Translations under genes and position numbers: made by a program
Source of the DNA: Candidatus Omnitrophota bacterium
Lineage (GTDB): Bacteria > Omnitrophota > Gorgyraeia > Zapsychrales > Zapsychraceae
Reading direction: 5' to 3'
Length of the DNA stretch: 64,000 nt
Assembly: GCA_016212005.1 (NCBI GenBank)
Contig: JACRHP010000009.1
Location: 6,560 to 70,559, forward strand
The notes under the pieces: model-generated
Database searches by the model: none
Seen by the model: the letters and a program-made list of their open reading frames with translations, nothing else
Told to the model about the DNA's origin: nothing
Shown: in pieces, positions 1-64,000 of the stretch
How the letters are laid out: each line of letters opens with the position of its first letter
How positions within the stretch are numbered: position 1 is the first letter of the stretch

Positions 1-1
1 C

Positions 2-253
2 CCGCAGCTTTCTGAAGAACGCCGCCAGGAACTTAAAAAAGTCGTCAAGGAAATGGCCGAGAAGTCGCGTGTTTCGCTTCGTACGATCCGCCGGGATGCC
101 AACGACCGGATTAAAAAGCTGCAGAATGAAAAAACCGTTCCCGAGGACGAAGCTTTTAAAGCGCAGGATGAGATCCAAAAGTTGACGGATCGTTTCATCA
201 AAGAAATTGACGCGCTTCTGGAAGACAAAAGCAAAGCGCTGGTTGAGTTGTAA
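2..253 (+). CDS. frr: Ribosome recycling factor, C-terminal part (5' end lies outside the window)
   Basis: The translation ending ...RDANDRIKKLQNEKTVPEDEAFKAQDEIQKLTDRFIKEIDALLEDK... is the typical RRF C-terminus. The ORF is open to the window edge. Confidence 0.8.
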   Translation, partial: PQLSEERRQELKKVVKEMAEKSRVSLRTIRRDANDRIKKLQNEKTVPEDEAFKAQDEIQKLTDRFIKEIDALLEDKSKALVEL

Positions 254-278
254 TCTTTTGACCCACTAGCTCATCCGG

Positions 279-349
279 CTCCGACACTCTGCTTTCAGCA
301 GAGGTCGGAGTTCCGACCCCTCGCCTTTGGCGAGGGTGTCGGAATAGAG
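279..349. repeat. REP-like element of two adjacent stem-loops (ctccgac..gtcggag and ttccgac..cctttgg..gtcggaa) ending in tagag
   Basis: Two perfect inverted repeats are seen directly. The same architecture recurs at 39745-39811 with compensatory stem changes. Confidence 0.6.
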
Positions 350-366
350 ATAGAGGATGATGGGGG

Positions 367-624
367 ATGGCATTTGTTTATATTTTAGAAAGCTTAAAAA
401 CGGGACGGTATTATATTGGCAGCACCAACGATGCAAAGAAACGGTTAGAGAGCCATAATGCTGCTCAAGTTCCTGCGACGAGAAATTTTAGACCGTATCG
501 ACAGGTGTTTTTAGCGAGATATGATGATATGAAAACTGCAAGAAGGGTTGAACTACGGTTGAAGGGGTTGAAACGGCGGGACTATATTGCCAAGATTATT
601 GAAAGTGGAAAGATTACATTCTGA
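367..624 (+). CDS. Small GIY-YIG nuclease family protein (YhbQ/UPF0213-like)
   Basis: VYIL...GRYYIGST...RLESHN...E motifs in an 85-aa protein. The stop codon TGA forms the first 3 nt of the 20-bp repeat that abuts tRNA-Lys. Confidence 0.75.
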   Translation: MAFVYILESLKTGRYYIGSTNDAKKRLESHNAAQVPATRNFRPYRQVFLARYDDMKTARRVELRLKGLKRRDYIAKIIESGKITF

Positions 625-695
625 CCCACTAGCTCATCCGGTAGAGCACTGCCCTTTTAAGGCAGGTGTGCCGCGTTCGAGTCGCGGGTGGGTCA
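623..695 (+). tRNA. tRNA-Lys (anticodon UUU)
   Basis: Manual cloverleaf: acceptor GACCCAC/GTGGGTC, anticodon stem CTGCC/GGCAG with loop CTTTTAA, T-loop TTCGAGT, discriminator A. CCA is not encoded. Confidence 0.85.
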
Positions 696-714
696 TTTTA
701 AAGCCCTTTAAGAG

Positions 715-799
715 GGGCGGATGGCGGAATTGGTAGACGCGCATGCCTTAGGAGCATGTGGGGAAACTCATAGAGGTTCAAGTCCTCTTCCGCCCACCA
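715..799 (+). tRNA. tRNA-Leu (anticodon UAG), class II with long variable arm
   Basis: Acceptor GGGCGGA/TCCGCCC, anticodon stem CATGC/GCATG with loop CTTAGGA, T-loop TTCAAGT. CCA is encoded. Confidence 0.85.
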
Positions 800-838
800 G
801 CTCTCTTTCAATATTTTATTTTAGGAAAAAGAGAGCTG
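799..838 (+). other. 10-bp perfect stem (agctctcttt/aaagagagct) enclosing an AT-rich loop of about 19 nt immediately after tRNA-Leu
   Basis: The inverted repeat is seen directly. Function unknown; it could be a processing or termination hairpin. Confidence 0.4.
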
Positions 839-946
839 TTGTCCCGAGCGACCATTGCGTAACGGTCAGTCGCGAGGGCTGAGGCGTGTAAGGTTTACGG
901 TCCCTCGTCACTGCAATTTTGGGCAGAGTGACTCGGGACAACGCAA
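839..946 (+). ncRNA. Unidentified structured RNA candidate with a 4-stem junction closed by an 11-bp helix
   Basis: The closing helix gttgtcccgag ... ctcgggacaac encloses three local stems (gcgacc/ggtc-gtcgc, gaggg/ccctc, ctgc/gcag). There is no ORF, and it sits between two tRNAs. Confidence 0.25.
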
Positions 947-963
947 AATTACTTCGTAATTTT

Positions 964-1037
964 GCGGCGGTAATTCAGTTGGCTAGAATGCCACCTTGCC
1001 AAGGTGGATGTCGTGGGTTCGAACCCCATCCGCCGCT
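964..1037 (+). tRNA. tRNA-Gly (anticodon GCC)
   Basis: Acceptor GCGGCGG/CCGCCGC, D-stem ATTC/GAAT, anticodon stem CCACC/GGTGG with loop TTGCCAA, T-loop TTCGAAC, discriminator U. CCA is not encoded. Confidence 0.85.
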
Positions 1038-1133
1038 TTTGTATTTAGAGTCCCTCATTCCATCGCTAAAAAAATTGCACACGTATAAAAAGGGTTAAGA
1101 TATCTCCGGGTATTTTTAAAAGAGGAGTATTCA

Positions 1134-1610
1134 ATGAAGATCATGGATTTTCTTGTTCCCAAGGCGGTTTCAACAGATCTTGCCAGCTCAAATAAAAAAG
1201 AAGTGATAGAAGAATTACTCGGGTTGTTAATTGATGCCGGTGCCGTTGAAAAAAAACACAAGAACACGGTGCTCGAGGTTCTGTTGGCGCGTGAGGCGTT
1301 GGGATCAACGGCGATTGGGCAAGGGATTGCCATCCCGCATGGAAAATGCGATTGCGTCAAAAAACTGGTCGGTTGTTTAGGTGTCAGCAAATCCGGTATC
1401 GATTTTGATTCTCTTGACGGTGAACCAGCGTATATATTCTTCCTCTTGGTTGCTCCTGCCGATTCCGCCGGCCCGCATCTTAAGGCGTTGGCAAAGATTT
1501 CACGTTTATTAAAAGACAAATATATCCGTGAAAGTTTGAAATCCGTCAGGGACGAGAAGGCCATGTTACAGATCATCCAGCAGGAAGACGGCCGTTTGTC
1601 GAAAATCTAG
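1134..1610 (+). CDS. ptsN: PTS EIIA-Ntr (nitrogen regulatory IIA protein)
   Basis: EIIA fructose/Ntr family with the GIAIPHG active-site histidine motif. An AGAGGAG ribosome-binding site lies upstream. Confidence 0.85.
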   Translation: MKIMDFLVPKAVSTDLASSNKKEVIEELLGLLIDAGAVEKKHKNTVLEVLLAREALGSTAIGQGIAIPHGKCDCVKKLVGCLGVSKSGIDFDSLDGEPAYIFFLLVAPADSAGPHLKALAKISRLLKDKYIRESLKSVRDEKAMLQIIQQEDGRLSKI

Positions 1611-1612
1611 CC

Positions 1613-2854
1613 ATGCCTCAAAATCCGTTTAAGTGGTTATACCCCGGCATGAAAGTAAAACGTTGGCTGTTTGCTTCCTTGCTAGGGGTAGTGATCGTCG
1701 GCGCCGGCGCCGTTTTGGCAGCCGAACCATACCCTTTTGTCAGCGTGATCGGTATCCTTTGGATACTGTGCGGCATGGTTTTCATTGTCATGGGTATGGG
1801 CAAGATGATCGTTTCGCTTTTGACGTTATTTCTTCCTAAAGGCGAACGCGAACTCGTCAATATCCTTTATCAGAAACGTTATCTCGAACGCGGTCCCAAA
1901 ATCGTCGTGGTCGGCGGCGGCCACGGTCTTTCCCATTTGATTTTTGGCCTTAAAGAATATACGGCCAATATTACGGCGATTGTGACGGTTGCCGACAGTG
2001 GAGGCTCTTCCGGACGGTTACGGGAGGAATTCAACATTGTCGCGCCCGGCGATATCCGTAATTGTCTGGTGGCGTTGGCCGACGCGCCGGCGTTGATGGG
2101 AGAACTTTTTCAATTTCGATTTTCCAAAGATTCAGAATTAAAAGGGCACAATTTCGGCAATTTGTTTTTAACGGCGATGGTGCAATTGACCGACGGTGAC
2201 TTTGAACGGGCGGTCAAGGAAACAAGCAAAGTCCTCGCCATCCGCGGCAGCGTTGTCCCTTCAACGGTCAGTAACGTTCATTTGGTTGCCGAGTATGCGG
2301 ACGGGACGCGAACTCAAGGGGAAGCCAGTATCCCGAACCCTAATTCAAGAGTGAAAAGGGTATATCTCACGGATGAAGACGCGTATCCAACGGCCGATGC
2401 CCTGGAGGCGATCGCGCAGGCCGATGTGGTTATACTGGGTCCCGGGAGCCTTTATACAAGCGTTATCCCGAATCTCATAGTCAAGGGCATGAGCGAGGCG
2501 ATCGCCAAATCACAAGCATTCAAGATCTACGTGTGTAATGTCATGACCCAGCATGGGGAGACGGATAATTATTCGGCCAGTGATCATGTGCAGGCAATAG
2601 TTGACCATTCCAATAAGGATGTTCTGGACGCGTGCCTGATTAATAATATAACGGCCCCGATAGAAGCGTTAAAACGGTACCAGGGGGAGGGGTCGTATCC
2701 GGTTGTCCCGGACACCGAGAAGATCCAGGAGATGGGATATAAAGTGGTCGCCACTGATCTTTTGGGCGTGACGGATTATGTCCGTCACGATTCTAAAAAA
2801 TTGAATCAGGCGTTGATTAAGTTGATTGAAACGCATCGGGTGATCCGTCGGTAG
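1613..2854 (+). CDS. YvcK/CofD-like gluconeogenesis-factor family protein with an extra N-terminal transmembrane segment
   Basis: VVVGGGHG...DSGGSSG...GDIRNCL motifs, preceded by about 80 hydrophobic residues. Confidence 0.75.
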   Translation: MPQNPFKWLYPGMKVKRWLFASLLGVVIVGAGAVLAAEPYPFVSVIGILWILCGMVFIVMGMGKMIVSLLTLFLPKGERELVNILYQKRYLERGPKIVVVGGGHGLSHLIFGLKEYTANITAIVTVADSGGSSGRLREEFNIVAPGDIRNCLVALADAPALMGELFQFRFSKDSELKGHNFGNLFLTAMVQLTDGDFERAVKETSKVLAIRGSVVPSTVSNVHLVAEYADGTRTQGEASIPNPNSRVKRVYLTDEDAYPTADALEAIAQADVVILGPGSLYTSVIPNLIVKGMSEAIAKSQAFKIYVCNVMTQHGETDNYSASDHVQAIVDHSNKDVLDACLINNITAPIEALKRYQGEGSYPVVPDTEKIQEMGYKVVATDLLGVTDYVRHDSKKLNQALIKLIETHRVIRR

Positions 2855-2877
2855 CTGATGTCCAGGCGGGTAAGTCT

Positions 2878-3147
2878 ATGGCCAGAATCCAGGCAGACAT
2901 TACAATCAAAAATCCACAAGGGCTTCATGCCCGGCCGGCGGCGATGTTCGTTCAGGCTGCTTCAAAATATAACTCAAATGTTACCATTCAAAAAGGCGAC
3001 GAACGCGTCAACGGCAAATCCATTATGGGGATCTTAACGCTGGGGATTGAGAAAAACAGTAGAATTGTCCTTGAGGCCGATGGGGATGATGCCGACGAAG
3101 TGATGGCTGAATTGACAGCGCTTTTGACGAAAGAGAGCATCGAATGA
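2878..3147 (+). CDS. ptsH: Phosphocarrier protein HPr
   Basis: GLHARPA His15 motif in an 89-aa protein. Confidence 0.9.
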
Positions 3148-4916
3148 GTGAAGTTATTTTAAAAGGTATTGCGGCCGCGCCCGGCATCGTATCCGGTTTC
3201 GCTTTTATCCTGGACAAGCAGGAATTCATCGTCCCCCCCCGGGCCATTATGGAAAAGGAAGTGCCGATTGAAATCGCTCGCTTTGAGGAAGCACTCATCA
3301 AGGCCCGCGAGGAAATTCTCAGCATTCAAAAAAGAATGACGACAGAGTTCCAGGGGCTTCATGCGCAAATCTTTGACGCGCACCTTCTGGTCCTGGAGGA
3401 CCGCACACTGATCGAAGAAGTCATCAAACGCATCAAGGAAGAACGGTTCTCGGCAGAATATGTATTTTTTGAGGTTTTGAGGAAATATATCAAGATATTT
3501 TCTAATATTGAGGACGAATATTTACGCGAAAGGGTCGGGGATATCAATGACGTCGGCCGGCGCATTTTAAAGAACTTAATGGATGAAAGCAAGCTTCATG
3601 AACTTGATCATCTGACTGAAGAGCTGATTATTGTCAGCCACGACCTTTCGCCGTCCGATACCGCCACCATGTATAACAAAAATATCAGGGCTTTTGTAAC
3701 CGATATCGGCGGCCGGACTTCGCATACGGCCATCATGGCAAAATCGCTGGGCGTGCCGGCGGTGGTCGGGTTAAAAGACGCGACCTTGCGTATTAATAAC
3801 CAGGATTACATCATCGTCGATGGCCGCAAAGGGCTTGTCATTCTTAACCCCGGCCCGGAAACAAAAGCTTTGTATAAAGTGGAACAGAACCGTATCGAGG
3901 AATTCCGTGACCGGTATAGCGACCTGCGTGATTTGCCCAGCGAGACGCCGGATGGCAGGAGGATCGTCCTTTTGGCGAATCTGGAACTGCCGGAGGAAAT
4001 CCCGACGGTCAAAAAGCAGGGAGCCGAGGGGATCGGTTTGTACCGCACCGAATATTTTTATATGAACCGCGTCGATTTGCCATCGGAAGAAGAGCAGTAC
4101 AAGGCCTACAAACATGTGGCGGAAACGATGGCGCCTCATCCGGTCACGATACGAACGCTGGATTTGGGGGGCGATAAGTTTATTTCCAGTTTGCAGATCC
4201 CGCGCGAGATGTATCCGTTCCTGGGATGGCGGGCTATCCGTTTCTGCCTGGCGCGGCCGGACATTTTCAAGACCCAGTTGAGCGCCATCTTGCGGGCATC
4301 TGTGCACGGCAACGTCCGGCTTATGTACCCGATGATCACGGGTCCCGGTGAATTCCGCCAGGCTAACGCCATCCTTGAGGAAGTCAAGCGGAACCTTAAA
4401 GAAGAAAATATCCCTTTTAAAACAGACATGGAAGTTGGCGTCATGATCGAAACGCCTTCTGCCGCCATGACCGCGGACCTTTTGGCGAAAGAAGCGAATT
4501 TTTTTAGCATCGGGACCAATGACCTTATCCAGTACACATTGGCGGTCGACAGGGTAAACGAACAAACAGCGCATTTGTATGAGCCCGGACACCCGTCTGT
4601 CTTGCGGCTGATCAAAAATACGATTGAAGCGGCGCATAAAGAAAATATCAAGGTCGGGCTTTGCGGAGAAATGTGCAGTGAACCAATCCTGGCGCTAATC
4701 TTGCTCGGGCTGAACCTGGATGAATTCAGCATGTCTCCGCTGCAGATCCCTCAAATCAAAAAGCTCGTCCGGTCCGTAAAATGGACAGACGCGCAAAAAG
4801 TCGCCGAGGAAGTGTTGAAATTGTCTACAGGTGATGAGGTCGAGGAATTAAGCCATGTACGGCTGCAGGAACTCGCGCCGCATATTATCGGCACCGCACG
4901 GAGCAACGCAAGATGA
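3144..4916 (+). CDS. ptsI: PEP-protein phosphotransferase (Enzyme I)
   Basis: [21 protein letters not shown] phosphohistidine region and a PEP-utilising C-domain. Overlaps the ptsH stop. Confidence 0.9.
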
Positions 4917-5659
4917 AGGCCTTGATCCTTGCCGGAGGATATGGAACGAGGCTGCACGCGCTGGGTAAAGATACTCCCAAAGCGTTGTTAGAGGTCGGGC
5001 CCCAGTGTCTGTTGGAGTATATTATAGAGGAAATTACCCCCCTGGAGAGTTTGAAAGAAATCTTACTGGTTACCAATAACAAATTCTACCAGACCTTCCG
5101 TCGCTGGGCGGATGATTATGGTTATTCAGGGAAGATAAGGATCATCAACGACGGAACAAACAGCCCGGAAGACAGGTTGGGGTCCATCGGAGATATCGAT
5201 TTTGTCATCCGCAGCGAACAAATTAACGATGACTTGCTTGTCATAGGCGGTGACAACCTTTTTGACGGCGATTTGAGGGCATATTCGCAATTTGCGAAGA
5301 CAAAAGCTCCGCTGGTGACTATCGGTCTTTATAATATCGGCAAGCTGGATGACGCGAAGCGTTTCGGCGTTGTCGCTTTGGACAGTCAGCGCAAGATCAT
5401 TTCCTTTGAAGAGAAGCCGGCCAAGCCGCGCTCCACGTTGATTGCCATGTGCCTGTATTATTTCCCTCAAAAATCTCTTGGCCATATTAGCGATTATCTG
5501 CTAGAATCTGGCAAATCGGACACGGCCGGCGATTATATCCGCTGGTTGTCGGAACAGCTCACTGTTTATGGTTTTGAATTTCATGGGAAATGGTATGACA
5601 TTGGCAGTGTTGAGTCGTACCGGGAAGCCCAGAATGATTTTCGCGCGGGCGAAGAATAA
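4913..5659 (+). CDS. Sugar-phosphate nucleotidyltransferase (NTP_transferase family)
   Basis: [12 protein letters not shown] Rossmann motif. Start overlaps the ptsI stop (ATGA). Confidence 0.7.
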
Positions 5660-5699
5660 TTTTTCATAGTGTTACTTATCTAAGAAAGGATGGTCGGCA

Positions 5700-6863
5700 G
5701 TGAAAGGAAAATATTACCTCACATCGGAATCCGTAGGCAATGGTCATCCTGATAAAGTTTGCGATCAAATTTCGGACGCGGTTTTGGACTCGGTTTTACG
5801 CGAGGACCCGATGGGTCGTGTGGCGTGCGAAACGTTCATTACGACCGGATTGGTCATCGTTGGGGGAGAAATTACCACCAAGACCTATATCGATGTGCAA
5901 AAACTTGTCCGCCGCGTTTTGACCGACATTGGATACACAGACCATAAATACGGCTTTAATTCCGTGACCTGCGGAGTTTTAAACGCTATCGTCGGCCAGT
6001 CGCCGGACATCGCTCAAGGTGTCGATGCGGGCGGCGCCGGTGACCAGGGGATCATGATCGGCTATGCCTGCGATGAAACTCCCGAACTCATGCCGTTGCC
6101 GATCGTCCTGGCCCATAAACTTGTTCAGCGGGTCGAAGAGGTCAGAAAGAACGGGACACTAAAATATCTGGGGCCGGATTGCAAGAGCCAGGTCACGGTC
6201 GAATACGAAGATGGAACACCCAAGCGCGTTGATGCCGTTGTTCTGGCCTGCCAGCATACCGAGGAAATTCTGGATAAAACCGGCAAGAAAATTACTGATG
6301 AAGCTCGAAATGAAATTATTAAAACGATTGCCACACCGATCCTTGGCAAATTAACGGACAGCCAGACAAAATATTACGTTAATGAAACAGGTAAGTTCGT
6401 TGTCGGAGGCCCGCAATCGGACACGGGGATGACCGGCCGCAAGATCATCGTGGATACCTATGGCGGCGTTGTTTCGCACGGCGGCGGCGCTTTCTCCGGC
6501 AAGGACCCGACCAAGGTCGACCGTTCCGCGACTTACATGGCCCGCTATGTCGCCAAGAATATCGTGGCGGCCAAACTGGCGCACAAGTGCTGGGTCCAGT
6601 TCAGTTATGTCATCGGCCGCGCCGATCCGGTCAGTGTTATGATCGATACCTTCGGAACCGGCAAGATCTCCGAGCAGGATCTCGTGGATCTGGTCCGTAA
6701 GAATTTTGATCTCACCCCGCAGGGGATCATCCGGGATCTCGATTTGCAAAAACCGATTTACCAGAAAACGGCCGCGTACGGACATTTCGGCCGGGAAGAA
6801 TTTTCATGGGAAAAAACATCCAAAGCCGCCGCGCTGGAAAAGGCGGCAACGGCCTTGCGGTAA
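5700..6863 (+). CDS. metK: S-adenosylmethionine synthetase
   Basis: [16 protein letters not shown] and the GGGAFSGKD loop. Start is GTG. Confidence 0.9.
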
Positions 6864-6907
6864 AAACGCGCAAGCAGAACGTATTGGCTGTACCGAGACA
6901 AAAGATC

Positions 6908-8317
6908 ATGGTTAACGAAGTTAACGACTACAAAGTCAAAGATATGTCCCTGGCCTTGTGGGGCCACAAGGAAATCGAACTGGCGGAGGCAGAAATGCCA
7001 GGGTTAATGGCCTTGCAGGAGCGACATAAAGGTAAAAAGCCGCTGGCGGGTGCGCGGATCACCGGATCCCTGCATATGACCATTCAAACGGCGGTCCTCA
7101 TTAAAACTTTAAAAGCGCTGGGAGCTGACGTGCGTTGGGCCAGTTGTAATATTTTTTCCACCCAGGATCACGCGGCCGCGGCCATCGCCGATCTGGGGAT
7201 CCCGGTGTTTGCCTGGAAAGGTGAAACGCTTGAGGAATATTGGTGGTGCACCGAGCGCGCGCTGGCGTTCCCCGGCGGTAAGGGGCCGAATCTTATTGTC
7301 GATGACGGCGGCGATGCCACCTTGATGGTGCATAAAGGTTGCGAAGCTGAGAAAGATCCGCGCGTGCTGGACAAAAAAGTCGATACGGAGGATGAAACGG
7401 CTTTATATTTGTGTTTGAAGAAACTCTTGACCCAGGATAAAACAAGATGGCAGCGCGTCGCTAAAGAGATCAAGGGCGTTTCGGAGGAAACCACCACCGG
7501 CGTCCACCGGCTTTATCAGATGATGAAGGAAAATAAATTGTTATTTCCGGCCTTTAATGTCAATGACTCGGTCACCAAATCCAAATTCGATAATCTTTAC
7601 GGCTGCCGGGAATCGCTGGCCGACGGGATCAAGCGAGCCACGGATATCATGTTGGCCGGAAAAGTTGTCATTGTCTGCGGCTACGGCGACGTGGGCAAAG
7701 GCTGCGCGCAATCGATGCGCAGCTACGGCGCCCGTGTCCTCATCACCGAGATCGACCCGATCTGCGCCTTGCAGGCGTCCATGGAAGGATATGCCGTGCG
7801 AACGCTGGAAAGCGCATTGTCCGAAGGAAACATCTATGTTACCGCGACGGGAAATTGCGAAGTCATTACCGTGGAACATATGGCGAAAATGAAAGACAAG
7901 GCGATTGTGTGCAACATCGGCCACTTTGATAATGAAATTCAGATCGGCGCTTTAGAACGCGTGCCCGGCATCAAAAAGATCAACGTCAAACCGCAAGTCG
8001 ATGAATATCGCTTCCCGGATGGTCATTCCGTGATCATTCTGGCGGAAGGCCGGTTGGTCAATCTGGGCTGCGCCACAGGACATTCCTCTTTTGTCATGAG
8101 CAACTCATTTACCAACCAGACCTTGGCCCAGATCGAACTCTGGCAGAATACGCACAAGGTCGGCGTTTACCGTCTCCCCCAAACGCTTGATGAGGAAGTC
8201 GCCCGGCTGCATTTGGACCTTCTTGGGGCAAAACTTACCAAGCTCACGCGCAAGCAAGCCGATTACATCGGCGTCCCCGTTGAGGGGCCCTATAAGTCGG
8301 AACACTATCGTTATTAG
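6908..8317 (+). CDS. ahcY: Adenosylhomocysteinase
   Basis: SAHH family with an NAD-binding [10 protein letters not shown] motif. The track ORF starts at 6806, but the ATG at 6908 gives the canonical N-terminus after the metK stop. Confidence 0.88.
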
Positions 8318-8460
8318 TTTTTCGTAGGAATCCAAAGTCCCCCAACAGGTTGCGTAAGATCAAGCAATCAGCATTGCATTTGACGCTAAGGCGCCTGCTG
8401 TGTTAAAATAATCCCCAATTTATTATCTTTATTATTTGAAAACACCAGAAAGGAAAACCG

Positions 8461-9453
8461 ATGGCTAAAATTTATTATGATAAAGATGCCGATTTAAATG
8501 TATATAAAGGCCGGACCATCGCCATTGTGGGCTATGGTATTCAGGGCCGGGGCCAGGCGTTAAGCCTGCGCGATAGCGGCTTGAATGTTTTAGTCGCGCA
8601 AAGGCCGGGCGGCGTCAATTATGACCAGGCCAGGAAGGACGGTTTCGAGCCGGTTGAAGCGGATGTGGCGGCGAAAAAGGCCGATGTCATCATGATCCTG
8701 ACCCAGGACCATGTGCAGGGCGAACTTTATCGCAAGTCCATCAAGCGGTATCTGAAAAAAGGAAAATCTTTGGCCTTTTCCCACGGATTTAATATCCATT
8801 TCGGACAGATCAAGCCGTCGGCGGATGTGGATGTGTGGATGATCGCGCCCAAAGGGCCGGGGGCGCTGGTACGCCGGCAATTCGAAGAAGGCAAAGGTGT
8901 TCCATGCCTGGTCGCGATCTATCAAAACGCGTCGGGGAACGCCTTGAAGGACGCGTTGGCGTATGCCAAGGGCATCGGCGGCGGCCGCGCGGGAATTTTT
9001 GAAACGACTTTTAAGGAAGAAACCGAAACCGATCTTTTTGGTGAGCAGGTTGTTTTGTGCGGTGGAACAAGCGCGTTGATCAAAGCCGGTTACGAGACCC
9101 TCATCGAAGCGGGCTACGCGCCGGAGATGGCATACTTTGAATGTGTGCATGAATTAAAATTGATCGTCGATCTGATCTATGAAGGCGGGATCATCGGCAT
9201 GCGCCAGCGGGTTTCCGACACGGCGGAATATGGAGATTACACGCGTGGACCACGCATCATCACCGAGCGCACCCGCAAGGAAATGAAAAAGATCTTAAAA
9301 GAGATTCAGTCTGGCAAGTTCGCGCGGGAATGGATGCGTGAGAATAAAAAAGGCCGGCCGAATTTCAACAAGTACCGGGAAGATTCCCAAAATCATCCCG
9401 TTGAAAAAGTCGGCAAAGAATTGCGCGCCATGATGTCGTGGATGAAGAAATGA
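8461..9453 (+). CDS. ilvC: Ketol-acid reductoisomerase
   Basis: YYDKDADL...[22 protein letters not shown]-terminus. Confidence 0.9.
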
Positions 9454-10076
9454 AGCTTCACTTAGGCTGCGGCACGAAGAAATTGGAAGGCTGGATCAAT
9501 ATCGATTCGGTGCCGGAATGCCGGCCGGATCTGGTACACGACATCACCAAGCCTTTGCCGTATGCCGATCAGGCGGCCGACGAACTGCTCGCTGAAGACC
9601 TGCTGGAACACTTTGATAAATATATCCGGTATCTGGTTTTTTATGAATGGACGCGGGTATTGAAGGTCGGCGGAAAAATCACACTGCAAGTGCCGGATTT
9701 TAAAACGATCCTTTTGCGGTATTTTAAGTTCGGATACGATAATTTCGTGGATTTTATTTTCGGCGAGAATTTGTGGGAATCCAGGATTTATATCGGACAT
9801 TTCGGTAATCATAAATGGGGATATTCGCAAAAGACGTTAAAAGAGTTCGTCAATATTTTTGGGATTGAAACAACGAATATTCGTAGAATCGGTTTGAATA
9901 TCCGACTCGAAGGCGTTAAAGGCCGGCATGTCACGCTCGATGAACTGGATAATGTCACGATATATTCGCACGCCAATCGATTTGGCAATGGGCAAGAACG
10001 GGTAACGTTAAAATTCGCCCGTGAAGCTATTAAAAAGTTTCAGGAAACGACCGAAAAGTCAGGGGCATTACGATGA
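9450..10076 (+). CDS. Class I SAM-dependent methyltransferase (Methyltransf_11/23-like)
   Basis: [17 protein letters not shown] motif I. ATGA overlaps with both the ilvC stop and the leuA start. A GTG alternative start lies at 9438. Confidence 0.65.
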
Positions 10077-11608
10077 GTCAGGACCAGGACAGGGTTTTTA
10101 TTTTTGATACAACGCTGCGCGACGGCGAGCAGGCGCCCGGTGCGAGCATGAACGAGCGCGAAAAGCTGGAGATCGCCCACGCGCTGGAGCGCTTGGGCGT
10201 TGATATCATCGAGGCCGGATTTCCGGTCATTTCCAAGGGCGACTTTGATTCGGTCAAATCTGTTGCGAAACATATCAAAGGTTCGATCGTCTGCGGCCTG
10301 GCCCGTTCTTTGGAAGCCGATATCGACGCGGCGGCGGATGCGTTAAAGGCCGCGGCCCGCTCGCGCATCCATGTCTTTCTGGCAACGTCCCGGATCCATA
10401 TGCAGCACAAGCTGAAGAAAACCCAGGACGAGATCCTGCAGATGGCCGTTGATGCCGTTAGATATGCCCGCCACAAGACCGCGGATGTGGAATTTTCTCC
10501 CGAAGACGCGTCGCGCTCCGAAAAATTGTTTTTGTATCGCATTCTGGAGGCGGTCATTGATGCCGGGGCCACAACCGTCAATATCCCGGATACGGTCGGC
10601 TACGCGACCCCGGCCGAATATGGACAACTGATCGCGGATATTAAAAATAACGTCCCCAATATCGGCAAGGCGATCATTTCCGTCCATTGTCATGATGATC
10701 TGGGGTTGGCTGTCGCCAACTCCTTGTCGGCGGTGCGTAACGGCGCCCGGCAGGTCGAATGCACCATCAACGGCATCGGCGAGCGGGCGGGCAACGCGTC
10801 CATGGAAGAGATCGTGATGGCTTTAAAGACGCGTTCCGATATCTACGGTTGTGTCACTAATATCAATACACCGGAAATTTGCCGGGTTTCGCGGCTGGTC
10901 AGTAAGTATACCGGGTTTACGGTCCCACCCAACAAGGCGATCGTCGGTAACAACGCTTTTCGCCATGAAGCCGGCATCCATCAGGACGGCATCCTGAAGG
11001 AGCGTTCCACCTATGAGATCATGCGTCCGGAAGACGTCGGATTCGTGGGAACGGGATTGGTCTTGGGTAAACATTCCGGCCGGCACGCCTTTCGCGTGCG
11101 GCTGAAACATCTGGGCATTGATCTGACGGACACGCAGGCAGAGCAGGCGTTCGAGCGCTTCAAACGCGTTGCCGACAAGAAAAAACAGATCTTCGATGAA
11201 GATCTGGTCGCCATCGTTGAGGATGAGATCAAGGCCGTGGAAAAGACCTGGAGCCTGGTCAGCCTGGCCACCAAAAGCGGGACCAACATCAAAACGGAAG
11301 TGACGATCGTCTTGAGATCAAAGACGAAAACGTATAAAAAAAGTTCTTCCGGCGATGGGCCCGTCGATGCCTGTTACAAAGCGATCGATGCCGTCACCAA
11401 GGTCAAGGGGAAGCTGCTGGATTATTCGATCCATTCCGTCACGCAGGGCAAGGACGCTTTGGGTGAAGTAACGATCAAGGTTAAATTCAGGGACAAAAGT
11501 GTCATCGCGCATGGGGCCAGCACCGATATCCTGGAAGCCTCCGCCAAGGCCTATATCAACGCCCTCAATAAAGTCGTCGCGCCAACAGCAAAATCCCCCG
11601 GAAAGTAA
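10073..11608 (+). CDS. leuA: 2-isopropylmalate synthase
   Basis: [29 protein letters not shown], and a LeuA dimerisation C-domain. Confidence 0.9.
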
Positions 11609-11613
11609 TTCGC

Positions 11614-12492
11614 ATGGATGTTCAAAGTGCTGTCTACGGAATCATCGGTTATCCCGTAGCCCACAGTTTGTCGCCCTTGATGCACAATGCCGCCTTCAAA
11701 GAACTGGGCGTTGATGCCGTCTACAAACTTTTCCCGTTGAAAGAAAACGAACTTGATGGATTTTTCGCCCAGTTGCGCGAACCCTCAAGCCCCATCTTCG
11801 GGTTGAACGTTACGGTACCGTACAAGGAACGGGTCATTAAATATCTGGGCAATATCACGCCGTTGGCCCAGAAGATCATGGCGGTCAACACCATCGTTAT
11901 TACTAAGGAGCGCAAATTGATCGGATATAACACGGATGCGCCGGCGTTTCTGTCGCATTTGGTCGAATTGAAATTCAATACCCGGGATAAGAAAATCGCG
12001 ATCCTAGGTTCCGGAGGCGCGGCGCGGGCGATCCTGGCGATCTTGTGCATGATCCCGGAACGGCCGGATTCGATCAAAATATACAACCGTACTCCCGAAC
12101 GACTTGATATTCTGCTGGAAGATCTGCGCACGCGCATCGATATCAGCATTGTCGAACCCGTGAGGAGCATTGACGACCTGGATATTCCTGGTGCCGATCT
12201 TTTGATCAACACGACATCCGTAGGATTAAAACCCGGTGATCCCGGTCTGGTCGATGAAGAGTTGCTTCATCGAAAGTTGTTGGTGTACGATCTTGTTTAC
12301 AATCCGCCCCTGACACCGCTTTTGAAGATGGCCCAAAAGCGTGGGGCGCACGTAGCTAATGGGCTGAGCATGCTGTATTATCAAGGAGTGCTTGCCTTCC
12401 AGCACTGGGCGAACGTCCAGCTCGATGATGACGTCAAGCTCAAAATGCGCCAGGCATTGGAAAAAGGCGCGAGTCAATCCGTGAGGAAATAA
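11614..12492 (+). CDS. aroE: Shikimate dehydrogenase
   Basis: YGIIGYPVAHSLSPLMHNAAF. Confidence 0.88.
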   Translation: MDVQSAVYGIIGYPVAHSLSPLMHNAAFKELGVDAVYKLFPLKENELDGFFAQLREPSSPIFGLNVTVPYKERVIKYLGNITPLAQKIMAVNTIVITKERKLIGYNTDAPAFLSHLVELKFNTRDKKIAILGSGGAARAILAILCMIPERPDSIKIYNRTPERLDILLEDLRTRIDISIVEPVRSIDDLDIPGADLLINTTSVGLKPGDPGLVDEELLHRKLLVYDLVYNPPLTPLLKMAQKRGAHVANGLSMLYYQGVLAFQHWANVQLDDDVKLKMRQALEKGASQSVRK

Positions 12493-12493
12493 T

Positions 12494-13297
12494 ATGAACA
12501 TTTTTATGTTTATTTTGGGCGCGATCGTGGGAAGTTTTTTGAACGTGTGCATCGTGCGCATGCCGCATGAGAAATCCGTCGTCAAGCCGCGGTCGCATTG
12601 CGTCCACTGCAGAAAACAGCTTTTGTGGTATGACAACATTCCGTTTGTCAGTTATATTCTTCTCAAGGGTCGTTGCCGGTTTTGCGGGCAAAAAATTTCC
12701 CCGCGGTATTTTTTGGTCGAACTTATTACGGCGGTCACCTTTGTTGTGTTTTATCAGTATTTCGGTCTGACCGCGCTTTTGCCGGCCTATCTGACCATGG
12801 TCTGCGGGTTCATTGTGGCCACCTTTGTCGATTTTGAACACCGGATCATCCCCGATGAGATCAGTGTGGGAGGGATGGTAGCGGGGATATTATTTAGCGC
12901 GTTCGTCCCCCAATTACATGGAATAGATGCCGGCACCGGTCCCTTGATCTTGGCCCATTTAAAATCTTTAGGCTGGTCATTGGTTGGTGTTTTGGTCGGA
13001 GGTGGAGCCATTTACGCGATGGGACTCTTGGGAGATTTTTTGTTTAAGAAGGAATCGATGGGAGGCGGGGACGTGAAGCTCATGGCGATGGTAGGGGCTT
13101 TCCTGGGATGGAAACTGGCTATTTTGACTTTTTTCCTGGCTCCGTTTTTTGGGGCTGTTTACGGGATCGTGGAAATGCTGCGCACAAAGAAAACGGCCAT
13201 TGCCTATGGGCCGTTTTTGGTGGCCGGCGCCCTGATCAGTCTCTTTAAAGGCGAAGCCTTGATAGAATGGATGATGCATGGATACGGGTTGTATTAA
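12494..13297 (+). CDS. Prepilin peptidase (A24 family, PilD-like with N-terminal zinc-binding cysteines)
   Basis: Two CxxC pairs (CVHCRK, CRFCGQ), multiple transmembrane helices, and an aspartate pair. Confidence 0.8.
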   Translation: MNIFMFILGAIVGSFLNVCIVRMPHEKSVVKPRSHCVHCRKQLLWYDNIPFVSYILLKGRCRFCGQKISPRYFLVELITAVTFVVFYQYFGLTALLPAYLTMVCGFIVATFVDFEHRIIPDEISVGGMVAGILFSAFVPQLHGIDAGTGPLILAHLKSLGWSLVGVLVGGGAIYAMGLLGDFLFKKESMGGGDVKLMAMVGAFLGWKLAILTFFLAPFFGAVYGIVEMLRTKKTAIAYGPFLVAGALISLFKGEALIEWMMHGYGLY

Positions 13298-13309
13298 TTG
13301 ACTCCTAAA

Positions 13310-13338
13310 TTGACAGGGTTGGGGGCGCATGTTACAAT
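13310..13338 (+). promoter_or_regulatory. Candidate sigma70 promoter TTGACA-N17-TACAAT, 7 nt upstream of the aroK ATG (possible leaderless transcript)
   Basis: Hexamers read directly from the sequence. Confidence 0.35.
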
Positions 13339-13344
13339 TCCCCC

Positions 13345-13857
13345 ATGTCCAAAAAGAATATCGCGCTCATTGGGTTCATGGGTTCTGGTAAGTCTGTGGT
13401 ATCCAAGAAGTTAGCTGCTATTTTAAAACGGGAAGCAATTTCAACGGATGACTGGATCGAGCGGCGCGAAGGCCGGTCGATCAACCGGATATTTGAGGAA
13501 TCCGGCGAGCCGTATTTCCGGGAACAGGAAACCCAGGCGGTGCGGGAAGTTGCCGGAAAAGAGCCGGTCGTTATCGACTGCGGCGGCGGTGTTGTCCTGA
13601 ACCCGCAAAATATCAAAGAACTACGAAAAAAAAGCATTATCGTCTTTTTGGCTGCCTCCCCCAAAACCGTTTACCAGCGCATTAAAGACAAAGAGGACAG
13701 ACCGTTATTAAAAACGGCCGATCCGCAAACGAGGATCCGTCAGCTGATGGACCAGCGTCAATCTTTTTACGCGCAAGCCGATTATACAGTCGTGACGGAC
13801 AAAAAAACAGTGCAGCAGGTTTGTGAGGAGATTCTTCATTTACTAGCCCATGAATGA
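13345..13857 (+). CDS. aroK: Shikimate kinase
   Basis: IALIGFMGSGKS Walker A motif. Confidence 0.88.
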   Translation: MSKKNIALIGFMGSGKSVVSKKLAAILKREAISTDDWIERREGRSINRIFEESGEPYFREQETQAVREVAGKEPVVIDCGGGVVLNPQNIKELRKKSIIVFLAASPKTVYQRIKDKEDRPLLKTADPQTRIRQLMDQRQSFYAQADYTVVTDKKTVQQVCEEILHLLAHE

Positions 13858-14956
13858 ACTGGACGCTTTATTAATTCTGAACGCCATCCCCGGGATGGGT
13901 AATGCGACCATCCGCAAGCTCCTGGAATATTACGGCGGCGCTTTAAAAGTTTTGTCGTTGTCTGAAGGACAGCTGACCGCCGACCAGGCCGTATCTCCCG
14001 GGCTTGCCGCGGCGATTGTTCAATTCCCCAAAGATGAGTTTTTGCGCTGCGAAAAGGCGTTTGTTACGCGCCAGGATATCCGCGTCCTGACATTCCAGGA
14101 CAAGGAGTATCCTTCCCGGTTGCGCGATATCGCCGACGCGCCGGTCGTCATCTATGTCCGCGGACAACTGGTCAGCGACAGCTCACCGGCGATTGCCGTT
14201 GTCGGTTCCCGGCGGGCCAGTTTGTACGGGATGGGAGTTGCGGAACAATTTGCCGGACGTCTTGCGGAACTGGGGATTACCGTTGTTTCGGGCATGGCCA
14301 AAGGGATCGACGCGGCCGCCCACCGCGGCGCCTTGCGCGCCGGCGGGGCCACGGTCGCGGTCCTCGGCTGCGGGCTGAACACGATTTATCCGCCGGAAAA
14401 TGAAAAACTTTTCGCGGAAATCACCGCCGGCGGAGCCGTCGTCTCGGAATTTCCCATGACCATGCCGCCCATCGCGCATAATTTCCCCCGGCGCAACCGT
14501 ATTATCAGCGGGCTGTCGCTGGGCGTCATTGTGGTTGAGGCCGCCCAGAAAAGCGGGGCCCTGATCACCGCGGACTTTGCCCTGGAACAAGGGCGGGAGG
14601 TTTACGCGGTGCCGGGAAACGTCAACAGCGCGACCTCCCAGGGAGTCCATAATCTTATCAAGCAAGGGGCGAAACTGGTAACTTCCGTGGAGGATATCCT
14701 GGAAGACCTGAGCCCGCATCTGCGGGGCGCCACGGACGAGACGCGCAAAGATGCGCCTGTAAAAGAAAGCAAAGATCTGACAGCGCTGACGCAGGCGGAA
14801 CGACTGGTTTATGATTCCATCAACGACCGGCCGGTCCATATCGATGATCTGGCCGACCGCTGCGGGACGGACGTCCTGCGCATGACAGTGGCGTTGTCCC
14901 GACTGGAATTAAAACATCTCATTAAACAATTACCAGGCAAATTATTCGTGAGGTAG
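13850..14956 (+). CDS. dprA: DNA processing protein DprA/Smf
   Basis: VVGSRRAS...GMAKGIDAAAHRGAL Rossmann region and a C-terminal wing domain. Confidence 0.88.
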   Translation: MNELDALLILNAIPGMGNATIRKLLEYYGGALKVLSLSEGQLTADQAVSPGLAAAIVQFPKDEFLRCEKAFVTRQDIRVLTFQDKEYPSRLRDIADAPVVIYVRGQLVSDSSPAIAVVGSRRASLYGMGVAEQFAGRLAELGITVVSGMAKGIDAAAHRGALRAGGATVAVLGCGLNTIYPPENEKLFAEITAGGAVVSEFPMTMPPIAHNFPRRNRIISGLSLGVIVVEAAQKSGALITADFALEQGREVYAVPGNVNSATSQGVHNLIKQGAKLVTSVEDILEDLSPHLRGATDETRKDAPVKESKDLTALTQAERLVYDSINDRPVHIDDLADRCGTDVLRMTVALSRLELKHLIKQLPGKLFVR

Positions 14957-14963
14957 GTTGAGC

Positions 14964-16931
14964 ATGGTTAAAGCGATCGTTATCGTCGAATCTCCGGCAA
15001 AGGTCAAGACTATCAACAAATTTTTGGGGGAAAAATTCAAAGTACTTTCCTCCATGGGGCACCTGATCGATTTGCCCAAATCCACGCTTGGCGTCGATAT
15101 CGAGAACAATTTCCAGCCGAAATTCATCGTTTTGCGGGATAAATCCAAACTGTTGACCAAGTTGAAAAAAGAGATCGGCAACGCCAAGGAGATCTATTTC
15201 GCCACCGACCCGGACCGGGAAGGAGAGGCGATCGGCTGGAATCTCATTGAACATATCGGCGATGGCAAAAAAGTTTACCGTGTTACGTTCCAGGAGATCA
15301 CGAAAGAAGCAGTCCTGGAGGCCTTCAAACATCCCCGTGAGTTCGACCGCAAGAAGATCGACGCGCAGGTGGCCCGCCGCATTCTCGATCGCATCGTCGG
15401 CTACAAGATCAGTCCTTTGTTATGGAAAAAAGTGGGATCCCGCATGAGCGCCGGGCGTGTCCAATCGGTGGCGTTGCGGATCATTGTCGAGCGGGAACGC
15501 GAGATCAAAAGTTTTGTTCCCCAGGAATACTGGCAGATCAGTGTTGACCTCCAAAAACAGGGATATACCGATTTGCTGAATGCTTCGCTGGAGAAAATCA
15601 ATGGTGAAAAGGCCGAATTGGCGAATAAGGCGCAGACGGACAAGATATTAGCAGAGATCAAAGACGAAAAATTCGTGATTTCCGCTATTTCAGAACGTGA
15701 AGTCCAGCGCCGGCCTGGCCCGCCGCTGATTACCAGCACGTTGCAACAGGAAGCGTTCAATAAGTTGCGTTTTAACGCCAACCGTACCATGCTCATCGCC
15801 CAGCAATTGTATGAAGGGATCGAGCTGGGAAACGGTGAAGTCCTTGGTCTTATCACCTACATGCGCACCGATTCGGTGAACATTTCCGCGGACGCCATGT
15901 CCAAGTTACGGGATTTTATCAAAACGAGCTATGGCAACAAGTATTTGCCGGATGAACCAAATAAATATAAATCCAAAAAATCCGCCCAGGAAGCGCATGA
16001 AGCGATCCGGCCGACGGATGTTTTGCGCAAGCCTGAAGATATCCAGAAATTCCTCGATCCCCACCAATACAAGCTTTACGAATTGATCTGGCGGCGGTAC
16101 GTCAGCGCGCAGATGACCGCGGCGGTTTACGAGCAAAAACGCGTCGAGGTCCAATCGGGTAAATATCAGTGGAACGCTTCCGGGTCGACGCTTCTTTTTG
16201 ACGGGTTCCTCACCTTGATTCGTGATGAGCAGGAAGAGGAAACAAAGATCGATTTTTCGCATTACGTCCAAGGGGATGTTCTTAAGCTGATCGAAGTGCA
16301 TCCCACCCAGCATTTCACCAAACCACCGCCGCGTTTTTCGGACGCGAGCCTTGTCAAGGCGCTGGAAGAGGACGGCATCGGCCGGCCAAGCACGTATGCT
16401 GCTACCGTCGAAACTCTTGTGTACCGCAATTACGTTACCCGCGAACGCGGTTATTTGACACCGACGGAATTGGGCATATCGATCTGCGACCTCCTCGTGG
16501 GATATTTTTCGAAAATCATGGATGTCGGATTTACCGCGCAGATGGAAGAAAAGCTGGACCTGGTCGAGGAAGGGAATCTTGAGTATCCCAAACTGCTCGC
16601 GGAATTTTATAAACCGTTCCAGGAAGAACTCGTTTTTGCTGAAAGCAACATCGTCAAGCAGCACGAGTTTGTCGACAAATATTGTCCGCAATGCGGTAAG
16701 CAGATGCAGGTCAAATGGGGCCGCCGGGGGAAATTTTTGAGCTGCTCGGGGTTCCCGGAATGCAAATTCGCCCAGCCGTTTTCCACCGGTGTCAAATGTC
16801 CGCTGGAAAATTGCGGCGGGGAGCTCATCAAGCGTCAGTCCAGGCGCGGCGCTTTCTACGGCTGCAGTCATTATCCCAAGTGCACGTATGTGAGCAGAGA
16901 ATTGCCGGGTGAGGGCGACAAGGCGGCGTAA
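14964..16931 (+). CDS. topA: DNA topoisomerase I
   Basis: TOPRIM domain (VESPAKVKTINKFLG), and C-terminal C4 zinc ribbons. Confidence 0.9.
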   Translation: MVKAIVIVESPAKVKTINKFLGEKFKVLSSMGHLIDLPKSTLGVDIENNFQPKFIVLRDKSKLLTKLKKEIGNAKEIYFATDPDREGEAIGWNLIEHIGDGKKVYRVTFQEITKEAVLEAFKHPREFDRKKIDAQVARRILDRIVGYKISPLLWKKVGSRMSAGRVQSVALRIIVEREREIKSFVPQEYWQISVDLQKQGYTDLLNASLEKINGEKAELANKAQTDKILAEIKDEKFVISAISEREVQRRPGPPLITSTLQQEAFNKLRFNANRTMLIAQQLYEGIELGNGEVLGLITYMRTDSVNISADAMSKLRDFIKTSYGNKYLPDEPNKYKSKKSAQEAHEAIRPTDVLRKPEDIQKFLDPHQYKLYELIWRRYVSAQMTAAVYEQKRVEVQSGKYQWNASGSTLLFDGFLTLIRDEQEEETKIDFSHYVQGDVLKLIEVHPTQHFTKPPPRFSDASLVKALEEDGIGRPSTYAATVETLVYRNYVTRERGYLTPTELGISICDLLVGYFSKIMDVGFTAQMEEKLDLVEEGNLEYPKLLAEFYKPFQEELVFAESNIVKQHEFVDKYCPQCGKQMQVKWGRRGKFLSCSGFPECKFAQPFSTGVKCPLENCGGELIKRQSRRGAFYGCSHYPKCTYVSRELPGEGDKAA

Positions 16932-16974
16932 CCGGCCGGCGTTCATGGCAGGGCACATCCAATAACCGGTATAT

Positions 16975-17835
16975 ATGGACCGTTATATCGACAAATTCCT
17001 TACCTACCTCGAAGTTGAAAAAAATTATTCCGGGCATACCATCATCAACTACGGGATTGACCTGCGCGAGTTCGCCCGGTTCGCCGCCTCGACCTCGCTT
17101 GAGAAGATCGATTATTTGTTCCTGCGCCGTTTCCTCGCGCATATCCGTACCAAACAATACCTGCCCAGGACGCTGACCCGCAAACTTTCCGCCCTGCGCA
17201 GTTTTTTCAAATTTCTCCACAGGGAGGGACACATCCGCAGCAACCCGGCGGTCCTTTTGATGTCCCCCAAACGCGAAAAACGTTTGCCAAAATTTTTGAC
17301 GGAAGAAGAAGTGACAAAATTTCTGGAGATCCCCCGGGGCGACAACCTCATGGGCAAACGCGACCGGGCGATCCTGGAAACGCTTTACAGCGCCGGTATC
17401 CGCGTCAGCGAGCTCGTTGGACTTAATGTCGAGCACGTCGATTTGATCGGCAATATCGCCAAGGTGTCCGGCAAAGGGAAAAAAGAGCGGCTTGTCCCCC
17501 TGGGGAGCAAGGCGGTCGAGGCGATCAAAGATTATCTGGATAACCGCAAAAAGGATTCTAACACGCTTTTTCTTAATAAAAACGGCACACGGTTATCCTC
17601 GCGCAGTGTAGGCACGATCGTCCATAAATATATCAAGCTGGTCAGCGCGACACAGGATATCTCCCCGCACGTTTTGCGGCACACTTTTGCCACGCACCTG
17701 TTAAACCGCGGGGCGGACCTGCGTTCAGTCCAGGAGTTGCTCGGCCACGTCAACCTTTCCACCACCCAGATCTACACGCATGTCACGACCGACCGCTTGA
17801 AGAAAGTGTATGACCAGGCCCATCCCAGGGCCTAG
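16975..17835 (+). CDS. xerC: Tyrosine recombinase XerC/XerD family
   Basis: Phage-integrase catalytic R...HxxR...Y (LRHTFATHLL, TQIYTHV). Confidence 0.85.
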   Translation: MDRYIDKFLTYLEVEKNYSGHTIINYGIDLREFARFAASTSLEKIDYLFLRRFLAHIRTKQYLPRTLTRKLSALRSFFKFLHREGHIRSNPAVLLMSPKREKRLPKFLTEEEVTKFLEIPRGDNLMGKRDRAILETLYSAGIRVSELVGLNVEHVDLIGNIAKVSGKGKKERLVPLGSKAVEAIKDYLDNRKKDSNTLFLNKNGTRLSSRSVGTIVHKYIKLVSATQDISPHVLRHTFATHLLNRGADLRSVQELLGHVNLSTTQIYTHVTTDRLKKVYDQAHPRA

Positions 17836-17905
17836 CCCTTCGACAAGCTTGCCGAAGGGCTCAGGGCGGGTGGTGAGCCTGTCGAACCACTAGCAGGAGA
17901 TAGCC

Positions 17906-19165
17906 GTGTTTATCGTTTATGACATCATTTTTAGCGTTCTGGTGTTGCTGTATTTGCCTTATCTTGTCTGCAATGGAAAATGGCATGGCGAGTTCTGGAC
18001 GCGGCTGGGATTGCGGCCGTTGCCCGTTCCCGCGGCCGAAGAGAAAAAAACAATCTGGGTCCACGCGGTCAGCGTCGGCGAAATATTGGCCGTTGTCCCG
18101 CTTGTCCAGGGGTTGCGCGAACGGTTCCCGGGACATGGGCTTGTTGTTTCCACCGTTACCCGGACAGGATACGCTCTGGCCAGGGAGAAATTGCAGATGA
18201 CAGGCACTGTCATTTACGCGCCGGTCGATTTCAGCTGGGCCGTCCGCCGTTATGTCAAGACGCTTAAACCCGTTCTTTATATTTCTGCGGAAACGGAAAT
18301 ATGGCCGAATCTGTACACGTTTTTGCATCGGAGCCGTGTCCTTGTTATCCAGGTCAACGGCCGCATATCGGACCGGGCATTCGCCGGATACAAAAAGGTC
18401 GGTTTTCTGACGCGCCGGGTGCTGGCCTGCGTGTCCGGCTTTTACATGCAAACCGAAGAAGATGCCGGAAGGATTGTCCTGCTGGGGGCGTCCCCGCAAC
18501 GCGTGCGCGTTGTTGGAAATTTGAAATTCGATCAGGCCCAAAGGGAGACATCGTTGAACAAAAAACAACTGGGCTTTGACGACACTGTCCAGTTGCTGGT
18601 TGCCGGGAGCACTTACCCGGGAGAAGAAGAGATCGTCCTTGCGGCATTCCAACAGTTGTCCGGAGAATTCCCGGCGTTGCGCCTGGTTCTCGCTCCGCGC
18701 CACGTGGAAAGGGCCGAAGAAATCGTCCGTCTTGTTCAAAACAAGGGGTTCCAGCCGCGGCGGTTTTCCAGCTTGCCGCAAGACAAGGAGGCCGGCCGCA
18801 CTATTTTGATCGTTGATCGTTTTGGGTACCTGCGCGATATTTACAGTTTGGCCGATTGTGTTTTTATCGGGAAATCTTTGCGCGGCCGCGGCGGGCAGAA
18901 TATGATCGAGCCGTTGTCCTTCGGCAAGCCGACTTTTGTCGGTCCGCATACGGAAAACTTTCGTGATGTTGTGCGGATCTTTGAGAAGACCGGCGCGCTT
19001 ATCCGGGTGGAGGATGGGCCCGGACTGATTGCGCAGGTCCGGCGGGTACTGGCCGATCCGCCGCGATTACCGGTCATTGCTGCCGCCGCTATCGAGGAGA
19101 GCAGGAAACATCAGGGCGCGACGCAAAGGACTTTGGAAATCATTGGAGATATTTTGAAACCATGA
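17906..19165 (+). CDS. waaA: 3-deoxy-D-manno-octulosonic acid (Kdo) transferase
   Basis: IWVHAVSVGE motif; GT30 family. Start is GTG. Confidence 0.85.
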   Translation: MFIVYDIIFSVLVLLYLPYLVCNGKWHGEFWTRLGLRPLPVPAAEEKKTIWVHAVSVGEILAVVPLVQGLRERFPGHGLVVSTVTRTGYALAREKLQMTGTVIYAPVDFSWAVRRYVKTLKPVLYISAETEIWPNLYTFLHRSRVLVIQVNGRISDRAFAGYKKVGFLTRRVLACVSGFYMQTEEDAGRIVLLGASPQRVRVVGNLKFDQAQRETSLNKKQLGFDDTVQLLVAGSTYPGEEEIVLAAFQQLSGEFPALRLVLAPRHVERAEEIVRLVQNKGFQPRRFSSLPQDKEAGRTILIVDRFGYLRDIYSLADCVFIGKSLRGRGGQNMIEPLSFGKPTFVGPHTENFRDVVRIFEKTGALIRVEDGPGLIAQVRRVLADPPRLPVIAAAAIEESRKHQGATQRTLEIIGDILKP

Positions 19166-20241
19166 GGCAGTTTTTTTACAATGTGGTAACGGACCGGGCG
19201 GACAGCATCGGGATAAAAATGCTTCAGGCCATTTTATTGCCGCTGTCGTATGTTTACCGGTCCGGCGTCCAGTTGACGGCCGCCTTGTATCGAAAGGGGA
19301 TCCTAAAACAATCTCATCTGCCCCGGCCGGTCATCAGTGTCGGGAATATTACGGCGGGAGGGACGGGGAAGACCCCTTTGGTCGCCAGGGTCGCCCAAAT
19401 TTGCCAGGGGTTCGGGATGAAGCCGGTCATTTTAACCCGTGGATATATGGGGCGGGGGATAGGAAGTGGCTGTGAGAAAAGCGACGAGGCGGCCATGCTG
19501 GGAAAAATACTGCCGGACGTCCCTGTTTTGCCCGGGGCCGACCGGATCAAAAGTGCCCAGGCATTTCTGGGAGGGGATCAGGCCGATATTTTTATCCTGG
19601 ACGACGGTTTTCAGCAATGGCGCCTGGCCCGGGACATGGACATCGTGGTCATCGACGCCACGGACCCGTGGGGAAACGGCAAAACTCTTCCCCGCGGAAT
19701 TTTGCGGGAACCGCTCGCCGCGCTGCGCAGGGCCGACTGGATCATCCTTACCAAGACAGATTCAAGCCGGGCGAGAACCGCGCACCTCCGCCAGCGTTTC
19801 AAAGAAATTGGATGTACGCAGCCCGTCCTGGAATCTGTCCACCAGCCGGTTTCTGTCGAGGATTTAGATTCGGGAGGAAATTATCCGCCTGAAATATTGG
19901 CCGGCCGCAAAGTTTGCGTTCTATGCGGATTGGGCGCGCCGGAGATCTTTAGTGAGACCTTGACGCGTCTGGGGGCGGAAATTTCCCGCGCATTTAACTT
20001 TACCGATCATCACGTCTATAGTAAAACGGATATTACGTCGATCGCGCAGTATTGCAAAGCGAACCATGTCAGGGCCGTTATTACCACACAAAAAGACGCC
20101 GTTAAACTGACCGGTTGGCGTGAAGAGTTACGCGAAGGCGTGGACGTTCAGCTCTTCGCGCTTAATATCGAACTTGTCCTGGCTAATGGAAAAGAAAAAA
20201 ATGCCTTCGTTCAGCGAATCGCTGATTTTTCACAGCGTTAA
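19162..20241 (+). CDS. lpxK: Tetraacyldisaccharide 4'-kinase
   Basis: VISVGNITAGGTGKTP. Confidence 0.88.
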   Translation: MRQFFYNVVTDRADSIGIKMLQAILLPLSYVYRSGVQLTAALYRKGILKQSHLPRPVISVGNITAGGTGKTPLVARVAQICQGFGMKPVILTRGYMGRGIGSGCEKSDEAAMLGKILPDVPVLPGADRIKSAQAFLGGDQADIFILDDGFQQWRLARDMDIVVIDATDPWGNGKTLPRGILREPLAALRRADWIILTKTDSSRARTAHLRQRFKEIGCTQPVLESVHQPVSVEDLDSGGNYPPEILAGRKVCVLCGLGAPEIFSETLTRLGAEISRAFNFTDHHVYSKTDITSIAQYCKANHVRAVITTQKDAVKLTGWREELREGVDVQLFALNIELVLANGKEKNAFVQRIADFSQR

Positions 20242-22174
20242 CTGGTTGGGTGGTTTTATGCGGTTGCTGCCGCTTCAGGCGGCGCTATGGATCAGCCGTC
20301 TTGTCGGCACGCTGGCCTATTATTTTGATATCCGCCACAAGACAATCGCCTACGCCAATATCAAGGCCGTCTTCGCCGATTCCAGATCTCCCGCTGAAAT
20401 CCGGCGCATGACCAAAGAACTATTTCGGAATTACGCGCAGAATTTTATCGATTTATTCCGCCTGCCGCTGGTAACTCCCCAGAATTTCCAGGACCTGATC
20501 ACCGTTGAAGGTATCGAGAATCTTTCCCTTGGCCTTGGCCAGGGGAAAGGCGCGATCATGCTGGCCATGCACTTCGGCAGCTGGGAACTGGCCAACCTTT
20601 CCTGCGCCATGCTCAAATTGCCTTATAAAGTTATTGTCAAACCGCAGACGCGGTATACCCGTCTGGAAGAGCTTTTAAATTCCTACCGTTCCTGCGGCGG
20701 TTACGTTGTCCTTAACCGGGGGATGGGGACCCGGGACTTCGTGCGGAGCTTGCAGAGCAATGAGGTCATCGGGATGGTGGTCGACCAAGGCGGGCGCGAC
20801 GGGGTCCTCGTACCGTTTTTTGGACGCAACGCTTCTATGTCGGTAGGGGCGATCCGCATGGGGCTTAAATGGGGAGTCCCGATTTGTTTTAGCGTCATCC
20901 ATCGTCAGCCGGGCGGCCGGCACAAAATGATCGTCCATAAACCCCTGGAACTGGTCAACACGGGGCGTACGGAGGAAGACATCGTTGCCAATCTTTCCCA
21001 AATCACGAAGATCATGGAAGATTATATCCGGCGTTATCCCTCGGAGTATATGTGGTTTTATAAAATCTGGAAATATTCCGACCAGACCTCCATCACAATC
21101 TTGAGCGACGAGAAAACAGGACATCTGCGCCAGTCCCAGGCCGTGGCCCGGTTATTGCAAAAAGCCCTGGCCGAACGTGAAATCCGTTCCAGCGTCCAGG
21201 AAGTCCCGGTCCGGTTTAAAGGCGAATTCCACCGGAACCTTTTCGCCGTTTTGAGCCTGTGTTTACCGCCGTTTTTCCATCAAGGGCATCTGGAATATCT
21301 GAAATGGTTTTTAACGGGTGAATCTTACGGCCGGGCAATCCGGGTCAAGTCGGATTTTATTGTCTCCTGCGGTTCATCCGTCGCGGCGGTTAACTATTTT
21401 CTGGCAAAGGACCATGGCGCCAAAAGTGTCGTGGTCCTCAAGCCCGGGATCCTGGGATACAGGAAATTCAACCTGGTGATATTGCCGCGACATGAAATGC
21501 CGCGTCAGGTCCCGGCGGGGCCGCGTTTGGTGGAAACGTTGGGGGCCCCGAACCTGATCACCCCGGAATATCAGCAGGAACAATCGCAGGGACTGCTCAA
21601 GCGATATTCACATTTAAAGAATAACCTGAAGATCAAGATCGGCCTTTTTATCGGCGGCGATTCGAAGGATATCTTTTTAAGCGAACACCTGTTGAAAGTT
21701 TTGGTCCACCAGCTCACCGAGGTGGCGCAGGAGATCAGCGCGGACATCCTGGTGACAACCTCACGGCGTACTCCGGCGGCCGTTGAAGAATTACTGCAAA
21801 AAAGGCTGCGCAAACATCCGCGGTGTCCGCTCCTCGTTATCGCCAATGAAGATGACGTGCCCGAAGCGGCAGGAGGCATGATGGGGTTGTCGGACATCCT
21901 GGTCGTTTCCGGAGACAGCATCTCGATGATCTCGGAAGCGGCCAGTTCCGGGAAGAAGACCATTGTCTTCCTGCCGGAACTGCGCCAGAAAGAGCAGCGG
22001 AAATCGAACAAACATCTGGCATTCATTGAACAGTTAGGGGCGGAAGGTTATCTTTTTGCCAGCAGCATCAAGGACATCGGCCGCGCCGTTTATGATATCG
22101 CCAAGGGCAAGATCCAGACCAAGCCGCTCAACGATAACCTGGTGATACTCGATGCCCTCCGGAAAATTATTTAA
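20201..22174 (+). CDS. Fusion of an LpxL/HtrB-family lipid A acyltransferase (N-terminal) with an ELM1/DUF1022-like domain (C-terminal)
   Basis: N-terminal half shows LpxL-like transmembrane anchor and acyltransferase motifs. The C-terminal roughly 380 aa resemble the Mito_fiss_Elm1 family. The start is uncertain (ATGs at 20186, 20201, 20258) and the first two overlap lpxK. Confidence 0.6.
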   Translation: MPSFSESLIFHSVNWLGGFMRLLPLQAALWISRLVGTLAYYFDIRHKTIAYANIKAVFADSRSPAEIRRMTKELFRNYAQNFIDLFRLPLVTPQNFQDLITVEGIENLSLGLGQGKGAIMLAMHFGSWELANLSCAMLKLPYKVIVKPQTRYTRLEELLNSYRSCGGYVVLNRGMGTRDFVRSLQSNEVIGMVVDQGGRDGVLVPFFGRNASMSVGAIRMGLKWGVPICFSVIHRQPGGRHKMIVHKPLELVNTGRTEEDIVANLSQITKIMEDYIRRYPSEYMWFYKIWKYSDQTSITILSDEKTGHLRQSQAVARLLQKALAEREIRSSVQEVPVRFKGEFHRNLFAVLSLCLPPFFHQGHLEYLKWFLTGESYGRAIRVKSDFIVSCGSSVAAVNYFLAKDHGAKSVVVLKPGILGYRKFNLVILPRHEMPRQVPAGPRLVETLGAPNLITPEYQQEQSQGLLKRYSHLKNNLKIKIGLFIGGDSKDIFLSEHLLKVLVHQLTEVAQEISADILVTTSRRTPAAVEELLQKRLRKHPRCPLLVIANEDDVPEAAGGMMGLSDILVVSGDSISMISEAASSGKKTIVFLPELRQKEQRKSNKHLAFIEQLGAEGYLFASSIKDIGRAVYDIAKGKIQTKPLNDNLVILDALRKII

Positions 22175-22224
22175 AATTTATCGCGTGGAGCCCCACGGGT
22201 TAACACCCGTGGCCCCTCTATTTT
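22162..22224. repeat. 63-bp direct repeat, copy 1, containing a terminator-like hairpin (ccacggg-ttaaca-cccgtgg)
   Basis: Nearly identical to 23469-23531 (2 mismatches). Includes the last codons and stop of the upstream gene. Confidence 0.8.
22193..22224 (+). terminator. Candidate intrinsic terminator (7-bp GC stem followed by ...ctatttt)
   Basis: Hairpin followed by a T-rich tail, seen directly. Confidence 0.4.
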
Positions 22225-22332
22225 CCGGTTCCGCGTTGTTCCGGATGGCTTGAGGGATAGTGATTCGGCGGTGGTTTGTGAGGAACAGATTGTTTGAAAA
22301 ATATATATTTTATGGAGTATAGTTCCTTATAA

Positions 22333-22361
22333 TTGACATATTATATGGAATATGCTAATAT
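22333..22361 (+). promoter_or_regulatory. Near-consensus sigma70 promoter TTGACA-N17-TAATAT placed 7 nt before the ATG at 22368 (leaderless?)
   Basis: Hexamers and spacer length read directly. Confidence 0.5.
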
Positions 22362-22367
22362 TATCCT

Positions 22368-23495
22368 ATGAAAATACCTCGGTTTTATCAGGATTTAACT
22401 CCCTACCTTAAGCCAAACAATGTCCTGGTCATTTATGGGCCGCGGCAGGTCGGCAAGACCACGCTGATTCAGGATTTTCTGGCCACCGTTCCGGGGCGCT
22501 ATAAGCTGGATTCAGGAGATAACATCCGGATACAGACCGTTCTGGGGTCGCAGGATTTTGACGTGATCAAAGAATACGCGCAAGGATATTCTTTGATCGT
22601 TATCGATGAAGCCCAAAGAATTCCCAACGTCGGCCAGGGATTGAAAATTCTGGTGGATCAGCTTCCCGGTATTCAGGTGATCGCGACGGGTTCTTCCTCT
22701 TTTGAACTGGCCGGGCAAGTGGGGGAACCGCTCACCGGGAGAAAAACTACGCTGACATTGTATCCGGTATCGCAGTTGGAATTGCGGGGCCTTTATAACA
22801 CTTATGAATTGAAAAACAACCTGGAGCATTGGCTTGTCTTCGGGGGGTATCCCGAAATCACCGCGGTAGGATCAAAAAGTGAAAAGATCCGCTTGCTGGA
22901 AGAATTAGTGCAATCGTATTTATTCAAGGATATCCTGGAGCTGGAACAGGTCAAGAGTTCCAGGACCCTTATGGACCTGTTACGCCTGTTGGCATTCCAG
23001 GTGGGCAAGGAAGTCTCGTTAAACGAACTGGGACAGCAGGTCGGCGTGGACACCAAGACGGTGGCGCGCTATCTGGACCTCTTTGAAAAGGCGTTTGTCG
23101 TTTACAATCTGCGCGGCTTTAGCCGCAACCTGCGGTCCGAGATCGTGAGGAAAGGCAAGTATTATTTTTATGACAACGGCATCCGCAACGGCGTGATCTC
23201 AAATTTTAACGAGATGGGACTCCGTAACGACGCCGGAGAATTGTGGGAGAATTTCCTGTTTATGGAACGGCTCAAGAAACGGTCTTATCAGAATATATAT
23301 GCCAACAGTTATTTCTGGCGGACGTGGGAACGCCAGGAAATCGATTTGATCGAAGAGCGGGAGGGCAAATTGTTCGCATTTGAATTCAAGTGGGGCAAAG
23401 ACAAAACCAAACTGCCGAAGCAATGGGCCGCGGCCTATCCCGAAGCGTTGTTTGAGGTCATTGACAGAGAAAATTATTTAGAATTTATCGCGTGA
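22368..23495 (+). CDS. AAA+ ATPase with DUF4143 (COG1373-like)
   Basis: Walker A GPRQVGKTT, and Walker B IVIDEAQ. Confidence 0.75.
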   Translation: MKIPRFYQDLTPYLKPNNVLVIYGPRQVGKTTLIQDFLATVPGRYKLDSGDNIRIQTVLGSQDFDVIKEYAQGYSLIVIDEAQRIPNVGQGLKILVDQLPGIQVIATGSSSFELAGQVGEPLTGRKTTLTLYPVSQLELRGLYNTYELKNNLEHWLVFGGYPEITAVGSKSEKIRLLEELVQSYLFKDILELEQVKSSRTLMDLLRLLAFQVGKEVSLNELGQQVGVDTKTVARYLDLFEKAFVVYNLRGFSRNLRSEIVRKGKYYFYDNGIRNGVISNFNEMGLRNDAGELWENFLFMERLKKRSYQNIYANSYFWRTWERQEIDLIEEREGKLFAFEFKWGKDKTKLPKQWAAAYPEALFEVIDRENYLEFIA

Positions 23496-23531
23496 AGCCC
23501 CACGGGTTAACACCCGTGGCCCCTCTATTTT
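23469..23531. repeat. 63-bp direct repeat, copy 2
   Basis: See copy 1. It supplies the last four codons (EFIA*) of the AAA ATPase gene in a different frame. Confidence 0.8.
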
Positions 23532-23644
23532 TAGGACTCCGTCCGTGGGGCGGGATCCTGGCCAGAACGCCTTCATTCACGCCTTTACAGACGTGGCGTT
23601 CTGGCGTCAGGGTAGATTTTTCGGGCCCGGCAAAGATTGCGCGT

Positions 23645-23710
23645 CATTCTTGCCGTCCACGGGACCCACGGCGCCAAGAAAGAGCGGCCGGGTACAACCC
23701 GATCCTGAAT
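23645..23710. repeat. Imperfect direct repeat A (core tgccgtccacgggacccacggcgccaag) upstream of the MNT/HEPN pair
   Basis: About 75-80% identical to 24746-24805. The core is partially palindromic. Confidence 0.55.
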
Positions 23711-23770
23711 TTGACAATCGTGCTGTAATATGTTACAGTAACAACTGTAAATAACGCAGAGCAACAGAAT

Positions 23771-24313
23771 ATGATCAACTTGCGCTCCCAAATCACACAA
23801 AAGGTCCTGGGGTATTTCTACCTCCACGAAGACGCAGAAATGTACATCAATGAAACGGCCCGCCGGCTTGGTCTTGACAGTGGTAATCTCACCAGAAAAT
23901 TCGAGGAGTTGGAAAGCCAGGGGATCCTCAAGAGCCGGTGGAAGGGGGCCCAGCGGTATTATTCGCTTGATAAGGAATTCTCGCTTTATCAGGAATATAA
24001 AAAAATTATCAAAAAAACCGTTGGTTTTGAAGAAATCTTGCGCGCTTCTTTAAAATCACTTGCAGGCATTCAACAAGCTGTTGTCTTCGGCTCTTACGCG
24101 GCTGATAAAATGGATCCCAAAAGCGATATTGATGTATTGGTCATCGGAGATCATGACACGGTGGAACTGCAAAAAGTAATTGCCCGGATCCAGAGATCCG
24201 TTGACCGTGAAATAAATTGTATCACTATGACTGGCAAAGAATACCGGGAAAAACAAAAAAAGGACCCGTTTTTAAGATCCTTAAAAAGTAAACCCCGTCT
24301 TGACCTCTTATGA
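23771..24313 (+). CDS. wHTH-fused minimal nucleotidyltransferase (MNT, Pol-beta superfamily)
   Basis: GSYAADKMDPKSDIDVLVIGD motif with an N-terminal winged-helix region. Confidence 0.8.
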   Translation: MINLRSQITQKVLGYFYLHEDAEMYINETARRLGLDSGNLTRKFEELESQGILKSRWKGAQRYYSLDKEFSLYQEYKKIIKKTVGFEEILRASLKSLAGIQQAVVFGSYAADKMDPKSDIDVLVIGDHDTVELQKVIARIQRSVDREINCITMTGKEYREKQKKDPFLRSLKSKPRLDLL

Positions 24314-24732
24314 CCCGGTTTGAGAAAGAATATTTCCGCCCGTTTTCTTTCAGCGGCAAAGAGATTGACCGTTATTTCCAGAACGCTTTGCGCGATCTTA
24401 AAATTGCCCAGACGGATCCCTACACGGAAGTGCGGTTTACGTATTGTTATCAGGCCTTGATCAAATCCGGCATCGCCTTGATCGCCAAAGTCGGCCAGGT
24501 CAAAGTCAGAAGCGTGGCCGGGCACCATGTCCAGGTATTGACGAAAATGAGCAATTTGTTGAACAACCCGGATATTTTGACCATCGGCAATGCCATGCGC
24601 ATGAAACGTAATCTGGACCTTTACAGCGGCGGCGAATTCATCAGCAAGAAAGAAACCGGCGATTATATCCGTTTTACAAAGCAGGTTATCAATCAAACGG
24701 AGAAAATTATCAAGGCAGGGAAGAAGGAGTAA
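24310..24732 (+). CDS. HEPN domain protein, partner of the upstream MNT
   Basis: ATGA overlap with the MNT gene; 140 aa, helical, with an R..H-type motif. Confidence 0.7.
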   Translation: MTRFEKEYFRPFSFSGKEIDRYFQNALRDLKIAQTDPYTEVRFTYCYQALIKSGIALIAKVGQVKVRSVAGHHVQVLTKMSNLLNNPDILTIGNAMRMKRNLDLYSGGEFISKKETGDYIRFTKQVINQTEKIIKAGKKE

Positions 24733-24745
24733 ACATCGCGCGGTG

Positions 24746-24805
24746 TTTCTGCCATCCACGGGATCCGCAGCGCCAAAAGAGAATGGCTGGATATTATTGC
24801 GGGGG
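24746..24805. repeat. Imperfect direct repeat B (tgccatccacgggatccgcagcgccaaaag)
   Basis: Pairs with 23645-23710. Confidence 0.55.
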
Positions 24806-24914
24806 GAGTAAAGGACGTTGCCGCCGTTAATGAAGGATTGACAGAGGAGAATCATGCCGAGAATATTCGATAACATTGAACAGCCGCTTTTGCCGTCGTT
24901 GAAAGGTTTTTATT

Positions 24915-25133
24915 ATGCCTCCTGAAGCATTCTCCAGAGTTTTGATCGACGAAGCCCTGAAATCCTCCGGCTGGGATCTGGCAAAGAATGCTCATTTCGA
25001 ACTTGCCGGATCGCAAGAGGCTCGATGATATTGTTTTCGACACGATCGGCCTCACCGCCGCCGAACGCAAAGAAGTCTACTGGTCTGTCTGTGAACTCGT
25101 CAAAAACCGCCTCGACCAAGCAGGAAGTGTGTG
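24915..25133 (+). pseudogene. Internally deleted remnant of a restriction enzyme gene (HsdR/Res-like N-terminus joined out of frame to a type IIG-like C-terminal motif)
   Basis: N-terminus reads IDEALKSSGWD. A frameshifted continuation reads LDDIVFDTIGLTAAERKEVYWSV, the typical C-terminal motif of type IIG/MTase enzymes. Confidence 0.4.
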
Positions 25134-25147
25134 AAGCGAGTAATATT

Positions 25148-26083
25148 ATGAAGGAACAGAAACCCAAAAAACGGCACCATTATATACCTGTCTTTTATTT
25201 GAACGGTTTTACGGATAAAAACGGATGTCTATATGTGTACGATAAAGACACTAAGCCGGTGTTTGAATCCTCTCCCGAGGGTATCGCATACGAGAACCAC
25301 TATTTTTCTTTTATGACGCCACATGGCGAAAGGGATTCGGAGACCGTGGAAAATGCTATCATGTTATGGGAGGGAGAATTTGCAAGAATAGTAAAAAAAA
25401 TCCATGATCATGAGGATTTGACGGATGATGATTATATGGTTTTTTCTTTTTTCGTTGCATCTATGATGATAAGAGTTCCCAACATGAGGGATAACATACG
25501 GAAAGCGACCGGCGAGACGATAAAACGTATGAATGTCTTCATGTCGTCCCACAAAGAAAATTTTGGACGAATGATAAAGAAGTATGAAAGCAATACAGGA
25601 AGGCAAATTGGCATGGATGTTGAAGAACTGCGTCAATGGATGAATAATCCGGACAATTATGACATGACCGTTGACAAGGAATATGCTACTGGAATGGCTT
25701 TATGCTTGCTTGAAGATCTTGCGAAGGGGTTTTTAAATATGAAATGGGCTTTTTTAAAGGCAACGGACGACTATAAATATGTGACAGGTGACAATCCGTT
25801 GCGATACATTGACCCGACACATAACCCGCGCTCATTTTACGGAGTAGGGCTCGCCAACGAAAACATAGAAGTTTCCTTGCCCTTATCCAAAGAGATTTGT
25901 GCTTTCGGTTCATGGAAATATAGAGAAGGTCATATACAAGCCAATAGTCAGCATGTAAAACATTTAAATAAAATGACCGTTAGCGCATCGGTAAAGTTTG
26001 TATTCGCCGATACCAAGTCAGAGATTATTGACCAATTTGTAAAAAAGTATAAAGATAGCCATCCTGTAATGGTCGTTGGTTAA
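25148..26083 (+). CDS. DUF4238 family protein
   Basis: HHYIPVFYLNGF N-terminal signature in an AT-rich gene. The track ORF extends upstream, but the ATG at 25148 fits the family N-terminus. Confidence 0.65.
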   Translation: MKEQKPKKRHHYIPVFYLNGFTDKNGCLYVYDKDTKPVFESSPEGIAYENHYFSFMTPHGERDSETVENAIMLWEGEFARIVKKIHDHEDLTDDDYMVFSFFVASMMIRVPNMRDNIRKATGETIKRMNVFMSSHKENFGRMIKKYESNTGRQIGMDVEELRQWMNNPDNYDMTVDKEYATGMALCLLEDLAKGFLNMKWAFLKATDDYKYVTGDNPLRYIDPTHNPRSFYGVGLANENIEVSLPLSKEICAFGSWKYREGHIQANSQHVKHLNKMTVSASVKFVFADTKSEIIDQFVKKYKDSHPVMVVG

Positions 26084-26121
26084 GGTAAAGGCGTAATTCG
26101 GGATACAAATGCAGGATGCAG

Positions 26122-26274
26122 GTGACAGTCACTCCGGCGGGGACAGACATGGCGAGCCTCGTCGCTCGTGTGACCGAAATCCGCGCCATGCAAGCCGACC
26201 AATCCGCCAGCCGCAAGCGTCTGGACGACCTGTTTCAGTCAATGTTACACCGTGCTTTTGAGGGGGAGTTATGA
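26122..26274 (+). pseudogene. hsdS: C-terminal remnant of a type I restriction specificity subunit (HsdS)
   Basis: ...SRKRLDDLFQSMLHRAFEGEL* is the conserved HsdS C-terminal helix, with no upstream target-recognition domain. Confidence 0.55.
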
Positions 26275-26434
26275 CGAAGGAGGAATTAAGGTTGCGTCAC
26301 ACGTCCCCCGACGTGTCCTATAAAAAGGTTATGCAGCGAAAATTTCAAGAGCTTCAGCCGGTGAGTTTAATGGATTTGGGAGTGATTTAGATTGAACCTA
26401 ATGTCTATTTTAAATTAGCCTTGGTGAGGATAAT

Positions 26435-28450
26435 ATGATAAAGGCGTTTGTCGGTCACAGTTTTGACTCGGAAGACGAGTCAATAATTACTGCATTCAAA
26501 AAGATGTTTAATAGCTTAAGAACGAGCATGGCTTTTGAGTGGGAAGATGCTGAAGCTACACAGATTAAACCATTGTCAAAAAAGGTTCCGCAAAAAATGG
26601 CGGATAAGAATTTGTTTATTGGTATTTTTACACGAAAACACATAGAACTTGAACTGAAGCAATTAATTCCGTCCAAGCCTTGGAATAAGAATAAATATGT
26701 TATTAGAAGGGCCGATTGTGCTTATGGAACATCGTACTGGATTACTCAGGAAAGTGGATATGCTATAGCTCAGGGCATGGTAACTCTTTTTTTAATTGAA
26801 AAGGGCGTGAGAGAATTAAAGGGATTGCACGCCGATATGGAACACATCTATTTTGAGCGAGGCAAAGAAAGCGAATGTTTTGTTAAGCTAAACGAAGCTT
26901 TAGGTCAGTTTCTTAGCGAGAGCAAAATCAATAACGGGAAAAAAGGGAGCAATATTCCTCCCAAACAATCAGAAAAAGATATTGCTACGGCGGCGAGCGA
27001 AAATATTGCTGTGCAAGAGGCCACAGAAGCTGATGAAGCGCAAGAAGTAAAAAAGCATAAAGAAAAAAAGGATGATAAGTATTATTTTAGGGAAATGTAT
27101 TTCGCGCTTCTTGAGAAAGAAAATGCAAAATTCGAGCAACTAAAAAATGAGGTTTTTGAGAAATATAAAGCCGACGAAGATGGCACGATAGAGTGGCAAG
27201 CTAAAGTATTATCTCTGGAAAGCCTTTTGACGCAGAAGGATGTTTTAAATGACTTGAAGGAGCTTCAAAAAAAGAAGCCTGAAAATGCATTGATAGCTTA
27301 CTATATTGGCGAAGAATATGAAAAATATAAGAATTATGAACAAGCAATCGACGAATACCTAAAATCTGCAAGACTGGAAAAACAAGTTGGATCTAAATTG
27401 CATAGGGTTAGCCTGGCCGCCCATGCCTATGTAAAAAATGGTCAAAAAAACGAAGCGATAAATATTTTATTAAAAGAATTACACGAGGATTCGCCTGATG
27501 ACGAAAAGCGTTTGATATATGGATATTTAGCTGATATTGCGAAGGCCATGGAGGACAATGAATTATTTACAGTTTTCGCTGAAAAAGCATTGGCGATAAA
27601 TCCGAGTAATAGCTCGTTAAGGTTCAGTCTTGCTTATAAGTATTCCAATATGGACAAAGATGTGTTGGCTTTATATCACTACAATATTTTAGCCGCTAAC
27701 AGCCCAGATTCATCGAATTGTAATAACCTCGGTGTAGCATATGCCAGTTTGGGAATGCCTAGCAAGGCGGTAGAATCATATATCAGGGCAAGTGAACTAG
27801 GCGCGACAATATCAAGAGCTAATCTTGCGCAAAAGCTACTTAACGAAGGATTCATTGATTATGCGAACAATCAGTTAAAAGAGGCTATGAAATCAGAGGA
27901 TTATGAAAAAGATAATGTGGGAAGGGCATTGCTAAGGATAGATTCAATTCGCGAAGAAGAGAACAAAAAAGAAAAAGAGGCATTAGAGGGTATTGCGGGG
28001 GAAAGGCGTTTTAAGCAAGATTATGCAGATGCATATTCAATTGGTTTTATTGTTAGCGAAGCATTAAGCGGTGAATGGAATAGCAAGCATGGCAAAATTG
28101 AAATACATTTAGAATCCGGGAACAATCTATATGGTAAAAAGGAAGAAACGGTCGAGGGAAACAATTTGTATCTGGCTGCGATGTTAGCCGGATCGTCCGT
28201 TGGCACAACACCAGAAAAGCGAATCGTTAAATTTATAAGAACATTCGAAGGCAAAATAATTAAAAACAGGACTTTTGAATATAAACTTAAGATTGAAAGA
28301 CAGCCACCGTATAGCACTCTATTAGCACAGGATCTTACGATAACCGAATTTTCTGGCTACGGGATCATAAGCAAAGAGATGAATTTGATAAAGGTAATGG
28401 AGCTTGACAAGGATAAAAAGCAAACTTTCTTAGAAATGATAAAAACATAA
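26435..28450 (+). CDS. Large TIR-like domain + coiled-coil + TPR-repeat protein (candidate defense effector)
   Basis: N-terminus has FVGHSFDSEDE and SYWITQESGYA motifs (TIR-like S.W...E). The middle has several TPR-like repeats (AYYIGEEYEKYKNYEQAIDEY; LGVAYASLGMPSKAVESY). No Walker A motif is visible. The gene is AT-rich. Confidence 0.55.
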   Translation: MIKAFVGHSFDSEDESIITAFKKMFNSLRTSMAFEWEDAEATQIKPLSKKVPQKMADKNLFIGIFTRKHIELELKQLIPSKPWNKNKYVIRRADCAYGTSYWITQESGYAIAQGMVTLFLIEKGVRELKGLHADMEHIYFERGKESECFVKLNEALGQFLSESKINNGKKGSNIPPKQSEKDIATAASENIAVQEATEADEAQEVKKHKEKKDDKYYFREMYFALLEKENAKFEQLKNEVFEKYKADEDGTIEWQAKVLSLESLLTQKDVLNDLKELQKKKPENALIAYYIGEEYEKYKNYEQAIDEYLKSARLEKQVGSKLHRVSLAAHAYVKNGQKNEAINILLKELHEDSPDDEKRLIYGYLADIAKAMEDNELFTVFAEKALAINPSNSSLRFSLAYKYSNMDKDVLALYHYNILAANSPDSSNCNNLGVAYASLGMPSKAVESYIRASELGATISRANLAQKLLNEGFIDYANNQLKEAMKSEDYEKDNVGRALLRIDSIREEENKKEKEALEGIAGERRFKQDYADAYSIGFIVSEALSGEWNSKHGKIEIHLESGNNLYGKKEETVEGNNLYLAAMLAGSSVGTTPEKRIVKFIRTFEGKIIKNRTFEYKLKIERQPPYSTLLAQDLTITEFSGYGIISKEMNLIKVMELDKDKKQTFLEMIKT

Positions 28451-28574
28451 GCCGGTTCTGATAATAAACGTCAGGTACAAATTTACAAATTTAGGGGACA
28501 GGTAAGGTATGTTGATGGACAAATTCCCAGACACATTCCATGCCGGAAATCAAGGAAATCAACGTGCCAGGCAC

Positions 28575-28650
28575 TTTTGGACACCTGCTTACGAACGTCC
28601 GCGGCGCGGCCGCGATCTTTCTTGACACGCTTTTAGGGGAAGAGCTTGCC
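28575..28650. repeat. 76-bp direct repeat, copy 1, upstream of the first Bro-N gene
   Basis: About 90% identical to 29621-29697. Confidence 0.7.
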
Positions 28651-28651
28651 G

Positions 28652-28720
28652 GGGGGCAGGCCTGCCTGCCCTGTCTGCCCTGACTGCCGTCAGGCAGGCG
28701 ACAGGCAAGCGGCAGGCAGG
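28652..28720. other. Long imperfect GC-rich palindrome (cctgcctgccctgtctgccctgac...gtcaggcagg...caggcagg)
   Basis: Inverted repeat seen directly, immediately upstream of the Bro-N gene. Confidence 0.5.
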
Positions 28721-28771
28721 TTGAAGGCCGCGAAGAGGCCGCAGGGCGAGGGAAAGGAAGAGTTTAGTCTT

Positions 28772-29605
28772 ATGAAACAATCACAATCAATCGCGCTTTT
28801 TCATCAGAACAAGGTCCGCCGCCATTGGGACGAGGGCAGGGAGCTCTGGTATTTTTCGATTGTGGATGTGGTGCAAATATTGACCGGCTCCACGATCCCA
28901 AGACGATATTGGAGCGATCTTAAAACAAAGCTTCAAGCGGAAGGAAGTGAAGTGTACGAGAAAATCGTACAGTTGAAAATGACCGCTCCGGACGGGAAAC
29001 AAAGAGAAACAGACTGTTTATCCACTGAAGATCTGCTCCGCGTCATCCAGTCCATCCCATCCCCCAAAGCCGAGCCTTTTAAGTTGTGGCTGGCGAAAGT
29101 GGGCTATGAGCGCATCGAAGAAACCGAGGACCCGGAGCTCGCGATGGAACGGGCGATGAAAACCTACCTCAAGAAAGGGTATACCAAAGAATGGATCAAC
29201 CAGCGGCTTAAAAGCATTGAAGTGCGCAAGGAATTGACGGATGAGTGGCAGGAACGGGGCATGAAGGAGGGTTTGGAATACGCGATATTGACCGACGAAA
29301 TCACGAAAGCATGGGCTGACAGGAGCGTCAAAGATTATAAGAAGCTCAAAGGCCTGAAGAAGCAAAACCTGCGCGACAATATGACCAACCTTGAGCTGGT
29401 TTTGAATATGCTGGCTGAGGCCTCCACGGCTGAGATTTCCAGGAAGAAACAGCCGAAAGGTTTGCCGGCCAATAAACAGGTTGCGCGTCAGGGCGGCGCG
29501 GCGGCGGGAAAAGCGCGGGCCGAGATCGAAAAACAAACCGGCGAAAGCGTCATCACCGGCGCGCATGCCCGCGCGCTTCCGGTTGAGAAAACAAAGAAAA
29601 ATTAA
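28772..29605 (+). CDS. Bro-N domain protein (phage antirepressor/BRO-like)
   Basis: WYFSIVDVVQIL...LKMTAPDGKQRETDCLSTEDLLRVIQSIPSPKAEPFKLWLAKV matches the Bro-N pattern. The track ORF includes the GC palindrome; the ATG at 28772 is preferred. Confidence 0.7.
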   Translation: MKQSQSIALFHQNKVRRHWDEGRELWYFSIVDVVQILTGSTIPRRYWSDLKTKLQAEGSEVYEKIVQLKMTAPDGKQRETDCLSTEDLLRVIQSIPSPKAEPFKLWLAKVGYERIEETEDPELAMERAMKTYLKKGYTKEWINQRLKSIEVRKELTDEWQERGMKEGLEYAILTDEITKAWADRSVKDYKKLKGLKKQNLRDNMTNLELVLNMLAEASTAEISRKKQPKGLPANKQVARQGGAAAGKARAEIEKQTGESVITGAHARALPVEKTKKN

Positions 29606-29620
29606 CGAAAATTAAAGGCG

Positions 29621-29697
29621 CTTTGGGACACCTGTTCACGAACGTTCGCGGCGCGGCCGCGCTCTTTCCTGACATGCTTTTGGGAGAAGAGCTTGCC
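29621..29697. repeat. 76-bp direct repeat, copy 2
   Basis: See 28575-28650. Confidence 0.7.
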
Positions 29698-29873
29698 AAC
29701 ATGAGAAGAATAGGTCCCCCGGGCGGGGATTGGCAAGCCGCCCTGAAGATCGCCCTATTCCTTCGCGCAAGCGCTGGAAAATTTCTTGACTACCATACAT
29801 ATGTGTTGTACAAAAAATCAATCCCCCAATTCCCCCTTGTTAACCATTTTTAAAAAAGAAAGGGGAAATATCC

Positions 29874-30170
29874 ATGTCCACTGAAACGTACTTAACCAAA
29901 ATTGCAGTTTTCAAAGGAAGAGAGGTCAGGAGGGTTCTTATTGAGGGGAAATGGTGGTTTTCCGTGGTTGATGTTGTTTCCGTATTGACGGACAGTGACA
30001 ATCCGCGCGATTATTGGTACAAGATGAAGATCAGAGAAAAAGACGAGGCGGATGTTCAACTGTCGACAATTTGTCGACAGTTCAAATTGACCGCCCCGGA
30101 TGGCAAGTTGAGAAAGACGAACTGTGCCAACATGAGAAGAATAGGCGCCAGTCACCCGGGCAAGTTTTGA
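29874..30170 (+). CDS. Truncated Bro-N paralog (98 aa)
   Basis: N-terminal two-thirds parallels the upstream Bro-N. Homology ends at a 20-bp repeat (gccaacatgagaagaatagg) that is also present at 29695-29714. Confidence 0.55.
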   Translation: MSTETYLTKIAVFKGREVRRVLIEGKWWFSVVDVVSVLTDSDNPRDYWYKMKIREKDEADVQLSTICRQFKLTAPDGKLRKTNCANMRRIGASHPGKF

Positions 30171-30295
30171 GGCCAAAAGGCGAAAAGAAGGGGCGGCGGT
30201 ATGGGTTTTAAGATATCGGACATTTATTGGACAAATAAATCCGTGACAGGGACTAATTTTTGAAGGCCGCGAAGGCCACATAAGTTTGCAAGCCA

Positions 30296-32398
30296 ATGAA
30301 AATTTTACAAATATTGCCTGAATTAAATGTCGGCGGGGTGGAGACCGGGACGGTCGACCTCGCCGGTTATCTGGCGCGGCAGGGACACCAGTCCATCGTC
30401 GTTTCCAACGGCGGAGAGCTTGTCGCCCGGCTTGAGGCCTCGGGCACGAAGCATTACACGCTGCCGGTGCACAAGAAATCTTTATGGACGATGTTCTGGT
30501 CTATCAAGGCGTTGCACAAGATTATCCTTGAGGAAAACGTCGACGTGGTCCATGCCCGCTCGCGCGTGCCCGCCTGGATCGCGTATTTCGCCTGCCGCAA
30601 GACAAAGGCGGCGCTGGTGACGACCTGCCACGGTTATTACGGCAGCCGGGTCTTCAGCCAGGTCATGGGCTGGCCGAAACTGGTCATCGTCCCCAGTGAA
30701 GTCATCGGCCGCCACATGATCGAGCATTTTCGTGTTTCTCCCAGCGGCATCCGGTATATCCCGCGCAGTGTCGATCTCGAACGATTCCGTGTGCCACGAG
30801 CCGATACGGCAGGCAAGTCCTTTTTTACTGTCGTTATTGTCGGGCGCCTGACGCCGCTCAAAGGGCACACCTTTTTTTTGCGGTCCATGGCGAAGGTCAT
30901 CCGCGCGATGCCCAATATCCGCGTCTGGATTGTCGGCGACGCGCCTGCCGGCAAACAGGCGTATAAAGAAGAGCTGCAGCTCTTGATCAAGAGGCTGGGC
31001 ATCCAGGGGCAAGTCGAGTTCCTGGGCAACCGCCGCGACGTGCCGCAGCTGCTGGCGCAGGCGGACGTGCTTGTCCTTTCAACCATCACCCAGGAGGCTT
31101 TCGGCCGGGTGATCCTCGAGGCCCAGGCCGTGGGCGTGCCGGTCGTGGCGACCAAAGTCGGAGGGGTCGTGGATATTATTGAGGACGGCCGCACCGGCCT
31201 CTTGGTCCCGGCGAAAGATATCGACGCCATGGCCAAGGCTGTGACGCGTGTTCTGAACGATAAAAAAACCGCCGCGCAAATGGCTGTGGCTGCGCGGGAA
31301 AAACTCGAGAGAGAATTCACGCTGGAACAGATGGTGTCCCGGACGATCCGGGTCTACGAGGAACTGATGCAGTCCATCAATATCCTGGTCATCAAGATCA
31401 GTTCGATGGGGGACGTGGTCCTCGTCACGGCGGCGTTAAAAGCGCTGCGCGCCCAATATCCTCACGCGAAAATCTATTGTCTGGTGGGCAAAGATTCCAG
31501 AAAAGTCTTGCAAAACTGCCCCCATCTCGACGGCATCATTGTGGATGACCCCAAGAATAAATATAAAGGGTGGTGGCGGACGTTTCTTCTTTCGCATAAG
31601 CTGCGTAAATACCGTTTTGATAAAATCGTGGATTTTCAGAACAACCGCCGCAGCCATCTTTTGGCCTTTTTGAGTTTCTCCAGGGAAAGTTACGGTTACG
31701 ATAACGGGAAATGGGGTAATCTGCTGACGCATCCTTTGAAAATATACCGCAATGATATCCCCGCCGTTGAACATCAATTTCAGCTGTTGAAGGAAATGGG
31801 CATCGCCATGCCGCCGGACGCCGCCCTGGAGCTGTGGCCGTCGGCCAAAGACCGGCAGTATATCCAGGAGTTGCTGGAATCCGAATGGCTGGGCAACATC
31901 CCGCGCATGGTCGGGATCAACATCGCCGCGTCGGAAAAATGGCAGACGAAAAACTGGCCGGTGGAACATATCGCGCGTTTATGCGATCTGCTGGCGGCCA
32001 GGAACATCCGCGTCCTTGTTACCGGCATGGAAAAGGACAGGCCTGTTGTCCAGCGGCTTATGGAAAACACAAGATCCAAACCGGCTGTTTTTGTCGGGCG
32101 CACGGACATCCTGCAACTGGCCGCCCTGATTGGACGCTGCAGCGTCTATATCACGCCGGATTCGGCGCCGCTTCACGTGGCGGCCGCCATGAAAACACCG
32201 CTAGTCGCCTTCTTCGGCCCGACGGATTCGCGCAGACACCGGCCGCCGGCGCGGCATATGGTTGTCCTCGAAAAGAAACTTGCCTGCGCGCCCTGTTACA
32301 GCCCGCGGTGTCTTGTCATGACTCACGCCTGTATGCGTGAGATAACTCCCGATGAAGTCCTCCAGAAGGTTGAAGAACTGATGGGCGCAAAAGTATGA
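30296..32398 (+). CDS. Bifunctional glycosyltransferase: GT4 domain (N-terminal) fused to a GT9 heptosyltransferase-like domain (C-terminal)
   Basis: N-terminal MKILQILPELNVGGVETGTVDLA...EAFGRVILEAQAVGVPVVAT (GT4). C-terminal INILVIKISSMGDVVLVTAALKAL...APLHVAAAMKTPLVAFFGPTD (GT9). Confidence 0.75.
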   Translation: MKILQILPELNVGGVETGTVDLAGYLARQGHQSIVVSNGGELVARLEASGTKHYTLPVHKKSLWTMFWSIKALHKIILEENVDVVHARSRVPAWIAYFACRKTKAALVTTCHGYYGSRVFSQVMGWPKLVIVPSEVIGRHMIEHFRVSPSGIRYIPRSVDLERFRVPRADTAGKSFFTVVIVGRLTPLKGHTFFLRSMAKVIRAMPNIRVWIVGDAPAGKQAYKEELQLLIKRLGIQGQVEFLGNRRDVPQLLAQADVLVLSTITQEAFGRVILEAQAVGVPVVATKVGGVVDIIEDGRTGLLVPAKDIDAMAKAVTRVLNDKKTAAQMAVAAREKLEREFTLEQMVSRTIRVYEELMQSINILVIKISSMGDVVLVTAALKALRAQYPHAKIYCLVGKDSRKVLQNCPHLDGIIVDDPKNKYKGWWRTFLLSHKLRKYRFDKIVDFQNNRRSHLLAFLSFSRESYGYDNGKWGNLLTHPLKIYRNDIPAVEHQFQLLKEMGIAMPPDAALELWPSAKDRQYIQELLESEWLGNIPRMVGINIAASEKWQTKNWPVEHIARLCDLLAARNIRVLVTGMEKDRPVVQRLMENTRSKPAVFVGRTDILQLAALIGRCSVYITPDSAPLHVAAAMKTPLVAFFGPTDSRRHRPPARHMVVLEKKLACAPCYSPRCLVMTHACMREITPDEVLQKVEELMGAKV

Positions 32399-33486
32399 AT
32401 GTTCTTTTTTTGACAACGCATCTTAACACCGGCGGCATTACCAGTTATCTTTTGACCCTGGCGCGGGGGATGCGCCGCCGGGGCGTTGGCGTCTCTATCG
32501 GCTCAAGCGGCGGTAATATGGAAAATGAATTCCGTTCGGCAGGCGCGACGGTCGTCCCGCTCGCCATCCGCACAAAATCCGAGCTGGACATCCGGATTTA
32601 CGCGTGCCTGCCCCGTTTGAAACGGCTGGTCAGCGACTATAAAATAGATATTATTCACTCTCATACCCGGATCACCCAAGTCATGGGGACATGGCTGTCG
32701 CGCGTGACCGGCGTGCCGTATGTATCCACCTGTCACGGTTTTTTCAAACCACGTCTTGCGCGGCGGCTGTTTCCTTGCTGGGGGGAAGCGGTCATTGCCA
32801 TCAGCGGCCCGGTACGGGACCACCTGCGCGCGGACTTTGGGATCCCGGACGAGAAAATCAGCATAGTCCACAGCGGCGTTGACGTGGAGTTGTATTCTCC
32901 GGTCGATACTCAAGCCGGAATAAAATGGCGGAATAAATATAACCTCGGCGAAGGTCCGGCCCTGGGAATGATCGCCCGTTTCTCGGATGTCAAAGGCCAG
33001 GATATCGCCATCGAGGCGATGCGGACGGTCGTCCAAAGAGTTCCCGGCGCCAAACTCCTTCTGGCCGGAGAAGGAAAAATGGAACAAAAACTTCGCGAAA
33101 TGGTAAAATCGTTCCAACTGGAAAGCCGCGTTATTTTTTGTCCTATTGTAAACCAGACCGCCGGGCTTTTATCGGCGCTGGATATTTTTCTTGTGCCCTC
33201 GCGCCAGGAAGGTCTGGGGCTTTCGATCATGGAAGCGCAGGCGGCCGGGTTGCCGGTGGTGGCTTCCCGGGTGGGAGGGATCCCGGGATTGATCGAACAT
33301 GGCCGTACCGGTATCCTGGTGGAACCGGAAAACCCCGCGGCCCTGGCCGAGGCGGTCATCGTCTTGTGCCGGGACGAACGTCGTCGGGCCGAATTAGGCA
33401 AGGCGGCCAGAGAGTTTGTCCGTAAGAATTATTCCGCTGATGCCATGGTCGCGGCGACGTTGGACTTCTACAAATCGGCAATTTGA
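32395..33486 (+). CDS. GT4 glycosyltransferase
   Basis: GLGLSIMEAQAAGLPVVASRVGGIPGLI motif. ATGA overlap with the previous gene. Confidence 0.8.
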   Translation: MNVLFLTTHLNTGGITSYLLTLARGMRRRGVGVSIGSSGGNMENEFRSAGATVVPLAIRTKSELDIRIYACLPRLKRLVSDYKIDIIHSHTRITQVMGTWLSRVTGVPYVSTCHGFFKPRLARRLFPCWGEAVIAISGPVRDHLRADFGIPDEKISIVHSGVDVELYSPVDTQAGIKWRNKYNLGEGPALGMIARFSDVKGQDIAIEAMRTVVQRVPGAKLLLAGEGKMEQKLREMVKSFQLESRVIFCPIVNQTAGLLSALDIFLVPSRQEGLGLSIMEAQAAGLPVVASRVGGIPGLIEHGRTGILVEPENPAALAEAVIVLCRDERRRAELGKAAREFVRKNYSADAMVAATLDFYKSAI

Positions 33487-33587
33487 AATGTCCTGTCATT
33501 GTCAATGAAGTAAAAAGGAATTCTTTTTTGGCGTTCCGGCCTGGGTAAAATTTCATGTTGTTAAATTTCATTGACTTATCCCCGCTT

Positions 33588-33629
33588 CTGTTCTATTTTA
33601 TCGAACAGTTGTATTATCCAATAGAACAG
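33588..33629. promoter_or_regulatory. Operator-like inverted repeat (ctgttctatt...aatagaacag, plus an internal gaacag) upstream of the second MNT gene
   Basis: 10-bp perfect inverted repeat seen directly, 12 nt before the start codon of an HTH-containing protein. Confidence 0.4.
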
Positions 33630-33640
33630 GAGATGATCCT

Positions 33641-34267
33641 ATGTTAATCCCGGCCGGAAGGAAAAAAATACTCGAAGTATTCTTAAAAGACCCTTTTAAA
33701 GAGATCCATTTACGGGAACTCTCCCGCCTGTCAAAATCCTCATTGGCTAATGTGGACAACTCAATGCGCTTATTTGTAAAAAACGACATGTTTAAGCGTA
33801 ATGAGATGTCGCATTCCACCTTCTTTAAGCCCAATCTTGAAAATGATGACACCATAAAAATATTCGAACTTTTGGAACTTGAGCGGCGCAAGACATTTTA
33901 CGCGAAGAATAAGAATATCGCCCGCCTGATTAAAAAATACACCGATTCAATTATTGAACTATCCAATAAGCGCATCCAGCTTGTTGTGCTTTTTGGCTCT
34001 GTAGCAAGGGGCGAATGGACAAAGGGAAGCGATATTGACATATTGGCAGTCGTTCCGGACAAGGAAAACGATATCATTGATATATTGAACAAGGCCAAGA
34101 CGGATGTCAGCCCGCTTTTAGAAATAAGGCCGATAAGCACCACAACGAAGAAATTCATTGATGGCTATAAGGCCAAGACTGAGTTTTACGATAATCTCTG
34201 GAAGGATCGCATTGTTTTGTATAACGAATTTCTATTCTGGCAACTTATAAGAGAGGGGGGCAAATAA
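33641..34267 (+). CDS. wHTH-fused minimal nucleotidyltransferase (second MNT)
   Basis: GSVARGEWTKGSDIDILAV motif; AT-rich. Confidence 0.75.
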   Translation: MLIPAGRKKILEVFLKDPFKEIHLRELSRLSKSSLANVDNSMRLFVKNDMFKRNEMSHSTFFKPNLENDDTIKIFELLELERRKTFYAKNKNIARLIKKYTDSIIELSNKRIQLVVLFGSVARGEWTKGSDIDILAVVPDKENDIIDILNKAKTDVSPLLEIRPISTTTKKFIDGYKAKTEFYDNLWKDRIVLYNEFLFWQLIREGGK

Positions 34268-34268
34268 T

Positions 34269-34766
34269 ATGCCCGAAAATTTGGAGAGGATTTTGCTGGG
34301 GTGTTTTCATCCAAAAGAAGGGAGGCCGAATTTACAGAAGGTGCCGGTCAGCACCGAGCGCGCGCAACTGCACATCGACAAGGCGCATAACAACCTGCGC
34401 GCAATGAAGCTGATGTTCGACAATGACCTCCTTGATTGGACGATCATCTGCGGTTATTACGCGATGTATCACGCGGTTTTAGCTTCTTTGTATAAAATAG
34501 GCGTTCGCGCCACAGCGCACTACTGCGCGCTTGCGGCGTTCAAGGAATTCTATGTCAAACGCGGTAAAGTCAAACCGGAGTTTCTTGCCTACATCAAACG
34601 CGCCAAACAGCTTGAGCAGAAATATTCCGAGTCATTGGACAAGGCTCAAGAGAACAGAGTGGTTGAACAATACGGCGTTGAGATTATCACCAGCGATGAC
34701 GCCGAATGGATTATCGAAGATGCAAAAGACTTTGTGCTGAAGATAGAGGAGATTTTAGCGGAGTAG
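34269..34766 (+). CDS. HEPN domain protein (second pair)
   Basis: 1-nt gap after the MNT gene; helical, with a YYAMYHA...RATAH region. Confidence 0.65.
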   Translation: MPENLERILLGCFHPKEGRPNLQKVPVSTERAQLHIDKAHNNLRAMKLMFDNDLLDWTIICGYYAMYHAVLASLYKIGVRATAHYCALAAFKEFYVKRGKVKPEFLAYIKRAKQLEQKYSESLDKAQENRVVEQYGVEIITSDDAEWIIEDAKDFVLKIEEILAE

Positions 34767-34856
34767 ACGCGGATATCGTCGTTAATAAATCTGACGCGCA
34801 ACAGGCGTCTTGTCTTAAGACAGTCTGGATATTCATGTTTGGTTAAAGAATAGACA

Positions 34857-35876
34857 ATGAACCGGATCCTTGTCGTTAATGTCAACTGGCTGGGGGATGT
34901 GATCTTTTCATCACCCGTCTTCAAGGCGCTCAAAGACCATTATCCCCAGGCGAAGATCAGCTGTCTGGCCGCGCCGCGCGTCCGGGAGGTCCTGGAATCT
35001 ATCCCGGCGGTCGATGAGATCATCATTTATGACGAGGAAGGCGAGCATAAGAATTTTTGGGGCAAGTTAAAGCTGATAGGCGTGTTATCTAAGAAACATT
35101 TTGACGCGGCGTTTCTGTTACACCGTTCGTTGACGCGCGCGTTGCTTGTATTTTTGGCCGGAATCCCGCGGCGTATCGGATATGACACCAAAAACCGGAG
35201 CATTTTTTTAACCCGCCGGATTAAAGCCCCAAGCGTCGACAGTCTCCACCGCGTGGATTATTATTTAAATGTGCTGGAGTCCTTCGGGATTCCTGTACGT
35301 GACCGAGTCACTTCTCTGGCCGTCTCCCCAACGGCGGAATCGGAAATTCATAGTATTTTAAAGTCACTGGGGGTTGATGAAAAAGACTACGTGGTCGTTA
35401 TTCACCCCGGAGGAAATTGGAATTTGAAGCGCTGGCCGCCAGCCAATTTTAACCTTTTGATCAGCCAATTGACGCGGGATCCCCGGGTTAAAGTGATCAT
35501 CACCGGGGCTGAATCGGACAAGGGCCTGGCGGATGAAATCACCGCGTCGTTAGCGCGTAAACCGGTCAACCTTGCCGGGAACATCAGCCTCCGGCAACTG
35601 ATCGCGCTCGCCCAACGCGCGGATTGTATGGTTTCCGCGGATTCCGGACCGCTGCACATCGCCAGCAGTGTCGGCACCCCGGTCGTTGGAATTTTCGGCC
35701 CGACCGACCCCGGGATCACGGGTCCGCGCGGCAGCGGGCGGTCCGTCATCTTGCGTTATGATGTCGGTTGCAACCGCAAACCCTGTTATTATTCGCAATG
35801 CCCGGACAACATTTGCATGCAGGCCGTAAGCGTCCAGAAGGTGCTCGATGCTGTCGAACAAATCAAAAATTCGTAA
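34857..35876 (+). CDS. GT9 heptosyltransferase (WaaC/WaaF/WaaQ family)
   Basis: ILVVNVNWLGDVIFSSPVFKALK...GPLHIASSVGTPVVGIFGPTD. Confidence 0.8.
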   Translation: MNRILVVNVNWLGDVIFSSPVFKALKDHYPQAKISCLAAPRVREVLESIPAVDEIIIYDEEGEHKNFWGKLKLIGVLSKKHFDAAFLLHRSLTRALLVFLAGIPRRIGYDTKNRSIFLTRRIKAPSVDSLHRVDYYLNVLESFGIPVRDRVTSLAVSPTAESEIHSILKSLGVDEKDYVVVIHPGGNWNLKRWPPANFNLLISQLTRDPRVKVIITGAESDKGLADEITASLARKPVNLAGNISLRQLIALAQRADCMVSADSGPLHIASSVGTPVVGIFGPTDPGITGPRGSGRSVILRYDVGCNRKPCYYSQCPDNICMQAVSVQKVLDAVEQIKNS

Positions 35877-36843
35877 GATACTGGTCGTTTCCCTGACGAA
35901 CATCGGCGACGTTATTTTGACCCTGCCGGTCATCGATATCCTTTTAAGGGACTTCCCGGAAGCGAAGCTTTCCGTTGTCGTCAGCCCCAAGGCACAAGCG
36001 CTCCTCAAAGGCAACCACTATTTTCACCGCGTGTACGTTTTTGACAAGCGCCAGCCCTGGTGGAAGACGGTCCCCTGGGTGGTCCATCTTTTGCAAAAAC
36101 GGTTTGACCTGGTCGTGGATTTGCGCAATACGGCCATCCCGTTTTTGATCGCCCCGCGTTACCGCACGCCCGCCGCGCTTGAACAAAAAAACGATGTGCA
36201 CATGAAGCAGAAACATCTCCAGCGTCTTTTGACCGTTTATCATTATGCCGCGGAGTCGGAGGGAAAACAGGCTGTCGTCGTTTCTCCTCAAGACACGGAA
36301 CTCATACATCAGATCATTGAAAATGCGTTTGGAAAAAATCCGTCTTATATCGTTGTGGCTCCAGGCGCCGCTGACCAGACCAAACAATGGCCGGTCCAGG
36401 GGTTCGTTGAAGTTTGTTATCAACTGATGAAGCGTTATAATATCCATTTGGTTTTGGTCGGCGATGAAAATGACCGTGTGGCAGTGAACCGGATCGCGGA
36501 AACGATTGGCCCGGGGGCCCTCAATTTGTGCGGACGCACGACACTCCCGCAGCTGGCCGCGGTCATCCAGCGCGCGCAGCTTGTCCTGGCCAACGACAGC
36601 GCGCCGATGCATTTGGCGAGCTACCTGGATGTCCCCGTGCTGGCGCTCTTTGGCCCGACGGACGCGCGTAAATACGGGCCGTGGGGGGCGAAGGGGCGGT
36701 TTATCCAGCGCAACCAGTTCTGTCCCGCCTGCCAGAACCCCAAAGACGCGCCCCGGCATACGTGCATGGGAACAATAATCACCCAGGATGTCCTGAACGC
36801 GTTTCAATGGGTGCAGGGAAAAGTGGTGTTCAGCCGGGCATGA
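35848..36843 (+). CDS. GT9 heptosyltransferase
   Basis: ILVVSLTNIGDVILTLPVIDIL...APMHLASYLDVPVLALFGPTD. Confidence 0.8.
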   Translation: MLSNKSKIRKILVVSLTNIGDVILTLPVIDILLRDFPEAKLSVVVSPKAQALLKGNHYFHRVYVFDKRQPWWKTVPWVVHLLQKRFDLVVDLRNTAIPFLIAPRYRTPAALEQKNDVHMKQKHLQRLLTVYHYAAESEGKQAVVVSPQDTELIHQIIENAFGKNPSYIVVAPGAADQTKQWPVQGFVEVCYQLMKRYNIHLVLVGDENDRVAVNRIAETIGPGALNLCGRTTLPQLAAVIQRAQLVLANDSAPMHLASYLDVPVLALFGPTDARKYGPWGAKGRFIQRNQFCPACQNPKDAPRHTCMGTIITQDVLNAFQWVQGKVVFSRA

Positions 36844-37889
36844 GCAACTACCGCAATATTCTGATCGTACGCACCGACCGTGTGGGCGATGTTGTCCTGA
36901 CCACCCCCGCCATCAAAGCCTTGAAACTGGGCTGGCCTGAAGCGAAAATTTCTATCCTGCTGGCCCCCGCTACCCGGGATTTAGTGGTTGGCAACCCTTA
37001 TCTGGATGAAATCCTGGTGGATGACCGTCAGGGGATCCATCGCGGGCCGTTTGGCTTTTTAAAACTTGTGACATCTTTGCGGCGGCAAAAGTTTGACCTG
37101 GCGGTCATTTACCACACCAAAAAGAGGACCAACCTCGCGTGTTTTTTAGCCGGCATCCCGCGCCGTACCGGTTACCGGAATAACAAGTTCGGTTTTTTGC
37201 TGACCGACCCGATCCCTGATGAACGTCCCCGGGGCCGCAAACATGAAGCTCAATATTGCCTGGACGTCTTGCGTCATCTGGGGGTCCCGGCTGAAGAAAT
37301 TTGTAATAGATCGCCCGAGACTTTAATTGAGGATGTGTATGTCGCCGTCACGCCGCAGGCGAGGGATTGGGCGCAGCGGTTTTGCCGCAATAACGGAATC
37401 CGGGATGACGAACGATTGATCGCCATCCATCCCGGGGCGAGCGACCCGGCCAAGCAATGGCCGCCGGCACAATTCGCGGAATTGATCGACCAGCTTTCCA
37501 GCAGACACTCAACTCCGGTGATGATGATCGGCACCGGTCATGCCGCTGAAGCCGTGCGGCAGATCCTTCCCCGCGTCCGCGCGCCCGTTATCAATTTGAC
37601 CAATAAAACAACGGTTGGACAGATGGCGGCGTTGTTGCAGCGCTGCCGGGTCCTGGTCTCCAATGACTCCGGCCCCGTCCATGTGGCTGCGGGAGTCGGG
37701 GTCCCCGTGGTTTCCATTTTTACCCGTGACCAACCCGGGATCAACCCGGAACGCTGGCAGCCGTTGGGGAAGATCTCCAGAGTCGTTCGCGCCTTACCTT
37801 CATCCGCAACGGCTGGAGCCAAATCAACGGAAGCCATTCCCACACAGGCGGTTTTGGAAGCTGTTGACGCCATATTTAAACTGTGTTAA
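36840..37889 (+). CDS. GT9 heptosyltransferase
   Basis: ILIVRTDRVGDVVLTTPAIKALK...GPVHVAAGVGVPVVSIF. The ATG at 36840 overlaps the previous stop; the track ORF starts 159 nt earlier inside the preceding gene. Confidence 0.8.
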   Translation: MSNYRNILIVRTDRVGDVVLTTPAIKALKLGWPEAKISILLAPATRDLVVGNPYLDEILVDDRQGIHRGPFGFLKLVTSLRRQKFDLAVIYHTKKRTNLACFLAGIPRRTGYRNNKFGFLLTDPIPDERPRGRKHEAQYCLDVLRHLGVPAEEICNRSPETLIEDVYVAVTPQARDWAQRFCRNNGIRDDERLIAIHPGASDPAKQWPPAQFAELIDQLSSRHSTPVMMIGTGHAAEAVRQILPRVRAPVINLTNKTTVGQMAALLQRCRVLVSNDSGPVHVAAGVGVPVVSIFTRDQPGINPERWQPLGKISRVVRALPSSATAGAKSTEAIPTQAVLEAVDAIFKLC

Positions 37890-37956
37890 AATCAACCTTC
37901 CAATTTTAGGATTTTATAGTTTAATTAATAAACTTATTAAAAAATAAGGTGTCTTT

Positions 37957-39000
37957 GTGGCCGGTGATATGACACGGTTGACCCAGCTTATCTCCAGATT
38001 CCATCAGAAAAGAGTGATGGTCATCGGGGATATCATCCTCGATCAATATATTTTGGGAAGCGCCTCCAGGCTTTCCCCGGAAGCCCCGGTGCCGGTCGTG
38101 GTCCAGGAAAAAACCTTCTATACGCCCGGGGGAGCCGCTAATGTCGCCCAAAATTTATGGGGTCTGAACGCTCAAACCGTCCTGGTCGGGCGTATCGGAG
38201 ATGACCAGGAAGGCCACATCCTGCGCCGTGAGCTCCACGAAAAAGGGATCGATACCAAAGGGATTTTCGTGGGCCGCGGCCTGCCGACAATTTGTAAAAC
38301 AAGAATTATCGCCCATCACCAGCAAGTGGTGCGTATCGACCGGGAGAAGGTCAATGGAGATGAGAACCGGGACCTTTTGGAAAAAATGAAAAATTTTATC
38401 CGCCGCGCGATGGATGACTGCGATGGGGTCATTATCTCGGATTACGGGAAAGGGCTGATCACCCCGTTTATGGTTAACTTTGTGCGTGACCTGGCGCTGG
38501 ATAAAAAGAAGGTCATTACCGTCGACCCCAAGGTCGAGCATTTCAGCTATTACCGCGACGTGACCGCGATCACCCCGAACTTAAAAGAGACTGAAAACGC
38601 CATCCATAATATTAAAATCACCGCAGAGCTGCCGGAACAGCTGGGGATCCGCATCGGGCATTTACGTACCAGCGAGGACATCGATTTGGCCGGCAAGGAG
38701 CTGGTGAGGTATCTGGGGCTGGAATCTCTTTTGATTACCCTCGGGGAGCATGGCATGCGGCTCTTTGAGAAGAACAAGAATCCCGTAAGCATTAAAACAG
38801 AGGCCAGGGAAGTTTTTGATGTTTCCGGCGCCGGCGATACGGTCATCGCCACATTCACGCTAAGTTTAACGGCAAAAGCGAGCAAGAAAGAAGCCGCTGA
38901 TCTGGCGAACCTGGCCGCCGGCATTGTCATCGCCAAGCTTGGTGCCGTGGCCGTGACCAAACAGGAACTCCTGGAAGCCGTGCGGAGCGGGAGCCATTGA
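37957..39000 (+). CDS. hldE: D-glycero-beta-D-manno-heptose-7-phosphate kinase (HldE/RfaE domain I only, pfkB family)
   Basis: VIGDIILDQY..SRLSPEAPVPVV...PGGAANVA matches RfaE domain I. There is no fused adenylyltransferase domain. Confidence 0.8.
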   Translation: MAGDMTRLTQLISRFHQKRVMVIGDIILDQYILGSASRLSPEAPVPVVVQEKTFYTPGGAANVAQNLWGLNAQTVLVGRIGDDQEGHILRRELHEKGIDTKGIFVGRGLPTICKTRIIAHHQQVVRIDREKVNGDENRDLLEKMKNFIRRAMDDCDGVIISDYGKGLITPFMVNFVRDLALDKKKVITVDPKVEHFSYYRDVTAITPNLKETENAIHNIKITAELPEQLGIRIGHLRTSEDIDLAGKELVRYLGLESLLITLGEHGMRLFEKNKNPVSIKTEAREVFDVSGAGDTVIATFTLSLTAKASKKEAADLANLAAGIVIAKLGAVAVTKQELLEAVRSGSH

Positions 39001-39731
39001 CCATGCGGGTGATCGGGATTATTCCGGCGCGGTGGGCTTCAACAAGGTTTCCGGGCAAGGTGCTGGCGAAGATCAAAGGCAAGCCGATGATCGAGCACGT
39101 CTGGACCCGCTGCCGCTTGAGCCGTCGTTTGAATGAGGTATTGATCGCCTGCGATGACCGGCGGATTTTGCAGGCGGCCGAAGCGTTCGGCGCTCAAGCC
39201 GTCATGACCGATACCGGCCACAATTCCGGGACCGACCGCATCGCCGAGGCCGCGGCCAAGCTGAAGGCCGATATTATTATTAACATCCAGGGGGATGAGC
39301 CCTTGGTACACCCCGGCACGATCGATGACCTGGCCGCGGCATTGATCAACGATCCTTCTGTTGTGATGGCAACGGTCATCAAGGCAATCACGTTACCGGA
39401 GGAATTGGTCAACCCCAACGTCGTCAAGGTGGTCGTCGATCAGCAACAAAACGCCTTGTATTTTTCACGTTCGGTTATTCCCTTCGACCGCGATCAAAAA
39501 GGTTTTAGAAATGTCCCGTATTTTAAACATTTGGGGATTTACGGTTACCGCAAGGATTTTTTGACGCGTTTTAGCCGGATGCCCAAATCACGGCTCGAAG
39601 AGGCCGAGCGGCTGGAACAACTGCGGGCCCTGGAGGCCGGCGTCAAGATCAGGACGGTTTTAACGGACGTGGAAACGGCCGGTGTGGACACGCCGGAAGA
39701 TTTGGCTCGCGTGGAAAAACTTTTACGGTAA
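38997..39731 (+). CDS. kdsB: 3-deoxy-manno-octulosonate cytidylyltransferase
   Basis: IIPARWASTRFPGKVLAKIKGKPMIEHVW. Confidence 0.88.
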   Translation: MTMRVIGIIPARWASTRFPGKVLAKIKGKPMIEHVWTRCRLSRRLNEVLIACDDRRILQAAEAFGAQAVMTDTGHNSGTDRIAEAAAKLKADIIINIQGDEPLVHPGTIDDLAAALINDPSVVMATVIKAITLPEELVNPNVVKVVVDQQQNALYFSRSVIPFDRDQKGFRNVPYFKHLGIYGYRKDFLTRFSRMPKSRLEEAERLEQLRALEAGVKIRTVLTDVETAGVDTPEDLARVEKLLR

Positions 39732-39744
39732 CTGAATAAGTTGG

Positions 39745-39811
39745 TTCCGACGTTTTGCCTTTGGCAAAAGTCGGAATCCCGACCTCTGCGCAGCAGAGCG
39801 TCGGGATAGAG
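39745..39811. repeat. REP-like two-hairpin element (second copy, with hairpin order swapped relative to 279-349)
   Basis: ttccgacgttttgcctttggcaaaagtcggaa followed by cccgacctctgcgcagcagagcgtcggg then atagag. Compensatory stem changes versus the first copy. Confidence 0.6.
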
Positions 39812-39813
39812 CC

Positions 39814-39873
39814 CGCCTCGTCAAAATCGCAGATTTTGACGAGGCGAGGTCTCGCACCGCGTAAGGCGGTGCG
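39814..39873. other. Two further perfect hairpins (cgcctcgtcaaaat/attttgacgaggcg; cgcaccgc-gtaa-gcggtgcg) between kdsB and kdsA
   Basis: Seen directly. Possible terminators or a structured intergenic RNA. Confidence 0.4.
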
Positions 39874-39889
39874 GACAGCGCATTCGTAA

Positions 39890-40720
39890 ATGAAAAACAA
39901 AATAGTCCAGATTGGTCCGGTAACGGTCGGGGGAGGCAGGCCTTTTGTCCTCATTGCCGGGCCTTGCGTCATTGAAAGCAAGGCCTTGTCCTTGAGCGTT
40001 GCCAGGGCGCTGCGCAAGATCACCGGCGAGCTTAAAATACCGTTCATTTTCAAGGCCAGTTACGACAAGGCCAACCGGACGTCCGTTCAGTCATTCCGCG
40101 GGCTAGGTTGTTCAGCCGGGTTGAGTATCTTGGCGGAGATCAAAGCGCAACTAGGCGTCCCTGTCCTAAGCGACGTCCACAGCGTGGAAGAAATTGAAGA
40201 GGCCGCGCAAGTCCTGGACGTGATCCAGGTCCCGGCGTTCCTCTGCCGGCAGACGGATCTTCTTCTGAAAGCGGGCAAAACAGGCAAAGCGGTCAACGTC
40301 AAGAAGGGACAGTTCCTGGCCCCGTGGGACATGCGCCAGGTCGTCAAAAAAATTGAAAGCACCGGCAACCGGCGGATTTTGTTAACGGAACGCGGGACCA
40401 GCTTTGGGTACAACACCCTGGTCAGTGATTTTCGCTCGCTTAGCATCATGCGTGAAACCGGTTATCCCGTCGTATTTGATGCCACGCACAGCGTGCAACA
40501 ACCCGGAGGATTGGCGACCGCGTCGGGCGGTCAAAGTGAATACATCCCGCTTTTATCCCGCGCCGCCGTGGCTGCCGGCTGCGACGCCATTTTCCTGGAA
40601 GTCCACCCGGATCCCGTCAAGGCACTTTCCGACGGGCCGAACATGCTGGCGTTAAGCAGAGTCAAGGCTTTATTACAAGACCTGCAGGCCATTGACCGGA
40701 TCATCAAACGCAAGAGATAA
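39890..40720 (+). CDS. kdsA: 2-dehydro-3-deoxyphosphooctonate aldolase
   Basis: [13 protein letters not shown]...[12 protein letters not shown]. Confidence 0.9.
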
Positions 40721-40726
40721 ACGACG

Positions 40727-41686
40727 ATGTCGATCCAAAAGGCAAAAGAAGTCATTGAGACAGAGGCCAGGGCCGTCCGGAACCTTTCCGGCCGGATCAA
40801 CCGTGATTTTTTAAAGGCCGTTGACCTGATCGCCAAATGCAAGGGCCGTGTGATCGTCGCCGGCATGGGGAAAACGGGAATCATCGGCCGCAAGATCGCC
40901 GCGACACTTTCCTCGACGGGGACACCGAGTTTGTGGATGCACAGCGCTGAAGCGATCCACGGCGACCTGGGGCAGGTCACCCGCCAGGACGTGGTCATCA
41001 TCATCTCCAATAGCGGTGAGACAGAAGAAACCAAGGGACTTTTGCCGCTTGTCAAAAAAATCGGTTCAAAGACGATCGCCATGACGGGTAATCTGCATTC
41101 CACGCTGGCCAAACACGCGGACGTCGTCCTCGATGTCTCCGTGGAAAAAGAAGGCTGTCCGCTGGGACTCGCCCCGATGGCGTCCACAACGGCGACGCTG
41201 GTCATGGGGGATGCCCTGGCCGCGTGTCTTATCGTCCGCAAAGAATTTAAAAAAGAGGATTTCGCCTTTTATCATCCTGGCGGGGCGCTCGGGCGGCGGC
41301 TTCTATTAAAAGTGGAGGATATCATGCGCAAAGGCGTGCATCTTCCCAAAGTCCAGGAACGGATGAAGGTCAAGGACGTGCTCCTGGCTATCACTCATGC
41401 CCGGTGCGGTTCCGCCTGCGTTGTGAACAAACACGGGAAATTCGTCGGCATATTTACCGACGGTGATCTGCGCCGCCAGATCGAACTCCACAGCGATGTC
41501 CTTGAGCGGCGCGTTTCTGAAGTCATGACGCGTAAACCGATCACAATTTTGAAAGACAAGCTGGCCGCGGAAGCATTCAATATCCTCAAGGAACGGAAAA
41601 TCGACGAATTGCCCGTTCTGGACGGCCGGCGCCGGCTCGTCGGGCTTCTGGATGTGCAGGATCTATTGAAAGCCGGGTTACTATGA
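40727..41686 (+). CDS. kdsD: Arabinose-5-phosphate isomerase (SIS + tandem CBS)
   Basis: SIS domain GRVIVAGMGKTG followed by CBS pairs. Confidence 0.88.
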   Translation: MSIQKAKEVIETEARAVRNLSGRINRDFLKAVDLIAKCKGRVIVAGMGKTGIIGRKIAATLSSTGTPSLWMHSAEAIHGDLGQVTRQDVVIIISNSGETEETKGLLPLVKKIGSKTIAMTGNLHSTLAKHADVVLDVSVEKEGCPLGLAPMASTTATLVMGDALAACLIVRKEFKKEDFAFYHPGGALGRRLLLKVEDIMRKGVHLPKVQERMKVKDVLLAITHARCGSACVVNKHGKFVGIFTDGDLRRQIELHSDVLERRVSEVMTRKPITILKDKLAAEAFNILKERKIDELPVLDGRRRLVGLLDVQDLLKAGLL

Positions 41687-42219
41687 AAAGCTCTCTGCGC
41701 GGTAAAATCAAAAAGATCAAACTGCTGGTCATGGACGTCGACGGCGTCCTGACGGACGGCAGGATCGTGATTGACGCCGAAGGAAAAGAACTGAAATTTT
41801 TCGACGTGCAGGACGGCTTCGGACTTGTGCTTTTGCGCCAGGCCGGGATCAGGACCGCGGTCCTGTCGGCCCGCTCCGCTCCGGCGGTCATGGCGCGCGT
41901 GACGGATCTGAAGATCGACAAAATTTGCCAGGACGCGTATCCTAAATCAAGCGCTTATGAAGGGTTGCTCAACGAATGGGGGCTTAAAGACGAAGAGGTT
42001 TGTTTTATGGGTGACGACCTGCCGGACCTGCCCGTTTTAAACGAAGTGGGTCTTGCCGTTGCTGTTTCCAACGCTGTCGCAGAGGTCAAGAAAACGGCGG
42101 ATTACGTCACTGAAAAACGCGGCGGTCATGGGGCGGTACGCGAAGTCGTTGAAATGATCTTGAAGGTCCAGGGAAAATGGCCTCAAATCGTCGCCGACAT
42201 GGCGGATTCAAAGGTATGA
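41683..42219 (+). CDS. kdsC: Kdo-8-phosphate phosphatase (HAD family)
   Basis: LLVMDVDGVLTDG HAD motif I. Confidence 0.85.
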   Translation: MKSSLRGKIKKIKLLVMDVDGVLTDGRIVIDAEGKELKFFDVQDGFGLVLLRQAGIRTAVLSARSAPAVMARVTDLKIDKICQDAYPKSSAYEGLLNEWGLKDEEVCFMGDDLPDLPVLNEVGLAVAVSNAVAEVKKTADYVTEKRGGHGAVREVVEMILKVQGKWPQIVADMADSKV

Positions 42220-43043
42220 AAAAAATACTGGTTTTTTTAATCGGGTTGGGACCCTGGATATCCGCGGGGCCTGTTCTGGCGCAGGACGCCGCCGGCCAGC
42301 AGTTCCAGGGGTTTAATCTCCAGGGGTATTCGGAAAGCGGAGAAAAGGCCTGGGCCGTCAACGGCAGCAAGGCGGATATCCTGGGCGACAAGATCAAGAT
42401 CTCCGACGTCGCCGCTGAATCCTACGGGGAGGAAAAAATGAATTTGACGGCCGAGAGCGGGACGATCAACCAGGCGGACGGGAACATCCATCTTGAAAAA
42501 GATGTCATTATAACCAGCCAGCGCGGCACGCAGATGACAACGGATTCCCTGGACTGGAACCGTACCGCGGACCTGGTCAAAACGAAAGACCCCGTTGTCA
42601 TCACCGACAAGGATATGACGCTCACCGGCAAAGGCATGGAGGCAAAGCCGGGTTTGAAAACAGCGCAGATCGAGAAAAACGTGACCGCGACCATGGACAC
42701 AGACCCGGAGCCGGAAGTAAAAAAGACAATCACGATCACCTCCGACGGGCCGATGACGATGGATCAAAGCAAGTCTTACGCCGTTTTTGAGGATAATGTC
42801 GTGGCGGTCCAGGAGGACCAGACACTCAAGGCCGACCGGATGGAAATTTATTTTAACCAAGAACAAAAACAGATCAAGGAACTGGTCTGCAGCGGCCACG
42901 TCGTGATCATCCGGGGGGCCAACCAGTCGTTCGCCGACAAGGCGGTTTACACCGGCGCTGACCAAAAACTCACGCTTTCCGGCCGGCCGAAACTGATCCT
43001 GGTCACCGAGGGGAACAATGCCTTTACATCTATTGGAAACTAA
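42216..43043 (+). CDS. lptA: LptA/LptC (OstA-like) periplasmic LPS transport protein
   Basis: Signal peptide followed by an OstA-like beta-jellyroll. ATG at 42216 overlaps the kdsC stop. Located upstream of lptB. Confidence 0.7.
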   Translation: MKKILVFLIGLGPWISAGPVLAQDAAGQQFQGFNLQGYSESGEKAWAVNGSKADILGDKIKISDVAAESYGEEKMNLTAESGTINQADGNIHLEKDVIITSQRGTQMTTDSLDWNRTADLVKTKDPVVITDKDMTLTGKGMEAKPGLKTAQIEKNVTATMDTDPEPEVKKTITITSDGPMTMDQSKSYAVFEDNVVAVQEDQTLKADRMEIYFNQEQKQIKELVCSGHVVIIRGANQSFADKAVYTGADQKLTLSGRPKLILVTEGNNAFTSIGN

Positions 43044-43746
43044 AAACCTGGTCAAAAAATACGGCCAGCGGCGGGTCGTCGATGGGCTTAGTATTTCCGT
43101 GGGGCGCTCCGAGATCGTCGGGCTCCTGGGGCCCAACGGCGCGGGCAAAACAACGACGTTCTATATGGCCGTCGGGATCGTTAAACCCAATGAAGGCGAG
43201 ATTTATTTTGACAATGACAATATTACCAATAAACCCATCCATGAACGTTGCCGGCTGGGGATGGGTTATCTCGCCCAGGAGGCGTCGGTCTTCCGCAAAT
43301 TGAGCGTTGAGCAGAATATCATGGCCATCCTGGAAACGTTGCCGATCAGTCCACGGGAGCGCAAAAAGCGATTGGAGTCGCTGCTGGAAGAATTGAATAT
43401 ATCCCATCTGGCCAGGAACAAGGCGTACACGCTCTCCGGCGGGGAACGCCGCCGGCTGGAGATCACCCGTGCCCTGGTGACCAACCCGTCATTCCTTCTG
43501 CTGGATGAGCCGTTTTCCGGCATCGACCCGATCGTCGTAGCCGAAGCGCAGGAGATCATCAAGGACCTCAAAGGGCGGGGGTTGGGGATCCTTTTGACCG
43601 ACCATAACGTCCGCGAAACCCTGGCGATCACCGACAGGGCGTATTTAATTGCCGACGGAAAAATTTTGATTTCCGGCACGGCCCAGGATCTGATCAACGA
43701 CCCTGAAGCCAAGAAAATTTACCTTGGCGAGAAGTTCAGGATGTAA
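43018..43746 (+). CDS. lptB: LPS export ABC transporter ATPase
   Basis: GPNGAGKTT Walker A, LSGGERRRLEI signature, and LLLDEPF Walker B. Confidence 0.88.
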   Translation: MPLHLLETKNLVKKYGQRRVVDGLSISVGRSEIVGLLGPNGAGKTTTFYMAVGIVKPNEGEIYFDNDNITNKPIHERCRLGMGYLAQEASVFRKLSVEQNIMAILETLPISPRERKKRLESLLEELNISHLARNKAYTLSGGERRRLEITRALVTNPSFLLLDEPFSGIDPIVVAEAQEIIKDLKGRGLGILLTDHNVRETLAITDRAYLIADGKILISGTAQDLINDPEAKKIYLGEKFRM

Positions 43747-43789
43747 AAAACAAGCAGGCTGAAAATATAACAAGGAGGTTTGTGATTTT

Positions 43790-44683
43790 ATGAAAATTGC
43801 CGTTAAAAAACTCGACGCCATCCGGAGGGAATTAAAGTTTGAAGTCCCGCGGGACCGCGTCTTGAGAAAATTCGACAAGGTTTATGACGAGCTCGGGAAA
43901 GTGGCCAAGGTTAAAGGGTTCCGCCAGGGGAAAGTGCCCCGCCACATCCTGGAGTCCCAGCACGCGAGGCTGGCGCAGGAAGAGGTGTTAAAAGAATTGA
44001 TTCCGGAGGTCTACGACGAAGGGATCCAGAAGGAGAACATCCAGCCGGCCGATCTGCCGGAAATCCTCGACGTCAACTTTAAAGAAGGTGTCGTCACTTT
44101 TACCGCCAAGCTGGATATCAAGCCCGAGGTGAAGGTCAGCGAATACAAAAAGATCAAGATCGCGCGCAAAAGCTCCGCCGTGACCGAAGAGGAAATTAAT
44201 AAAACCCTTGAAGTTTTCAAAAAAAACCAGCCCGAGGGCAAAGAGATTACCATCGACGACGCCTTCGCCCACGGGTTAGGGTTCCCCAGCCTGGAGGAGT
44301 TCAGGAAAACGCTGGTCCGTCAGATGGAGCTGGACAAAGACCGCCATAACCGCATCGACATCGAAAACCAGGTGGTGGAACATTTGCTGAAAAAAGCGAA
44401 GCTGGCGACGCCGCCATCTTTGGTCAAGCGGCAGTTTGAGCGCCGGCTGGAGGAGATCCGGCGCCGGCTGGCCGCGCAGAAATTTCCTGCCGCGGATATC
44501 CAGAAAAAGGAAGAAGAGATCCGCAAGGAGTTGGAGGAGGCGGTGGAGCGGGACGTCAGGATTTATCTGGTCCTGGAAAAAATCGCCGAATTGGAAAATA
44601 TTTCCGTTGATAAAAATGATAACCTGGCGGCAAAAGTCATGGAATTTTTGCTTAAGGAAGCCGAATGGTCAAATGAAGCCTAG
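43790..44683 (+). CDS. tig: Trigger factor lacking the PPIase domain (N-terminal ribosome-binding domain + C-terminal domain only)
   Basis: GFRQGKVP signature. Only 297 aa, with no FKBP-like segment. Located upstream of clpP. Confidence 0.75.
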
Positions 44684-44720
44684 ACTTATGGAACGAAGTG
44701 AACAAAGGAGGCCAAATAAT

Positions 44721-45335
44721 ATGGACGCAAAATCACAAGTGCTGGTGCCAATCGTCGTGGAAAAAAGTTCAAACGGGGAACGCGCCTATGACATCTATTC
44801 GCGGCTGCTCAAGGACCGCATTATTTTCATCGGCACGGCCATCGATGACACGGTGGCCAACCTGATCATCGCCCAGCTGCTTTTTCTGCAAAGCGAAGAC
44901 GCCACCAAGGATATCAACATCTATATTAATTCCCCGGGTGGATCGGTCACCGCGGGGCTGGCCATTTACGACACCATGCAATTCGTCAAGCCCGACGTGT
45001 GCACTTACTGTATAGGACAAGCGGCGAGCATGGGATCGCTTCTTTTGACCGCCGGCACCAAAGGCAAACGTTTCGCCCTGCCCTATTCACGCATCATGAT
45101 CCACCAGCCGTGGGGCGGCACTCAAGGGACAGCCAGCGACATTTCGATCCAGGCTAAGGAAATCCTGCGGATGAAAGAGGAACTGAACAAATTGCTCGCG
45201 CACCACAGCGGCCAGCCCATCGACCGGATCCTGAAAGATTCCGACCGTGATTATTATATGAGTGCCGAAGAGGCCAAGGATTACGGTTTGGTCGACGAAG
45301 TCATTGTCAGCGCCAAAAAACACAAAAAGAATTAA
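44721..45335 (+). CDS. clpP: ATP-dependent Clp protease proteolytic subunit
   Basis: [21 protein letters not shown]...AASMGS. An AAGGAGG ribosome-binding site precedes the ATG at 44721; the track ORF is N-extended into tig. Confidence 0.88.
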
Positions 45336-45367
45336 TCCCGAACGAATACGACAGAAAGGTTATTGCC

Positions 45368-46507
45368 ATGAAACGGAATCTGCTTCTTACCCCCGGGCCT
45401 ACCCAGATCCCGCCGGAGATCTGCGCCGCGCTGGGGAAACCGATCATCCACCACCGCACGCCGCAGTTCCAGGAAAATCTGAAAGAAGCCATCGAAGGCC
45501 TGAAATATGTTTTCCAGACAAAAAATGACATTTATATCCTGACCTCATCAGGCACCGGCGGGATGGAAGCCGCGGTCAGCAACCTCCTTTCGCCGGGCGA
45601 TAAGGCCATTACGGTCGAAGGCGGCAAGTTCGGCGAACGCTGGACGGAAATTTGCCAGAGCTACGGCGTTGTGACCAAAGTCATCCAGGTCCCCTGGGGC
45701 AAGGCCGTGCAGGCTTCAGAGATCAAAAAAACCTTGGACGCGGATAAAAATATCAAAGCCGTTTTTATCACGCTGGCGGAAACCTCCACCGGGATCACGA
45801 CGGATGTGGAGGCTGTTGCCAAAGTGGTCAACCATACCGGCGCTGTTCTGGTGGTGGACGCGGTCAGCGGCCTGGGCGTGGTCGATCTTAAAACCGACGC
45901 GTGGGGAGTGGACGTTGTCGTATCCGCTTCTCACAAGGGGTTGATGCTCCCGCCGGGACTGGCGTTTGTCTCCGCCAGTGAAAAAGCGTTAAAGCTCATT
46001 GAAACGTCAAAGAGCCCGCGGTACTATTTCGATCTGCGCAAGTCCCGGGAAGCGCTCGCCGACGTCGATACGCCGTTTACGCCGGCGATAGGGATCGTCA
46101 TCGCGCTCAATGAAAGCCTGCGGCGCGTCAAACAGGAAGGTCTGGAAAATTTGTTCGCGTATTACGCCAAACTGGCCCAAGGGACCCGCGAGGCGGCCAA
46201 GGCGTTGGGGTTGTCGCTTTTCCCCGATGAATCGTGCATTTCCAATGTCCTGACGGCGATCAGCCTTCCGGCGGCGATCGATGGAGGAAAAGTTATGAAA
46301 ATTATGCGCGATACGCACGGGATCTCCGTCGCCGGCGGTCAGGATACCTTGAAAGGAAAGATCATCCGCATCGCGCACATGGGATGCGTGGATGAATATG
46401 ACATCCTGACGGGCATTTCCTGTCTGGAAAAAGTCCTCCTGAAACTCGGGCACAAGTTTACCCTCGGCGCGGGGGTGGCCGCGGCGCAAAAAGTTTTCAA
46501 CTCATAA
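45368..46507 (+). CDS. Class V aminotransferase (phosphoserine / serine-pyruvate aminotransferase type)
   Basis: LLTPGPT... and SASHKGLMLPPGLAF (PLP lysine). Adjacent to serA. Confidence 0.7.
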   Translation: MKRNLLLTPGPTQIPPEICAALGKPIIHHRTPQFQENLKEAIEGLKYVFQTKNDIYILTSSGTGGMEAAVSNLLSPGDKAITVEGGKFGERWTEICQSYGVVTKVIQVPWGKAVQASEIKKTLDADKNIKAVFITLAETSTGITTDVEAVAKVVNHTGAVLVVDAVSGLGVVDLKTDAWGVDVVVSASHKGLMLPPGLAFVSASEKALKLIETSKSPRYYFDLRKSREALADVDTPFTPAIGIVIALNESLRRVKQEGLENLFAYYAKLAQGTREAAKALGLSLFPDESCISNVLTAISLPAAIDGGKVMKIMRDTHGISVAGGQDTLKGKIIRIAHMGCVDEYDILTGISCLEKVLLKLGHKFTLGAGVAAAQKVFNS

Positions 46508-46534
46508 GAGGATCAACATAGAGGAGTGGTAGTC

Positions 46535-48118
46535 ATGAAGATATTGATCAGCGATCAACTGGCCGACGAGGGATTGGCCATCTTAAAGGCCGTTAAGGAA
46601 TTCACGGTCGACTACAAATACGATTTGACGCCGGAACAGCTCAAGGCGATCATCAAGGACTACGACGCTTTGATCGTGCGCAGCAGCACCAAAGTGACGG
46701 CTGACATCATCGCGGCCGCCAACCGGCTGAAATTTATCGGGCGCGCCGGCGTGGGGCTCGATAACGTGGACCTCAAAGCGGCCACCCAGAAGGGCATTGT
46801 GGCCATGAACACCCCGGCGGGCAACACGACGTCCACCGCCGAACACACGATGAGCATGATCCTCGCCCTTTCGCGGAATATCCCGCAGGCCTGCGCTTCC
46901 GTTAAAGCCGGGAAATGGGAGCGTTCCAAGTTCGGCGGCGTTGAATTGCACGGCAAGACCCTCGGTGTCGTCGGGTTCGGCCGCATCGGCTCGACCGTTT
47001 CCAGATACGCCAAGGCCTTCGGTATGTCGGTCATCGTTTTTGACCCCTATATTTCCCTGGAAGTCGCCGCGAACCTGGGAGTAAAAATGGTCGATTTAAA
47101 AACGCTTTTAAAGGACGCCGATTATATTACCGTCCATATCCCCAAAAGCGCCGAGACAAAAAATCTTATCGGGGAAAATGAGTTTAAGCTGATGAAAAAG
47201 ACGGTCCGTCTCATTAATTGCGCCCGCGGCGGGATCGTCGATGAAGCGGCGCTCGCCAAAGCGCTGCAGGAAAAACGGATCGCCGGTTGCGCCCTGGACG
47301 TCTTTGACCAGGAACCGCTCCAGGCGGATTCGCCGCTTTTGAAACTCGACAACTGCATTATGACGCCGCATCTGGGGGCTTCCACGTCGGAGGCCCAGAT
47401 CAACGTGGCCATTGAGATCGCCGAGAGCATCCGCAACGCCCTTTTAGGCAAAGGCATTATCAACGCGGCCAATTTCCCGACAGTGGACGCGGAAGCCTAC
47501 AAAAGTCTGGAGCCGTACATCAACCTCGGCTACCGGATGGGCAAATTTGCCGGACAGCTTATTAACGGGCGCATCAGCGCCGTCAAGATCACTTACGGCG
47601 GCGTTATCGGCAAATATAAGGTGGCCCCGGTCACGTTATCGCTGGTGAACGGTTTACTGACGCCGATCCTGGGTGAGACGGTCAACTTTATCAACGCCCT
47701 GGATGTTGCCAAAGAGCGGGCCATCGATGTCCAGGAAGTCATCTCGAGCAAGGAAGAAGAGTTTGTCAACGCCATCCGTGTTGAGGCCAAGACCGATAAG
47801 GACCCGTTTGTTATCCTGGGGACGCTTTCAGCCAACCAGCAGCCCCGGATCGTCAAGATCAATAACGTTTATATGGAGGCTATCCCGGACGGATATATCC
47901 TGTTTATCCAGAACAACGATAAACCCGGACTGGTCGGGGCGATCGGGACACTTTTGGCGGAAGCCAAAATCAATATCGCCGGCATTACCCTGGGACGGGA
48001 GGCGCCGGGAGGGTTGGCCATCAGCGCCGTCAACGTCGATAGCGATGTCCCCGAGAAAACGATCGAACGTTTGCGCGGTACCAAGGACGTCCTGTACGTA
48101 AAATTGCTCAAGGTGTAG
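46535..48118 (+). CDS. serA: D-3-phosphoglycerate dehydrogenase with C-terminal ACT domain
   Basis: GVVGFGRIGSTV NAD-binding motif; ACT domain at the C-terminus. Confidence 0.88.
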   Translation: MKILISDQLADEGLAILKAVKEFTVDYKYDLTPEQLKAIIKDYDALIVRSSTKVTADIIAAANRLKFIGRAGVGLDNVDLKAATQKGIVAMNTPAGNTTSTAEHTMSMILALSRNIPQACASVKAGKWERSKFGGVELHGKTLGVVGFGRIGSTVSRYAKAFGMSVIVFDPYISLEVAANLGVKMVDLKTLLKDADYITVHIPKSAETKNLIGENEFKLMKKTVRLINCARGGIVDEAALAKALQEKRIAGCALDVFDQEPLQADSPLLKLDNCIMTPHLGASTSEAQINVAIEIAESIRNALLGKGIINAANFPTVDAEAYKSLEPYINLGYRMGKFAGQLINGRISAVKITYGGVIGKYKVAPVTLSLVNGLLTPILGETVNFINALDVAKERAIDVQEVISSKEEEFVNAIRVEAKTDKDPFVILGTLSANQQPRIVKINNVYMEAIPDGYILFIQNNDKPGLVGAIGTLLAEAKINIAGITLGREAPGGLAISAVNVDSDVPEKTIERLRGTKDVLYVKLLKV

Positions 48119-48125
48119 AAGCCGC

Positions 48126-48821
48126 ATGACACCGCCCGAATACATCGCCGCCGCTATTTTGTCCGGGTTTAAAGACAGCTTGAACCCTTACATGTTTTCG
48201 GGCATAATGTGCTGCATGTTGTTTTTGGTATCGATTCCCGGGGGAAAACGCCAGCTCATTCTTGCGGGACGTTGCGTAAGCGCCGCGGTGTTTTTAACAA
48301 CTTTTATGCTGGCGCAGGGTACCAATCTTTTATTGCTGGTTCCCCCGGTAGTTGTTGCCGTTATCAGGTTGATTTCGCTGGCGTTCGCCGTGGTGTTGAT
48401 TGTTACGGGTTATATCTTTCTGCGCCAATGGTGGGTGGCCAAAAAAGGCAGGCAAGAACAGGGGGTTCTTAAATTTCACCAGTTGAATTCCTCTTTCAAG
48501 ATTATTTGTTCTTCGGCCATCCTTGGTGTACTTGTCGCCGTTATTAACATGCTTTGGCCCAAGAATACTGACTTTTATTTGGCTTATTTTATTTTGTTAA
48601 CAAGCGGTGATTTTTTTCGGATCGCGTTATATTTGTTTTCTTACAGCGCAGCATTTATTGGTTATCTGGCTTTGGGATGCTGGTTGACGGTAACGGCTGT
48701 AAATTCGACAAAATTTCAAAAGATATTGGCGAATGCCCTGTCCATGGCCAGGATAACATGTTCCGCCGTGTGCATGGCGCTGGGGATGGGGTTAATCTTT
48801 CTGTATAATACCGCAATATAA
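48126..48821 (+). CDS. Hypothetical polytopic membrane protein
   Basis: Six or more hydrophobic helices; no motif I can place. Confidence 0.4.
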   Translation: MTPPEYIAAAILSGFKDSLNPYMFSGIMCCMLFLVSIPGGKRQLILAGRCVSAAVFLTTFMLAQGTNLLLLVPPVVVAVIRLISLAFAVVLIVTGYIFLRQWWVAKKGRQEQGVLKFHQLNSSFKIICSSAILGVLVAVINMLWPKNTDFYLAYFILLTSGDFFRIALYLFSYSAAFIGYLALGCWLTVTAVNSTKFQKILANALSMARITCSAVCMALGMGLIFLYNTAI

Positions 48822-48860
48822 AACGCAACAACGCGCCCGGAAAGGGGCGTCATTAAAGTT

Positions 48861-50132
48861 ATGAACATCGCTGTCGTCGGGTCACAATGGGGAGATGAAG
48901 GGAAGGGGAAGCTGATCGACATCCTCTCCGCGGACACGGATATCACCGCCCGTTATCAAGGGGGGAACAACGCCGGGCATACCGTTGTCGTTGGAGACGA
49001 AGAATATGTCTTCCATCTTCTTCCTTCCGCCATCCTGCATAAAGGCAAGGTTTGCGTGATAGGAAATGGAGTTGTTGTTGACCCCAAAGAGCTTATCAAA
49101 GAAATTGATAATCTGGCTTCGCGCGGGATCAAGGTCAATGCCGCACGGCTGAAAATTTCCGGCCATGCCCATGTGGTGATGCCGTATCACCGTATCCTCG
49201 ATGGGCTGCGGGAATCCAAGCGCAAGAATAAAATAGGAACGACGGGCCGCGGCATCGGCCCCTGTTACGCCGACAAGGTGAGCCGTTGCGGCATCCGGAT
49301 GATCGATCTGGTCAATCCGCGTATCCTTCGTTCCAAGCTTGAGGATAACCTGCGCGAAAAAAATGAAATTTTTAAAGAAGTATTTAAGAACCCGGGGTTC
49401 TCATTGGAGAATATTTACAAGGAATATTTCTCTTACGGCCGAAAATTGGCGCCGTATATCTGTGATACGGCATTGTATCTTAACCGGATGATGGACCGAA
49501 GTAAATCGGTCTTGTTTGAAGGGGCCCAGGGGACATTTCTGGATATTGATTTCGGGACCTATCCGTTTGTCACGTCCTCCAATTCCATCGTTGGCGGGCT
49601 TTGCACGGGAAGCGGGGTGGGGCCGACCCGGATCGACCGGGTCATCGCCTGCGTCAAGGCCTATACCACCCGGGTCGGGGAAGGACCTTTCCCGACAGAA
49701 TTTTCTTCAAATTTGAAAGATGAGATCCGCGCGAAGGGCAACGAATTCGGATCGACCACAGGCCGTCCGAGACGGTGCGGCTGGTTTGACAGTGTCCTGG
49801 TGCGCTACTCCATCATTATTAATAATGTCCATGAATTGGCCATCATGAAGCTGGATGTGCTTGGGGACCTGGAAAAGATCAAAATATGCGTCGGTTACCG
49901 GCACAAGGGGAAGGTGTATAAGGATTTCCCGATGGATTTTGACGTTCTGGACAAAGCGCAGCCGATCTATGAAGAAATGGACGGTTGGAAAAAGGATATC
50001 AGCGGGGTCCGCAGCTATTCTAAATTGCCCGTTAATGCCCGCCGCTACATTGAGCGTCTAGAAAGCCTTTTAAAAGTCGGGGTTAAGTACATTTCCATAG
50101 GGACCAAACGGGCGGAAATTATTATACGCTGA
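48861..50132 (+). CDS. purA: Adenylosuccinate synthetase
   Basis: VVGSQWGDEGKGK P-loop. Confidence 0.9.
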   Translation: MNIAVVGSQWGDEGKGKLIDILSADTDITARYQGGNNAGHTVVVGDEEYVFHLLPSAILHKGKVCVIGNGVVVDPKELIKEIDNLASRGIKVNAARLKISGHAHVVMPYHRILDGLRESKRKNKIGTTGRGIGPCYADKVSRCGIRMIDLVNPRILRSKLEDNLREKNEIFKEVFKNPGFSLENIYKEYFSYGRKLAPYICDTALYLNRMMDRSKSVLFEGAQGTFLDIDFGTYPFVTSSNSIVGGLCTGSGVGPTRIDRVIACVKAYTTRVGEGPFPTEFSSNLKDEIRAKGNEFGSTTGRPRRCGWFDSVLVRYSIIINNVHELAIMKLDVLGDLEKIKICVGYRHKGKVYKDFPMDFDVLDKAQPIYEEMDGWKKDISGVRSYSKLPVNARRYIERLESLLKVGVKYISIGTKRAEIIIR

Positions 50133-50169
50133 TTGTATCTTGTTGCGGGCGTTAAAGTTGTCAAATTAC

Positions 50170-50198
50170 TTGACTTTAAATTTTGCCTATGATAATGT
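50170..50198 (+). promoter_or_regulatory. Candidate promoter TTGACT-N17-TAATGT upstream of the OmpA-like gene
   Basis: Hexamers read directly; overlaps an imperfect inverted repeat. Confidence 0.3.
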
Positions 50199-50240
50199 GG
50201 AACAAGAAAATAGCAGGAAGAAAAGTTACGGGAGGATGCG

Positions 50241-50852
50241 ATGTGTAAATTTTTAAAGAATTTATCCACCATAGGGGTGGTTTTTATTTTGGCCGTAAGC
50301 TTGGGCGGATGCACGATCATTTTCCAAAAAGGCAGACGCTCCGACATCGAAGAAATAGCACGCTTAAAGGGACGGTTGAACCGCCTGGAACAGGCGAAAG
50401 CCGAGCTGGAATCACGCCTTAAGAAAGAAATTGATTCCCAGGAGGTCAGCGTGTTGATGAAGGACCGGGGGCTGGTCATAACCTTTGTGGCGGAAGTCCT
50501 TTTTGATTCGGGAAAAGCGGAACTGAAACCGTCTTCTTTGGAAAAACTGGACAAAATTGCCGGTGTCCTGAATACGACCGTCAAGGATCTGTCCGTCGGG
50601 ATAGAAGGGCACACCGATGATATCCCCATTAAATATTCCGGGTGGAAATCCAACTGGGAATTGTCCGCTACCCGGGCGTTAAGTGTCGTGCATTATTTTA
50701 CCGGGACCAGTGGTGTCGATCCAAACCGTTTGTCCGCGACCGGTTATGGGGAATACCGGCCTGTGGCCGAGAATACGACGGCCGAGGGAAGGCAAAAAAA
50801 CCGGCGGGTCGAAATCGTGATCCTGCCCAGTAGAACGACGGAAGGCCGATAA
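50241..50852 (+). CDS. OmpA/MotB-domain lipoprotein
   Basis: Lipobox LAVSLGGC; OmpA-like C-domain (GHTDDIP...NWELSATRA...NRRVEIVIL). Confidence 0.75.
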   Translation: MCKFLKNLSTIGVVFILAVSLGGCTIIFQKGRRSDIEEIARLKGRLNRLEQAKAELESRLKKEIDSQEVSVLMKDRGLVITFVAEVLFDSGKAELKPSSLEKLDKIAGVLNTTVKDLSVGIEGHTDDIPIKYSGWKSNWELSATRALSVVHYFTGTSGVDPNRLSATGYGEYRPVAENTTAEGRQKNRRVEIVILPSRTTEGR

Positions 50853-50862
50853 GGCGTCAAAC

Positions 50863-51249
50863 ATGAAAAAAACCGCTGTTATTCTAGCCTGCATTTTAAT
50901 CCTTATCAGCTTTGCTTTGGCAATTCATTTCAATCAGGGGACAATAGAAACTAAACGGAAACTGGACAGTGAACGTTATGTACGGTTGACGGCGGAAGAA
51001 AATTTTGAAAAGGCCACCGCGCAGATCCATCGTTTGGAAAATGATCTGATCCGGCTTACTTCTAAAATAAACAGTACGGAAAAAATACTGGAACAAACAA
51101 AAGACATCAACGCTCAATTGCAAGAACAAATAGACAGGGCAACGGCCGCGCAAGAATCCATGCAACAAAAGATACAAGGTTTGGAAGAATCCTCGCCAAA
51201 TCAAAGCAATTCCAAGGGCGGCCCCGCATCAGATGCTGGCTCAACATAG
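50863..51249 (+). CDS. Hypothetical secreted coiled-coil protein
   Basis: Signal-peptide-like N-terminus followed by a heptad-rich sequence. Confidence 0.4.
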   Translation: MKKTAVILACILILISFALAIHFNQGTIETKRKLDSERYVRLTAEENFEKATAQIHRLENDLIRLTSKINSTEKILEQTKDINAQLQEQIDRATAAQESMQQKIQGLEESSPNQSNSKGGPASDAGST

Positions 51250-51351
51250 GTTAAAATCATGATTTAGCTGGGATCGAAGGCTGAATTCAAGAGGGCGCTT
51301 TGATGGGGGATGCAGAATCCCCCCATTTTTTTAGTTTTAAAAATTACAGTG

Positions 51352-52077
51352 ATGGCAGGCAAGTTTACGCATAATATTCCACGTCATGTTGCCATTATCA
51401 TGGACGGGAATGGCCGCTGGGCCAAACACCGGCATCTGACCCGGACGCAGGGACATGCCGAAGGGATCAAACGCGTTGAAGAGATCGTGGCGGCTGCGCA
51501 GAAAATGGGCGTTCACGTGTTGACCTTGTTCACGTTCTCAACGGAAAATTGGCAACGGCCAAAGTCCGAGGTTTCGGTCCTGATGAACATGCTGAGTAAA
51601 GTCTTGCGGGAAAAGGCCAAAACGTTAAAAAAAAATAACGTGCGTTTCCGGATGATCGGCAGGGAAGATACCGTGCCGCCGGCAGTTTTGGCAACATTAA
51701 AAATGGCTGTTGAGGAAACCAGGGCGAATACGGGCATGATCGTGAACCTGGCGTTTAATTACGGCGGGCGCCAGGAGATCATGGACGCCGTCCAGGCGAT
51801 CGTGTCCGCCGTTGGAACCGGGGCGTTGCGCAAGGAAGATATCAATGAGGCGACGTTCAGCCGTTTTCTTTACACCAAAGATCTCCCGGACCCGGACCTT
51901 TTGATCCGCACGTCCGGCGAAAAACGGATCAGCAACTTTTTGCTTTGGCAATTATCGTACGCGGAATTGTATTTTACGGATAAATTCTGGCCGGATTTTA
52001 CAGTTGGGGAATTCGAATCTGCCGTCATGGATTATCAAAAACGGGAACGCCGTTACGGGGACCTCGGGGATGAGTAA
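51352..52077 (+). CDS. uppS: Undecaprenyl pyrophosphate synthase
   Basis: PRHVAIIMDGNGRWA. Confidence 0.88.
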   Translation: MAGKFTHNIPRHVAIIMDGNGRWAKHRHLTRTQGHAEGIKRVEEIVAAAQKMGVHVLTLFTFSTENWQRPKSEVSVLMNMLSKVLREKAKTLKKNNVRFRMIGREDTVPPAVLATLKMAVEETRANTGMIVNLAFNYGGRQEIMDAVQAIVSAVGTGALRKEDINEATFSRFLYTKDLPDPDLLIRTSGEKRISNFLLWQLSYAELYFTDKFWPDFTVGEFESAVMDYQKRERRYGDLGDE

Positions 52078-52894
52078 AGAGCGCATCGTCAGTGCGGGCA
52101 TTATGACCCTTGTCGCCATTGGGGCCGTGTTGAACCAGTGGGTTTTTATCATCGTTTTGCTTGCTTTAACGATAGGCGGATTATACGAGTTCTTTTATCT
52201 GATCAATAAAAAGGGGATCCCGATCTACAGTTATACCGGGATCGCCATCGGCGTCATGATCCCGCTTTCGATTTTTACGCGTTTTGAGCTGACGGGGAAT
52301 TGGGAGTTGCTTTTTATCGTCGTTCTTTTATTGATGATCTTTCTCATGCAATTTATCCGCAAGGAAAACAACAACGCTATCGTAGGAGTTTCCACGACGT
52401 TGTTCGGGATCCTGTACGTTTCCTGGTTGTTTAGTTTTTTGATCAAAATCCGGTTTTTCCTGCCCGGAGCGGATGGGATGAAATTGTTGGGATTTGTTTT
52501 GCTCGTGACCAAAATGGGGGATATCGGCGCATTATTGGTCGGCAGCCGTTTCGGGAAGCATCTTTTACTGCCGCGCATCAGCCCCAATAAAACGGTAGAA
52601 GGGTGTCTGGGAAGTTTTTTCTTTAGCGCCCTGGCCGCGGTTCTGGGCAGCGCGCTTATCCCCGACCGATTTGGATTTTCCACAGGGCATATCGCTCTTA
52701 TGGGAATTTTCTTCGCCGGCATGGGCCAGCTGGGCGATATGTCAGAATCGCTCATCAAACGGGATTGCAACGTCAAGGATTCCGGGAAATTTATGCCGGA
52801 ACTGGGCGGGGTGCTGGATATGATCGACAGTATCCTTTTCTCGGCACCGGTTTTTTATTTTTATATCAGTTCAGTACCGCTAGGCCGACCGTAA
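52070..52894 (+). CDS. cdsA: Phosphatidate cytidylyltransferase
   Basis: Multi-transmembrane protein with a C-terminal CTP_transf_1 motif (KRDCNVKDSGKFMPELGGVLD). ATG at 52070 overlaps the uppS stop. Confidence 0.8.
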   Translation: MSKERIVSAGIMTLVAIGAVLNQWVFIIVLLALTIGGLYEFFYLINKKGIPIYSYTGIAIGVMIPLSIFTRFELTGNWELLFIVVLLLMIFLMQFIRKENNNAIVGVSTTLFGILYVSWLFSFLIKIRFFLPGADGMKLLGFVLLVTKMGDIGALLVGSRFGKHLLLPRISPNKTVEGCLGSFFFSALAAVLGSALIPDRFGFSTGHIALMGIFFAGMGQLGDMSESLIKRDCNVKDSGKFMPELGGVLDMIDSILFSAPVFYFYISSVPLGRP

Positions 52895-52896
52895 GC

Positions 52897-54066
52897 ATGA
52901 AGCGCAAAAATGTCGTTATCCTGGGTTCAACGGGATCCATCGGGGTCAATGCCTTAAAGATCATTGAGCGTTTCCCCCACAAGTTCAGGATTGTCGGTCT
53001 GACGGCGTATAATAATTACCGGCTGCTTGAAGAACAGTCACGCCGGTTCAAGCCGTTTCATGTAGCGGCAAGCCAGGAAGGCGTCCGGTATCTGCGCAGG
53101 AATATCGGGGGACGCCATATAAAAATTGGGGATGTGGCAACCGGCGCCGAAGAGATTGCGCAGTTGAAGTCAGCGGATATCGTCGTGGTTGCGATGCAGG
53201 GAAGCGCGGCCTTGAAGCCTTTTCTGGCCGCGGTGCGAAGCGGTAAAACGGTTGCTCCGGCGAATAAAGAGGCGCTGGTCATCGCGGGGGATTTGCTGAT
53301 GCGTGAAGCGGCCAGGCATAAAGCCAGCATCGTCCCCATCGACAGCGAGCAGAGCGCGATTTTTCAGTGTCTGGAAGGCCGTGAGCGGGCTGATGTGCGC
53401 AAGATTTATTTGACCGCCTCCGGTGGGCCGCTGTTGCGCGTGCCGAAAATACGTTTTGACCGGTTATCCGTCCGGGATATCCTCCGGCATCCGCGCTGGA
53501 AAATGGGAAAACGCATTACGGTTGATTCGGCAACGCTTATCAATAAAGGCTTTGAAGTCATTGAAGCGAAGCATTTGTTCGGACTGGATGTAAAAGATAT
53601 CGAGGTGCTGGTCCATCCGGAGGCGATCATTCACTCGATGGTCGAATTGCGGGACGGCTCGGTTTTGGCCCAGCTCGGTGTCACGGATATGAGGATTCCC
53701 ATTCAGTATGCGTTGACCTATCCGCAGCGGTGGGACACAGGGCTGCGTCCCGTCAACTTTGCCCGGTTAAGGCAGTTGACATTTGAAAAACCGGATTTCC
53801 GTAAATTCCCGTCGCTCGCTCTGGCGATCGAAATTGCGGAGGAAGGCGGAACGCTTCCCGGCGTCCTGAATGCGGCCGATGAGGTCGCCGTAGAAGCATA
53901 TTTAGACAATCGTTTAAGGTTTACAGCAATCTATGATGTCGTTGAAAAAGTCGTACGCCGTCATCGCCTCACGCATGATCCTTCGCTGGACGCGATTCTC
54001 GCGGCGGACCAATGGGCCAGGGGAGAGGCCGCAGCCTTAATTAAAAAAATATGGAAACGATCTTAA
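52897..54066 (+). CDS. dxr: 1-deoxy-D-xylulose 5-phosphate reductoisomerase
   Basis: VVILGSTGSIGVNAL N-terminus. Confidence 0.88.
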   Translation: MKRKNVVILGSTGSIGVNALKIIERFPHKFRIVGLTAYNNYRLLEEQSRRFKPFHVAASQEGVRYLRRNIGGRHIKIGDVATGAEEIAQLKSADIVVVAMQGSAALKPFLAAVRSGKTVAPANKEALVIAGDLLMREAARHKASIVPIDSEQSAIFQCLEGRERADVRKIYLTASGGPLLRVPKIRFDRLSVRDILRHPRWKMGKRITVDSATLINKGFEVIEAKHLFGLDVKDIEVLVHPEAIIHSMVELRDGSVLAQLGVTDMRIPIQYALTYPQRWDTGLRPVNFARLRQLTFEKPDFRKFPSLALAIEIAEEGGTLPGVLNAADEVAVEAYLDNRLRFTAIYDVVEKVVRRHRLTHDPSLDAILAADQWARGEAAALIKKIWKRS

Positions 54067-55151
54067 CCAATTTAAACAGCATCATTCTTTTTGTCGCGAC
54101 GTTAAGCATCCTGATCGTGGTACATGAATGGGGGCACTTTATCACGGCGAAACGGCTCGGGATTAAAGTGGAACGCTTCGCGTTGGGCTTCGGGCCGACG
54201 ATTTATTCAAAAGTGTATCATGACACACAATACATGGTCAATATCATCCCGTTGGGAGGATATGTCAAGCTCGCCGGTGATGAACGCACGGAATGCCGGG
54301 GACAGACCTATGAATTTTACGCCAGGCCGATCGGACATCGCGCGCTGGTCGTCTTCAACGGGCCGCTGGTCAATTTTGTCTTCGCGTACCTTTGCCTTTT
54401 TATCGTCTTTATGGTCGGGTATCCCGACTTGAGCACCAAAATCGGTACCCTCCTGGAAGGATATCCCGCCCAGCAGGCGGGGCTTCAGGCCGGCGACCGG
54501 ATCACCAGGATCAACGGTCAACCCGTTGAAAGCTGGAGCGTCCTTCAAGAGGCTATCAGCACATCCACGGGCGATGAAATCCAGCTTCAAATACAACGTA
54601 ACGGCCGAGAGATCTCTCAAGTCATCCATCCGCGGACAGAAACGGCGCAGACGATTTTCGGAAAACACAAAAAGATGCGTCTCGTCGGTATTCGTTCCTC
54701 GGAGGAAATTATTTCCCTGCGTTACGGCCCTCTCACGGCGCTCGGGAAAGCCGGCCGGGAACTGATGAAGATCACGACGATGACCTACAAGGCCATTTTC
54801 TCCATGCTGACCGGCTCCATGTCGGTTAAAGAGAATGTTACGGGCCCTATCGGGATATTCTATATTCTCCAGAAAGCCGCCGAGATGGGGATGACGCATG
54901 TTGTGTTTATCCTCGGGGTCATCAGCGCCAGCCTGGCGATCTTTAATTTGCTGCCGGTTATACCGCTCGACGGCGGCCATTTGTTTTTGTTCGCCGTTGA
55001 AAAATTCCGCGGGCGGGCGCTTCCCCGCAAGGTCGATGAGTACGTCACTAAATTAGGGTTTAGCCTGATCATATGCCTGGCGCTGTTCGTGCTTTACAGC
55101 GATTTCTCCCGGTTCGGGTGGCTGGATAAAATCAAACACTTGCTTCCATAA
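54051..55151 (+). CDS. rseP: Site-2 protease RseP (zinc metalloprotease with PDZ domain)
   Basis: HEWGHF zinc motif, a PDZ region, and a C-terminal LDGG. Confidence 0.85.
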   Translation: METILTNLNSIILFVATLSILIVVHEWGHFITAKRLGIKVERFALGFGPTIYSKVYHDTQYMVNIIPLGGYVKLAGDERTECRGQTYEFYARPIGHRALVVFNGPLVNFVFAYLCLFIVFMVGYPDLSTKIGTLLEGYPAQQAGLQAGDRITRINGQPVESWSVLQEAISTSTGDEIQLQIQRNGREISQVIHPRTETAQTIFGKHKKMRLVGIRSSEEIISLRYGPLTALGKAGRELMKITTMTYKAIFSMLTGSMSVKENVTGPIGIFYILQKAAEMGMTHVVFILGVISASLAIFNLLPVIPLDGGHLFLFAVEKFRGRALPRKVDEYVTKLGFSLIICLALFVLYSDFSRFGWLDKIKHLLP

Positions 55152-55168
55152 AAAAGGGGACGATTGCC

Positions 55169-56461
55169 ATGCTCAATAACGAAATACGCGATATGGTCAA
55201 CCATTACCTGATCAAGGAAACGGATTTCCTGAAGGTCAAGGACGCGATGAACGAGGACCAGCTGCGTAAATTCGTTGACGATGCGATCGTGCGGATGTGT
55301 AACGACCGGAACCTTGCGCTTGAGAAAGACCAGCGGGCCGCCGTCATCCGCGACATGGTCAGCGCGGTCATGAGCATGGGGCCGCTTCGTCCGGTCATGG
55401 AAGACAAGACGATCTCGGAAATCATGATCAACGGCCCGCACCAGATCTATATCCAGCGCAACGGCCACATCAGCCGCGCGGACATCAAATTCGAGAACGC
55501 CGCGCAGCTTCAGCATACGATCCAGAAGATCCTCGCGGCTTCAGGTTCCAACAAGCGGGTCGACGAATCCTTGCCGTATGTCGATTTTATGCTCAAGGAC
55601 GGGTCCCGGGTCAACGTGATCTTGCCGCCGTGCTCGCTCGTTGGTCCGGTCATGACGGTGCGCAAGTTCAATGACGCCATCGGTACGGTGGACGACCTTT
55701 TAAACCGTAAAATGCTGGATAAACAGATCGCCACGCTCCTTATCGCGGCCATGAAGGCCAAATTCAATATTGTTTTCTGCGGGTCGACGGGATCGGGTAA
55801 AACGACAATGTTGAACGTTTTTTCGCGGCATATCCCGGCAGAGGAACGCATCGTCACCATCGAAGACACCCCGGAGTTAAGGCTCCTGCAGGAACATGTG
55901 GTTCCGCTGATCTCCAAGCCGGCCAACATCGAAGGCCGGGGAGAGATCACCATGCAGGAGTTGTTCATCAATTCCCTGCGCATGCGCCCCGACCGGATCA
56001 TCATCGGGGAGGTGCGCGGCCCGGAAATGCTGGATTTGATCCAGTCGATCAGCAGCGGCCATAGCGGCTCGCTGGCCATCGTCCACGCGGAGACGCCGGA
56101 AGACTGTTTCAACCGCATGGTTTTGATGATGATGATGGCCGGTATCCAGTTGAGCACCGAGGAAATCCGCAAGCAGGTCGCCCGGGCGATCGACATTGTC
56201 GTGCATGTTGAGCTTTTTTTTGACGGTTACAGACGCGTCACCGCCATAACCGACCTGACATATGACGAGGAGAAACAAAAGGTCATGCTGCATGATGTGT
56301 TCCGTTTTGAGCAAAAAGGCGTCAAAGAAAACGGCGAAATTATCGGCGAATGGGTGATGGATCGGCGCCGGCCGTCGTTTTACAACAAATTCAAGAAGAG
56401 AATGGTGACTTTACCGCAGGGATTCTTTGATGAATCTCTGCCGCCGTTGAAGGGCTCCTGA
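55169..56461 (+). CDS. cpaF: CpaF/TadA-family secretion ATPase (type II/IV secretion NTPase)
   Basis: CGSTGSGKTT Walker A, TIEDTPEL, and RPDRIIIGEVRG. Confidence 0.8.
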   Translation: MLNNEIRDMVNHYLIKETDFLKVKDAMNEDQLRKFVDDAIVRMCNDRNLALEKDQRAAVIRDMVSAVMSMGPLRPVMEDKTISEIMINGPHQIYIQRNGHISRADIKFENAAQLQHTIQKILAASGSNKRVDESLPYVDFMLKDGSRVNVILPPCSLVGPVMTVRKFNDAIGTVDDLLNRKMLDKQIATLLIAAMKAKFNIVFCGSTGSGKTTMLNVFSRHIPAEERIVTIEDTPELRLLQEHVVPLISKPANIEGRGEITMQELFINSLRMRPDRIIIGEVRGPEMLDLIQSISSGHSGSLAIVHAETPEDCFNRMVLMMMMAGIQLSTEEIRKQVARAIDIVVHVELFFDGYRRVTAITDLTYDEEKQKVMLHDVFRFEQKGVKENGEIIGEWVMDRRRPSFYNKFKKRMVTLPQGFFDESLPPLKGS

Positions 56462-56463
56462 TC

Positions 56464-57741
56464 ATGTTCTGGTCAAAATATTTTATTCCGACCTTAAAAG
56501 AAACTCCCGCAGGGACGGAGGCCATAAGCCATCAATTGCTCCTGCGTTCCGGCCTCGTCCACATGCTGACTTCCGGTGTCTACTCCTATTTACCGCTGGG
56601 GCTTAAAATCCTGCGCAATATCGAGGGGATTATCCGTGAGGAAATGAACGCCGCCGGAGCCAGGGAGTTGTTTTTACCGTGCCTGCAGCCGATTGAATTG
56701 TGGAAACAAACCGGCCGGGACCAGACCTTGGCGGAAGTAATGATCCGCTTTAAAGACAAGCGCGGGCGGGAAATGTGTCTGGGCCCCACCCATGAGGAGG
56801 TCATCACGGATCTGGTCAAGAATTTCGTGCAGTCCTACCGCCAACTGCCGGTTGTGCTCTATCAGATCCAGACCAAATTCCGCGATGAAACGCGTACCCG
56901 TTTTGGCATCGTCCGTGCCTGCGAGTTTATCATGAAAGACGCGTACAGTTTTGACCGGGATGCCACTGGTTTGAAAAAAAATTACGACCTGATGTATGAC
57001 GCTTATCAGAAAATTTTCAAACGCTGCGGTTTGGAAACCGTCATTATCGAAGCGGATTCCGGCGCCATGGGCGGGGATTTATCCCATGAATTTCTTGTCC
57101 CGGCGGCCATCGGCGAAGACACGATCCTGCATTGCCCGTCCTGTAACGCGTACAGCGCCGTTGCCGCCGAACGGTCTGAAGGGAAGAGTTGTCCCCAATG
57201 CCGTCATGGTATTTTAAAGGGACAAATCGCCATCGAGTTGGGGCATATTTTCCAGTTGGGGACCAAATACAGTCAGGCGCAGCAGGCGGTGTTCCTGGAT
57301 GAGGACGGCAAGCAAAAGCCGATGATCATGGGTTGTTACGGCATCGGTGTCAGCCGGGTCATCGCCGCGATCATCGAAAAAAATCATGATGAAAAGGGGA
57401 TCCGCTGGCCACGGGAAGTTGCCCCCTTTGACGTTGAGATCCTGCCCATTGCCGGCAACGATTCGGCAGAGATCATGGAACTGGCGCATAAATATTACGC
57501 GGATTTGACGACGACTGGTTATGAAGTCCTCCTGGATGACCGTCCGGAGAGCGCGGGCGTCAAGTTCAATGACGCGGACCTGATCGGCATTCCGCTGCGC
57601 ATTACCATCGGCAAACGCAATCTTGTGGAAGGTAAAGTGGAGATCAAAAATCGTTTGACCAATGAAGTCACCCTGGTCAGCAAGAATGACGTCTCGGCAA
57701 AATTGTCCGAGATATCCAAAGGGTTATGTCTGAAGAATTGA
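56464..57741 (+). CDS. proS: Prolyl-tRNA synthetase (short form without the INS editing domain)
   Basis: Class II aaRS motifs; 425 aa. Confidence 0.85.
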   Translation: MFWSKYFIPTLKETPAGTEAISHQLLLRSGLVHMLTSGVYSYLPLGLKILRNIEGIIREEMNAAGARELFLPCLQPIELWKQTGRDQTLAEVMIRFKDKRGREMCLGPTHEEVITDLVKNFVQSYRQLPVVLYQIQTKFRDETRTRFGIVRACEFIMKDAYSFDRDATGLKKNYDLMYDAYQKIFKRCGLETVIIEADSGAMGGDLSHEFLVPAAIGEDTILHCPSCNAYSAVAAERSEGKSCPQCRHGILKGQIAIELGHIFQLGTKYSQAQQAVFLDEDGKQKPMIMGCYGIGVSRVIAAIIEKNHDEKGIRWPREVAPFDVEILPIAGNDSAEIMELAHKYYADLTTTGYEVLLDDRPESAGVKFNDADLIGIPLRITIGKRNLVEGKVEIKNRLTNEVTLVSKNDVSAKLSEISKGLCLKN

Positions 57742-58253
57742 TACTTCGACATAACAACCCTGAGCAAGCTCCCGGTTTCAGCCGGGAGCGCGTCGATGGG
57801 TTGACACAACAACTCGAGGGGCTTATAATGCCCTGCATTCTCAAGGCCGGCGCGGAGCTCATTGAGTTTAACCTCAAGCGCCGCGGCAGGACTTATATCG
57901 TGGAGGTTCTGGCCGATAAGGAAAACGGCGGAATTACTATCAGTGAATGTTCGGCCATTAACAAGGGAATTTTTTATGCATGCGAGCAGTCTGGCGTCAT
58001 GGGAGAAGATTTCGAGGTTGATGTCTCCTCTCCGGGGCTGGACCGGCCGCTGAAAACCCCTAAAGATTTTAAACGGGTCATCGGACGTAACATCCGTTTT
58101 CATCTGGGCGTGCCGGTCAACGGACGCCAGGAATACTCCGGGACGCTGCGGGATGTCCGGGAGGACCAAGTCATCGCCGACACTGCGCAGGGCCTAATGG
58201 AATTACCCATTAGCCAGATTCAAAAAGCAGTCCAAATTATTGAAATCGAATAA
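57726..58253 (+). CDS. rimP: Ribosome maturation factor RimP
   Basis: Position upstream of nusA and family similarity. Confidence 0.75.
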   Translation: MSEELILRHNNPEQAPGFSRERVDGLTQQLEGLIMPCILKAGAELIEFNLKRRGRTYIVEVLADKENGGITISECSAINKGIFYACEQSGVMGEDFEVDVSSPGLDRPLKTPKDFKRVIGRNIRFHLGVPVNGRQEYSGTLRDVREDQVIADTAQGLMELPISQIQKAVQIIEIE

Positions 58254-58280
58254 ATTGCAAGTTTTCAGGAAGGATGAACA

Positions 58281-59510
58281 ATGGAAAGCAACGAATTATT
58301 GACTATACTGGAACAGTTAGAGCGCGATAAAGGCATTGAGAAAAAAGTGCTCATTGAGGCGGTGGAGTCCGCCGTGGCCTCGGCCGCCAAAAAATTATGG
58401 ACGGTCGACAAAAATGAGGAAGTGCGCGCGGTCCTGGACATCAAGACCGGCCGCATCACCGCCTACGCCGGCAACCAGGAGATCCGCTCCGGCGAATTCG
58501 GCCGCATTGCCGCCCAGACCGCCAAACAGGTCGTGATCCAGAAAATCCGCGAAGCGGAAAAAAATGTTGTCTTTAACGAATACCAGGTCCGCATCGGAGA
58601 GATCATCTCCGGCGGGATTTACCGTTTCGAACGGGGAAATATCATCGTCGATCTAGGCAAGGCTGAAGCTTATGTCCCGAAAAAAGAACAATCGCCCAAG
58701 GAGGAATTCCGCCAGGGAGACCGTATCCGGGCCTATGTCCTGGACGTCAAACGCGACACCAAGGGTCCGCAAATTATCCTGTCGCGCGCCAACCCAAGTT
58801 TTGTCAAAAAACTGTTTCAACTGGAGGTGCCGGAGATCTATGAGGGGATCGTCGAGATCAAGGCCATCGCGCGTGACGTGGGCGAACGCACCAAGATCGC
58901 CGTATATTCCAAGGACGAAAAAGTGGATTGTGTGGGCGCCTGTGTCGGCATGCGTGGGTCCCGTGTCAAGAATATCGTCTCCGAATTGCAGGGTGAGAAG
59001 ATCGATATCGTCCGATATTCCTCGGATATCAAGGAATACATCCAGGCCGCGCTCTCCCCGGCGGAGATTTCGCAGATCCAGCTGAATTATGACGGGAAAA
59101 AGGCCAACATCATCGTCGCGGACGACCAGTTGTCGCTCGCCATCGGCAAACACGGGCAAAACGTCCGGCTGGCCAGCCAGCTGGTGGGATGGGAACTGGA
59201 TCTGTTTTCTTCCGACCAATGGAAGCAGTTGCAAGAACAGCAGACCCAACCCCAGCAAGAAACACCCGCCCCGGCGCCGGAAGAAGGACAACCGGCGGAA
59301 TCGGCCGGAGATATGGGATCGCTTTCGGGCATCGGCGAAAAATTAACGGCCCAACTCAAGCAGGGGGGGTTTGACACGCTTGAAAAAATTGCCAATGCCG
59401 ACGTGGAATCGCTGGTACAAATCAAGGGGCTGGGGGAAGTGAAAGCAAAAAAAATTATTAAAGAGGCCAAGGGCCTGATCAAATCAGGTGATCCTAAAAA
59501 TAAGGAATAA
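58281..59510 (+). CDS. nusA: Transcription termination/antitermination factor NusA
   Basis: N-terminal domain, S1 domain, and KH domains. Confidence 0.9.
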   Translation: MESNELLTILEQLERDKGIEKKVLIEAVESAVASAAKKLWTVDKNEEVRAVLDIKTGRITAYAGNQEIRSGEFGRIAAQTAKQVVIQKIREAEKNVVFNEYQVRIGEIISGGIYRFERGNIIVDLGKAEAYVPKKEQSPKEEFRQGDRIRAYVLDVKRDTKGPQIILSRANPSFVKKLFQLEVPEIYEGIVEIKAIARDVGERTKIAVYSKDEKVDCVGACVGMRGSRVKNIVSELQGEKIDIVRYSSDIKEYIQAALSPAEISQIQLNYDGKKANIIVADDQLSLAIGKHGQNVRLASQLVGWELDLFSSDQWKQLQEQQTQPQQETPAPAPEEGQPAESAGDMGSLSGIGEKLTAQLKQGGFDTLEKIANADVESLVQIKGLGEVKAKKIIKEAKGLIKSGDPKNKE

Positions 59511-59516
59511 CGTTTC

Positions 59517-61820
59517 ATGAAAGTTTCCGATTTAGCCAAAGATATCAATACAAGTGTTGATACGATCCTTCAAACGCTTAAATCCTTTAAACTGAAAGCC
59601 AAAGACGGCGACCAGGATTTGAGCGCCGCGGTTGTATCGGTGGTACGCAGCGAGTTGGTAAAAGCTAAAAAGACCACAAGTAAGGCTCCGGCAGCCAAAG
59701 CAGTTGAGAAGACACAAGAGGCCAAACCAAAAGTCAGGAAACAACCAACTGCTGTCAAAACAACGAAGAAAGCCGTTAAAAAAGCGGAACCGCCGGTAAA
59801 ACCTGCACTTGCACCTGCGCCGGCACCGGTACCACCACCTCCTAAACCAGCGGTAAAACCAAAGATGACCATCAGTAATGAGCCGATGATCACTTTGAAA
59901 CCTCTGGCCAGAAAAAAACGCAGGGTCATGGGAGGGCCATCGACCCCTGAAATGTCCGCGCATCCCGCCACAGCCGAACAGACAGCCGTTGGATCAGCCC
60001 GTTTAACCACCACTACATCGGCGGCCACGCCCGTGATGGAACAAATGGCGTCTGTAAGCCAACTGGTCGATCTGGAAGTCCAGCTTCCTGTCACCGTCAA
60101 GGATTTCAGCACGAAAATTCAACAAAAGCCCAGCATTGTCCTTAAATCGCTCATGAAAATGGGGATTTTGGCGCATATCAATCAAAGCCTGGATGGGGAG
60201 ATCGTCAACAGGCTTGCCAAAGAGTTCGGGTACAACATCATCAAAATTAAAACCCAGGAAGAACAACTCGTTGAGACGCACCGCAAGGCGGACGATGACC
60301 CAAAACTCCTTAAACCGCGCGCTCCCGTGATCACCTTTATGGGGCATGTCGACCATGGGAAAACATCCTTACTGGATTGCGTGCGAAAAAGCAAGGTCAC
60401 CGACACCGAGCATGGGGGGATCACCCAGCATATCGGGGCGTATTCCGTCGAACTTCCCAAAGGCCGGATCACATTCCTGGATACTCCGGGGCATGAAGCT
60501 TTTACGGCCATGCGCGCCCGCGGGGCGCATATTACGGATATTGTCGTCCTGGTCGTGGCCGCGGATGAAGGGGTCATGCCTCAAACGGACGAAGCCATCG
60601 ACCACGCCCGCGCCGCGAACGTCCCGATCGTGGTTGCCTTAAATAAAATTGACCGTAAAAACGCCGACCCGGACCGCGTCAAGAAACAACTGGCCGAGCG
60701 GGGGTTAAACCCGGAAGACTGGGGCGGCAAGACGATCGTCGTGGGGGTTTCCGCGCTCACCGGGCAGGGCGTCGATCAGTTGCTGGAATTGATTCTTCTG
60801 GAGGCGGAACTTCTGGAATTAAAAGCCAACCCGGACAAAAAAGCTTCCGGTATCGTCGTGGACGCCCATCTTAGCCCCGGCAAAGGGGCCGTCACCACGC
60901 TGATCGTTCAGGGGGGGACGCTGCGCGACGCGGATACCGTCGTTGTCGGCTCTTATTACGGCCGCGTGCGCGCGATGATCGACGACCGCGGACGCACGAT
61001 CAAGGAGGCCGGGCCGTCCATGCCCATTGAGATCCTGGGGCTTTCTGACGTCCCGGAAGCCGGCGAGCTGTTTTACGCGGTGGAGGATGAACGCCAGGCC
61101 AGGGAAATCACCCTCAAGCGCCAGGAAGAACGCAAAAACCAGCGGTTGCAAATGTCCTCCCGCATTACCCTTGAAGGCCTTTACGCCCAGATCCAGGATG
61201 GACAGATCAAGGAACTTAACGTTATCATCAAGGCCGACGTCCAGGGTTCGCTGGAAGCGTTAAAAGATTCCCTGGGCAAGATCCCCAGTGATAAAGTCAA
61301 AATCAGATTCATCCACTTAGGGGTAGGTGAAGTGAACGCCTCTGACGTCATCCTGGCCGTCGCCTCCAAGGCCATCATTATCGCGTTTCACGTCGGTATC
61401 GACCAGCGCGCCAAGGAAGAACTGGAGAAACAACCCGTGGACGTGCGCAAGTACCGGATCATCTATGACGCCGTTAACGATATCCGTAACGCCCTCGAAG
61501 GGATGCTGGAAGCCAAGACCCGCAAAAAATTCCTGGGCCGCGTGGAGATCCGTGAAGTCTTCAAACTTTCCAAACACGGGATCGTGGCCGGCTGTTACGT
61601 GACCAAAGGGAGGATCACCCGCAAGGATCACGTCGACATTATCCGTAACGACGCCCCCATATATTCGGGTACGGTTTCCAGTTTGAAACGCTTCAAGGAC
61701 GACGTGCGTGAGGTCACCGAAGGGATGGAGTGCGGCATCAGTTTCAGCGGGTTCGATCAGTTCCTCTCCGGAGACATGGTCGAAGCCTACGAACTCGAAA
61801 AGATCACGCAGAAATTATGA
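59517..61820 (+). CDS. infB: Translation initiation factor IF-2
   Basis: G-domain [12 protein letters not shown] and DTPGHEAF. Confidence 0.92.
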
Positions 61821-62803
61821 AAAAAACCGTTTTTAGCGCGATGCGCCCTACGGGCAAATTACACCTCGGACATCTGGTCGGGGCGCTTCGGAACTGGCTG
61901 GAACTTCAGGAAAAATATCCGTGTATCTTTGCCATTGTGGACTGGCACGCGCTGATGGGGGAATACGAGCAGAGCCAGGAAATCAGCGAAAACGTCCTGG
62001 ACATGGCCATCGACTGGATCGCCTGCGGCATCGACCCGAACAAAACGGTCCTTTTTGTGCAGTCCCACGTCCCGGAGCACCTCGAACTGCACATGATCCT
62101 CGCCTGTCTGACCCCGCTGGGATGGCTGGAGCGCAATCCGACCTATAAAGAACAGTTACGCGAGATTACGACGCGGGATCTGCAAACATACGGCTTCCTG
62201 GGTTATCCGGTTTTGCAGGCAGCAGACATCCTCCTGTACAAAGCGAACACGGTCCCTATCGGAGAAGACCAGTTGCCGCACATCGAATTGACCCGCGAGA
62301 TCGCGCGGCGGTTCAATCATGTTTACAAGACCGATTTTTTCCCGGACTGCGAGGCGCTGTTGACACAAACGCCGCGGCTTTTGGGTGTCGACGGACGGAA
62401 AATGAGCAAAAGCTATCAAAACGCCATCAATCTGGCGGCTTCGGCGGAGGAGATCAAAAAAAAAACCGGCGGGATGTTCACGGACCCCAAACGGATCAAA
62501 CTGTCCGATCCCGGACATCCTCAAGAATGCAACGTTTACAGTTATTACAATGTCTTTGCGGCATCGAAAGCCAGGGACGTTTACGAATGGTGCACGAAAG
62601 CGCAGAAGGGTTGCACTGAGTGCAAGGCGATCCTCTCCAATACCCTTGTTGATCAACTGGCTGGGATTCGGGAGAAGCGCGCGATCCTGGCCCAGAACAA
62701 GGCGCGCGTGAAAGAAATCCTGGACGCCGGACGCAAGCGCGCCCAAAAGATCGCGCAGGAAACCATGAGAGAAGTGCGGGAGATTGTCTTCGGTAAAGGT
62801 TAA
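61817..62803 (+). CDS. trpS: Tryptophanyl-tRNA synthetase
   Basis: HLGH (TGKLHLGHLVGAL) and KMSKS. ATGA overlap with infB. Confidence 0.88.
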   Translation: MKKTVFSAMRPTGKLHLGHLVGALRNWLELQEKYPCIFAIVDWHALMGEYEQSQEISENVLDMAIDWIACGIDPNKTVLFVQSHVPEHLELHMILACLTPLGWLERNPTYKEQLREITTRDLQTYGFLGYPVLQAADILLYKANTVPIGEDQLPHIELTREIARRFNHVYKTDFFPDCEALLTQTPRLLGVDGRKMSKSYQNAINLAASAEEIKKKTGGMFTDPKRIKLSDPGHPQECNVYSYYNVFAASKARDVYEWCTKAQKGCTECKAILSNTLVDQLAGIREKRAILAQNKARVKEILDAGRKRAQKIAQETMREVREIVFGKG

Positions 62804-62824
62804 CCGCAATCAGGGAAAACAGGC

Positions 62825-63619
62825 ATGAGCTACAAACTGAAACTGGATATTTTCGAAGGGCCGCTGGACCTGTTGTTGTATCTTATCAAGAAAGACGACA
62901 TCGACATCCACGATATCCCCATCAGCCAGGTCACGGAACAGTACATGCAGTACATCGACATGATGAAGATGCTGGACCTGGATGTCGTTGGTGATTTCCT
63001 GGTCATGGCGGCGACCCTGATGCAGATCAAGTCCCGGATGCTCCTGCCGCCGGACCCCAACGAACAGCCCGAAGAGGAACTTGACCCGCGCGACGAGCTG
63101 GCCCGCCGTCTTCTCGAATACAAAAAATTCAAGGAAATTGCCGAAGCGCTCAAAGAAAAAGAGCTGCTCCGTCAGGACTTGTTCGGCCGCGCCTTCGACC
63201 AGGAAGAGATCAAACAATTTAAAGCCGACGCCAAAGAGATCTATTACGAAGCGAGCCTTTTTGACCTGATCAACGCGTTTTCAGAGGCCTTAAAGCGCGC
63301 CCCGGAAGAAGTCATCCACGAAATTATCACGGAGGAATTTACCGTCGAACAGAAACTCCACGATGTTTTGCACTATTTGCTCGAACATTCGCCGATCAGG
63401 CTCCAGGACCTTTTCACCCGTTGCCGCCACAAGATCGAGATCATCGTGACGTTCCTGGCGGTCCTGGAATTGATCCGGTTAAAGGAACTGGTTGCCGTGC
63501 AGAAAGGGGTCTTCGGAGAAATCGAGATCATGCGCAACCAGCAGAATATCGTCCCGATAGGGGAGAACGAAACGGATGATGGAAGAACGCAAACAGATCC
63601 TGTTCAACCAGGAAACTGA
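62825..63619 (+). CDS. scpA: Segregation and condensation protein A
   Basis: [23 protein letters not shown]-terminus. Confidence 0.85.
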
Positions 63620-64000
63620 AGAAGACCGGGTCTACAGCCTATCGCTTCGGCCCGCGCAGCTCATTGAGTTTATCGGGCAGAAAGAGCTCATTGAGAACCT
63701 TAAGGTGTCTCTTCAGGCGGCCAGACAGCGCGGGGAATGCCTCGAACACATGCTCCTTTCCGGTCCGCCGGGACTGGGCAAGACCTCGCTGGCCAATATC
63801 GTCGCCCACGAAATGAACGCGCGGATCACGGTCACCTCCGGCCCTGCCATCGAGCGCGCCGGAGACCTCATCGGGATCCTGACCAACCTGGGACAGGGCG
63901 ATATCCTTTTTATCGATGAGATCCACCGCCTTTCCAAAGTGGTCGAAGAGTTTTTATACCCGGCCATGGAAGGTTTCAAGATCGATTTCGTGGTGGACAA
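63576..64000 (+). CDS. ruvB: Holliday junction helicase RuvB (N-terminal part; continues beyond the window)
   Basis: [12 protein letters not shown]...[14 protein letters not shown]. Confidence 0.85.

Follow-up and report, generated by a model that had tools for sequence, protein, structure and literature searches.

The gene and its surroundings

The DNA considered here, 'the window', is a 64,000-nucleotide stretch of a Candidatus Omnitrophota contig. Found within it, on the forward strand at 26435..28450 (stop codon included), is a complete gene for a 671-aa protein consisting of a TIR-like domain, a TPR body, and a C-terminal beta-barrel. This open reading frame is present in the ORF list exactly as an earlier, sequence-based note had described it. 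It opens with an ATG, which is consistent with where homologous proteins begin in an alignment of 51 homologues and which, as read directly from the sequence, follows by 5 nt a Shine-Dalgarno-like GGTGAGG (26423..26429, + strand). The gene product is identical (100%) to a hypothetical protein of a Candidatus Omnitrophica MAG. Homologues that cover its full length are found down to 25% identity. The gene is also AT-rich, as previously noted, with a GC content of 37.4% vs 51.7% for the window.

Ending 160 nt before the gene is what probably is a 3' remnant of hsdS, i.e., of a type I specificity gene (26089..26274, + strand), its reading frame terminating in SRKRLDDLFQSMLHRAFEGEL before the stop codon. 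That C-terminal motif matches the HsdS ends of related loci, e.g., LNDLEELKKSVLKKAFNGEL, likewise before the stop, at locus L077. In tblastn searches with the remnant, two annotated matches out of three were C-termini of 'restriction endonuclease subunit S', though as weak matches (E 0.1-0.4). As blastn and tblastx comparison of the 351-nt upstream spacer with the relatives' loci returned nothing significant, it is upon the C-terminal motif, along with those weak tblastn matches, that the identification is based, which is to say upon motif-level evidence. The GC content of the remnant is 58.6% vs the gene's 37.4%. No hsd gene nor intact restriction-modification (R-M) system was found within the 64-kb window, only this hsdS-like remnant, and an intact system elsewhere in the window is rejected.

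Also adjacent, at a distance of 351 nt, is a DUF4238 gene, which the earlier note had wanted included in and left out of a phage challenge. DUF4238 is absent beside every other homologue locus examined, and as a functional partner it is rejected. The possibility of a tRNA at the edge of a mobile element was considered as well and set aside, with no tRNA found at 15-40 kb of the window.

The N-terminal, TIR-like domain

Residues 1-165 (26435..26929, + strand) form a TIR-like domain, that is, one possessing the TIR / N-deoxyribosyltransferase fold. Two motifs had been pointed to previously as being in a TIR-like arrangement, FVGHSFDSEDE (residues 5-15) and SYWITQESGYA (residues 100-110), and both are where they should be, with their key residues invariant across the 51 homologues. 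Within the first-strand motif AFVGHSF (residues 4-10; 26444..26464, + strand), F5, S9, and F10 are invariant and A4, V6, and H8 are kept in at least 90% of sequences. Within the predicted active-site helix, SYWITQESGYA (26732..26764, + strand), S100, W102, Q105, E106, and G108 are invariant in 51/51, E106 being the candidate catalytic residue. Including E122, nine N-domain residues are invariant in homologues of as little as 25% identity, and the motifs therefore are not the products of chance. The spacing of W102-x3-E106 is that of W638 and E642 of SARM1, where KDWVHKE represents residues 636-642 (as verified on the sequences of PDB chains), with E642 being the catalytic residue of SARM1. In the AF2 model, W102 and E106 are found on helix 101-112, downstream of strand 60-65, and from sequence register in combination with secondary structure E106 putatively is located in the pocket. 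Strand 3 is separated from the catalytic helix by an insert that varies among members and is about 35 residues long.

What kind of domain is this? Its fold is flavodoxin-like alpha/beta with TIR topology, but it is also the fold of nucleoside 2-deoxyribosyltransferase-like N-glycosidases (PF05014, MilB/BcmB/DNPH1). Foldseek matches include BcmB, the RPS4 TIR, SARM1, and DNPH1, with BcmB, a CMP N-glycosidase, the top match (E 6e-4). The earlier note had proposed structure prediction as a check on a TIR fold and on placement of the conserved glutamate. In that regard a TIR-like fold is seen with AF2 and Foldseek, and E106 indeed is invariant, but the structure score is slightly higher against nucleoside 2-deoxyribosyltransferase/MilB N-glycosidases than against TIRs, the two being only 1.5 apart in Z, a gap that does not discriminate between these fold families.

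Sequence profiles provide a different perspective. For the window protein there is no match to a TIR profile, even at E<=10, whereas PF10137 (the CAP12/Pycsar effector TIR) matches 19 of 39 family N-domains (best 5.4e-7) and TIR_2 matches five of the 39 (best 4.6e-8). Other fold families match none of the 39, the deoxyribosyltransferase Pfam model matches none even at E<=1, and DUF4062, the model of the 'NIR' NADase domains, matches no family member. Searches of PDB sequences, using an N-domain profile as well as one single member, returned only noise. Membership of the window protein among TIRs (STIR clan: TIR, TIR_2, PF10137) therefore is transitive, i.e., by way of full-length homology to those members which do match the profiles. 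The N-domain, as judged from sequence and model, most probably is an N-glycosidase, specifically an NAD+ glycohydrolase. Given the lack of a TIR profile match to the window protein as well as the slightly higher N-glycosidase structure score, however, NAD+ is a substrate that I infer, and the actual substrate might not be NAD+, as the best structural matches are nucleotide N-glycosidases/transferases rather than TIRs.

Linker, solenoid, and C-terminal domain

Following the N-domain is a K/E/A-rich linker (residues 166-213; 26930..27073, + strand) which is disordered in the AlphaFold model (pLDDT 29-35) and which displays the lowest mean column identity of all segments, 0.14. What had been read as a coiled-coil in the middle of the protein is instead this linker. 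Beyond it is a TPR-like alpha-solenoid (27074..28039, + strand) consisting of sixteen helices, i.e., eight hairpins, over residues 214-484, plus two capping helices extending to residue 535, modeled at pLDDT >90 within a protein whose mean AF2 pLDDT is 82-87. The earlier note's TPRs thus are real, but its count of at least four was too low. Pfam matches (TPR_1, TPR_2, TPR_8, and TPR_17) are confined to residues 273-455, while Foldseek matches to the solenoid are to the TPRs of OGT, SPY, CTPR, APC/C, and PEX5. The best conserved segment of the entire protein is found here, at residues 381-490 (27575-27904), and the solenoid residues which are invariant in the 51 homologues are E383, R396, Y416, N430, N431, N463, G472, F473, and A477.

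The C-terminal 180 or so residues, previously unassigned, resolve into the capping helices and then a separate beta domain about 130 aa long (residues 541-671; 28055..28447, + strand), eight strands of which span residues 546-670, with pLDDT of approximately 90 save for a loop at 577-593. Foldseek gives for it weak matches (E 0.01-0.1), those being retinol-binding protein, avidin, and streptavidin, which hint at a calycin-like fold. The domain is fast evolving (mean identity of 23%, with W548 the only conserved residue) and family specific: a profile search with it returned only fragments and no further architecture.

A regex search of the 671-aa protein found neither a Walker A nor a Walker B motif, just as the earlier note had stated, nor is there any NTPase Pfam match. 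As in the AF2 model, too, nothing but the disordered linker separates the TIR-like domain from the TPRs, identity as a STAND/Avs/NLR-like NTPase is rejected. Apart from the TPRs, nothing in Pfam, NCBIfam, or PADLOC matched the protein, whether it was scanned whole or as residues 1-180 and 491-671, and PADLOC-DB v2.0.0 models had no match to the window protein at E<=1. The 51 family members produced with that same database only three single, marginal matches (best 0.0013; ThsB 0.0059).

A scattered family and its association with type I restriction

Clustered at 50% identity, the family (E<=1e-10) comprises no fewer than 445 clusters, the complete ones almost all 640-685 aa in length. Among 185,579 species genomes it is found at 66 loci, scattered over many phyla, a count which is a lower bound as scanning was with one peptide pattern. 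In 50 of 50 loci the gene is lower in GC than the flanking DNA, the mean difference being 10.6 points. The family possesses a horizontal-transfer signature and probably travels as AT-rich, mobile cargo. A tblastn search of plasmid and phage collections returned no match to the N-domain. Genes neighboring family members include those for toxin-antitoxin systems, Fic, DpnI, Schlafen, NmeDI, and Peptidase_U49, and several loci are surrounded by housekeeping genes.

Only one genomic association of the family is recurrent, that with type I R-M operons, and this is a new finding which the earlier note had missed. In 11 of 51 species-level loci the gene either lies within such an operon or immediately follows it, HsdS being the only recurrent upstream family (the same 11 of 51, together with HsdR and HsdM). 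Placement is either between hsdS and hsdM or directly after hsdR, i.e., two gene orders in distant phyla, and the R-M-linked loci are dispersed over the family tree. In Nitrosomonas communis Nm44 (locus L035), for example, the order is hsdR-hsdS-gene-hsdM. In six of those 11 the start codon of the gene overlaps the stop of hsdS, and the HsdR partners have in common an EcoEI_R_C domain. In all three close relatives that were looked up separately, the gene is preceded by the order hsdM-hsdS-X-hsdR. Most family members, including the window's copy, nevertheless are without R-M genes within 10 kb, an R-M neighbor is absent from about three quarters of loci, and about three quarters likewise lack any conserved partner. 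No conserved effector gene is found among recurrent neighbors. This partner-free majority fits with the earlier suggestion of a 'self-contained sensor-effector'. Genes which are embedded in type I R-M operons usually are defense genes (10.1101/2024.01.29.577857; PMC11411939).

A one-protein sensor-effector?

The gene may be viewed, somewhat more probably than otherwise, as encoding a single-polypeptide, abortive-infection-type, anti-phage sensor-effector. Its effector would be the TIR-like N-glycosidase, most probably acting on NAD+, with catalysis presumably via invariant E106 on the helix that follows the third strand. The flexible linker would tether this effector to the eight-hairpin solenoid and the C-terminal beta-barrel, which in combination may serve as regulator, both keeping the effector inactive and detecting infection. 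The conserved TPR groove (R396, Y416, N430, N431, N463) probably binds either a partner that is itself conserved or a segment within the protein, while the fast-evolving barrel probably supplies trigger specificity. Once active, depletion of NAD+, or instead generation of ADPR-type products, would stop the infected cell. Recurrent co-transcription with type I R-M genes would make of this a second layer beside restriction, with the R-M partner in the window having presumably decayed to an hsdS remnant, leaving the gene solo. Precedent exists in BcTpr, a MilB-like N-glycosidase and TPR protein that reportedly is an NADase in a phage-defense system (10.1101/2023.05.26.542521). As counterpoint, the N-domain of the window protein stays below threshold in Pfam, NCBIfam, and PADLOC alike.

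A more specific version of this sensor-effector, one that I would advance only tentatively, is that of a restriction guardian, with the TPR groove sitting on the HsdM/HsdS/HsdR complex and the protein silent until an Ocr-, ArdA-, or Stp-like anti-restriction protein disables or distorts that complex, thereby firing the NADase. Consistent with such guarding are the repeated embedding in or after R-M operons (11 of 51 species loci along with all three close relatives), involving distant phyla and two gene orders, the overlap with the hsdS stop in six of 11, the EcoEI_R_C domain of the HsdR partners, and also residues 381-490 being most conserved, as would be expected were the partner a conserved cellular one. 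PrrC, PARIS, and Ronin serve as precedents (PMC12707154; 10.1101/2023.04.06.535777). Arguing against it is that most members, again including the window's, lack R-M genes within 10 kb, and that many embedded genes, e.g., TgvAB and BrxU, function independently of the host system (PMC11411939; 10.1101/2024.01.29.577857). That the family represents a guardian of a new kind, i.e., a TIR-like NADase held on type I R-M via its TPR groove such that phage anti-restriction results in lethal NAD+ depletion, I view as slightly more doubtful still.

Two further readings depart from NAD+ hydrolysis. The protein could be a nucleotide N-glycosidase resembling MilB, BcmB, or DNPH1, hydrolyzing a (modified) nucleoside monophosphate such as the hydroxymethyl-dCMP or hydroxymethyl-dUMP of hypermodified-DNA phages, and in doing so complementing restriction against phages which evade it by means of base modification. 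The BcmB top match and the presence of DNPH1 among Foldseek matches point in this direction, as does the documented embedding in type I R-M operons of modification-targeting systems (TgvAB, PMC11411939), but profiles place the family solely with TIR families (the deoxyribosyltransferase Pfam matching no member at E<=1), S-x-W-x3-E is the TIR signature, and the above-noted Z gap fails to discriminate. This reading is rather improbable. Many TIR domains act as scaffolds, and with some loci found among housekeeping genes the protein might instead be a non-catalytic or signaling TIR scaffold, or a non-defense TPR adaptor, serving in oligomerization, in signaling to an unlinked effector, or in housekeeping. 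Absolute conservation of S100, W102, Q105, and E106 across phyla, however, argues for catalysis, no effector gene is conserved nearby, and a housekeeping role fits poorly with so patchy a spread, with GC that is low throughout, and with embedding in R-M operons. This explanation is very improbable.

Bacterial TIR proteins are central to immunity, and to become active they normally depend on a partner, whether a cyclase signal, a STAND NTPase, an Argonaute, or ThsA. Here, by comparison, is a large family of fixed architecture, with a TIR-like head joined directly to TPRs and a small barrel, which lies outside of PADLOC and is found repeatedly in type I operons: a candidate for an uncharacterized, widespread, one-protein phage-defense factor. 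If a defense protein, then it brings to the known repertoire a minimal TIR sensor-effector that is free of any NTPase. Were it to monitor restriction, then it would be a third, unrelated guarding solution after PrrC and Ronin, and were guarding indeed its role then TIR immunity and R-M 'guard' surveillance would be combined in one polypeptide, with neither NTPase nor second messenger. The idea is directly testable as there are members in cultured strains (among them Nitrosomonas communis Nm44, Celeribacter baekdonensis DSM 27375, Devosia psychrophila, and Bosea sp. LjRoot237).

Comparison with known systems

Relative to the CAP12/Pycsar effector TIR (PF10137) and TIR_2/ThsB-type TIRs, the window protein falls below profile threshold. 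It lacks as well both a sensor of cyclic nucleotides (STING/SAVED) and a partner in the form of a cyclase or ThsA, its regulator being instead the TPR solenoid and beta-barrel, and an approximately 35-residue insert precedes its catalytic helix. SARM1 is eukaryotic, an ARM-repeat auto-inhibited NADase with SAM-domain octamerization and a C-terminal TIR, whereas here the TIR-like domain is N-terminal and the repeats are TPR; sequence homology with SARM1 is undetectable outside of the motif. Nucleoside 2-deoxyribosyltransferases, MilB, BcmB, and DNPH1 differ in being small, stand-alone metabolic enzymes that lack sensor domains, and their profile relation to the family is 0 of 39.

Similar in layout, as compared by description, is BcTpr of the Bacillus cereus BcTir/Tpr system, with an N-terminal MilB-like N-glycosidase domain bearing a catalytic glutamate (here a candidate one) and with TPRs behind it. 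In phage defense BcTpr reportedly acts as an NADase and as a producer of a cADPR isomer, with 'core Tpr alone' operons reported as common (10.1101/2023.05.26.542521). BcTpr is only 415 aa rather than 671, however, lacks a C-terminal beta domain, and requires a separate BcTir gene, with key residues N82/E86 vs S100/W102/E106 here. No BcTir/Tpr-type TIR-only gene is found adjacent in the window nor among recurrent neighbors, and the family therefore does not qualify as that two-gene system.

With regard to genomic setting, the likeness is to PrrC, Ronin, and PARIS, as well as to R-M-embedded genes (TgvAB, PADLOC PDC candidates), i.e., to a toxic effector gene (here a putative one) that sits within a type I R-M operon and is transcribed together with it (PMC12707154; 10.1101/2023.04.06.535777; 10.1101/2024.01.29.577857). 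The guardian analogues are PrrC with EcoprrI and, in Ronin, RonA with HsdMS. The proteins themselves, PrrC being an ABC-ATPase anticodon nuclease and RonA a 61-aa membrane peptide, are unrelated to the TIR-like family, and while PrrC is almost always linked to R-M, with the TIR-like TPR family such linkage is seen in about a quarter.

The TIR-TPR protein and its family

The gene at 26435-28450 (+) encodes a 671-aa protein from an ATG that is preceded, at 5 nt, by the ribosome-binding site GGTGAGG, with the open reading frame present exactly as described in an earlier note based on sequence reading. That note's two motifs were located as well, i.e., FVGHSFDSEDE at residues 5-15 and SYWITQESGYA at residues 100-110, and its statement that an NTPase module is lacking agrees with the absence of both Walker A and Walker B. 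The gene is AT-rich as claimed (37.4% GC versus 51.7% for the window), lying within a low-GC stretch, at approximately 24-29 kb, that breaks up LPS-core genes.

A word-indexed search yielded 173 homologues, with nearly all full-length ones being 640-680 aa and one, annotated as hypothetical in a Candidatus Omnitrophica MAG, 100% identical. Use of residues 1-165 alone as query, in an exhaustive phmmer search of 1.84 billion cluster representatives, returned 674 proteins at E<=1e-3, of which 445 remain at E<=1e-10. As almost all complete matches are 640-685 aa, this N-terminal domain is confined to essentially one architecture.

That architecture, as modelled with AlphaFold2 from a family alignment (mean pLDDT 82.4), begins with an alpha/beta domain (residues 1-165; strands 2-7, 34-38, 60-65, 116-122 and 136-140; helix 145-165) in which a variable insert, residues 66-100, precedes a helix, 101-112, bearing W102, Q105 and E106. 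What the earlier note had taken to be coiled-coil is modelled instead as a disordered, K/E/A-rich linker (166-213). Sixteen helices, that is, eight hairpins, then span residues 214-484, followed by two capping helices, up to residue 535, and an eight-stranded beta domain (546-670). Foldseek matches to the whole model are TPR proteins only (OGT, SPINDLY, consensus TPRs, APC/C, PEX5).

Across an alignment of 51 sequences, with identity down to 25%, invariant residues in the N-terminal domain are F5, S9, F10, I64, S100, W102, Q105, E106, G108 and E122, and those in the repeats are E383, R396, Y416, N430, N431, N463, G472, F473 and A477. Averaged by segment, identity with the window protein is 0.44 for the N-terminal domain, 0.14 for the linker, 0.30 for the first TPR half, 0.49 for TPR residues 381-490, and 0.29 for the C-terminal domain. 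The latter is the fastest-evolving folded part (mean identity 23%, W548 alone conserved). A profile search found it in no other architectures, matches being fragments of this family only, and it is, by that measure, specific to the TIR-TPR family. Foldseek relates it weakly (E 0.01-0.1, probability 0.6-0.9) to retinol-binding protein, avidin, streptavidin and a designed beta protein, tentatively suggesting a calycin-like up-and-down barrel.

Identity of the N-terminal domain

No Pfam, NCBIfam or PADLOC model matches the N-terminus of the window protein, nor did its profile find any among PDB sequences. Folds were therefore compared using a model of residues 1-165 fused to 519-671, based on an alignment of full-length homologues (pLDDT 87). 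The N-terminal domain scored 12.8 with MilB and 11.8 with SEFIR; 12.6, 12.3 and 11.7 with the TIR domains of IL-1RAcP, TIRAP and SARM1; and 11.6, 11.1 and 11.1 with those of CAP12 TIR-STING, B. cereus TIR and ThsB. In Foldseek, the CMP N-glycosidase BcmB ranked first (E 6e-4), ahead of RPS4 TIR, SARM1 and DNPH1. This tie between TIR and deoxyribosyltransferase is broken by sequence profiles of 39 family N-terminal domains: PF10137 (CAP12/Pycsar effector TIR) is matched by 19 (best 5.4e-7) and TIR_2 by five (best 4.6e-8), with deoxyribosyltransferase or DUF4062 models matched by none, even at E<=1.

The W102-x3-E106 spacing is that of W638-E642 in SARM1, as registered by matching KDWVHKE to residues 636-642 in full-length SARM1 chains; E642 is the catalytic residue of SARM1. 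Rather than the non-TIR, flavodoxin-like fold without glutamate that the earlier note had set against its own proposal, the fold is TIR-like and E106 is conserved. The domain, that is, is a divergent TIR-like N-glycosidase fold with a conserved glutamate, the substrate of which presumably would be NAD+.

Association with type I restriction-modification

The 66 loci taken from species-representative genomes include MAGs of Omnitrophota and 'Planctomycetales' and span Thermodesulfobacteriota, Nitrospirota, Alpha-, Beta- and Gammaproteobacteria, Bacteroidota, Ignavibacteria, Melainabacteria, Latescibacterota and Acidobacteriota, with isolates including Nitrosomonas communis Nm44, Celeribacter baekdonensis, Devosia psychrophila, Bosea sp. 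and Lysobacter hankyongensis. Upon calling ORFs and clustering four genes per side of the 51 full-length copies, just three neighbour clusters were seen in at least five loci: HsdS, HsdR and HsdM, with Pfam and PADLOC agreeing. HsdS is encoded directly upstream in ten loci and two genes upstream in one (11/51 linked), a restriction-modification (R-M) context which the earlier note had overlooked. Gene orders are hsdR-hsdS-[gene]-hsdM, e.g., N. communis, or hsdM-hsdS-hsdR-[gene].

In six of the 11 linked loci the hsdS stop overlaps the TIR-TPR start codon (ATGA four times, TTGA once, GTGA once), with a gap of 2 nt in one further locus. This arrangement indicates that the two genes are co-transcribed and translationally coupled. 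Linked members are spread across the family tree. All three close relatives looked up separately (79%, 74% and 73% identical, the second from Candidatus Omnitrophus magneticus) directly follow hsdM-hsdS-X-hsdR, with Fic, a 162-aa ORF or a Schlafen/AlbA_2 protein in position X, as does a 75% identical homologue (locus L012). Other downstream neighbours are mixed, with many of mobile or defence type (HTH, Fic, DpnI, reverse transcriptase, HicB, IrrE-like protease). The TIR-TPR gene is lower in GC than its flanks in 50/50 loci, by a mean of 10.6 points, including within hsd operons.

These operons show additional peculiarities. One HsdS (L070, 8256-9995) has its first target-recognition domain followed, at residues 213-281, by an internal GIY-YIG nuclease domain, an unusual fusion for R-M operons bearing the TIR-TPR gene that is seen also in two other upstream HsdS genes of the set. 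In a close relative's operon (L079, 4409-7927) HsdR appears split into a 592-aa N-terminal part (HSDR_N and ResIII) and a 558-aa part (T1R_D3-like and LexA-type Peptidase_S24), the latter directly upstream of the TIR-TPR gene. Schlafen/AlbA_2 plus HATPase_c_4 genes are located between hsdS and hsdR in L079 (2855-4288) and directly downstream in another locus (L025, 4672-6525), and therefore there are several cargo genes per operon.

The window locus

No hsd genes are detectable anywhere in the 64-kb window. A 58.6% GC open frame at 26089-26274 (+), 160 nt upstream of the TIR-TPR gene, ends at 26274 with ...SRKRLDDLFQSMLHRAFEGEL (also given as ...LDDLFQSMLHRAFEGEL) and a stop, resembling the characteristic HsdS C-terminus, e.g., ...LNDLEELKKSVLKKAFNGEL and stop in a relative (L077). 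Its only annotated tblastn matches, which are weak, are to C-termini of 'restriction endonuclease subunit S'. The frame has the look of a decayed hsdS of which the 3' end is left, a motif-level resemblance that is not statistically secure, and we read the locus as one where R-M has decayed and the TIR-TPR gene survives solo.

Other cargo flanks the gene: DUF4238, an AAA_14/DUF4143 ATPase, an HTH-nucleotidyltransferase with a small downstream ORF, and two Bro-N genes. The DUF4238 gene (25025-26083, +; Pfam E 3e-41; PADLOC 'DUF4238-Pers' E 8e-17; 40.6% GC), which the earlier note had proposed as partner, lies 351 nt from the TIR-TPR gene and is absent beside every homologue examined; as it is never adjacent to these, it most likely is separate cargo. 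The ATPase gene (22368-23495; PADLOC PDC-S01) is bracketed by a 97% identical, 63-nt direct repeat (22162-22224 and 23469-23531) holding a GC-rich hairpin (CCCACGGGTTAACACCCGTGG), each copy beginning at the final codons of the gene before it, an arrangement resembling a cassette boundary or insertion duplication. An 88% identical, 82-nt direct repeat (28569-28650 and 29616-29697), containing a GC-rich palindrome (CGCGGCGCGGCCGCG), precedes each Bro-N gene, i.e., 28646-29605 (PADLOC PDC-S13) and 29874-30170, the latter truncated to 98 aa, which suggests that a tandem duplication was followed by decay of its second copy.

Two gene pairs, 23771-24732 and 33641-34766, each consist of a nucleotidyltransferase-type ORF and a small ORF starting at its stop codon, and have LPS-core genes around their insertion sites (an lpxK-like gene at 19162, with glycosyl/heptosyltransferase genes at 30296-33486 and at 34857). 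In the Pfam scan of the first pair, 23771-24313 matches HTH plus NTP_transf_2 and 24310-24732 has no match. From gene size and order we infer that both may be MNT/HEPN-like toxin-antitoxin pairs.

Proposed function and comparison with known systems

The reading best supported by fold, motif and context is that of a sensor-effector of abortive infection contained in one protein. Its TIR-like head would use E106 to cleave NAD+, with the TPR solenoid and barrel holding the head off and detecting infection. Conserved Asn, Arg and Tyr residues of TPR positions 381-490 may touch either a conserved partner or some internal segment, with the variable barrel as the part that would face the trigger. SARM1 is a precedent for helical-repeat control of a TIR.

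R-M linkage speaks independently, through 'guilt-by-embedding', for a role in defence (10.1101/2024.01.29.577857; PMC11411939). That same linkage could mean, more specifically, that the protein is a restriction guardian of PrrC or Ronin type (PMC12707154; 10.1101/2023.04.06.535777), a reading which we consider rather unlikely, because three quarters of TIR-TPR copies are solo and R-M-embedded genes often act independently. The second rival, a MilB/DNPH1-like hydrolase of (modified) nucleotides that would complement restriction, is favoured by the fold ranks but disfavoured by the sequence profiles. The earlier note's interpretation holds in part, its TIR-like and TPR domain calls being correct and its DUF4238 partnership unsupported.

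The window protein has no match among PADLOC v2.0.0 models, and 51 family members give three marginal single matches only (best E 0.0013); source names are 'hypothetical' or 'TPR repeat protein'. Searches of the openly accessible literature gave no account linking a TIR-TPR protein to type I R-M, and the TIR-TPR-barrel architecture and its R-M association appear undescribed there and in PADLOC v2.0.0. Both kinds involved are already known, namely TIR effectors that have repeat sensors and defence genes embedded in R-M. BcTpr, of a B. cereus defence system, combines a MilB-like N-glycosidase with TPRs and is reported to be an NADase and producer of a cADPR isomer; with its N-glycosidase-type head plus TPR, it serves as a precedent for the TIR-TPR protein (10.1101/2023.05.26.542521).
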